Assembly (NCBI RefSeq): GCF_000002075.1
Contig: NW_004797311.1
Location: forward strand, 1,760,820-1,824,819
Source of the DNA: Aplysia californica
Lineage: Eukaryota
Length of the DNA: 64,000 nucleotides
Direction: 5' to 3'
The translations under genes and the position numbers were made by a program. Below the pieces are notes generated by a model. It worked only from the letters and a program-made list of their open reading frames with translations. It was not told where the DNA came from and made no database searches. Of the stretch, positions 1 through 64,000 are shown in pieces. Numbering within the stretch: the first letter of the stretch is position 1; each line of letters opens with the position of its first letter.

Positions 1-171
1 TGGGGGCAGAAAGAGGAGACGAAAGCAGACGACAGAATATTGCTAGAGAGCAGGAAAGGAGGTGAAAGGAGACAATTTTAGAGAAGAAAATTTTTCGGTC
101 GCTACCCTGATTCGAACCCGGGACCTTTGAATGAGAGGCGAACACCGTAACATCTAGGTCACGAGATCCTC
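1..171 (-). mobile_element. 5' part of the same tRNA-SINE family as 42505-43038; continues beyond the window
   Basis: Reverse complement aligns by eye with 42507-42680, including B box GGTTCGAATC. Confidence 0.85.
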
Positions 172-263
172 TTGTCTGTCTGTCTGTCTGTCCACCCTAT
201 TCTCTCCATAATTATATATTACATATATATTATGTATAAATAAATCAACCCACTTAGCGCAAT

Positions 264-271
<8 letters not shown>

Positions 272-349
<78 letters not shown>

Positions 350-350
350 T
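272..350. repeat. (GT)n microsatellite
   Basis: Direct reading. Confidence 0.95.
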
Positions 351-1411
351 GTCGTCTATTCCAACGACAAAATTCCTCTGGCAGAGGAGCGCTAAAAAAA
401 GTAAGTTCAGGATAAGAAGTTATGTTTCTGAATATGCATCGAAAATTCTAGTTTGCAGCTCCAGGTAGTCTCGGGCTGTACATAGATCTACATAAAATAA
501 AATTACACACACCACAGAACACAAAGCTTAAGGGTTCCGCGACGGCTTTCAGAAAGTATAAATAGGTTTATCAACGCAGCGCTGATCTTCAAAAGCCACA
601 GCGTTTACCCGGCAGGTTTATTAACGTATCAGAACTACAAGTCAAGCCGTACAGCACATTTGGCTTCTTAACTTAGTGTGGTGGTCTCGACAAAAACCAA
701 TAGAGCTCTGGTCAGTCATTTTGATTAATCTCCATTTGATCAATTTGACCACAATCCGCACTTGCGACTCCAGGATTATTCACATAAGGCAAATAGAAAA
801 TGTTACATATATCTAACAACCTACTCCAGGGCAGATAATGGATATGTAGGAGTGTTTGACTCCTGTGTCTGTCCGTCTATCTGTCTGTCTTTCTTTTCTT
901 CTATCTGTTTAGCTGTTTGTCTTTCTGTCTGCCTGTAGTCTGTGTGTGTTTGTTTGGAGTACATGTGTCTGTCTGTCTGTCTGTGCGTCTATCTATTCGT
1001 CTCTCTATCTCTGTCGGTCTGTCTTTCTGTCCGTCTCTCTATCCATTCGTCTCTCTCCTTCTTTCCTGGTAGGTTCATTCGTCCATCTCTCTTAAGAACA
1101 ACAAACTCAAAGCGACAAGAATGGCTCTTGCGCACAGTTAGAACAAAGGAGAACACATTTTGACAAGTTTTCAAAACCGTATACTATCTCAATTTAGTAT
1201 CTTAGAGATACTGTTCAGCTTAACCTCGACCCACAAAAAATATACATACTTGTGGGGACTGTGTAGGGAAGGAGTTGAAATGTTAAGGGTGACACAAAAA
1301 CCCCCCATAGTGGAGTGGACTTGAAAGTGAAAAGGACAACCCTCTCGCTGACAAGGCTAACAAACAGTACTCGAGCACGGGCAACTAAAGATCTGCCCTC
1401 TCCAAAATCAG

Positions 1412-1587
1412 AGTTTAGTTTTAGTTAGTTTTACGGAGCTTTTAATACAAATAGGCCATTTAAGTTCAGAAGATTTAAAGTGTTACTAGAGAGTAACATA
1501 AAAAGACAAAAGGGGGGAGGGAAAAGAACGATAGACGCTGGATAGGAAAGAAGGAGCAAACCACAACAGAGCACCCGCTATCCACCC
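1412..1587 (-). mobile_element. Family A short retroposon copy
   Basis: TSD CCAAAATCAG at 1402-1411 and 1588-1597; same head and tail. Confidence 0.78.
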
Positions 1588-2623
1588 CCAAAATCAGCGT
1601 AACAGAGCCAGGTAATAAAAGGCATGTTAAAGTATCAAAGAACTAACAAAGAAGGACTTTTACAGAGGAATAGTTTTGGCAACTTTAACTTTGGGGGTAA
1701 CAACCCTTTGTGTAAAGTTCTGAGGGACACATAACGGAGCGCAAATTTCAATGGTTGTACATCTTCGAAGGGATCTGTGTTGTGGAACAAGCAAGCCTAC
1801 CCTGAAATTCCTGCTCGTGGCTTCTTTCTAGACATCATAAAAGCTTTCTGGCGTGAACATGTGCCGGACTTTGCTTGACGTTGCGTGGAATGATCCTTTT
1901 AATTTTACTTGGTGATACTTTTGTGCATTTCATGACAATTTACGTCCTACTTCTTTACATTTCGGGGCAGCCAGAGCCTTCATTTCGTCGGCCCCGCCAT
2001 AATTGTAAAAACTACATTCGGGGTGATACTGAGCTCTGACATGCAGGGACGGCTAACAGTGTGCACTACAGCTAATACAAATAAATTGCTATTTGTGACC
2101 TCCAATGGAGGGAGACAGTAAACAAACTAAGCAAAGCAGCTTCAAATATAACCTGAGAAAAGCAGGGTATTGCCACAGTTTCAACTTTTGGAAGATTAAA
2201 TTCTCAACAACTCGCTTATCGACGCTGAACTTTGAGCGGGAAGTGTTCCGAAGTGATAACCTATTTCTACACCCCGACAGTCGGCAGACTGGCACAGCTT
2301 GGAAGTTGGATGAATCATCTTGCACGTTCCCAATTATACTTGCCCTAAACAAGATGGCGCTAATATCAGACCTTGGCCCAATTAATACGTTTAAATTATG
2401 ATCAAGCCAAAACAGCGTGAAAAGGAATTTGAGTTTGAGTAACAAGAAGCACATCAAAATAATAAAGGTAATTTCGTGTAGGGAAAAAGAAAGCAGACAG
2501 ATAGACCAGACAGAAGTAAGACCTACCAGTGCCCCCCCCCTTCCCCCCAATCACCCATGAGAAGGAATTGTTGATGAGCTGAAGTGGACAGTGACAATTC
2601 TTGGAACACTTTGCTGCTAAGAG

Positions 2624-2826
2624 NNNNNNNNNNNNNNNNNNNNNNNNNNNNNNNNNNNNNNNNNNNNNNNNNNNNNNNNNNNNNNNNNNNNNNNNNNNNN
2701 NNNNNNNNNNNNNNNNNNNNNNNNNNNNNNNNNNNNNNNNNNNNNNNNNNNNNNNNNNNNNNNNNNNNNNNNNNNNNNNNNNNNNNNNNNNNNNNNNNNN
2801 NNNNNNNNNNNNNNNNNNNNNNNNNN
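2624..2826. other. Assembly gap (N run); other gaps at 4984-5153, 7671-7815 and 61363-61505
   Basis: Runs of n. Confidence 0.99.
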
Positions 2827-5173
2827 TCAATAACAAGCTTTAAACGTCAGACAAAAAGGAACATTTTCATTTAAAGTTAAAGGACAAGCTGAACCTTCGC
2901 CATGCTACAGGGACCCAGTTAGCCTAGTTTGAAACGACACTATGGGGACATTGAGGTCAAATGTATGGAAAACGAGTGGAAATATTTAGATTGAGCAATC
3001 GATTGCTGCGCTTGTAATGACTAGACAGTGCATTACATCAGGAATAGGAAAGAATAAGGTTGATATCTAGAAACAGGAGGGAAAAGAAGAAGTAGGATTC
3101 ACCAATGCCCCCTGCCCCCGAAAAAAATCCCTGTTCTCTTCTTTCGTGGCGCAAAATTCTCTCGGAGACCAGTAAAAGTTCCCTTCCAAAAGATAGGTCA
3201 CAAACTTGAACGATCCCACTGAAGTCGTTTCAGCTGTGATTTCGATTCAAAGTACACGTACATAAATACAAATTTTGTTCACCAAAAATACTAGAATCTA
3301 AATACCGTGGAATACCGCGATACACACTGATGTATTCACATGCGGCACGGAGCTCGGCCAAAACCACATATTATTTACGTCATTAGGTTTTAAGTTATGA
3401 CGGGCCCTTCTAACATAAATTGGTTAGCACGGACGCATTTCTACTTGCAATTTGCTGGGCAGTCAGCTATGGTGTCATACTGGACAGTGGTTCGTAACTC
3501 TTTAAGGGCATTGTTGAACTTGGGTAGCATGTGGTTCCCTGGCTCTCTCCACCTATTAGTATCGGAATTGCTGATATATTGGAGGTTCCTCCTAATAGAT
3601 AGCTTTACTGAGCTAAAAAGGGCGTAAAACACATATTCGTCCAAACAACTTCTGCTTGGCTCTTGAAAACCCACCTGAACAATTTGAATGGGTCTTCAGT
3701 CCCAAACATTTACGGTACTGTGTTCTGATAAGACGTTGCCTTGCTATAGTTCTCTGAGTGAGGAAGTCCTATAGAACAAGGCACTTGACCTGATAGCTAA
3801 AGCCTCGAATAGTTAGTAGGCTTGAGAAGCACATGTAGGGATACTAACAGCAAGCATTTGAGACACCTATCCCTAACACATCCACCACAATGGAAGCGGC
3901 CTTTCCTTTGTCCTCAAACGTTGTGGCAATGGAACCAGACGGGACGGTCCGGACCAAAGTAACAACTTCAAGGACAATATTTGACTACGTTATGGCGGGT
4001 CTCTATTGAATAGTACATGTCGTTACGGTTCCATTAAGCTATAACCATGAGCTGGGGTTTGAACATACTCCCAACAAATACGTTAATATGTTCCCGCGGG
4101 ATCAATAGGGCCCGAATCGAACGACCAAACACGTTTCTGTTGTTGCCTGGAACAGAACTTCTAAAAGCTGTGTTTTTAAGCCTCTGAGATACATGTTAAG
4201 TGCACTAACTAAGTTAAGAATTAGAGCCACCTTTTAAAAGACGACAGTTAAATGAACACACTTTTATAAAGTACTCGTGCATGCACGCACTCAGAGCACA
4301 CAGTGCGTACCACATCCGCTCATCCATTCATCCACACACTGCATAACATATTAATTCATTCATCTACACATTGCACAACGCTATTATTCGTCTATTCAGC
4401 TAGCCTACACATAGCACAACAGATGGGTCTCATCCATTCATTGAACTTTTCTCAACAATGAATGTCAATGAGTAAGCTTACTAGGTCCAGCACTGTGTCC
4501 TTTGGGAGTTTATCTCGCCATGAGGCTTTCATAATAATAGCAAAAACAAGACAAACACAGTCATTCCTGTTAACGCTGTTGGTAAGGATGAAAAGGAGAA
4601 TTTGAGTACCAAAAGCATTCCCAACTTCTAAAAAGCTACTGGCGTTTGTCAACAGTTGCTTAAGAAAAAAAATCCTAAAGATTAGATCAAATTGGCCTGG
4701 CACCATAAGAAAAAAAAACAACAAAACCCTAAGGGAACAAACAGATCAACCGATACAAAAATCAGAAAGAGAAAAAGGAAGCTTTAAGTAAGATGGAATT
4801 CACAAGGAAAGAGAAAGAAAGGAAGACCTTATGGTTCATGGAGGAGTGGCTTCACTTAGATGCCGACCGACGGGAGGGGGGGGGGGGGGGTTTGCTTACA
4901 GCAGGACAAATAGTTGTAGACCACAACAAAAGTACACGGAGAACTCTTTTTGATGGAAGGCCTATACTAGCCTATTGCAAGGGNNNNNNNNNNNNNNNNN
5001 NNNNNNNNNNNNNNNNNNNNNNNNNNNNNNNNNNNNNNNNNNNNNNNNNNNNNNNNNNNNNNNNNNNNNNNNNNNNNNNNNNNNNNNNNNNNNNNNNNNN
5101 NNNNNNNNNNNNNNNNNNNNNNNNNNNNNNNNNNNNNNNNNNNNNNNNNNNNNCCGCCACCACCATCACCACC

Positions 5174-5263
<90 letters not shown>
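5174..5263. repeat. (AGT)n microsatellite
   Basis: Direct reading. Confidence 0.95.
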
Positions 5264-5264
<1 letters not shown>

Positions 5265-5398
5265 AGCAATACAATTAACAACTACAACAACAACATCCGT
5301 ATAGATCTATATTCATATAGAATCTACATAATCACACAAACAATTCCATACTGATAACCTAACAAATCGATGTCAGAGGTAAGGTCACACACACCCAC

Positions 5399-5660
5399 CT
5401 TCTGCCTGACACAAAGAGTGCCGCGTTGTCTGAACCTGCGATTGTTGACGCTCTCTGAGGGACAAGCGGGGGGTCCAGTCATTTCTCTGATCCTCCGAGG
5501 TTATCCCATCTCGAGAACCAATTTTCTGTTTATCCAAAGCTAATGATTCGGACCGACCCTTTGGTCGTTTCCTCTTTCGTTTGGCTTCGCATGGCGAAGG
5601 GAGAAATAAACACACGCATAAAACCGCCACACACAGAACGAATACAAGTCGTTTCATCAT
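5399..5660 (-). CDS. Putative first coding exon of an unknown secreted protein
   Basis: MMKRLVFVLCVAVLCVCLFLPSPCEA is a typical signal peptide (basic n-region, hydrophobic core, C-E-A cleavage site), followed by KRKRKRPKGR. Donor AAG|GTGGGT at 5399/5398; without splicing the ORF stops at 5385. Confidence 0.6.
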
Positions 5661-6316
5661 TGAAATTGCACTTTAGAAAATTCGCTGCACTTAAATATTC
5701 CAAATATGAAAACCCGCCTGTGCTGTAAACCGGGCGCGTAAGGTATCCAGTCACCTGACACTACCACAATCCAGAATGAAATACCATGTCCCGACTTGAC
5801 AACACATCTTGTCTTAAAAATACAACGGTCACACACCTAGACCTAGATCTACAGAGGTGGAACATTCAGTAAATTAAATAAACCACTTGGGTCCACGGAG
5901 AGAAGCTTTGAGGCTTGGCCTCGCCGCCGTTACACGTGAAGTTTGGGGACCTCCGTACGAACGAACGAACACAGGGAAGCACTGGACTGGAAAGGTGACT
6001 GGTGACGGTCTCGCGTGCTTGTAGAGACCAATCACTGGAGTGGGCGGGCTATGCAGCGCGAGTGGGGAAAGCCAGCGTAGTAGGTGAAGAGTGAGGACAC
6101 TTGGTCTATCGATATGTCATGTCGGTTCACTCTATCACAGTTCTCAATCAAAACTATCCATGTTGCACACAGTATCTGATTCAGGCTACACTCCGCAGAT
6201 TTGTTCCCTTTCACAAGCACGCTGTCGCTATCGGTTCTCGGCCTGACCTCGTCAGCACAACACACGCACAGTTACCTGGTTGCCCACACACGCGCTTGAA
6301 TCAACAACCTGAAAAG

Positions 6317-6830
6317 GACCGTTGCATCCGAAACTTGTATAGGAGCAGAGAAAATTGCTGCTTTAAAATTTCGAAGGCTACAGAATAGGGGGCCTGTAGT
6401 AAGAGCAGAGATCTACCGGTACAATTTACCCGTGAACTGAAGCATGAGAGAGAAGCGAGCAGTTTGGAGACGATGCATACCGCGAGCGCAAGAAGGGAAG
6501 AAGTCGCCTGCGTTTCTTGACCGTTGCATCCGAAACTAATAGAGGAGCAGAGAAAATTGCTGCCTTAAAATTTCGAAGGGTAGCCTACAGAATAATATAG
6601 ATCGAATAAGAGGCGTACCGGTACAAGTTACATGTGAACTGAAGCATGAGACAGAGAGAAGCGAGCAGTTTGGAGACGATTGAGAGAGAGAGAAGCGAGC
6701 AGTTTGGAGACGATTGAGACAGAGAGAGAAGCGAGCAGTTTGGAGACGATTGAGACAGAGAGAGAAGCGAGCAGTTTGGAGACGATGCATACCGCGAGCG
6801 CAAGAAGGGAAGAAGTCGCCTGCGTTTCTT
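6317..6830 (+). repeat. Tandem duplication of a ~200-bp block; second copy has four 34-36 bp units
   Basis: Copies start GACCGTTGCATCCGAAACT at 6317 and 6519; unit GAGACAGAGAGAAGCGAGCAGTTTGGAGACGATT. Confidence 0.9.
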
Positions 6831-9012
6831 TTTCCTTTACCGATGATGCAGCAAGGAAACAGTTAGCTTACATAATTAATTTCTTTCATAACATATCCCT
6901 TTGACATGGGAGTGTAAAGACGCTAAGAGGCGTGGCGAATTAGATCCAAATCCGTCTGCCCAGCTCAATACAGACCCCTTCGCAACTAATACTTTCTGTG
7001 CCGCATCTATAATGTGTACCTTTATGTCTACGTAGGGGAAAGAAAAATATTTTTATCTCTCAAATCTTTTTTTTCTTCTGATATCAATTTTACCGAGTGA
7101 TTCTTTTAAATCGACACACGCAACAGTACGACAATTTCAACATTTAACCAAATCACAGAGCACCAAGAAAATCGACAATAGTAGAAAAACGTGACAACAT
7201 ATTTTGTTCAGTCTTGATCTTTACATAGCACCAGATGGAGGCTTAAACTTCCAATGAACAACTGAACTAAAAACATGATACAGATACATGTTGGAATGTA
7301 ACTTTACTTTTCCACACTGCTACTTAACAGCATAGATTTCTGTTACATGTACAGGCCTACGGCAGTTCATTACACGTTTTCGCCGGTCTCGAATTTCGGA
7401 CGAGCGTAATTTGTGGGAGAGCGCAGGGCGGGAATGGTATAATGAGCATTTTCCCCCAAGTGGCGTGATCCTGAGGCCGACGGGAAGGTGGAACATGTGC
7501 GCAGTGTGGCCTGTCGTCTGTCGTCTGCAGCTAGCGCTGTCCTTTCCCTGTCAGGTTCACACGAGGCGCACAGGGGCATCGGGGTCAGCGGGCTATGGGC
7601 TGATGGGTTGCCGCAGGGTGGCAGGGGAACCAATCTTGTGCAAGTGAACAGGGCAGGGGAATGGGGGAAGNNNNNNNNNNNNNNNNNNNNNNNNNNNNNN
7701 NNNNNNNNNNNNNNNNNNNNNNNNNNNNNNNNNNNNNNNNNNNNNNNNNNNNNNNNNNNNNNNNNNNNNNNNNNNNNNNNNNNNNNNNNNNNNNNNNNNN
7801 NNNNNNNNNNNNNNNNGGGGGGGATGGAAAGGGTCAGGAGGAGTTGGTGGGAGGTGAAAATATGACAAAAACGCAGTAGGCTACATTTGAAAAGGAACAC
7901 AGTGAGGGAGTGGGGGGAGGCAAGGTACTGCGAAAACTGGATATTAGAGAAGGTAAATTATGGAAGTTGCGTGGAATTAAAAGAGGGGGTGAGGGGTCGT
8001 AAAAGAAGGAGGGGGAGGGGCGACTTCAGCAGGGGAGGGAGAGAGGGAGGGGAGGAACGGTGAAGTAATGGGTCACCACCACGGCTTGGTCACCACCGAG
8101 TGAGGACAACCGGCTACGTGCATCCACCACACATTGTCGTCCGGACCCCCGCAGTGACGTGGACTGTCTGTCCGGCCCAGTGTCTTGTGAAGTGATCGGT
8201 CCTCTTTTGTCCCAAAGCCTGATTGTTTCTTCGGACATTTCACGACTCGATCGACCCCTCAAAACGATACCATGCCAAACAATACCACGTAGTTCACCAT
8301 TGTGCTGCCGTTGTGGGGGTACTTTTCTTACACTAGGCTCGTCGTAAACGTTTTTACGCCCCATCGATACAATTTAGTAGATCATTTAGTTGGGAGGCGA
8401 ACTGTCGTCGACCCCGCGGGTCAAACTGAGCTGAGTGAGGTACAGAATCCCCGCACAAAGAAGGAGGTACATGTATTTGGTTAAATTATAAACAAAACGT
8501 CCACACGAGGGAATTAACTCGCGTCTTCTGCCGCCCGCAACGGTTAAGAAGCTAAGAGCTGAGCCGTTACACAACACACACGGATTACATTAGGCTTAAG
8601 GTTTCTGAAAGAGTCGGACACGGAGATCTGCTCAGCTCTGAGCTGGTCAGACAACTCACCAAGCGCAGATTTAATACAGGAGCCTTTTTCCGATGAACTC
8701 ATCATGTAAAACATCTCCACCTACGTACATACCAAACATATTTTTTAAAAACCAGAAGTATTATTATATCGCCCTTAGAATTGCTGCCCTCAATCAATAC
8801 TTCGTCGCACAGATGTAGCGTTCACATAAGGCAGAAACTGATACGCCGCTCGTCTCTTTTGCTTACCCCAAGATGGCCAACGTGTAAGATGTTTGGTCCA
8901 GACATGCATGGTGAGCTAATCACTGGGATTGTTCTTTTTGTCTTTTTCACACATGAAGTCTGTTTCCCACTTCACAGTCTGAAAGAGATCGAGCCCTAAT
9001 TTAATACATGTA

Positions 9013-9201
9013 CATGTAGTTCGTTCTAGTCGGCATTTTAGTTAGTTTTACGGCATTTGCAACACAAATAGCTCGCATAAATGCTGAAGATTAGAGGTGT
9101 TACAAGAGAGAAACAAACATGAAAAAGGAGAGATAAGGACGAGAGATGTTTGATAGGAAAGAAAGAGCAAACCGCACCAGAGCACCCGCAAAACCACCCA
9201 C
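9013..9201 (-). mobile_element. Family A short retroposon copy
   Basis: TSD TAATACATGTA at 9002-9012 and 9202-9212. Confidence 0.8.
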
Positions 9202-9754
9202 TAATACATGTAAAAGGTCTTCTCGAACTTGACGGACAATTGCAAGTCCGGTATATCAGTATTAGTGTTACACGTAAAAGACACAGTGAATAAAAAACGG
9301 TCTTCTAAAGAAAAATATGGTTTTCAATACATTGTATTCTGTCCCGGTTTTGTTTTTGGGCGCTTTAAATGTCGTAATCAGCTTGCATTTCCACCGGTTT
9401 CGGTTCATGCAGGAACTACCAAGTTTCAGGTCCGAAATGTTCTTGTACGTGTACCGGGTAACAGTAGAAGTTTTAAGCGCCATCAACCCTATCTAGATCT
9501 TTATGGATATACTTTACTATTATTATAGCTTTACATTGCAATGGCCAGCTGGATGAGCACTTCTCGTCTCATCGAGTAAGTGACCAGGGTCAAATAACAG
9601 AATTCTTGGCACCAATCGTGAACTTATCACAAGTGACTGATGGATTGTTTGTCCAAAATGAGCTTCGATATGTTGAGGTCGTTTGATAGCACACGATCCG
9701 TTTATGTTTAGAAATAAAACCGACGAAAGACCTAGCTAAATTATTTGTAGTTAT

Positions 9755-9957
9755 AGATGTTTTACGCCCCCATTGACACAGAATTAGACCATTTAGGAGG
9801 CGGGCGCCAATCTAAACCCGGGATGAGAGAGGGGTTTACAACGCCCCAGCCCCAGCCTACAGACGGAAGAAATACTCGATAAAGAAACCCTCTTCGTACG
9901 AGAATCGAACTCACGTTTTCTGCGGGCGACGGAAAAATGCCTAAATTTCAACACCCG
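9755..9957 (-). mobile_element. Degenerate tRNA-SINE with GGGGCGTAAAAC tail; related tail at about 8350-8400
   Basis: B-box-like GAGTTCGATTCTC near 9901-9913; tail similar to 8351-8399. Confidence 0.5.
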
Positions 9958-9993
9958 TTTAAGTAAACACAAGTGAAATAAACGTAGGAAATC

Positions 9994-10179
9994 TGTTTTT
10001 TAGTTTAGTTTTAGTAGAGGTTTTACGCGCTCGCAACTGCATAAGGTCATATGAGCACCAGAAGATTAGTGGTGTTACAAGAGCGTAACAAACATAAAAA
10101 AGAAGAAGGGGAGATAAGGACGATATATGTTTGATAGGAAAGAAGAAGCAAACCACACCAGAGCACCCGCCAACCACCC
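9994..10179 (-). mobile_element. Short (~180 bp) retroposon, family A, with non-tRNA head and Nimb/I-type tail
   Basis: TSD ACGTAGGAAATC at 9982-9993 and 10180-10191; head GGGTGGTTGGCGGGTGCTCTGGTGTGG; tail ends (ACTAAA)n. Confidence 0.85.
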
Positions 10180-12102
10180 ACGTAGGAAATCGGGAAGCCC
10201 TCAGTTGAAGAAGCAGCTTTGTAGTATGTATTGGCTGGCCTATTTTGCTCTTGGGATTTGACAGTCGCTAAAGGAGTAATGTGAGAAGTCACTAGTTTGG
10301 CGAAAAACAGCCGAATTGATTACTTACGGAGTGTACCACCAGGCAAAAATCATCTTACGTATATATGTGCAAGTACTGACAACTCAAAAATCCATCCAGA
10401 CGGAGACAATGGTGAAGATTCAAGATGCTCAACAGCTTGGTTAAAAAAAGGCATATATAGTATCTTTTTGGGGCGGTGGTAGTGGGGACCATTACAGTTC
10501 GACACCTTATTAGTACATGTACAATGTATTACACAATGCTGGTTATATGAACATAGGGTACTTGGTACTTGGTGTAGGTCCAAGTCACTGTACCGAGATG
10601 AGAGACCGGGAAAGAAAACGTGCAAGGGTGATCAAAGCAAAAACAAAAAAAATAACATACCCCCAACAAAAACAACAAACAAACAAACAACAACAACAAA
10701 AAGTAGATTGAAAATTTTTTTTTTTACTCATGAGTGAGTTCGCTATGATCCTAACTAACTGCATCTCGGTGACGGGTTCAAATTGCAGCAAGAGTTGGAT
10801 GTATACAGTAATACATGGATCATGTAGAACTGACAACAAAAAGTGGAACAATGGGTCGAATTACAGAGAGGGACAGATTCTCGTACTATTTAATGAAGTA
10901 CAAAGAGCGAGGCATTGACTATGACAGAGATGAAAGTAAAATCAAGCCTGTTCTTATAAAGTTAAGAAAAGGCAATGAAACGACGTTCCAGGATACCATC
11001 TCAACAGATGAATCGCACCATTGGCTATCATACTATTTACTCTTTATATTCTTACTACTTACTACCAGATCTGACACAAAGATAATGGATCTCCTTTCAT
11101 TTCCTGTCTAATGCCCTATCCTGTAAGAATCTGCTGGTGTTTCCCCGTCAACCACCTATTTCTATTCAGGTTTCCCAAACAAACTTCTATGAGTCTAACC
11201 CCCCACCCCGGCCTCGTTTGCTTTTATTTTTTCAATGAGAGCAAGATGTTCATAGCCATCATAGACTAGATCTATACCAGCCAAACCAAACGAACTAACG
11301 TATCTTCAGCAGAGAGCACTTATAAACTGATCTATTTTTTGTTTGAAACAGTACATAGCCTACAGTTATAATTCATTGCGCTATACTGGGTCAGTTCTGA
11401 CATATTACATGTACATTGTATGTCGTGAAAGACGCCATCACAATTAGTCTTGTCGTCGACTCCTTTCTTAAACGTTACGAAACACGCGGAAACAAACCGG
11501 GAGTAAATCTGGGTAGCTAGAGTGCGGCAATTCTCTGACGCCTGTCTCAAGAAAACAGCTGAGGTGTGTTCCCTGTGTGAAAAATGAGATCCATTTAATA
11601 CGGTCGTGACAACACGCTGTCTGAAGAATAGAGCGAATAATATGAATATGACCTCCACAGTTCCAATTACGCAAGTCAAGTATGGGCAGGTATTTCAGTT
11701 TGTCAGTGTGTCAATCTCGCCACCCTCCCCCACCCCTCTTCTCTGTTCTTCCTGTTGTGCGAAACGTCACCAAATTCCAAAATAATAACCTATAGTTAAA
11801 GGAATCGTTGCAGCAAAAACAGCCAAAACTTTAAAAAACAAAAACAAAAAACCCCACAACAAACGTAATATAAAAAGACAAAATCCCCAAATACAACAGA
11901 ACAAGAACAAGCAAACAAAACAAGGAAAATCGAAAATGTACATCGCGAAAAGGAAGGACGGACTTATAATACAACCTGCCAGAAAAGCGAGGGCAAATCG
12001 TGGGTCGAGTCGAAAACACTTTACAGTAATTCCTTTGTAAACGTTGTGACCCAACGAGAAAGAGAGAGAGGGTGGGGGGCGATAAGGGGAATAAGGGGAA
12101 GT

Positions 12103-12104
<2 letters not shown>

Positions 12105-12160
<56 letters not shown>

Positions 12161-12191
12161 CACCTGGAGAGAGAAGACAGAAAGATATATA

Positions 12192-12281
<90 letters not shown>

Positions 12282-12343
12282 AGAAAATGAGAGACGGGGG
12301 GGGGAGAAGGTAGACAGTGAATCACTATGTTAAATAATGGCTG

Positions 12344-12428
<85 letters not shown>

Positions 12429-12435
12429 AGAGAGA
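12105..12435. repeat. Compound (GA)n / (TC)n(TA)n(GA)n microsatellite cluster
   Basis: Direct reading; further (GA)n at 13395-13446 and 34803-34852, (TA)n at 40711-40749. Confidence 0.95.
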
Positions 12436-13391
12436 TTTAAATGCCATTCACCTAATTAGCATAGCGGTGACGGCCGTAAACTTCACTCATTGCCACAACC
12501 CCCGACAAATGACAGACAGCGGAGGGAAGATTGGCAACACGAAGAAGCGATTCCCACACTGTGGACCTACAGCTCTCCTCTAGTCACACCACCATGAATG
12601 CGTAATGTCACAGTACACACGATAACGGTCAAACTTCGCAAATAAGAGATACCCCCCCCCCCAAATAAAAAATAATAATACGGGTACAATGTATATTATA
12701 TTAATAATCTCGGAGGAAAAAAAGTAAAAGACGATCTATATATATACATACGACGTATGAGAGTGCTCACTGAGACAATAGAATTTTATTCGTACGGATT
12801 GATCTGTTGGGAGAGTAAACAATTCGTACAAGCATGTACATGTATTTTGTATGCAGCTAGATCATATCATGAGTGTCCGAGTGTTTGGCGTTGGATGAAA
12901 TGTGAGAAGCCGACCTCTGACCTTAAAAGCAGAACAGTCGACAGCTTACGCCAACGACAGACCAAAAATAGGTTTTCTACAGTGGAAGAGGAATGCGGCA
13001 ACGCAAACAGACGGTGTCGTTATAACTGAAACAAGGACTATGAAATAATGGTAATAATAATAATAATAATAGCAAATTATTTCATAAACGAGAAGAATTA
13101 AAACATACAGTAATGGAATGATCCGTTCAAAGCAGCGGGGGAGGTTGTCTTGTTGTATGGGCGCACAAGTGTCTGCATGGCATGACTGAATGCACTGTGA
13201 ACTTTGTTGTGAATACCGGGTAAAACACAAACAACGTGTAACCTGTACACTCATGCAGGCACTTGTGCTCTGAGAGAAAGAGTCGGCCTCGCGGTTACAA
13301 TGATTGCAGGTTGCTAATGGCTGTGCATGTAATTAAAAAAAAAATTCTTTAAAGGAGTTGTGAAATGGAGAGCAGAAGAAACAGACAGGTG

Positions 13392-13450
<59 letters not shown>

Positions 13451-13470
13451 CATGGGACACTTCAAAGCAT

Positions 13471-13625
13471 AGAATTTTATAGAAAGTATTTTACGGCACT
13501 TGAGACACAATTAGGTCACATAAGTACCGAAGATTAGAGGTGTTTGTTACAAGAGACTCATAAACACACAAAACGAGAAGATAAGAAAAATCAAATCACA
13601 CCAGAGCACCCGCCAACCACCCACC
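13471..13625 (-). mobile_element. Family A short retroposon copy with internal deletion
   Basis: Head CACACCAGAGCACCCGCCAACCACCCAC and GAAGATTAGAGGTG block as read on the + strand. Confidence 0.75.
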
Positions 13626-14287
13626 AGCATTGACTGTTGCATACAACAAGTGAATTGTGTATGTTAAGTTCCAGTTGCCGTCTCTATAGGCCCACACTGT
13701 GTAAACAACAACAATCTTGTTTTTAACAAATCAAAATTTTACACCAGTCCATAGGTGGTCCTTCCATAAAACAATAGATTGTTCCTTACGAAGAAATAAA
13801 ATGCATCATGTAGGCCTTATGTTGTACCCATTTCAGTGCCACATACTCAGGGGAGACCCTCACGTCAAAAACAAAAGGTTATAGAGGGCAGGAAGACAAC
13901 AGATGTAGGTCACAGAATAAAACGGTGACCGTTTGATCTTTCTAGACCTCTAAATATAGGTCACTAATGTTCAACATGTGTATCCCTAATATGAAATGCT
14001 CTGGAAAACATGTCATGTGTATGCTAATGAAGGCATAAGGAGAGTAATAATAAGGACAATATAAGCAGTTATTATTTACCAAGCCTTTCCAGCTGGCAGA
14101 GATTTAGCTCAAGGTTGTGACCTTACACACATGATTAATGCGGTTGCCAGACCAGTGGTTACTAATCGCAATATTGGGCGAGTCATGCTGCTTCACATCT
14201 TTCTACTGGTCCGACCATCTATCCAAATATTCTACAAGTACATAACTAGGCAAGCTTAAAGTGGAATTAGAAAAAGTGCAATTAAAG

Positions 14288-14455
14288 CTAGTTTAGTTTA
14301 TTAAGTTTTACAGCACTTGCAACACATATAGATCATACAAATGCTGAAGATTAGAGGTGTTGCTAGAGAGTAACATACAAAGAGAAAGAAGAGATGATTG
14401 ATAAGGATGCAATGATAAGGAGTAAATCACACCAGAGCACCTGTCAACCACCCAC
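14288..14455 (-). mobile_element. Family A short retroposon copy
   Basis: Same head and tail blocks. Confidence 0.75.
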
Positions 14456-16226
14456 AACTGATGTCAGGTAAGAGACAGTTTTGCTTTAAGAGCGTATAGA
14501 CTATTGTCATACATAATGTACCAGCGGCCAGCCACCTGCGATTTAGAAAGTCCTCTCACTCTCAATTATTTATTCAGACCAGCGTGACTCAGTTGTAGAA
14601 ACAAACGTAGCACGACTGGCCTGATTACATTACTAAAACTAAGAGGTGTGGGCAAGTATGTTCATCTTCAAATTTTCCACAAAAGCACTTTTTCTAAACC
14701 AGTGCGATAAGCTTACGGGGGCTTACCCCCCCAACCTTTTCATATGAAAAGAGCCACGATACACATATTACCACTGTATGTCAGGACGAACAAGCCTTAA
14801 CTAAATACAAATGAATCACACACGAGGAAAATATGGCAATTGCAAACATCATCTATTAGATTCAAGTAAGTAACATGCAATGGTCGAGCGTATATACAAG
14901 AACAGTTTAATGACTCAAGTTTTTGATCATCAAGGCACATAGTGAGCACTGTCGCTCAAATCAGCAGGTATTTTCTTGCATCCCCAGCTTTGTTTTGTAT
15001 TTGAATAAAGAGAAGAACATCGACACAAAAATAGTCATTTAGAGCAGGGAAAAAGTAAGACAGACAGACAGAAACAACATAGGGGAAGTTAAGAAGTCTG
15101 ACTTACCAGTGGCGCTCTCCAACCAACCCCAAGGACTGACAAATCAAACCGGTGGTAGAATTGATACATGCTTTTGTAACGTAGTTTTCACAAAGCACAT
15201 ATGACAAAAGATATTTTCTTTGAACTAGCAAAAAAATGATGACAAAGTAAAGAGGCAGGACCCACTGTGACAAGCTCCCCAAAACCTTTAATAATTGATG
15301 TTTTCACCATGCACATTACTTTGCCTGTCTTAACTCCTTGATCTCTGGCAAGCCGCTCTTAAATTGGCAATTGCCGAAAACAGGTCTCTTTTGCAGAAAA
15401 CAGGTCTTTTTTGCCGGTTTAACTATCAAATAAAAGAGGGTCCTGGTATTGTGGGTTTACCTCCATCGGAGACAACGAGTTAAACCATACAGACTTTGGC
15501 ACAGAACAAGCTGATAATCAAGATTATTTCACTCCACACATCCATGACACATTCCTTTCATTTATGTTACCCCCAACAAAATTACACAGACGCTATGATA
15601 TAATGTAATGCAAGGAAGAATTTTAAAAGGAGACATAATGACAGTGACAGAGAAATCAAGAAGAATTAACATATATGTATGACCTGCCAGTGGATTGTCC
15701 ACTTGTTAGGACATTCTTACAAAATAATATATGTGAAATAAAACACAATGTCTTGTCAATATCTTGCACTGGCAGTAAAAAAACCCAACCCAAACACTCT
15801 TTCATCCTTTACATTTACAAAAAAAAGGTCTCCACACACAAGATGTACAATGTCAAAGTGGCAATTGATTTCATAAATTTGTGAAAAATATTTTTAATTT
15901 TGACAATAATTGTTTGTGATTCAAAACAAACCAATTATTTTTTTGGGGGGGAAACCGTTGATGTAACATTTGAAACTTTTTAGGACATAGTGGTTTTCTC
16001 ATTACAAGTTGAATAAGAGTGAAACATAAAATAATCTTATAAGTCTTCTCAATTTTCCTAACTCCCCCCAATTGATGTCCCCAGTCAAAAGGCACATACT
16101 TAAAATACTATGTCTTTAACAACAATGCTTCACCTAAACAGTTTGCTATTAAATGAATGTGTTCGTAACTATTCATTCTATGAGCATCAGCCATTTAGCA
16201 CAAATAGCTATACGTACATCAAACCA

Positions 16227-18376
16227 CAAGTCGCCGCTGGAAATCGTCTAAAGTATGAAGTTAGCCTTCTGAAAGACCCAGTAAAGAAGAATGAGTTCAA
16301 GTTGGAACTGAAGAACAGATTTCAAGCCCTTCAAGATCTGGAAGAATGTGAAGTCAACGAACACTGGGATAAGTTAAGAGAGGCAGTAAATGCAACTTGC
16401 CAGAGCACCCTAGGACCCAAAGACAACACCAGGAACGAATGGATTTCACAGGATTCTCTAGACAAAGTCAAAAGAAGAAGAGAGCTGAAGGCCCAAGTCA
16501 ACAACAACCGCACCCGAACTGAGAAACTCGCTGCACAACAAGAGTACACCGAAGTAAACCGGGAGGTAAAGAATTCCATCAAGAAGGACAAGAATACCTA
16601 CCTGAATGGCTTGGCTGAAAAGGCAGAGAAAGCAGCAACAGACGGGCACTTCAGGATTGTACACCAGACTACAAGAACTCTTTCAGGTAGGTTCAGCAAG
16701 CCCACTCTACCAGTGAAAGACAAAGAAGGAAAGACTATCTTCAACCCAGAGGGGCAACTTAACCGATGGAGAGAACACTTTGATCAACTACTGAACAGAC
16801 CACCTCCAGAAAACCAACCAGAAATTCTTCCAGCCAGAAATGACCTCCCAATAGACACGGAACCACCTTCAAGAGAGGAAATTGCAGCCGCTATAAAAAC
16901 ACTGAAGTCCCACAAGGCAGCTGGTCCCGACCATATACCACCGGAAGCCCTTAAAGCAGAGAAAGATACGTTTGTGGAATTTCTATATGCTCTATTTGAA
17001 AAAGTTTGGCAAAAGGAGGAAATACCATCAGACTGGAAGGAAGGCCACCTAATCAAGCTGCTAAAGAAAGGAGACCTCAGCAACTGTAACAACTACAGAG
17101 GCATTACACTCCTTTCCATACCTGGGAAAGTCTTCAACAGAATCAAGCTGGCAACGGATGAGAAGCTTCGAGGAAACCAGGCAGGATTCCGCAAAAACCG
17201 ATCATGTGTGGACCAGATCGCTACTCTATGTATCATTGTTGAGCAATCGCTTGAATGGAATTCACCACTCGTGGTCAACTTCATTGACTATGAAAAGGCG
17301 TTTGACAGCGTGGACAGGGAAACTCTGTGGAAACTCATGCGGCATTTTGGAATACCTGAGAAAATCGTCAAGCTTGTGAAGGCCACCTATGATGGAATAA
17401 GCTGCCAAGTCTTCCACGAAGGACAACTCTCAGAACCATTCCGGGTACAGACAGGAGTGCGACAAGGATGCTTGCTCTCACCTTTTCTCTTCATACTGGC
17501 AATTGACTGGATCATGAAAGAAGCCACCAGAGGCAAACGTAATGGAATACAATGGATCCCTTGGCAGCAGCTGGACGACTTGGACTTCGCCGATGACCTT
17601 GCACTGCTCTCTCACACACATGCTCAGATGCAAGAAAAGACCAAGGAACTCAACAGCCTATCAAGGAGTGTTGGCCTACGTATACATCCAGGCAAGTCAA
17701 AAGTAGTGAAGCTAGGAAAAGTTTCAAACCTTGCTGTGACAGTGGAAGACACTCCCCTTGAAGAAGTGGACTCCTTTACCTACCTTGGAAGTGTCATCAA
17801 TGGTAAAGGTGGAACCGAGGCAGATGTTAAAGCAAGAACCGCCAAGGCAAGGTCAGCCTTCAAGCAATTATCAAAAGTCTGGAAAGCAAGCAACATCTCA
17901 CTGTGCACCAAGATTCGACTTTTTAACTCCAACGTCAAGTCTGTGCTCCTCTACGGCTGCGAAACTTGGAAGACAACGAAGACAGTACTGAATAAGGTCC
18001 AGACTTTCATCAACAGATGTATGAGGAGTATTTTAAGAATTAAGTGGCAGGATAGAATAAGAAATGAAGAGCTGTGGGAAATGACAGGACAAAAGGATAT
18101 AGAAGTAGAAATAGGACTAAGAAAGTGGCGATGGATGGGGCACACCTTAAGAAAGCCCAGCGGAAACATCACAAGACAGTCACTGCAGTGGAACCCCCAG
18201 GGAGCACCAGGCAGGGGTAGGCCACGGGAAACATGGAGGAGATGCGTGGAAAGGGACATGAGAGAAATGAAGCTCACTTGGAACGAGCTTGGAAGGATGG
18301 CTCAGGACAGAGATAAATGGAAGAAGCCTGTATGTGGCCTATACCCTGCCAGGGGTGAAAGGCATTGATGATGATG
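16227..18376 (+). mobile_element. 5'-truncated RTE-clade non-LTR retrotransposon, reverse transcriptase ORF still open
   Basis: ORF 16110-18368 with RT motifs NYRGITLLS, QAGFR, FIDYEKAFDSV, GVRQGCLLSP, DFADD, YLGS and the RTE C-terminal RWMGHTLR and GRPRETW. It has a (TGA)n tail and an 11-bp TSD ACATCAAACCA at 16216-16226 and 18377-18387. The endonuclease domain is missing. Confidence 0.95.
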
Positions 18377-20034
18377 ACATCAAACCAGAGTCGTGACTAA
18401 GCAAGAAAGGACATCAATTGTCATTTCAAATACTTGCAACACGTGTCCAACACAGTCACAACATTTGACAATCCCTTGTCAATTAAACGTAATAGTAATG
18501 TACACATAATTATTTATGGAAACAAAGATGCTTTTACAGAAAAAAATTGCTGCACTTTTTACAGCAATAAATAGATCAACCTCATGTTTGAAACTTTATG
18601 ATTTAAAAAGAAAAAAAAGCATTCAACATGATATAGTATATATGAAAAAAGTTTACATATTATGGTTAGGCTGTATTTCAATATTATGGCCACACCTTTA
18701 TTTTGCCTTTTCCAGGGGCTCTTTGACATATATGGGCCAAGAAAATACAGAAAAGCAAAAAATGTTGAACATGAACAAGAGACTCAAGTACAGGCAAGGC
18801 ACCTGATCCTCTATTACCTGTTGAACTCAAAACTCCATACACTGATATCACAGACACTCATTTTCAATACCAGACAGGCTTAAGGTGGGAGATCTTTATA
18901 TAAACGACACTCTTTATAATTAATTCCACAATTACTTCAGTATAACAAAGTTCTGTGAACCCATAGTGCACCCTCTTAACCAGTGTACTAGTGCTGTGTG
19001 AAAGCTTCAGGATCTAGAGACTTGGGTCCTATATATTTTTATCTTCTTTATCAGTACAGAAAGGGGTGGTGCAAAGGGTCAACGCTGACCAGAAATTCAA
19101 TAAATAGATTTTGACTACAAGCTCTCATCTGGCGGTGGGTAAAACTGACAACTAACTCACAAAGTTCTTTGCTGCACCTCTCAAAATGAGAAATACAGAC
19201 CCTTCATTTTGAAACCCCAAAAAGATAGAGAGTTACAAATAAAGTACTGTCGAATCTAATGTAACGGCCACTTGTCTTAAGAAGACAATCATCTGTACAA
19301 ACTGCAACTACCCCTCTTGAGTTTTTTCTACATTATAGTGATACTGTCAAAGGCATTCACCTGTCTAAGACAACAAACACTTTCTCCCTGACATTGGGTG
19401 ACCATTTTGGACAATAACTGGTCTACCTATATATCTTTCTTTCCCATCATTTGAAAATGAAAAAAACCCAACAAAACAAAATAAACAAATCAAGCAGATC
19501 ATATCGTGTGAGATTCTTGTGCAGTGGCGAATACAAAGTCTCAAGAACCGATCTTCTGATCTCAGATGATTTGACTTCAAACAAAAAACTGCTAGTTACC
19601 TTAACAGGAAAAAAAAATTATCACATATAACTATTTTGAGTTGAATAAATATTTACAAGTAGAGCTATTTATTTACTTGTAGTAAGCAAAAAGCTATAAA
19701 CCCCACAACCTGAAAGGCAAGTTTATTTGACTATGAATTCTTTTTATTGAAAGGATTTTTTGCGAAATATTTTGAACAACTTATTCTTAACAGTGAAACT
19801 CGAGCATGTATGATTTCTATTGCCATAACGCAATTTAAAAAACCATCATTTAAACTTTTAATATTAACATCTATCCAGGGGCTGGCGACATCTAATCTAT
19901 CAGCCATATGGCTGAGTATCCACAGCTCTCCTTTTGTAGTTGCTCCCAGACAAAGATACACATCAAGGCGCTGTCAAGTCAGGTGGCAGGAGTATGCATA
20001 GCTTGCGTGTTGTGTAAATCAACAGAATATTTCT

Positions 20035-20055
20035 TCAGCTTCTTTCAGTTCCAGC
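20035..20055 (-). CDS. TUBG1: Putative TUBG1 terminal exon (AGTERS-stop)
   Basis: Acceptor tgtcttgtctgcAG at 20057-20056 with an upstream CTTAAT branch-like motif; in phase with the exon 12 donor. Confidence 0.55.
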   Translation of the reverse strand, partial: AGTERS

Positions 20056-23000
20056 CTGCAGACAAGACATAATTAAGTCCAACTTGTTTGTAGCAAAGTT
20101 CCTATCATATTACAAACAGGTGATACATTTACCTTACCAAGAACAAAGTCTATGAAATTGTTGAAAAGTAAAATTACTATCAAAATCATTGTTCAGTTAA
20201 AGACAGGTTCGTTTCAAGGGTGCTGGATGCTTGTGCATGGAAGTAAGATATTACATGGTACATCTAAGTTAGAGAGATACAGAGAAAAAAAAGGGGGTAG
20301 CTTTAAGAAACAAAGAAGATAAAAAAAAAGAGGGGACATGTAATACATCATTTATATAGCCGTTGACTTTCAGCCCTCATACCTCTGCAGAGACTTAGAG
20401 ACATCCCCCCCCCCCTCCCCCCGGCAAACAAAACATAAATTTATGATATAAGCAAAACAGAGTCATGAATGTTTACCGACCTGTTGTGTACCCCAAGTGA
20501 GATAATCTGGCCGAGTGGCAGCGTTGTACTCATCCACCAGTTGTTGAAGAGATTCCCGAGAGGCATCAAATTCATCCAGATTATCTTTGAACATGGCTTC
20601 CTTCTTGAACTGGTCCATGAAAGCCTCTCTTTTCCGCAGTTTGTCATACTGCGTCAGTATTCTTTCAAATAGCTGATGATAAAGTAGGATGAAAGAGGAA
20701 TTATAATTCTCGTGTCCAAGGTTAATCAAAAGCACAAAAAAAGACAAAATCTAGAGTTCATGTTAACAATCAATTTTTATTGTCTTTGTCTTTGAAGCAA
20801 CACTGTTCAGCTTCCACTTTCCATACATTACATACTTTAATCCACCTACCTAGACCAAACTGAGGTGAGTCAAAAATGTATCTTATAATATTATCAAATA
20901 AAGTAATCTTCAAGCAATAACTGCTGTTACCATCTATTGGCCACTTTATTATAAACAAGAATAAGCTTACTGTGACTTGTTCCACAAGAACAGAATTGCA
21001 TTTTCCAGCACACAAAAACTTCACAGAAAATTGGGAGAAACTTACATGGGAAATATTTGTGTGATTAGCCAGCATGAGCCCGCTCACTCTGTGCGCTGTC
21101 TGTACGTAGGGAGACTTGCGGGACAATGCCACTTGGATACTGGCAGGACCCCACGGAATGAACTGGGCCAATTTCCGCTCTCTGATTCTTTGTAAACTTT
21201 TGTGGACCTAAAATACATCACATATGAACAAGTAATTTTTTTTGCAAAGACAAAATAGAAAAAAAAAGCCATTTTTTAGTTGGGCATAAATTTTATTACT
21301 TTCTGTTTTGTGGCGTCGGTGGCCTAGTGATGAGGCTACCGGACTCGTAATAGTGAGGTTGCAGGTTCGGGGGTTCGAGCCGCGGGTCCGACGTTGTGTC
21401 CTTGGGAAAGACACTTAACACGAAATATAATCACTTCACCCAGGTGGGAATGGGTACCCGGCCATAGAAAGTGAAAGATCTTGTCAGTAGGTTAGTGTTT
21501 AGCGCCTATAAATGGCTGCTTGCACTGTATTCTTCGAAGGAAGTTGAGGTTGTTTCAGAATGCTCTCAGGTCTGCTGGGGTAATAGCATAGATTGTGAAG
21601 CGCATAGAGCTTGCTGTTGAGCGGGGATTTGCGATATACAAATGCTATCTATTATTATTAACAGGGAAGAGGACGAGATGACAGGATGTTAAACAACAAA
21701 GACAAAACTTCAACTGCCAACGCCTCTCATATGAGGAGAGCTAGAGTCTTTTATTGCTTCATAATAAGCCCATGCAGGAAACTCCAGCTCTACCGTCAAG
21801 CGATGCTCAAGAGTAAAAGTCAGGGCTCATGGTCTCATATACAGGAAGGAAGTTCACATACAGTCGGAATTGTCAAAGATGGTCACCATAGTCGAGGGGA
21901 AAAGTGGTTGTTTAAGACAGGTGAACTTTATACACAGTCATTATAATGCTAAAACTATCCAAGAGAGGAAATGGGAAGAGATTGTTTGTACAGGTGACCA
22001 TTAGAGCAGTTTGAGTAAGGACCACCATGTAAGCATGACAGCTCAGCTGCAATGAACAAGTACAGTTACTGTGTCGAGAAGAGATATCAATTACAGTCGA
22101 ACCTGCCTTAATGGAAACCTGTATAAAATGGAAACCTGTCTTAACGGAATCTCCCCGCTCCCCCCTTGATATATTCCTCTTTAATTACCTGCATAAAACG
22201 GAAACCTGTCCAACGCGGAAACGGAAAGAAAAATCCGCTCCCTTCCGATGGTTTTACCTGTCTAAAACGGAAAATGTTTTGCCCGCTCAGCCCTGATTTG
22301 AAACAAAACTCGCAAGTTTGGTTCCGCCGGCTCTAAACTTATCACCATGGCCATGTCGCTGGGCAAGGAAGGGGAGTAGGGGTGCAATTTGGGGGTAGAT
22401 GTTACCCCAACATGTGAGCCCTGAGCAATGCTGATGGTCAGGGTAGTGTGGGTGTGAAATCTCACGACTGTCCGTGAGAGTGCTTGAGAAGCGAACCAGT
22501 ACGGAAACTTTCCTTGGTAGCCAGAAGCCAGAGGTGTGAAATTAGATTGACAAATGCCTGCCGCCCTGATCGTATGGCCAGCTGAGAAAATAGCTCCTCG
22601 AATCATTGGTACCATGATGGCAGTGAGGGGTGGCATTGGTTGACTGTGCTTGTTACACCGGTGGGTGGGGCTAAGGGTGGAAGCAAAGAAGAAATTCAAA
22701 CGTTTCTGTTTTTAATAGGTCAAACAGTGGTCCTATGAAAGGCAAGCAGTGGTTGTAAGACTGAAGCATGTCATTATCTGACAGGATAGCAGTTGAGAGG
22801 TGTGAAGTTTAGACCATTGCTTACCGATCGGACAAGCGATCCTTGATCTCACCAGCTGGGCCTTTGAACCATTCTCCCTCTAAATTCCCCCCTGTCTAAG
22901 ACGGAATTTTTTCTGGCTCCCTTGCGATTCCGTCTTACACAGGTTCGACTGTATTTCCTTATGCTGCCTTAATTGACAAAACAAATCTTCTACAAATTTA

Positions 23001-26000
23001 TTTGATAAAATATGGCAAGTCACCATGCAGATAGACACTTAGCACCTGATTAAATGGCCAGTTATGTACCTGAGAAAGTAGACAAACTTTATTAAACTTC
23101 CTAGTAATCACACTGTATTCAGACAGGAGATACAGTGAGTCAGCGATTGAGTGAGCTAGCTGTGATAGTCTTCATGAACAGCATAAGAGAATTGCATTTT
23201 TAAAAACAGTGAGACTACTTTATGACCGGAGCACCTCCATAAATTTTTAAAAAATTCATAAATTTTCACAATTGGTCACTTTTAAGGACAAGCGGGCTAA
23301 CCCAGATTTCAGGGTTTCCAAAAATCTTGATCTTCACCAAAAGTGGGCACTGCCCTACCTATAGGAGAAATTTGGTTTCACTTGTGTGTATATCTGTTTG
23401 GTTAAAGAGAACAATTTTGTTTTTTAAAGAAACTGAACAAGGGGAAAAACTTTACCTTCGATTTTTTCAAAACAGCATTTTTCGGGACAGCCCCCTTGTG
23501 CTTAAAAGCGACCAATTGTTATATTACATTGTAGCAATGTGCCCGTACATCTTATTAAAAATATCCCAAATGAATGTGAATAATGAAAAGGTAAAAGTAT
23601 GCATGTGGGCTACCTGTGTAGGATCCACTTCCCCTTGAATGATGTTCAAAATGGAGATGTAGCAATGATTGTTGTTCTGTCGCTGAACAGGGGTTGACAC
23701 CATCATGTTTTTGGGTTGCAACAATCTCCTCATCACATCCAGCACAGTTGTTTTTCGAACGTTTGCGACCTGGAACACGAAGAAAATATACAGTCAAACT
23801 GTCCACTGTCAAGGAGAACAGCAATTGTCTCGGGAAGGTGATCGTCTTGAACAGTTCACGAGTGTGTGTGTGTGCGTGGCTGTTCGTACAAGTGGTTGTC
23901 TTAAACAGTAGAGAAGGTTCTGTTATGGAGTGTAATGCAAAAGTAATAACGGACAACAGGGAAAAGGGCCTGGCAGAAAGGGGGCAGGATAATTGTTGGG
24001 ACTGACAGACTTGCAGATCAAGGAGAACTTTCTGTGTGGGAATTGACCCTTTAAATCCAGATCCTCACTTAAGTGGCCTTTTTGATTCTGCGTTGCAATG
24101 GATTGCCACTTCAGTGGCATTTAGGGGGTACCGATTTCGTCAACTCCAAGATCTACACCTGGTCCTATGCTACATTCACTATATACAGTCGAACCTGTGT
24201 AAAACGGCCACCCATTGTCATGAAAAAAAGTGGCTGAATAGCACAGGTGGCCGTCTTAGGCAGGACTGATCAAAATGAAGAAGGTAAATATCTTCTGATG
24301 TCTTTTTTTCATTGAAAAAGTATAATGCATTTTTTTCCGTTCAGTTAAACGTGTGGATATTGTTGACATCATTATGAATTTCAATGAGCAATCTTTTTAA
24401 ACTCTTAGAGTCACCTTTACCATCTCAAAGATTGAATGACTATTTGGAGTTTTCCCCTCCCAACAGAAGCCCAGGTTCTGCAAACCCAGAGTGTTAAAAA
24501 TATCTGGTAGGAGCCTAACAACCAGAGGGTCTGAATGTCAGTCACAGAAAAAGTAATTAAAAGCAGAACAATGACAAGATATGGATGAATATGAGCTCAA
24601 TACATGAACTCAAGTTCAAAGGCCAATGCACAGCAGCAACAGACCATGAGATTGAAAAATTCAGTATTGAACATATCCCGACCTCAGTGCTTTCTTGTTT
24701 TATCTCTATCTTTTTAAACATTGAAAATGTGACTTCTTAAGCTCACTCTTTGATATGAACTCAGAACTGTTTTCACTGTTATTAAAAATGGAGATAGGAC
24801 AAGAAAGCACCGAGGTCGCGATATGCTGAAAGAGTATGCTTTCATTTGATATGGGTGGGAATAGAATGTGTATGCTACTATAAAACTTGTTCTTCCAAGC
24901 AGTTGAGACAAGAGACCTTGGAAAAAAAACAACCAACAACAACAAACCATTCACACCAATGAAGGTCAACAGGTTAGGTTCAGCTAGACATGTTGGACCA
25001 TGTTATGCTTTTGATTTTCAAAATGTTCACCAGTATCTGACAGTGGAGGAAGGAGAGTGAACTCAGCATGTTATGACAGGAAAGGGGCAGTGGAAGGGAA
25101 GAGGTTCTATACGTTAACCCTATGCTACATTGTTTCCCTCACCCCACCAGAATAAAAAAAAGAAGCAAAACAGAAAAGCTACAAGGTGTACAGGAAAGGC
25201 TTGGGAAAAATCAGGTACTGCCTCTTATCCTAACATTATTCTTGACTCATTTCTCTCGGCAAACCCACCTTGTAATCTGTTGTGAGGGGTGTGTAGCCAG
25301 TCATCAGGAAGTGAAGACGAGGAGTTGGAATTAAAGAGGCAATTAAACCAATAAGATCATTGTTCATATATCCAGGGTAGCGGAGAGTGGTAGTAGAAGT
25401 AGCCATCACAGTTGACACCTGAAAGAAAGGAAGGTTACTTTGTATAATTAAAACATCAAAGTTACATTGTTCTTTTTAGTAGAGGTTTTACGGAAAAAAA
25501 AAAAAAGAACAATGTAACTTTGACGTTTTAATTATACAATCATTTATCACCCTGAGGACAAAATGAAAAAACAAACAAACAAAAACAAACATGAAATACA
25601 AATATACAGCGCTTCATAAAATGAGTGCTCACAATTGCATATGGTGTATGCTTCGGAACCCATTGCTGTTGGCTTAAAATATATTACGTCATATAATGAG
25701 TTACACAAATTATGGACACCATAATTTGTAAAACGAATGACATGACCTGTCTCTACATTTTCACCAACCACAAAAACTTTTATTCCACCCTTTATGGCTT
25801 TCACAGCTATAACATTTTGCATGTTCAAGTGTCCCTCTCATAATAAATTCAATCAGTGTAATCAATAAAAAAAAGTACAACACCATCTTGAAGGCACTTA
25901 GAATTATGTTAAGAAGAGCAGAGCACACAACCCTCCCTTCCCCCCTCATATTGTATTGTGACTCTGAAATATATCTTGTCCACTAACACAAAGATATACC

Positions 26001-29000
26001 AACTACATTTAAAGACGGTAGACATCAGATGAAAAAAACCTTCAGTTTTGACAAACTTGAGACTTTACTTTCGGATCTCAGGACAGGGGGCTGATAAGTG
26101 AGATAAGTCCATAGCAGGCGACCAGTCTCTGATTTCTATGTCTATATAACTAGTCCTCACCAGCTGGTTCACTTGTGTAAATGTTGGAGTGTCAATGTGA
26201 AGTCTGTCAGCTGCTATTCTGTTTAGAGCTGTATTATCCAACACAACCTGAAAGAAATTCCATTGCATTGGATTACTCTTTGATGCTAAAGATATGAGTA
26301 GAAAATCATGTCAAAGAAAATGTGGTAGAGACATCCTTTACAAAAATCACCCACGTAAACCAGACAAGCTAGCAAACATGGCAACATAATACTGTACCAT
26401 GGATGTCAATGAAAGTTCACTGAATTAAAACCCTGAGCCTCCACTACAATAAATATATAAATAATGAATAATATGCCTGCAGCAAGGAAGAAACATAGCA
26501 ACAAAATTAGAATACACAAAATGAAGTAGGAAACTTTAGATCTAGCGCCAAACAGTCAAAACAATGTTAGCGATACTTACTACGCAATCTGCATTCTGTG
26601 TGAGCCGTTTTAAAGTGAGCAACGAATTGTATGGCTGCACAACAACATCAGAGATTTCATCCACATTCGGAAATACAGAGTATGTCTGTGTCAACTTCTT
26701 TGGAAACCTGAGACAGAGATACCAAAATACAGGGTAAGAATATTCTTATTTACAGCCACAGGTCAAAGTAGAGAAAGAGGATCAGTATCTTACAATTGTT
26801 TCTTGACTGATTCAAAAGAAATGTTCCAAAAAATGGTAACACACACAATCTAGAAAAATCAAAGACATGAGAATCTCAATCACATGATGATTCAAGTATA
26901 GAAATTGACTTGTCACACAAATATCATCAGTTACATCATTATGCAAACGAAAGCAAATTCAATAGTAGAAGTCCCCGCCTTCTGGACCCCCCCCCCCCAA
27001 ACCTGTATAAAATAAAGAAATAACTGAAAAGCTCCCAAAACATTGAACAAATGACGACATCATGTTTAGAATGTCTTTCACAAATTCCCAGGTACTAACC
27101 TGTCATTCAATCTTTCTAAAATGTAAGAACCCATGCCAGATCCAGTTCCACCTGCGATAGAATGGCAGACAACAAAACCCTGCAAAAATAGTTAAAAAAG
27201 ACAATTATCATTTATAACTCGACAAGCAAAACAAAAAAATATTTTACCTAAAAGCATACCATCAATACACTAATGGAAGTCAGGTTCAGTTGCCTTTTCC
27301 AAGCACAGCGTTGCGAAAAATTTAATACTGTAAATACTATCTGAATTTCATTAAAACCTATTCTCCTCCCTCCCTCTTTATTATTGTACCTTTTACACCT
27401 GGGAATGAAATCACCCTAAAATTATATCAATAAAAACATGGTTCAATGTAGAATGTATAAGCAGAAATTTATGAGAAAATATTCATTAAAAAAAAAAGTT
27501 ATGGGAGGTAGAGTGGGGTCACCCCTGAGCAGCATTAGTTCTTGGGATTTCCCCCTGCACAGGAGCCTATTTACCTGCGACATTGAAGGGGTTAATGAGA
27601 GCAATATATCATTTAATTTTTTTATGTATACATGTACGTGTTTTTATGGTCCTGTACATCCAAGAAAAATTTCCCTCTGGGATAATAAAGTAATATCTTC
27701 TTATCTTAATGACTCCTGGATGACAACACTGTAAAAAGGTAAAAGCAAGCTGAAATGTATTCATAGTATAGCAGTGTTGATTTGCCGTTCACTCTTGATA
27801 AACATTGCCACACACACACAAAAATTAAAAAAAAAAAAAATCAAGAAGGCCAACCTCCAAGCTATCGCTGCCATCAGCTTCTCTATCTATGATGTCAAAT
27901 ATTTCATCATACAGCCGTTCCGCCTGTGAAAGACAATCATGTATAAAAATATTATTTTCACTCTTTGCACAGCACACACAATTACTACAAAAATGAAGTA
28001 TATAGTAAACAGCAAGGGGTACTTCATGATATTAAAAAGGTAAACACTGAAAGCTATGAAGAACAAAAAAGAAGGTACAACTGAAAGAGAAATATGTGTA
28101 CATAATGTGGCAAATTGTAAACTTACTTAAATGTTGCTTACCCATCACCTGAAACTTTCCACTAGCCATTGTGATGCAAAAGTGAGGTTCTTTGTCATTG
28201 CATGTGGAAAACATGAATTTGATTTCTGAGTGGCAAGGTTTTAAAATAAATCAAGTATTTCTGTCTAGAGGTATGTTGTATACCTTTCAGCCAAGGTTGT
28301 CCCTGACAGGAATGGTTGAAGTATAGCCCACTATCTGAAGTTCTAAACTGCGATGATGGGGGCATTAAACATTCAAATTTATTTACAATGTTTTCAATTC
28401 AAATTTAACATTCAGTATCAGACCTTAACATAGATTGCCATTGCAAGTATAATATCCACTGACGTACACAGATGTGCAGCTTTAGTCATCTACAAAGCAT
28501 AAGTTAACAAACAAAAGTACTAGGAAAAAAACAACAATAAAAAAACCCCAAACATTAAACGTGATCACCTGGGAATAGCCACTGGCCCAGTTGTTTCCAG
28601 CACCACCTCCGTGCTTTGACAGGTATACATTCTCTGGGTTGTACAAGTTTGCATATGGAGAGTTCATTATTGCATTGATCACCCTCGGCTCCAAATCAAG
28701 CAACACAGATCGAGGGATGTAATGCTCATCATCAGCCTATGAAAAATATCCACAACTTATGTTTTAATGTTCTGAGGCCCAATTTATATACGGCAAGAGT
28801 ACACTTTACAATGGAAGCAATGTGCATCTATACCCGGGAGGTTTTGAGACAGGCAGAGGTGACAAAGTAATTTGGTTCAAGCATGAATGTGTGGGATTTG
28901 TTGTTGTTGTTGTTGTTGTTGGGTGTGTGTGTGTGTGTGCACATGTGTAGGGCCCACAGTAAGGAGTAGAGAGGTTTGCAAATTGATGTCAATTTTATAG

Positions 29001-32000
29001 TCCTGAGGCGTTTATCAATCGGTTGTGCACACTATTACACGAGTAGGCAGATAAGATAACACAAAGTATTTCGAGCAATGCTAGGGTTCCCAAAGGCTGG
29101 CTTGTTTGCCTACCAGCACCACTGGAGTGTCTACTGCTTCTGTAATAAGACAAGACTTCAAATCAGAGCAAAGCTGACAGGAATATCGGAGGGCAAAACA
29201 AAGCAATGTGAAAGGTACTAAATTTTGCATTTTGAAGTGATTCAATTATTTAAAACATGTCTTGTCTCTATGCCTAGATTAAAGTTCAACTCCAGACACA
29301 ATCCTGTTTAGTCAAAGTTGCATCGTGAAATACTTATTTTGGTAAGTCAAGACTGGTTTAGAGCTGATTGTCATAACTGTTCATGGGACTAATGTTTACA
29401 CTGTAGACTAGTTGTAGCTGCCCTAGAATTGCACTCAGGCTGGATACTTCTTCATTGTTATCACCATATAAATCTCACCCTCAAAAGAGATGAATAGAAG
29501 TAACGTTTCAAATTTTTATTTGAAAAGTTATTTCCTCATCTTTCTGAGGTGTACCTGAGGCCAGATTTATGTGAAAAATATATTTAAAAAATACCAGCAC
29601 CAGTCCTTAAAAAGCGAGACAAGAGTAATTAAAAGGGACTTGATCACATGAGAGTGATATTAAAATACATCAATATAATTCAGACATAAAAGTCTAATAT
29701 GGAGAAGCATTAATATAGTCAAAGTTTTAGTTACAACATTAAGACACTGACAAACATCAAAGTTTGATTTTCAAAAGTAATTTTTAAACCAAATTTCCCA
29801 TGATTTTTAAAAATACTTTTGTCAACTTCAATACCTGATAGAAGAATACATCTTTCCGATCAGTGCCCTCAGTGGCATAGTCTTCTAAGATGCCATCTGA
29901 AAAAGAAAAGACACAAAAAACATCCTGAAGTAATAAAACCACAAAGTCAACATCAAATAACACACAAACATCTTAAAGTAATAAAACCACAAAGTCAACA
30001 CAAGATAAAACAACCACAAAGTCAACACCAGATAAAACTCTATACAAATATTTCTTTGCAGTAGCCATATCGTATGGGGTCTTAGAAATAAAGAAAACAA
30101 AATGCAAGGTAAACATTCTGAAAAACAGAAAAGTCTCAAAGACAACCAAAATATGAGTTTCAAATCTTAGAAGCCAGAGTGGTCTACACACTTAATTAAA
30201 AACAATTAGGAAGAGACAAAATCACAAATGCAGTTTCTCAGACATTCTAGCTCCCACTGGAAAACTAGAGAAGGCAAAAGACTTTCATTTCATGAAGACA
30301 ATTTTCCTGATCAGCATGTTGTGGCAAATCAAATTTGACTCTTGATTCAGGTTTAAAGCCAAGTGCCTGAAATATTTTTGAAATTGTCATTGGCCCTTAA
30401 CTTGCCATATGAAAAATTTTGAGATTTTCACAAAATCTACCAGACAGCGACTAACACACTCCTTAAAAGTAAGAGTGTTTTCTACTCTGTGTGTAGTAAG
30501 CCTACTTGATGAAAAAGAGGAAACAATGGGACATTTTTAAAGTTTGCCCAGCATGTTCTCTGTTAAATTTCAAAGCAAGGACATAAAACTTAGATAATGT
30601 CTAACGGTGCACCGACATTTTATGCAAGTGCAGGTCTCATTGACAATATTTTTCAGCCCAAAGCTTTTTTGTAATATCATCATCTCATTCTTCTTTCTTT
30701 TTTTTTTCTCTATTTAAGACATGCAAGCATATATAGCTTTGTTAAAGTAAAAACCAGCATTTTTCTTTCTTACACCTCATTTGTTGCTCCATGTTCTGCA
30801 TTCTTTAGCCCTGAATTTAGCACTGGGCCCATCTCCTCAGGCTCATACACAACATTCACATTCACTCATAAAAATTCTGTCTTCTAAATCAACAAAAACG
30901 CCCCCAAAGTAAGTCAAGTGCAGCTCACCTGGACTTATTCCATGCTCTAAACAGAGCTGCTTCCAAAATTCCATGCCAACTGAAATGAAACAAGTTTTAC
31001 TTCAAATCAAAACGATTACATAAATGAAGCAAGATCTTAAAATATAGTATTACCTCTTGTACAGTCAAACCTGTTTAAGATGAACACCAGTCCAAGACAA
31101 TCGTCTGTACAAACGACAACATCCACCCTTGTGTTTTTTTTGCATAAAATGACACTGTCAAGAGATCAACTTTTTTCCTCAGCAATTGGTGGCTGCCTTG
31201 GACAGGTTCAACTATACATATATATTTGTTTTCTTCAACTTCAATATAATGTATCCTTGTAGTTTAAACAGTGATCCAGTAAATGTTATAATGACAGTGT
31301 GCAGACCTCTTCCCAAGAATAGTATCTCAAAATTAGGTTCTTTTACTCCGAAACAGTAGCATACCTAAACCTTCGTTACTCTAAAATGTATCGAATAAGC
31401 CCCCCACCCCCTGCTTATCGATTTTCAGTTTTTTTGTGCACCCCTACCCCTGCTCCTTATTATTTTCCAGCTTGCCACGACTGACGATCATGTGAAACAT
31501 TATATCTAGAATCTAGATAACTGAATGAAACTTCTTATTTTTTTGGTAAATGGCAAATTACCCTCAGTATTAGTACCAGTATCAGGATGGGCACCTCAAT
31601 TTTCAAGGCATTTTTAAAACTTCCCAACATTGGTTTATATTTTTTTAATGAAACGGTTCCTAAATGGGAAAAGTAGTCACAGTAACTTTCTAAAATCATT
31701 AAAATTTCACAATCTCTTGTTCTTTTATTCACTGAATGAGAAATAAAACAGATTTGTTCCTACTAGTACAGGGTTATAAGGTTGGAAGTGCCACCACCCC
31801 CTCCACCTTTTTTCCAAACCCCCGTTTATTAATTTTTAACCACTTGTCCACCCTCCCTTTTATTAGATACCTTAGAGTTAGAGACAAAATTATAAATGGT
31901 GCTATTAGAACTTGAATTTTATAATCATAATTATACAAACATAAAAGTCGGAGTCAAGAATTTGCAAAATGTTGTGGTGTGTAAAATACGGGAAGGTCAG

Positions 32001-34798
32001 TGAACTTGTCACACGGTGAAGTCGTCACAGCTGAAAAACGTGTGGCAAGTTTACCGGAAAAAAAGTATCCAAATAACAGTGGACGGCACTTTTCTATCAA
32101 TTTACCATTGTGTGTCTGTCTTCCTCCTTTTCTGAGCTTTTTTTCCCTTCCAATCATTTAACCTGATAGAAGGCCTAACTTTTGCTTCACCCCCTGTCGA
32201 AGTTAGCCCTTTTCACCCTGTCGAATTCGCACCAGCTTTAAGAGTGAAAAGTACGCGGAGATGGAGTTTTCTGGAGCTTTTTGACTAAAAATAGTAGAAA
32301 CAAGTGGAATCCCAGGAAGCACAGATTTTATTTCTAGAAAGATATCAAATGTGCAACGACACATGGGCCAAATGATACGCAAAAGCCAAGTCTACGTTGA
32401 GGTGGCGTTGAAGTTGCCCCGGGGCCGATTTGCCCCAACCTATGTGACAAGATCACTGGAGGTATGTGATGACTTCACTGATATCTGTAAAAAATACATG
32501 TTGTGATGTATTAATAAGAACATGTCCACATATCAGGCGAGGTTCGTCCATAGAGCACGGTCGTGCAGTGTTGCTCAAAAATGTTTTAATGTTCTATTAC
32601 GTAAAACACCTACAATATATAAATATAAATAAAAGAAGCCAGAAACAAACACTACCCAAACATTATATCAAAAGACGTTTTTCTCACTGGCGCCGTAACT
32701 GTCATTTCTGTGTCTATAGCGCCGTAAAACATCTACTATGCCATGCCAAAGTTCATGCGCAGTATCAAAATATAGCAGGATATTCAACAGTGGAAACCTG
32801 ACCTATAAATCGCTCTTTGGATAACCAAATCGATGACGACACTCGTAGAGAGTTTGGCGGTACATTAATATTAATAAGACGGCACATCTGAAATGTGCTC
32901 CTGCCGAATAGTGCCGAAACATAGCCCACAGTAGGAAATCTAAAAATAAACGCGCTAGACTGTGTACTATTCTATGCCAAAATTATTGAAGCCCCGGAGC
33001 AATCCAGCGGAGTGCTCAAGTGAATTGTGATTGGTTCATTATCTTGCCGCTATTTTAAGTGACTCTGTGACCGTGAACCTGAGGGAGGTGAATGTGACAT
33101 ACTTAAGTCATCGTCCTATGAGTTGTGCTTTTGAACGGTTTTGTAGTGGCGTGGTGAAAGGTATTACCCAAGTGTTCAGTTCTAATGCAGGATGAATGAA
33201 ATTGACGTTTAGCTAACAAACAGATTTAGTTCTAGAAGTCAAAGTCACAAGTAAAAAGAATGAAAATAGAATCACACCATTCTCCCTCACCAACCCAAAG
33301 TTCCTAAAATTATACACCATCTCATTTACTATGCCCTTAACTATCTTCAATCTAATATTGCTGAATTGTGCACGCCCACTTTTTAGACAGACGAGCCGTC
33401 CCTGCCACATTATCACATACGTACTTAAAAAAACTTACGGCTGGATTGAACTTTGGTGGACCCACCGTGTTTATATTATTAATACGCACTAGGCAAACAA
33501 CGGACTGTACAGTCATGGGTCCTAATCGACCGCTACGCTTTGATTACGTCGACAGCGGGGGGGTTCAGGGGGGCCAGCCCCCCTGGTCTCAATGTTAATT
33601 AAGAAAACACTTGGAGGATGGCTTACGTTTGGTGGACCGCACCTTCAGCACTTTGGTTACGAAAACTTATAGTATTCGACAGCGGAGGGTGGATGGGAGG
33701 TGGGGGGGTTTCAGGGGGGCCTGCCCCCCTGGCCACAATGATAATTGAGAAAACACACATAATGCAAATCAATAATAGACAGAGAAAAGAAAAGGGGACC
33801 AGGAACATTTTAAATAGTTGGTTCTGCCCAAGAACTTTAGTGGACCCACATTGCCAGCCAAGGCTAGGCATTAGATACCATGATAGATGCGCGGGTGAAG
33901 TTTACCGGACCAGTGAAGAGAGGGGGAGACATGGTGGAGGTGGTGCCATGCCGTGACTAGATTGACCAATCAACGCTTGGGTCTAGCCACTCGCGCCAAC
34001 TCACGGGCTTTGCGGTGGAAAAATCCGGTAGAAACTTTCAGTTGACTAAATGAGCCCGAAGTGAGAGGATACAGGCAAGAGAGGGAGAGGAGAGAGAGCG
34101 CGCCGTGGCGGCCGCAAGGCCGCGCTGCGGCCAAGGAAGAACAGTGGACCAGCGCATGGCATCACACAACGCCCAAAAGTAGTTCCGCCCCCCCCTCAAT
34201 GGTGGGTCCACCAAAGTTCAATCTTACCAAACTTACTAATAATGACTGCATTTATACAGACAGTGCTATTCATACTCCATCCAAAGCATGCTATTGCTAT
34301 ACAATACAGGATCTATAGCTGCTTCTATGCGCTTTCTTAAAAATCACAACCATTGTTGCCCCAGCAGACCCTTAGAACTTGAACCAAGGCAACAATATTC
34401 TGTCTGGAGCACTCTGGAGTGAAAGTGAAGGGCAATGAGACTGATAGGCTGGCAAGCAGCGCTGTGGTTGATGGTGAGGTGAAATTTGACAAAGGAGAAG
34501 TGTTGAAGTTGAAGACCCTGGGCCTGGAGGCTGGAGGAAACGTTGGGGGATGAGGAAGACAGGGAGACAGCAGAACTAGAACACCATGCAATTATTAGGA
34601 TGCGGGAAATGGGGATAGATCTAGATCTAGATCTAGATCTAGAGAGGGGAGAGGGAAGAAAGAAACGATTATCTAGAAAGGAAAGACGTCGCCATTATTA
34701 TCTAATTATAATCGCTAGATCTAGATTCTTTTTTGTTTTTGTTTTGGCGCTGCTCCTGCGGCGACAAGGTCGTGTTTACATCGGCTCTGCTTGTAAAT

Positions 34799-34856
<58 letters not shown>

Positions 34857-35700
34857 TTATTTGTAACGGAGCGGGTTGTCCCAGCCCGTGAGACATGTAT
34901 TTACTTGGCCTAATGTCCTGTCTTGTTGTGCGTTTGCGTGAGTGCACCTTTAAGTCTAACTTTTGCAACGTCTACTGCCATTGTTAATGACCAACACAAA
35001 TTTCTCCCTTCGAGATGAATAAAGATTGTCATTGTCATTAGAAAGTGGCTATTCTCACCTGCCCGGAAGTTCTCGCAAGATCTACTCCTCCCCTCTTCTC
35101 TCTCTCTCTCTCTGTCTCTTTCTGAATACTGTCTATCGGTGTGGACGATCAAATTGACCAAAACAAAGTTAAAAAATGATGTTAAAACACAAAAGTAAAT
35201 TAATTTGGTTGTCTACAAAGATGCTACGGCTATTTAACTTTTCGAATCGAGCCGAACTACGCGGGTCGCCATTTTGTTTTGTTCTCTCTCTCACTCTCTC
35301 TCTCTCCCCTGCCCACAGACAAAATTGTACGCTTTTAGTAGGCTACAAGTACAGTTGTAATGGAACGTTTGTTCACAGCACAGAATTCTACAATTTTTCT
35401 CTTATCACAGTGTAGAATTCTGTGGTTTAGGGTGAACGCAAAATTTGTTGACATGCGCACCGGGTGAGAATAGCCACAAGACCCGCCTGCACTATTCTGG
35501 CCTTGTCATTATTATGATTATTGTTGTGGTGCTCTGCTAAATGTTCAAAGAGGCCGAATCTAGACTAGATTCTAGATTCTAGATATATCTAGATTTTGAA
35601 TATTGTGCACATGAAACTGCACTGATAAAATATTCAGTACTTAGTACTTACTCTGATTTCCACATTGTCCTAGCTGCAACGTTATTATTTCCCTAGGCAT
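20035..35700 (-). CDS. TUBG1: Gamma-tubulin, spliced gene with 12-13 coding exons, about 457 aa
   Basis: Exons joined at GT-AG sites with consistent phase: 35700-35652, 30979-30929, 29896-29835, 28736-28569, 27923-27855, 27179-27100, 26707-26581, 26247-26161, 25418-25269, 23769-23614, 21207-21046, 20672-20481 (or read-through to the stop at 20463), 20055-20035. The translation starts [18 protein letters not shown] and contains the gamma-specific [19 protein letters not shown], the GTP loop [12 protein letters not shown] and the C-terminal DYLTWGTQQ. Confidence 0.97.
20463..20672 (-). CDS. TUBG1: TUBG1 exon 12 ([18 protein letters not shown]...DYLTWGTQQ); either splices at 20481 or reads through VGKHS to the stop at 20463
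   Basis: ORF 20463-20747; internal donor CAG|GTCGGT at 20481/20480. Confidence 0.95.
21046..21207 (-). CDS. TUBG1: TUBG1 exon 11 ([34 protein letters not shown]...LANHTNISH)
   Basis: Acceptor ttttAG, donor GTAAG; 162 nt. Confidence 0.97.
21312..21660 (+). mobile_element. tRNA-derived SINE with CORE-like domain and L2-like (ATT)n tail, in TUBG1 intron 10
   Basis: A box TGGCCTAGTGA, B box GGTTCGAGCC; GTGTCCTTGGGAAAGACACTTAAC and CACCCAGGTG..AATGGGTACC; second copy at 47570-47826. Confidence 0.82.
22094..22951. mobile_element. Non-autonomous Tc1/mariner-pogo element in TUBG1 intron 10
   Basis: TA TSD on both sides; TIR CAGTCGAACCTG...CAGGTTCGACTG; subterminal GGAAACCTGT repeats. Confidence 0.85.
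23614..23769 (-). CDS. TUBG1: TUBG1 exon 10 ([25 protein letters not shown]...[10 protein letters not shown])
   Basis: ORF 23524-23778; 156 nt. Confidence 0.97.
25269..25418 (-). CDS. TUBG1: TUBG1 exon 9 ([50 protein letters not shown])
   Basis: ORF 25236-25418; 150 nt. Confidence 0.97.
25440..25539. repeat. 38-bp inverted repeat next to the TUBG1 exon 9 acceptor
   Basis: Arms 25440-25477 and 25502-25539, one mismatch. Confidence 0.9.
26161..26247 (-). CDS. TUBG1: TUBG1 exon 8 ([29 protein letters not shown])
   Basis: Within ORF 26065-26268; 87 nt. Confidence 0.96.
26581..26707 (-). CDS. TUBG1: TUBG1 exon 7 ([42 protein letters not shown])
   Basis: Acceptor ctcAG, donor GTAAGT; 127 nt. 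Confidence 0.97.
27100..27179 (-). CDS. TUBG1: TUBG1 exon 6 ([27 protein letters not shown])
   Basis: Tubulin signature GGGTGSG-type loop; 80 nt. Confidence 0.97.
27855..27923 (-). CDS. TUBG1: TUBG1 exon 5 ([23 protein letters not shown])
   Basis: Acceptor tttcacAG, donor GAG|GT; 69 nt. Confidence 0.96.
28569..28736 (-). CDS. TUBG1: TUBG1 exon 4 ([20 protein letters not shown]...[12 protein letters not shown])
   Basis: Overlaps ORF 28482-28706; AG/GT borders; 168 nt. Confidence 0.97.
29835..29896 (-). CDS. TUBG1: TUBG1 exon 3 ([21 protein letters not shown])
   Basis: Acceptor tttttcAG, donor CAG|GTATTG; 62 nt. Confidence 0.96.
30929..30979 (-). CDS. TUBG1: TUBG1 exon 2 ([17 protein letters not shown])
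   Basis: Acceptor tttcAG, donor G|GTGAG; 51 nt. Confidence 0.95.
31062..31214. mobile_element. pogo/Tc1-type MITE; related partial copies at about 24186-24270 and 21860-21930
   Basis: TA-CAGTCAAACCTG ... CAGGTTCAACTA-TA. Confidence 0.65.
31378..31880. mobile_element. MITE with imperfect terminal inverted repeats
   Basis: TACTCTAAAATGTATCGAATAA ... TTATTAGATACCTTAGAGT with repeated CCCCC..TTAT subterminal motifs. Confidence 0.5.
33439..34228. mobile_element. Non-autonomous DNA transposon, Merlin-like (GG ends, 8-bp TSD), in TUBG1 intron 1
   Basis: Perfect 23-bp inverted repeat GATTGAACTTTGGTGGACCCACC at 33444-33466 and 34201-34223; TSD AAACTTAC at 33431-33438 and 34229-34236. Confidence 0.82.
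34248..34600 (+). pseudogene. Degenerate RNase H domain fragment from a non-LTR retrotransposon
   Basis: IYTDS near 34250, and [23 protein letters not shown] from 34395, resemble the RNase H motifs xYTDGS and WxPGHxGxxGNExADxLA. Confidence 0.6.
35045..35477. mobile_element. MITE about 175 bp downstream of TUBG1 exon 1
   Basis: 15-bp inverted repeat GTGGCTATTCTCACC at 35045-35059 and 35463-35477; internal 14-bp inverted repeat CACAGAATTCTACA; no clean TSD. Confidence 0.65.
35652..35700 (-). CDS. TUBG1: TUBG1 coding exon 1 ([16 protein letters not shown])
   Basis: ATG at 35700-35698; donor A|GTAAGT; 49 nt. Confidence 0.97.
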
Positions 35701-36443
35701 CTTTATTCTTGAACCTGAGTTTTGGGATTTCAGAAAGGGATTCGTTTCAGAAAAGCGTCTTTGGAAACTACCGCACTCAGTCAAAAATCAATGAGACGGG
35801 AATAGCATGTCGCAAAACTGTCGCAGCAATAAAACAAGAGTTCAAGAAATTCACTGACATAGACTCTATATTTATTTGCGCTAGTGATTTCTATATCATT
35901 TAAATAGTCTGAAATATAAATTCTATAAAAAAAATCTTAGCTATCTAAGCCTACAAAAAATATGGCATTGAATTTCAAAACAACAAAATTGTGCTAGGTC
36001 AAATGAGCTAATTCAACGAGCTATGGCATTTGATTTTAGAAGGGCGCCAAACATTGAGAATGAATGCATCAGGAAACCCCCCTGTAGCACATGCGCACAA
36101 GAAGTAATAATGTTCCGTGCGCATGTCTAAATGAAAATTTCTGATATTTTTAAGAGAAAAATGAAGCTTTTGATTATATTTTTTTGTGAAATTTATTTCT
36201 AATGACTATTAAGACAAAATTTATCAAGAATTAACTGTTTAATCTATTTTCAAAAACGATTTTAATCACCCACAATGCAGTATCCACATGTAAACAATAA
36301 TAAACTCTAGTGTCTGAAGAATGTAATGAATGACCTGAATTTGTTTGATGTCACAACATCTGAAACGCAGCTGATTTTGTTTACTTATTTCTACTTCCTC
36401 GTCAATCTTTAGTCAGAAGCGTTGGTTTGATCCGATTTTTAAG
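35701..36443. promoter_or_regulatory. Putative bidirectional promoter and 5'UTRs of TUBG1 and RETREG3-like
   Basis: 743 bp between divergent ATGs. A central inverted pair ACATGCGCAC (36089-36098) / GTGCGCATGT (36117-36126) resembles NRF1/EWG sites. Confidence 0.75.
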
Positions 36444-36616
36444 ATGTCAAACGTCCACGACAGTGGCGGGGGAGGGGATACGAAGTCAATGGAAAGAAAA
36501 GTGAACTCATTCCTCAGCCCCTATGAACCCCTCATAATGACGGTGCAGAGTCTTCTTGTGTGGGAATGTCCATGGAAAAGTGCAGTACTCTTTGCCTTTG
36601 TGCATATTTTATTTTG
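36444..36616 (+). CDS. RETREG3: RETREG3-like exon 1 (MSNVHDS...[33 protein letters not shown])
   Basis: aagATG start; donor TG|GTAAGT. Confidence 0.92.
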
Positions 36617-49700: not shown

Positions 49701-50703
49701 CCCCGAGGATGTCAAAACATCCTTCATTTAGCAATGGTGATGATGGTATGTAATCCTTAACCTCGCTTGAAGCTAGGACAAAAGTAGTTAGATAGGATTT
49801 AGTTCCATCTTGATCATGTTATTGAGCATCATTGAGGAGTTAAATAATTAGTTGCTGTTTTTAAAGCATATATACCCTGTTTGTCAATCGAATAAAGTTG
49901 TCAGTGTCTTTAAAGCAAGAATATGTGTATTGTTTGAAGTGAGTTTGATTGAGTTTTTACAAAAAATGTCAAACTTAGAATTACTGGAAACTTTGGACTT
50001 TTGTTTTGAGTGGCAAAGTTAATCCGCATTGTGTTAATGCCTCTTTTTCAGGGTTTTGTTTCTTTTCTTTTATAAACTTCCTTTTTTGTGTGTTCTCACA
50101 GATCATCATGACCATGACTTTGAGCTGGATCTTACGCAGATGCCGTCATTTGATGACCTTGACAATACAGATGATGAGTTGGAACTTCCTGCCACCCCAG
50201 AAACCCCTAATTCTCACAGTAGTAGACTGAATTCACTTCAGTTTGCTGCCAAGCATTTCGCGGAGTCAGAGTCAGAGGATGAACACAACCTTTCTCCAGA
50301 TGCAGATTTCTCTCAAGCAGACGTTATGGATGCAAGCAAAAGTATCGCAGCTGCTGCATCTGCTCAAGCCTCTGCTCAGGCCTTAACAGGGGCTCTTGTT
50401 GCCCGGACTATTTCGTCCATGATGGAGACCGCTTTACAAGGTATGGCCACTCTTGGACAAGGCCAGACAGCGTCTTCTTCCAGCATGATCCCCAGAACTG
50501 GTGCAAAAATCACATACACTTGCTCTGAGGAAGGTGAAAGTATTGATTTCCAGAACCCACAGCCGACGATTGCTGAATCTGATGAAGACGATGATGAGAG
50601 TGAGATTGATGCAGCTTCACGGAGGGACCAAATTGCAGAAATTGAGAAAGATTTTGATTTTTTGGATGAGTTGGATCCAGAGTCACAAGATCATGGTGTT
50701 TGA
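36444..50703 (+). CDS. RETREG3: Reticulophagy regulator (FAM134/RETREG family, RETREG3-like), 9 coding exons, 489 aa
   Basis: Exons 36444-36616, 42063-42169, 43330-43360, 44015-44141, 45089-45173, 47259-47384, 47972-48066, 49622-49745 and 50102-50703 total 1470 nt in frame with GT-AG borders. Motifs match FAM134C: [30 protein letters not shown], [11 protein letters not shown], [15 protein letters not shown], and the C-terminal LIR DFDFL. Confidence 0.93.
37155..39460. mobile_element. Cluster of DNA-transposon remnants with palindromic subterminal repeats in RETREG3 intron 1
   Basis: Repeated TTCGGACTCGAGTCCGAA palindromes (37162-37281, 38078-38120); inverted CTATTTCTCCGAACG / CGTTCGGAGAAATAG repeats (38854-39449); MULE-like peptide remnant. 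Confidence 0.6.
40385..40648 (-). mobile_element. tRNA-derived SINE (third family)
   Basis: Minus strand starts GGGTGCGGTGGCAGAGCGGTTAGAG (A box), has a degenerate B box, an AATGGGTACC core and a (CTTTA)n tail. Confidence 0.75.
42063..42169 (+). CDS. RETREG3: RETREG3-like exon 2 ([35 protein letters not shown])
   Basis: Acceptor ttttcctcAG, donor G|GTAAGT; reticulon-homology hairpin. Confidence 0.95.
42505..43038 (+). mobile_element. tRNA-derived SINE with Deu/Nin-like core and Nimb/I-type tail, in RETREG3 intron 2
   Basis: A box TGGCCTAGAGG, B box GGTTCGAATCC; core GCACGTTAAAGATCCC...TAAGAGGAGG; tail GCGCTCATATGAC...GCGCCGTAAAAC plus A-rich end; TSD AGACTAGAA at 42496-42504 and 43039-43047. 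Confidence 0.88.
43330..43360 (+). CDS. RETREG3: RETREG3-like exon 3 ([11 protein letters not shown]), 31-nt small exon
   Basis: Acceptor tttcAG, donor GG|GTGAGT; needed to keep the frame between exons 2 and 4. Confidence 0.9.
44015..44141 (+). CDS. RETREG3: RETREG3-like exon 4 ([22 protein letters not shown]...HPLV)
   Basis: Acceptor cattcgcAG, donor GTAAGC. Confidence 0.94.
45089..45173 (+). CDS. RETREG3: RETREG3-like exon 5 ([28 protein letters not shown])
   Basis: C-rich acceptor, donor A|GTAAGT; hydrophobic hairpin. Confidence 0.92.
45462..45736. mobile_element. MITE with ~30-bp TIRs, Merlin-like ends, inserted in a (TCTG)n tract
   Basis: GGCACTCCTATACAATTGCGGTCCCGTTTG ... CAAACGGGACCGCAATTGTACAGGAGTGCC; flanks TCTGTCTC and TCTGTCTG (7/8 match). 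Confidence 0.85.
46935..47117 (+). mobile_element. Family A short retroposon copy in RETREG3 intron 5
   Basis: Near-identical to the reverse complement of 9994-10179; TSD TTACTCT at 46928-46934 and 47118-47124. Confidence 0.85.
47259..47384 (+). CDS. RETREG3: RETREG3-like exon 6 ([34 protein letters not shown]...)
   Basis: Acceptor ttcctcAG, donor A|GTAAGT. Confidence 0.92.
47570..47826 (+). mobile_element. 5'-degenerate copy of the SINE at 21312-21660
   Basis: Shared colinear blocks (AGTGAAAGATCTTG, GAAGTTGAG, ATAGAGCTTGCT, AATGCTATCTATTA). Confidence 0.8.
47972..48066 (+). CDS. RETREG3: RETREG3-like exon 7 ([10 protein letters not shown]...[10 protein letters not shown])
   Basis: Acceptor gtcctcAG, donor AAG|GTTTGT; phase-consistent. 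Confidence 0.82.
49622..49745 (+). CDS. RETREG3: RETREG3-like exon 8 ([20 protein letters not shown]...)
   Basis: Acceptor tttgtgcAG, donor G|GTATGT; AITDSE motif. Confidence 0.92.
50102..50703 (+). CDS. RETREG3: RETREG3-like last coding exon; acidic disordered tail with LIR motif (DFDFL, 50650-50664)
   Basis: ORF 50056-50703; acceptor ttctcacAG. Confidence 0.93.
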
Positions 50704-51953
50704 ATTTGTATATATTGCATTTGTACATATCAATTTTGATCCTTGTGGTCAAATATTTGGTGTGTAAAGATTTAAGATCTAAAGTTGTCCAGGCTTTTCA
50801 AGTTTATTCTTTTCCTCTCATGTAATGTGTAAGTGTGGATGAGCACACATTTGACTTGTGAATCAGAGCATTTGATATGTGAAACTACTCTGTAATTTTC
50901 TTGAAATCATGCTTTGCTCTTTTTGCATTTTTATTTCTTTTTTTTTTTTGTATGTGATTTATATTTACTCTCAGGTTTTTCAGATTCTGTAGATGGTGTA
51001 CTGTTTGACATAAAAGGAAGGTGTTTGGCTCTCTATTCTTTGAAGGCTACCTTTTCCAGACACCTTGTTGAATGTTAAATGGGGACATGAAGAGTAGGAC
51101 CACAACACTGCATTGCCTAGTAAATATATAAGTTGTGGATTGTGTTCCTGCAGAGATCTTGAAAATTTGAAACAGCATATTCTTCACCTTTTAAAGGATA
51201 AGGTTTTTGAGACATGGTGCTTTGATGAATCCTTCGTTACCTTTGCGATTCTACAGCAAATGGTTGTGAAGCTATTTTGACACCCTCTGTCCATAACACG
51301 TTTTTACCTTTTTATTTATAAAAAATAAACACAGTAACAGTTCATATTAAGTGTGTTTATCAAAATGTCAAGGAGTTAGCCGTACTTAAATGTTCCACAA
51401 TCAAAATGCAAGTAAGGCATTTGTGACCTGATTTGAGGATATAATGGTCATCATGTATACTGGAAGAGCTTGGTTTGAATCTCTTGTTACTGCTGGTTGT
51501 GATTTCACGTATATGACAGTATTTTTACCGTTTGTGAGAAACTTGATTTCTTACAAGTCACTTCTGTCTCAAAATTTCTCAGCTCACAAACATAATGAGT
51601 GCAATCCTGTGAATCATATCTTACGGTAAAAAGCTAAAATACTATATATAAGGAAATCAAAGTTTTGAATTGTGTGTAACCTTTCCTTTAAAGTGAGAGA
51701 GAAAGACAATAGATTTTAGCAGGGTGGTCTTTGGCACTGCTCCTGCTTGTAATGTTGATATACTGTCTCATTAAAGACCTCTTGGAAGACATCATTCTGG
51801 TTATTGCTTGGTCACTGAGGACACTGAGGTACTTCATTTATGTATACATGCAAGCATCTGTTTTTTGTGGATGCGGAAAGTACACATTCAAAAATACATA
51901 TATACTATGGTCTCAGCAGCAGGGCACTCAGTATAAGAACCTGGTCCATTTAA

Positions 51954-52199
51954 CCCTATCCGTACGTCGTGTATTACTATCGTATCCATACAAGGTGGGG
52001 AACTCTGTGCCACCACTTTCCAAAGAGGAAATTTACTCATTAATCCGATCCGTACTCTTTGCATAGCTGTCTGTCAAAATGATTTTTTGAGAAATACCGG
52101 TACTGAAAGTTTCAAAGAGATCTTCGTACTAGAAGTATTCTAAAATGTGACGAATGCAACCCCGGGGGTACAAAATGACGCCAGGGCGTACGGATAGGG
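51954..52199. mobile_element. piggyBac-like MITE
   Basis: TTAA|CCCTATCCGTACG ... CGTACGGATAGGG|TTAA. Confidence 0.88.
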
Positions 52200-55100
52200 T
52201 TAAGACCCTTCTTTTACTCTGTAACAGAATTTCCTCTCTATAATTTTCATACTGTCTGAAAAATAGAAATCTGCAGCCTAAAAACGGGATTTGAGCTCAG
52301 AGCAATAAACTTTCTTAGATGCTGAGCTGGCAGGCTATAACATGATTTTTTTATGGGTACAGTCGATTGCTTCTGATGCGTGGTCAGATTGTCCTATTGT
52401 CTTATGAAGTCTGGTCCTGCACATTCAAGGTCGTTCTTTCCCTTCAGTTACGCAATTTATGACTGGTGCTGTTTTAGCGGTTTCAGTATGCTCTTTCAAG
52501 TCCTAGTGACATTGTTGCATCATTAAAATCCACTCCTAATCCTTAGGTTTACACTTGTACCGAAAACAAGCATACCACTCGCGGACTCAAACACCTATTT
52601 TATTTCTTTTTTTCAAAGCAAACCACACTATCTTCCCTTGGGTGTCAGTATTGCCTACGGGTCATATTTCATTATAGACTAAACAAAGAAAGCCAAAAGC
52701 CAGAAGCTGAGTTGTACCTTTTGAGATCTAAGAACCCGGTTTGCCTAGGTATTCGCTTTTTTCCCCCCTGAAAACCAGGTTTTGAGATAGAGCCTGCTGT
52801 ATAAATATACACATTCAAAGGCTGGACTTCGTAAGTGCAGATGTTTGCACACCCATTCGCACATAAGAGGTGTTCATGTTTGTGTCCTTGCCTTCATTAA
52901 AAAAAAATATTCTTCAAAAAAAGTTTTAAGCCACAAATTGACAGGCAAGAAATGTGGTCAAGCATCACCAGAGTGTTTTTAAGGTAGAAGGAATGGGAAC
53001 AGTAAAACTCCTGATGATTACAAGTGTGAGAATTTGCACTTCTTCTGTCGCACAATATTTCCAAAAGGATAGTATGCTTTGCCTACCTGGCTGCCAAATA
53101 TGGTTTTTGAGCTTTTTTTTAAAAAAATGGTACAAGTTCATGTTTCATGTTGTGTTCAGGTGGTGGTTGATTTGGAGCTTTTCTCAACAGTTGGGCTGAG
53201 CAGGTGTGCTCTTCTTCAACTCGTTAATACAAGAATGTCTTTGATAAGCACCAATTGCTCTAGAGATTTCCACATTTTCGTCAATTTGTGAGAAGACTAT
53301 ATGCTCAGTTTAGCCTGCCCACAGATCAGAGATATGTAAGACCTATGAAATAAGTTCTAATGTGTATGAAAATTGATGCAAGTACCTTTTGCATTTATTG
53401 AAGTAATTTACAGCGTATCAATGTCAGCATATTACTTGCAGCTGAGTATTTTTGCAAGTCTTCTAACTGTAAGACTTATCTCTCGTAGGCTTTTTTGATA
53501 AATTGCAATAATTGTGTTGAAAGTGCCTCTGCAGAGATATGTTAGGAATTTTTTTTTAGGTGTAAAAAAAAAACAAAAAAACCTTAAAAACTGCTCTGCC
53601 TTTGTTAATAAGTTAAGTGTAATACTGTAATTTGAATGTTTAACCTTTTCGACTATACAGGTTTTGCATTTCCAGGTAGCAGTGGTACATCAAAATGTGG
53701 AAAATTTTGCCATTCTATGATGTACCAAAAAAGGGTAAAAGTAAGGGTAGTTTTTGGCCGGGATGTTACTGAGTGGAAGTGGAGAAAATGTATGAACACA
53801 GATGAGGTTATCAGCTCAACTACCAGACATTCCACAAGGAGTTAAAATGTCAGTATACTTTGGCTCAGGATGAAGAAAGGGGATGTAGGTCTACAGGTTA
53901 GGTCTGGTAATGTTCTTACTGGTTCTAAAAAATAATACAAGGCAAATCCCCCCCCCCCCCCCATTGGAACATGTAAAGATGTAAATGTTTTAAAGGTTTT
54001 TCTCTTGTACAGTGTAAAGATTTTGAGTGTGTAATTCTTGAAAGTTTTATGTATAGTTCATGTGACGTTCAATGCAATGTAAATTGTGTTCTCTGAAACT
54101 TCCTTCTGGGTGGATTGACAGTGGTGCTTTGTGGGCACTACTTTTGTACATGTTGTATATGATACTGTTTCAATGTACAGCAAATGTGTCAGCATAATTT
54201 GATGCTTTGATTGCACATGCAGTCTCTCACAGAAAATGTGGCTTATTTTTATTTTTTATTAATTTTTTTTCCCTGAAGTACAACACAAACACTGATTTAC
54301 CCATAATTTCTTTGTAATCAACTGACTAACGCCAATGATAGTACATAACAAGATGGGCCACTTCGCTCTTTGAGCCAATTAAAAAAGTGTCCTCAAAATT
54401 TGGTGGCGCCCTCTTCACAAAAGCGCACTCTTTGCGAACAGAGTTACCCTACTTGAGTTTTTAAAAATCAAAGTGAAACTAGCATGTTTTGGGATAAATT
54501 TCGGAAGAACGCTTTTTTAAAATGGTTACGCTGACAAAAAACCTTTTCCGGAGGAAAGGGTGATGGTTTTCTTCGTTTAATTTGACTTTAGAATGAAAGG
54601 CGAGAGGTCATTAAAATAAAAAAACAACCTAAAACTACGCACTGAACGTACCCGAACTGCTGATGAACAGCAGTCGATCTGCGCACGCAAGGAGGTGCTA
54701 TTCCTATTCTTCTTCTGGAAAAACGAAAGAGAGCTTCAAAACAGACTGCAGCGCCATCTGAAGCAAAGAGCATACTTCCTGCGGACACTTTTTTGGCTGA
54801 GTGAACCATCTTGTTATGTACTATCATTGCTAACGCTGTTGCAGATGAAAAATGCACTCTGTAAATCTCTGAAAATAAAAGTTTGATGTACTGCTGCCAA
54901 CCTTTTTTTTCAGGCAAGTTCATCAAAATTTGTGGTCCTTGAAAAATGGAAGATTAATATGTGTTCACAGATTCAGTTTAAATTGCAGTCTTTTGTATTG
55001 CCACACTCTTCTGCAATACGAGAGTACCAAATTATTTATGTTTTATATATTTTGTTAGAATTTTCAGTACCAGTTATAAATTTTATTTTTGTTTTTGACT

Positions 55101-57213
55101 GTCAGAGTCTGTTCATTCATGTGGAAAAAAATGCCTTTCTAATCTATGTTAACAATTTAATTGAAAAGAATCCCAAGCTGAAGGGCATATATCTCTCTGA
55201 ACAACAAACATAATATTATTCATGGTCGAAGTGGACATGGTCTTCTTGAATTAAGGTTCTTGATGCTATATATATATATGTATTGTATTTTAATTGCTTT
55301 GCTTGTGAAAAGCAAAAGTTTGTTTGATGAGAGCGTTGTTATGAACCCATATTTGCAACTACAGGAAAATTAGTTATGAAAAGCTTAAATTTATCTTTGG
55401 GTTCTGCTTGTGAAATCCAGTAATTTAAAGCAAATGATTCTGTTCAGAGAGCTTAGTATGTACCTAACACCATTCTGGCATTACTTCAGGGGAAAAATAA
55501 AAGTGTTTTATCTGTTACTGAGAAGCAAGCGTAACTCTGTTCACATTATAAGTAGTTATTTGTTCAGAAAGGAAATGTTTAATTTTGGTATTGAAACTGG
55601 TGTTGTTTTTCTGATGTTTAACCGTGGCAGCATTTCTCTAGATCCTCTTTGTCACTTGAATGACTTATGCAAGAATAACAAAATGGTCCTTTCACATTGT
55701 AGCTGTAGTGTTCTTCCAAAGGATTGCTATTATTTTTAACAAAAAAAATTTAAGTTATTAAGTTTCCAGATTGTCAGTGCATACACCATTAAAAAACTTC
55801 CTTTGTTCATATAGTTTTTAGATTTGAAAAGCTTGAAAAGGGGAAAAGATAATTTCTATCTCAATGAGACTATGATGTATAAATTCCTTGCTCTTGCTAC
55901 CTAGTGCTACCAAGATGTGAATCAGATAATCCATAGTTGATAGAAGCTTCACAGTCAAACATCTAATATCCAATGAAATTTAAAAAAAAAATTAGTTTTA
56001 ATGCCCTAGGTTTTGAAATGATGAAAGTACTATGACTTTAAAATCAGTGCGTCAGAGAATGTAATAATGTGGGATCAGCCAAGGTTTAAATTCTAAGATA
56101 TAGAGTTGCATGCTTTAGAGGGCCAGAAAGAAAGCAGATGTGGAAAATATACAGTATACACCGTGATAAAAAAACTATTTGAGGTCCCCTGTGTTTGAGT
56201 AAGGGGCCTACTTCTGTTTTGTAACTGAAAGACTGCTTGAACTGAACATGTTTTTCCCCACATTGTGAATTATATTGATAGTCAACTTTGATCTCCTCAT
56301 CTTTTCTTTTTGATCCCATGTTTGTGAGTTTATCTCTGGTGACTTTGCAATCATTTTCTTGATATTTTGCACAAAGTGGTCTGAATCTAAAGATTGATAA
56401 GCCCTCTCTTTTCCAGAACTGTTGGCTGTAACTGTAATGAATTAAATATCAGCTGTAGAATTTTCTTTAAACCAGAATGTTTCAGGAATGTTAGACGATA
56501 GATTAATCATGTTGATCTCTTATTTGCATCACTTTCGTCAATTTTTCATGCAGCAGTAAGCGTACCTATTCTTGTTCTAGTCTTCTCCACTTATCCTGGT
56601 CTTAATGTCCTCCTCCCACCTATTCCCCTTCAGGACATTTAGTTTGTGATACATTGTGTTGTATACATAGAATGTGGATGGTCATAAGGTGTACTTGATC
56701 CATTGATAACTACTTCGTCACTGTAAAGATGGTCTTTAAAGGCCCAACGTACAAACATGTTTATTCTATTTCTCTTGATCTGCAGTGACTCTTTATCTCA
56801 TTCTATTCAATGCACACACTACTTGATGATACGTGTCTAATGAAGAACGCCACTTTTGGTGTGGGCGACTCGTACAGTTTGTTAATAATGTTTTGTCTTT
56901 TTCTCACTTCAAGTCATGTATCCATTTTTTGTTTAACTGTTTATAAAAAAAAAGAATGATTCCGGTGGCAAAAGTTGTGAATAAAAGTCAAACTGGCCTT
57001 ATACTTGGCCTGAAGTAGTGTTTTTGTGGGTTCCACAGACCTGGATTGTGGTCAGAATTGTTTTTCTCTTGTTGTATAGAATGATTTAACCCTGTACGGA
57101 CTGAATGGTTAAGGTGTAATATTTTAAGCAAATATGGAAAGATTAATAAGCTCCCAAGGGAACAAGGTTTTCTTTATGTGGTCAATGTTCAGTCTATGAG
57201 ATTAGAATGCTTC

Positions 57214-57614
57214 TACCCCCGGGGCCGTGCTACTAACTGTAGTGTGTTTAGGTCATTCCCAAAGGGGGGTCATTAACATGTTCTTATGCTCAGTAGAATT
57301 GTAAATGGGCTGATTCATCAATGTCATGCTCATAACTGTTGAACTGCATACGCGGAACTGCTGCCTTTTCTTTCCTAATCCTTACTATCGTCATTTTTCC
57401 TCTACTTCTTTTGTATGTTTGTCACTCTCTTGTGACCCGCTGTTTCCGGGGTGCCTAGATAGTCGAAGCAGATTTTGTGCTGTTGAAGCTAGAGAGGTGA
57501 ATAAAGTAAGCCTGATTCCCTGTATGGGCTTCTCTGTTACATCCACCCCTTGGTGCTCATATGACCTTATGCAGTTGCGAGCGCTGTAAAAACTCTACTA
57601 AAACTAAACTAAAC
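57214..57614 (+). mobile_element. Longer (~400 bp) retroposon sharing the family A body and tail
   Basis: TSD TAGAATGCTTC at 57203-57213 and 57615-57625; tail GTGCTCATATGACCTTATGCAGTTGCGAGCGCTGTAAAAACTCTACTAAAACTAAACTAAAC. Confidence 0.8.
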
Positions 57615-58397
57615 TAGAATGCTTCAATTTGTCATACATCTTTGATATCATATTCAAGCTTTAATACTGTATGCACTCACACAAACACACATATATTCGT
57701 GTATTCAAGTCAAATTGTCTGGCGAACTGTCTGTCTTTTTTTGGACAATATTGACCATCATTCATATACCGCTATGTAAAGAAAGAAAATACTGAACACA
57801 TTTCGTATCAAGTACATAGGGAGTACTTTCCTCTACCCAAGTAAATTTTGGAACTTAGAAGCTAAGGTTTGTACTAGGGCATACCAGTGAATAGTGACAC
57901 TTCAAGATTATCCGTGAAATTCCTCTCAGCCTTAGTGTACCGCCTTTATAAGTTTTTATTCTCTGAACCATTTTCATTGTTTGTCTACATTGCTCATGTG
58001 CACGACTATGCTCGCTCTCTACTTTGAATACCCCCAGACTTTCAACTGGTCTCCCATATTGTACAGTGTGTCTTTGTGAAGGTACTTAGTTGAAGAAGCA
58101 ATGTCTAAGTTAGTCTAACTACCATCCATATCATCAGAATGAGAATCTCCCTCTATTTCACTAGCATAAATATCATCGGCAATACTTTCAATAGCTTCTT
58201 CTTCACTTTCCTTTTCTGTAATAAGCTGTTCAACATCTCTCAGCTATTTGGGTTTGATTTTCCATCGTTTACGTCGTTTAAACCAACCGACCTATATTCA
58301 ACTGAGCACTAAAAGGGATTTACTGAGTGATACTCTCTCACACCGTGTTATTTTTTAGAAAGTGGAAGCAACTGCGTTGAAATTTTACTGTTGGTTT

Positions 58398-58579
58398 TAG
58401 TGCCCCTGTCGTTTTATGCAAGAAAAATTCTGAAATTATGCAAACTGAGCCGAAAAATGTGAAATTATGCGATTCTGTTAAACTTTAACAAAGGATGATA
58501 AAGGAAAATAATCGGAAATTATGCAAAAATAATCAAATTTTGCTAAATTATGCGGGGTGCATAAAACCACGGGGACAGT
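58398..58579. mobile_element. Small MITE-like element with internal AAATTATGC repeats
   Basis: Imperfect inverted ends GCCCCTGTCGTTTTATGCA / TGCATAAAACCACGGGGAC. Confidence 0.5.
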
Positions 58580-59460
58580 TTTAGAGAGGTATGACCAGAG
58601 AGTTGGTATCACTTCAAACAGTGAATACCCATGCGGGGGCAGCCGGGGACTGATTGCGAACTCATGGAAAGGAATCCCTGTACATGACGCGAAATGTGTT
58701 AAGAAATGCATTATTCTTATCGTAGATTTAGATTTGGTGGGTTGTTGTTTTTTTCCTTCAAGTTTGATGCTGACAAATGGAATTTTTTTTTTTTTCATTT
58801 TAATTGGTAATAATTTGTTGGTTAAAACTGTGTCATTTGTACACTGACTGGCTAAAAAAAGTTGATGCTGTGCTAAACTTAAACACTCTGTGCTGATGGT
58901 GCTGTATAAATTTTGTTCATTAGTCTCTGCCTGTCTGCTAGCATTGTGTTGTCAACCTGGTCTACCCTTGCCTGTGTCGAAGTCAGAAGAAACTCAATTT
59001 TTTTCTGCACAAAATCACTTATTTGGTCGCATGTAGAAATTATGGTAATTTCTTACCATGGAAAGTTTATATTTTGACCATCTGATAATATTGTCTTTAC
59101 TTTTGTTGGAAATTCAATAGTGTGTACCAACCTCTGGAGTCGCCCACAACCATGACAGGTTTTTTTTTACTTTCCCTAATGCCTTGCCAGTTGCCATGCA
59201 TATGTCCTTTGTTTTGATGAATATACTTTTGTGCCTGGCTCATCCGTATTCTGCTGCCAACTCAACAACTCTCAGTTTGAAAGTGGATGAAGCTTCTTGC
59301 ATCGGTTCTTTATTTCCTCTGCAATGCTGTATCATTCAATCATATTTAATGAAAAGTTCTCTTAGCTTATTACACTCATGTGCACACACACTTGAGCTAG
59401 ATACTTGTATCGCTAACTCTTTTTGTGCACTGAAAGAGATAAACACTGTTTTTCTATTAA

Positions 59461-60178
59461 GGCCACACACGTGTTTTTTTGGTCCAGACAGTTTTTTTCT
59501 TTTAAAAAACTTCCCTTGAAAATTCTGTGCTAAATCGGATGGAAGTACTCCCAAAGCTTTGTTTCAAAGAGATAGCTCTGTACAGTTTGAAACATTGTGA
59601 ACCAATACAATGCTTTAATTTTAAAGCAATTTTGAGGTGTTTTTGCTCCTTTCCTCAAAATGTTAATTTCTTGGCTTAAAAAGCTAAAAACTCAAAAACT
59701 GTTCGAGATAAAGACATGAAATTTGGAGGGCAAGTGCACCGTGTAATTTCAAATAAAATGATGCTAGCTTTTTGAAAATGTATTTTTAATGATTTTTTTA
59801 CTTTTCTATTTTGACTATTTTTGTCATTCGCTAATATGCACATATCTTCTAAAAGTTATAAAATTATTAATATTTACTATTTCAAGAAAAGCTAGAGTCA
59901 TTTTTGTAAGGTTTAGGGTGCAGATAACAAATATGTAATTAGTCCGTAGATAAACTGTAGCAAGGATTGTTTTTGAGTTTTTAGCCTTTGAAAATGGTCC
60001 CTCAGAGAGCCAGATTTCGCTCTAATTTGCCATTTTCAGGTTTATGTGGGCCTAACTGGTAATGAATCCCAAAACTGATTATTTTTAATTCTTGAAAGGA
60101 ATACTTTGAGAAAATGAGAAATAACAATTTAAAAATCACTTTATTGTAGATTTGGGTGTTAAGAAGTAGAGTGTGGCC
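59461..60178. mobile_element. Kolobok-like non-autonomous element
   Basis: TTAA|GGCCACAC ... GTGTGGCC|TTAA (TTAA TSD, purine-purine ends). Confidence 0.75.
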
Positions 60179-63100
60179 TTAAAATGGAAATAAAGCAACT
60201 CCCTATGTTGCATATGGTAGTGCTAGTTCTCTTCATTAAATATATATAAGTGTTGTGCTTTGAGATTTTCTAGACCATAATCTGCTGGGTGATGGATAAA
60301 GTTTGAGGGTTATTTTGTTTTGCCATGTTTTTAGAATCTAGTGCACTTTGTGTTCTTTTCATAGATTTTCTGTATTGCTTCAAAGAATGCATATGTGCTT
60401 CAAAGTATTTGTAATACAAATATTAGGATATGAAGCATGAGTATCAATGATTTTCCTCTGTTCACTTTGTAGGAATGGAGAAAACGGCATTGTGATGAGT
60501 GTAATGACTCACTGGCTGAAGATAAGATTCATGTTTTATTCAGAAGCACCAACTTCTGTGACTGACATTGTTGGTGTCAAAGGTTGGGCATTTTATTTTA
60601 TGAGTCAGCTGGTACAGGGCTTATACTTCTGGCAAGCTGTTGCAGTTGCCTGCTTTTGCGATTTGTGGGAATTTTGTACATAAAGTTCTCATGCATATTT
60701 GCATAGAATAAACCACAGAGGAAATGAAGTACTTTCTATTAACTCGTGATACTGCATCAGTTCCTTCTTATCTACTTTCTGAAATATTCAGGTGCTGCTT
60801 GTACTACCATATGAAACTCACAATACTATTTTTGTCTGCCTCCTATTTTTTATCTTTCGAAACATGTTTAATGTTTTAATAAAATAAATAAGTAAATAAA
60901 TTTTATGTACCGATTTAATCCTTGGGTAAGTTTTTGATACTCGGAGGCAGAAAGCTTAGCCAGAGCTACTGTTGTATGGAGGGAATGCGTTGTCCGCTGT
61001 GCTCAGTTCATGTATTCAAGTTCTGTGTAGAGACATGTCAGTTCTTGTATTCAGAGATATTCAAGTAGAATTGTATGCTTAGTTGAGATTAAACCCCTTT
61101 TCGCTGAAGGTGACTGATCTGATGCCTTTAAACATCTCACAATGTTGAACTTCGTGTTTTTATATATGTATGTAAATTGTTTCCGTTTTCTTTTTTTGCT
61201 TTGACATTTGCTCGTTATGATTGCTCTGTATTTTTTGTAAATTTTTTGTGTTTGTTGTAAGATATAGTTAGTGAAAATGCTTTTGAAGGATACACTGATG
61301 AGAGGGGACCTATGCACAGGACGCTTAATGTTTGGTTGGTGTTGGGGAGAAATATTGTGACTNNNNNNNNNNNNNNNNNNNNNNNNNNNNNNNNNNNNNN
61401 NNNNNNNNNNNNNNNNNNNNNNNNNNNNNNNNNNNNNNNNNNNNNNNNNNNNNNNNNNNNNNNNNNNNNNNNNNNNNNNNNNNNNNNNNNNNNNNNNNNN
61501 NNNNNNTCAGAAAGAGAAAGTGAGATAGTGTTCATATATTTAAACGTATGTACTTCAGAATCTTTTGCTTTTAACTTTGCTTCTTTATTTTTCTGCTTTT
61601 ATGGTTCCATAATTTGTTTGTTAGTATTTCTTTTATCTTGGATTATCTTAAAGAAAAGGTTTAGTAATTACTATATATATTATAAGTACATATTGTTTTA
61701 ATTTCTGTACATATGTGATGTACCTGTCATTTAGAAGGCTGTGCCCATATAAAGAAGATATATATGCTTATATGCTATGATCATTTCTTTGTCAAAGAGG
61801 CATGATTATTGATGCTCCAGCTAGTGTCATCATGTATTTGAATTAACTAAATTGCCATAACATCCCACCATGAGTTGTACTTCTATTTTTTTACTACTAC
61901 ACTCCAAAACAAAACTTCTACTTGATGAGTACATGCAAATGAACAGCAAAAGTGTGTAAGGACAAATCTTCATCTTTTACAAAAAGACTTAGTTTCCCCT
62001 CGTTTAAGGTCTACTGCACCGCCTTTGAAAAAAAAGAACATATTTGTGTGGTAGGTTACATGAAATCAAAGCATGTGAATGCATCTGGGGTAATTTTTTT
62101 TATTAAGTACAAAATTTCAAGACATTCAGCAGTTGACTAAACTTAAACACAAGACTACTTGATGATAATGATGTAGCATCAACGTACATCAATATTTGTG
62201 AATTATCATCCAGATTTATTTTTTGTGACTGTATTGAGATGAGTCATGAGAATTAGATATTGAGTAAGAACCATGTTAACTTTCATGGATTTTGAAAATC
62301 TAAATGTACCAGAAGTAGTATAGCACATACGGAAGTGATATTCTGAAATGCTTTTTAATTTCTATTTTTATGTCTTTCTGTGTGCCTCTTTGTGAAAATT
62401 AAGTTTGATTATGAGTCAACGTTGTGGTTTTGTCCTTCTTTTCACCTAAACTTCTGCTGGTACAAGTAGTGGTGACCTCTGCAACTGCAAGAATTTTGAT
62501 ATGTGTCCATAGCCCTGGTAATTTTTAAAGCATTATTGTGTGAAAAATAATCCTTCATTGAACGTTTTTTTTTCACTCAGGTTCTCTAACTGCTTGCTCT
62601 TTGCAATGGAGGTTTCAGTTATTTTTTTTTTTTTCTTACTTTCTTTGAGCTTTTACAGACTGTCGAGTCTTCCTAGCTGGTAGCTTCATAAATACATGTA
62701 TATGCATGCTAAAAGATATTGTTTAATGTAGACAGTAGATTTTTTTTTTCAATATGTACTAATTATTTAAGTAACATATGTACTTTTCCTCAGGATTTCT
62801 CATCCGAATTTATGAAAACTATGCTACATAACTGTGATAGTGCACTCATGAGGGACCACTGTGTGTTTTTCTGGCTGAATGGACCCTTAGAACTAGGTTT
62901 TGAAAGGTGTTTTTGATAACTTAGTTCACTGGGATCCAGAAGGTCCAGGGAATTAAGCTTTGGCGCTTTTGCAGGTAATTTTTTAGCCAAATATGATATG
63001 ATGACTATGTTAATTGGTCCTTATATGTTTTTGAACAGGAGAAATATGGGGCTTGTGGTTGTTCCTTTAAAAATTTTTTCCTTTTCTTTTCAAGTAGGAG

Positions 63101-64000
63101 TAGGAGAGTACCTCACAGCATGTTTCTGACTACTGATTTTTCCAAAAGACACATAGTAACTTTTAAGCATCTGTCACTGTCATTTGTAGACAGAATTTAT
63201 GAAAATGAAGTGGAATGGACAATTTTACATGCCTGTGGGACGACCATTTGTCTTTAGTGAATTTTTGTGGAGCTATTGACTGTTAAAGTCTTTATTCCAT
63301 CCAAGCTATGCTTTTGTCAATCAGTATTGTGTTTCAAGTCTGTTTTGCCCATGATTTTGCACCTTACATAAGTTTTAGCTGCTTTACAGTAACGTAACAG
63401 AGTAAATATTTAGTGTTGTGCTCCACTGTTTAGAGGAATAGTTTTCTTTTTGCAAACTTAATTTTGTACTGACTTGAAAATTATTGTGGTTTACCAAGTT
63501 TTGTTTCAATTTTGACTTACCAGAGTATGATGGTAACTGTATGATAAATCTTCCTATTGATTCGTTCTCATTGATGTTAGCCAAGTAAGCAATTAGGGAG
63601 CAAATCCTCATTCATTCCAGATCTAGGCCAGGTTCTTCTCCGTCTTTTTTTTTTTTTACAGGATGAAGAGGTAGTTCTGTAAAAATATGTGTGTGTGATT
63701 TTTAAAATAAAATGTTAAAACTCACATGAAGCGTGTACTGACTTGGTTTGTATTGAAATTGCTGATTGTTCCTCTTTTGGCTCTTTTAGGTCAAGAGGAT
63801 TGGAGAAGTGTTTCAATAGTTTCATATTAACATACTTACACTTAAACAGCTCCAACAAAAGTTTCCGTAAATTCAGATCGAACAATTAGACCAGATCAGA
63901 AGCTATATGTGTCAATGACCCTGTAGACATAGTTTTATGTTGTTGTTTTTTTACCCGATACTCGTCATTGCTCTTATGCAGGTGTTGGAGCTATTTCGAC

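What the first reader, a model, noticed from the sequence alone, without database searches (positions are those of the whole stretch)
20035..50703. TUBG1 and RETREG3/FAM134 are head-to-head, as in human: a possibly ancient conserved gene pair
Seen: gamma-tubulin (-) and a FAM134-family ER-phagy receptor (+) diverge from a 743-bp spacer. That spacer shows no recognisable transposon, while both first introns (about 4.7 and 5.4 kb) are full of them. Established: human TUBG1 and RETREG3 (FAM134C) are divergent neighbours on 17q21. Inference: if this is a mollusc, the linkage predates the protostome-deuterostome split, which suggests selection on a shared promoter co-regulating microtubule nucleation and ER turnover. 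It would also identify RETREG3 as the vertebrate paralogue that kept the ancestral locus.
Basis: partly seen in the sequence, partly recalled or inferred. Interest (0 to 1): 0.75.

Follow-up and report, generated by a model that had tools for sequence, protein, structure and literature searches.

The report
Gamma-tubulin and ER-phagy gene pair
In this sea slug the genes for gamma-tubulin and an ER-recycling receptor sit head to head across one short promoter region, as reported for vertebrates, which makes it one more example of a known kind of anciently linked gene pair.

Summary
An intact, single-copy gamma-tubulin gene lies on the minus strand (12 coding exons, 456 codons). An intact, single-copy RETREG/FAM134 gene lies on the plus strand (9 coding exons, 489 codons, reticulon-homology domain plus a C-terminal LIR-like motif). 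Their start codons are 743 bp apart. Spliced transcript contigs from a public run end 543 bp apart, so this counts as a bidirectional promoter by the usual under-1-kb rule. The spacer is single copy, and both first introns carry high-copy repeats.

The RETREG protein groups with Littorina and Patella, so the genome is a gastropod's. A paper's table gives RETREG3-TUBG1 distances of 0 bp in human and 496 bp in axolotl.

I scanned metagenome contigs for gamma-tubulin exon 1 and got 119 loci. Two unnamed animals, neither mollusc nor vertebrate, show the same head-to-head pair. Stony-coral-like contigs instead pair gamma-tubulin with INPP1. Four human 17q21 neighbours lie on other contigs here.

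An ancestral bilaterian linkage is therefore likely, but it is not universal. Co-regulation is untested. The "ancestral locus" claim for RETREG3 is loose.

This is a new member of a known kind, the conserved divergent microsyntenic pairs. No main text I searched describes this pair. Interest is modest.

The parts
20463..35772 (-). Gamma-tubulin gene. Coding exons: 35700-35652, 30979-30929, 29896-29835, 28736-28569, 27923-27855, 27179-27100, 26707-26581, 26247-26161, 25418-25269, 23769-23614, 21207-21046, 20672-20466, then stop 20465-20463. The 5' UTR reaches at least 35772.
   Evidence: Pfam Tubulin and Tubulin_C collinear. PDB gamma-tubulin match at E 3.4e-30. GT-AG at 11 of 11 introns and 456 codons. 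Single copy in the genome. A spliced 1638-nt transcript contig covers 35652-35772 and joins to 30979.
30980..35651 (-). Gamma-tubulin intron 1 (4672 nt), rich in repeats. It includes a family of about 870 bp at about 32534-33404, and repeat-derived polyA RNA matches at 34850-35650.
   Evidence: The joint 30979 to 35652 skips 4672 nt with ends CT..AC, which is GT..AG on the minus strand. 7653 first-look candidates, with copies at 88-93% identity on 38 other places.
35701..36443 (.). Spacer between the two start codons (743 bp). The part between the transcript-contig 5' ends is 35773-36315 (543 bp). This is the putative bidirectional promoter.
   Evidence: Sequence read. Single copy in the 927-Mb genome. 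GC 0.33, CpG observed/expected 0.86. Contig ends.
36089..36126 (.). Perfect 10-nt inverted repeat, ACATGCGCAC / GTGCGCATGT, with 18 nt between the arms, in the middle of the spacer. A third exact copy lies at 35451-35460. Candidate factor-binding sites.
   Evidence: Found by the repeat finder. 3 exact matches in the window against 0.03 expected, and 0 of 100 shuffles reach 3. I picked the pattern after seeing it, so only the third copy is an independent observation. The function is inferred.
36316..50703 (+). RETREG/FAM134-family gene. The 5' UTR starts at 36316 or upstream. Coding exons: 36444-36616, 42063-42169, 43330-43360, 44015-44141, 45089-45173, 47259-47384, 47972-48066, 49622-49745, 50102-50700, then stop 50701-50703.
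   Evidence: PF24456 reticulon-homology domain positions 1-183 over five exons. P0001 (489 aa) maps to all nine exons. GT-AG at 8 of 8 introns. A 2874-nt transcript contig lies on 36316-36618. Only contig C41 passes the Pfam cut-off in the genome, and the weak hits elsewhere are unrelated to P0001.
36617..42062 (+). RETREG intron 1 (5446 nt), rich in repeats. It includes an element of about 970 bp with inverted ends at about 37151-38120.
   Evidence: 8546 first-look candidates, with copies at 89-94% identity on about 40 contigs. Positions 552-665 of the query match on both strands.
50653..50664 (+). C-terminal LIR-like core (F-D-F-L, flanked by acidic residues) in the last exon.
   Evidence: Read from the translation. 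By my regex, 24 of 44 full-length family members carry an acidic [F/Y]-x-x-[L/I/V] motif in the same place, and most of the rest do by eye. Littorina and Patella share the gastropod variant. Binding to Atg8-family proteins was not tested.

Best explanation
Two intact, single-copy genes, gamma-tubulin and the only RETREG/FAM134 ER-phagy receptor gene of this gastropod, are transcribed away from each other from a unique promoter region of about 0.5 kb.

The arrangement is most likely inherited from the common ancestor of molluscs and vertebrates, not assembled twice. It has probably lasted because the two promoters are interleaved in a very short spacer. A break there would have to fall in at most 0.5-0.7 kb, and it would damage the expression of at least one gene, one of which is an essential single-copy gene.

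Shown: the gene models, the orientation, the distance, that both genes are transcribed and spliced, their single-copy status, and the same pair in two other unnamed animals.

Inferred: the shared use of promoter elements, the age of the linkage, and the reason it has persisted.
For: - Gene models and spacer.
- Both genes appear as spliced transcript contigs in run X6, at depths 17 and 21.6, with 5' ends 543 bp apart.
- RETREG exon 1 is covered in 3 of 3 polyA runs, and gamma-tubulin exons 1-2 in 2 of 3, all at depths below 2x.
- Single copy. The spacer is unique.
- The genome is a gastropod's.
- Vertebrates: RETREG3-TUBG1 at 0 bp in human and 496 bp in axolotl (PMC5766544 Table 3, passage seen).
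- Metagenome loci L026 and L124: RETREG exons 1-2 lie on the opposite strand about 0.4 kb upstream of gamma-tubulin. Their gamma-tubulin shares 10 of 10 and 7 of 7 tested intron positions with this gene. Their RETREG exon 1 is 45-54% identical to molluscs and 46-50% to a hemichordate, and vertebrate hits are not among the 12 best.
- Four human 17q21 neighbours (PSMC3IP, VPS25, BECN1, NAGLU families) are on other contigs, so only the pair itself is kept.
- Hundreds of such ancient pairs, mostly 5'-5', are known, and the mollusc Lottia keeps 448-492 of them (PMC3514665, passages seen).
Against: - Only 2 of 119 scanned loci show the pair. Most of those loci are not animals or have short flanks: 55 of 119 have at least 1 kb upstream.
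- In eight stony-coral-like loci, gamma-tubulin's divergent neighbour is INPP1, or the spacer aligns to such a locus.
- Seven other animal-like loci show nothing recognisable, a retrotransposon fragment, or too little flank.
- No spacer sequence is conserved between this genome and L026, L124 or any other locus.
- Contig ends are not mapped transcription starts, and raw-read depth was too low to map starts or to judge strandedness.
- The phylum of L026 and L124 is unknown.
- The human orientation is recalled, not shown by a tool.
Confidence: 0.6

Rival explanations
1. Neutral retention. The pair is ancestral but under no special constraint. It survives in slowly rearranging genomes (gastropod, vertebrates) only because a spacer of 0.5-0.7 kb is a tiny target for breakpoints, and it has been lost where rearrangement was faster.
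For: The pair is absent in corals, and no spacer sequence is conserved. Short intergenic distance goes with gene-pair conservation in general (PMC2871058, passages seen). Molluscs keep most ancient pairs (PMC3514665).
Against: Four human neighbours of the pair are on other contigs here, so the neighbourhood was reshuffled around an intact pair. Both first introns accepted many repeat insertions while the spacer took none. That is weak evidence for so short a stretch.
Confidence: 0.25
2. Adaptive co-regulation. The shared promoter is kept because microtubule nucleation and ER turnover or shaping must be expressed together.
For: Both mRNAs are present at similar contig depth in one run (17 and 21.6). 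A perfect inverted 10-mer sits centrally in the spacer, with a third copy just inside gamma-tubulin intron 1. Conserved divergent metazoan pairs are enriched for shared function (PMC2871058 and PMC3514665, passages seen).
Against: There are no expression series. In three polyA runs the depths are under 2x and do not track each other in any way that can be judged. Corals pair gamma-tubulin with a different gene. I found no paper linking the two genes functionally or as a bidirectional pair.
Confidence: 0.12
3. Convergence. The head-to-head arrangement arose independently in gastropods, in vertebrates and in the lineage of L026 and L124.
For: Corals, an outgroup to bilaterians, have another partner. 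The lineage of L026 and L124 is unplaced.
Against: The same two single-copy genes, in the same orientation, with spacers under 1 kb, in three lineages. With thousands of possible neighbours, chance adjacency is very improbable (inference).
Confidence: 0.03

Closest known systems
Vertebrate TUBG1-RETREG3 (FAM134C) neighbours on human 17q21
   Same: The same two gene families are immediate neighbours with a very short gap: 0 bp in human with overlapping exons, 496 bp in axolotl (PMC5766544 Table 3), and 543-743 bp here. The divergent orientation in human is as I recall it.
   Different: Here there is one gamma-tubulin and one RETREG gene in the genome. Vertebrates have three RETREG paralogues, and mammals have two tandem TUBG genes (recalled). 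The flanking genes of 17q21 are not nearby here.
Conserved ancestral microsyntenic pairs with bidirectional promoters, such as HSPE1-HSPD1 (Irimia et al. 2012, PMC3514665; Davila Lopez et al. 2010, PMC2871058)
   Same: Unrelated genes in 5'-5' orientation with a spacer under 1 kb, kept between a mollusc and vertebrates.
   Different: This pair is not named in the main text of either paper. Their lists are in supplements I could not open. Co-expression is not shown here.
FAM134/RETREG ER-phagy receptors
   Same: An N-terminal reticulon-homology domain (PF24456, positions 1-183) and a C-terminal LIR-like motif.
   Different: The LIR core is the gastropod variant F-D-F-L, not the F-E-[F/M/L]-L seen in most family members. 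Function is untested.
Coral gamma-tubulin-INPP1 divergent pair (metagenome loci L014, L039, L061, L080, L092, L123)
   Same: Gamma-tubulin again heads a divergent pair with a short spacer.
   Different: The partner is inositol polyphosphate 1-phosphatase (PDB 1inp and 6wry at E about 1e-10; nearest named homologue from Oculina patagonica at 72% identity), not RETREG.

Membership tests
Gamma-tubulin | Tubulin/FtsZ GTPase domain followed by the tubulin C-terminal domain | tested here: met
   PF00091 in three exons (35-37.5 bits, profile positions 40-182). PF03953 in three exons (21-64 bits, profile positions 1-120), in gene order.
Gamma-tubulin | Closer to gamma- than to alpha- or beta-tubulins | tested here: met
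   Exon 4 against solved structures: gamma-1 chains at E 3.4e-30 (107 bits), beta chains at about 1e-9. The other tubulin loci in the genome are only 29-48% identical.
Gamma-tubulin | Open, complete reading frame | tested here: met
   12 exons, 11 of 11 introns GT-AG, 1368 nt, TGA stop. The exon 1-2 junction is seen in a transcript contig.
RETREG/FAM134 ER-phagy receptors | N-terminal reticulon-homology domain | tested here: met
   PF24456 positions 1-34, 25-70, 80-120, 120-150 and 145-183 in five successive exons (E 6e-10, 3e-11, 3e-5, 2e-7, 2e-9). Four of the five are over the 27-bit cut-off.
RETREG/FAM134 ER-phagy receptors | C-terminal LC3-interacting region | tested here: inconclusive
   The motif F-D-F-L, flanked by acidic residues, lies 12 residues from the C-terminus. 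It sits where family members carry [D/E][F/Y]E[F/M/I][L/I]. No solved structure matched the C-terminal exon. Binding was not tested.
RETREG/FAM134 ER-phagy receptors | Orthology with named family members | tested here: met
   An exon-1 profile found 134 representatives. Of 30 looked up, 22 carry names, and 14 of those are named reticulophagy regulator or FAM134. P0001 sits in a mollusc clade (support 100 in a quick tree).
Bidirectional (divergent) promoter pair | Opposite strands, 5' ends facing, start sites under 1 kb apart, nothing in between | tested here: met
   The ATGs are 743 bp apart. The transcript-contig 5' ends are 543 bp apart. The spacer is single copy, and the window has no Rfam or tRNA hit. 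True start sites are not mapped.
Bidirectional (divergent) promoter pair | Correlated expression, with shared elements acting in both directions | not testable with these tools
   One reads call only. Depths were 0-1.6x in three polyA runs, and contig depths were 17 and 21.6 in one run.
Conserved ancestral microsyntenic pair | Adjacency kept in several distant animal lineages | tested here: inconclusive
   Present in this gastropod, in human and axolotl, and in two unnamed animals. Absent in stony-coral-like loci. Named invertebrate genomes could not be examined.

The most novel reading that the evidence does not exclude
Gamma-tubulin and the ancestral ER-phagy receptor have shared one bidirectional promoter since before molluscs and vertebrates split, in at least three bilaterian lineages. 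The reason would be that the cell needs them switched together, for example to couple spindle or centrosome activity with ER remodelling at division. The central inverted 10-mer would be part of that shared switch.
Probability: 0.12. Interest if true: 0.55.

Novelty: new member of a known kind. Interest (0 to 1): 0.3.

Why it matters
If the linkage is ancestral, this is a clean, compact case for asking why some divergent pairs resist rearrangement for over half a billion years. It has two unrelated single-copy genes, a spacer of about 0.5 kb, and a natural contrast in corals, where gamma-tubulin has a different partner. It also gives a positional argument for which vertebrate RETREG paralogue sits in the least-disturbed context.

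The phenomenon itself is well documented, however. Both gene models are already in public annotation. No functional link between the two genes is shown.

Tried and rejected
Things that led nowhere:
- Protein atlas look-up of the L026 RETREG exon 1. It returned only weak MatE-like rows at 0.84-0.86, so it was no help in naming the organism.
- Solved-structure search with the RETREG C-terminal exon. It returned only chance HU-beta rows at E 0.26-1.2.
- Search of this genome with the coral INPP1 exon. It found nothing, which shows nothing.
- Extended synteny. The TBPIP/PSMC3IP, ESCRT-II/VPS25, APG6/BECN1 and NAGLU families all lie on other contigs (C319, C440, C229, C1133/C493/C508/C662). The assembly has 4332 contigs, so a shared chromosome cannot be excluded.
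- Shared spacer motifs. No 8-10-mer is common to this spacer and to those of L026 and L124. blastn of 35400-36700 against all 119 loci aligned only the coding exon 1 that the search pattern had selected.
- Rfam and tRNA scans of the window found none.
- Five literature searches. No main text pairs TUBG1 with FAM134C/RETREG3 as a bidirectional or microsyntenic pair. Other than PMC5766544, the papers naming both that I opened (PMC12086425, PMC9173771, PMC8688507) only list them among genes; the rest I saw only as titles and abstract starts in the listing. Supplementary tables of PMC3514665 and PMC2871058 may list the pair, but they were closed.

Considered and dropped:
- Fetching named gamma-tubulins and reading adjacency from consecutive locus tags or accessions next to KUTeg_008169, ScPMuIL_016562 and the like. 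Exon-sized queries fall outside the length window of the search for homologous proteins, and a joined model is barred.
- A gamma-tubulin tree to place L026 and L124. It would have needed joined exons.
- The weak PF24456 hits on C122, C123, C509, C140 and C237 as a possible second RETREG copy. They have no similarity to P0001.
- L026 and L124 as fish DNA. The vertebrate RETREG hits are not among their 12 best matches.

The joined step was left out throughout. Both spliced models were searched exon by exon only, and frames were checked by arithmetic on exon lengths.

Full report
WHAT IS THERE

The window is G000:C41:1760820-1824819 of an assembly with 927,310,431 bases in 4332 contigs.

On the minus strand, stop-free segments encode pieces of a tubulin in gene order. 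Pfam places the Tubulin GTPase domain in three exons and Tubulin_C in three later ones. Exon 4 matches solved gamma-1 tubulin chains at residues 55-111 with E 3.4e-30, while beta-tubulins reach only about 1e-9. I set exon ends from reading frames and splice signals. All 11 introns are GT-AG, the twelve coding exons add up to 1368 nt (456 codons), and the frame ends in TGA at 20465-20463. The ATG is at 35700-35698. A whole-genome search with exon 4 finds this locus at 100% identity, and the next best loci are only 29-48% identical, so gamma-tubulin is single copy.

On the plus strand, the ATG at 36444 opens a gene whose exons carry Pfam PF24456, the RETREG1-3/ARL6IP-like reticulon-homology domain. 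Profile positions 1-34, 25-70, 80-120, 120-150 and 145-183 fall in five successive exons. A profile of exon 1 searched against 1.84 billion representative proteins returned 134 hits. The best, P0001 (489 aa), maps to all nine exons. It is 90-100% identical to eight of them. The overlapping hit on the sixth exon reads 70%. That mapping corrected my first guess for the exon 2 acceptor to 42063. With those ends, all 8 introns are GT-AG and the exons add up to 1467 nt, which is 489 codons.

The last exon ends in an acidic stretch holding F-D-F-L (50653-50664). Family members carry their LC3-interacting motif in the same position. Littorina and Patella share this gastropod variant.

In the whole genome, only contig C41 passes the family cut-off. 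The five weak hits elsewhere have no similarity to P0001. So there is one RETREG gene.

All searches were exon by exon, and frames were checked by arithmetic.

THE SPACER AND TRANSCRIPTS

The two start codons are 743 bp apart (35701-36443). I laid three polyA RNA runs (raw reads) and one run kept as contigs on 30850-36849.

The contig run holds two relevant contigs:
- A 1638-nt contig at depth 17 covers 35652-35772 and jumps to 30979. It skips 4672 nt with ends that read GT..AG on the minus strand.
- A 2874-nt contig at depth 21.6 covers 36316-36618.

Both genes are therefore transcribed, and gamma-tubulin is seen spliced as modelled. The assembled 5' ends are 543 bp apart. Contig ends are not mapped start sites.

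The raw reads are too few to say more. Mean depth is 0.2-1.6x on RETREG exon 1 in 3 of 3 runs, and 0.25-1.3x on gamma-tubulin exons 1-2 in 2 of 3 runs. They show no start clusters, no usable strand information and no basis for judging co-expression.

The spacer has one match in the genome, itself. The two first introns (4672 and 5446 nt) gave 7653 and 8546 first-look candidates. These include a repeat of about 870 bp (window 32534-33404) and an element of about 970 bp with inverted ends (37151-38120), each with dozens of copies at 88-94% identity. A repeat-free 743 bp is not by itself remarkable, though.

The spacer has GC 0.33 and CpG observed/expected 0.86. Its most striking feature is a perfect inverted 10-mer at 36089-36098 and 36117-36126. 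A third exact copy lies at 35451-35460. That makes 3 exact matches in the window against 0.03 expected. I chose the pattern after seeing it, so only the third copy counts as independent. I recall that its core resembles half-sites of NRF1-type factors. That is a lead, not a test.

WHOSE GENOME

Names attached to the RETREG relatives and a quick maximum-likelihood tree of 44 full-length hits place P0001 with Littorina saxatilis (support 94). Those two group with Patella (98), inside a mollusc clade with bivalves (100). Earlier notes of this scan call the genome a sea slug's. The assembly size and contig number match what I recall of the public Aplysia californica assembly. That is recall, not a tool result. 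The "if this is a mollusc" condition is met.

IS THE PAIR OLD?

A table in PMC5766544 (passage seen) lists RETREG3 and TUBG1 as neighbours, at 0 bp in human (overlapping exons) and 496 bp in axolotl. That the human genes are divergent is my recollection.

No eukaryotic genome collection was available. I therefore scanned metagenome contigs for a degenerate pattern of gamma-tubulin exon 1 plus the start of its intron. Of these, 76 have at least 500 bp upstream of the ATG, and 55 have at least 1 kb.

I searched all 119 loci for RETREG in four ways:
- the five exon peptides from this window;
- three-sequence profiles of exons 1 and 2;
- 45 full-length family proteins;
- a 133-sequence exon-1 profile.

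All four methods found the same two loci, L026 and L124, and nothing else. The next best exon-1 score was E 0.66. In both loci, RETREG exons 1 and 2 lie on the opposite strand, with the likely start codon about 0.4 kb upstream of the gamma-tubulin ATG. Pfam confirms the domain in L026.

Their gamma-tubulin genes share 10 of 10 and 7 of 7 tested intron positions with this gene, and are 84-88% identical to its exon cores. Their RETREG exon 1 is 45-54% identical to molluscs, 46-50% to a hemichordate, and closest to unnamed transcript-derived proteins. Vertebrate hits are not among the 12 best. They are two related animals, neither mollusc nor vertebrate, and I could not place them further.

AGAINST UNIVERSALITY

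Eight loci belong to a stony-coral-like group. L014 and L039 are near-identical, as are L080 and L092. The others are L123, L061, L027 and L082.

In L014, L039, L061, L080, L092 and L123, the gene lying head to head with gamma-tubulin is inositol polyphosphate 1-phosphatase. It matches solved INPP1 structures at E about 1e-10. The nearest named protein is from the coral Oculina patagonica at 72% identity, followed by the anemone Actinia tenebrosa at 43%. L027 and L082 have only about 450 bp of flank, which aligns to the spacers of that group.

Seven further animal-like loci show no recognisable neighbour, a retrotransposon fragment, or too little flank: L016 (95% identical to L084), L084, L038, L054, L122, L037 and L094. 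The remaining loci have few shared introns and 50-79% identity, so they are probably not animals.

The tally among 17 animal-like loci is: RETREG in 2, INPP1 or its spacer in 8, and undetermined in 7.

In this genome, four families that flank the pair on human 17q21 lie on other contigs: PSMC3IP, VPS25, BECN1 and NAGLU. Their human positions are recalled. Only the pair itself is kept, not a block.

HOW IT MOST LIKELY WORKS

Two promoters share about 0.5 kb of unique DNA and fire in opposite directions.

The same two single-copy genes, in the same orientation and with spacers under 1 kb, are seen in a gastropod, in vertebrates and in a third animal lineage. Inheritance from a bilaterian ancestor explains this far better than chance.

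Why the pair lasted is not settled. I favour entangled promoters: any break would hurt at least one gene. Purely neutral survival of a tiny breakpoint target comes second, and selection for co-regulation of microtubule nucleation with ER turnover third. Nothing tests that third reading yet. Corals show that gamma-tubulin can work with another partner.

The claim about RETREG3 needs rewording. The three vertebrate paralogues presumably come from the early vertebrate genome duplications (recalled), so each locus descends from the ancestral one. Gamma-tubulin was kept beside RETREG3 only. It is consistent that 13 of the 22 named relatives I looked up are labelled "regulator 3", "3-like" or "FAM134C" by automatic naming. 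This is weak evidence.

NOVELTY

Conserved divergent pairs are well known. Irimia et al. report hundreds. The mollusc Lottia keeps 448-492 of them, and 54.8% are 5'-5' in human (PMC3514665, passages seen). Davila Lopez et al. reach similar conclusions (PMC2871058, passages seen).

Five full-text searches found no main text that describes TUBG1 with FAM134C/RETREG3 as such a pair. PMC12672016 does not name them either. Both gene models are already public.

I file this as a new member of a known kind, of modest interest.

Noticed in passing
window 36089-36126 and 35451-35460: A perfect inverted 10-mer pair (ACATGCGCAC, 18 nt between the arms) lies in the spacer, and a third exact copy lies about 190 bp inside gamma-tubulin intron 1. 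That is 3 exact matches against 0.03 expected in the window. It may be a binding-site cluster, and any resemblance to NRF1-type half-sites is only recalled.
   Followed up: partly
window 34850-35650, most sharply 35194-35241: PolyA RNA reads pile up here at 30-90x in all three runs, inside gamma-tubulin intron 1. The same foreign sequence continues on both sides and there are polyA tails, so these are transcripts of repeats located elsewhere. They are not part of either gene.
   Followed up: no
window 32534-33404 and 37151-38120: Two high-copy interspersed repeats. One is an element of about 870 bp with 38 other copies at 88-93% identity among those scored. The other is an element of about 970 bp with inverted ends and about 40 copies at 89-94% identity, and it contains the 33-nt tandem repeat at 37163-37288.
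   Followed up: partly
window 16104-18365 (+): An open 754-aa frame with a reverse-transcriptase domain (RVT_1, E 1e-30) plus DUF6451. It is a non-LTR retrotransposon copy downstream of gamma-tubulin.
   Followed up: partly
L014:354-2592 (minus strand), also L039, L061, L080, L092, L123: In stony-coral-like metagenome contigs, gamma-tubulin lies head to head with inositol polyphosphate 1-phosphatase, about 0.4 kb between start codons. I recall human INPP1 on 2q, in a region paralogous to 17q, which hints that all three genes shared an ancestral neighbourhood.
   Followed up: partly
L016, L084, L038, L054, L122 (about 170-300 bp spanning the gamma-tubulin ATG, mostly upstream): Five contigs of unnamed animals align at 75-82% identity over a stretch that is mostly non-coding sequence just upstream of the gamma-tubulin start. 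This looks like a conserved core promoter within one animal group. None of them shows RETREG in the 250-830 bp of flank available.
   Followed up: no
G000 contigs C1133, C493, C508, C662: The NAGLU family has at least five separate N-terminal matches in this genome, some containing stop codons. This suggests a lineage-specific expansion with pseudogenes.
   Followed up: no
L026:6500-10000 (minus strand): Downstream of gamma-tubulin in L026 lie exons that read like a HECT-type ubiquitin ligase with a WW domain. This is by eye only and no tool was run on it.
   Followed up: no
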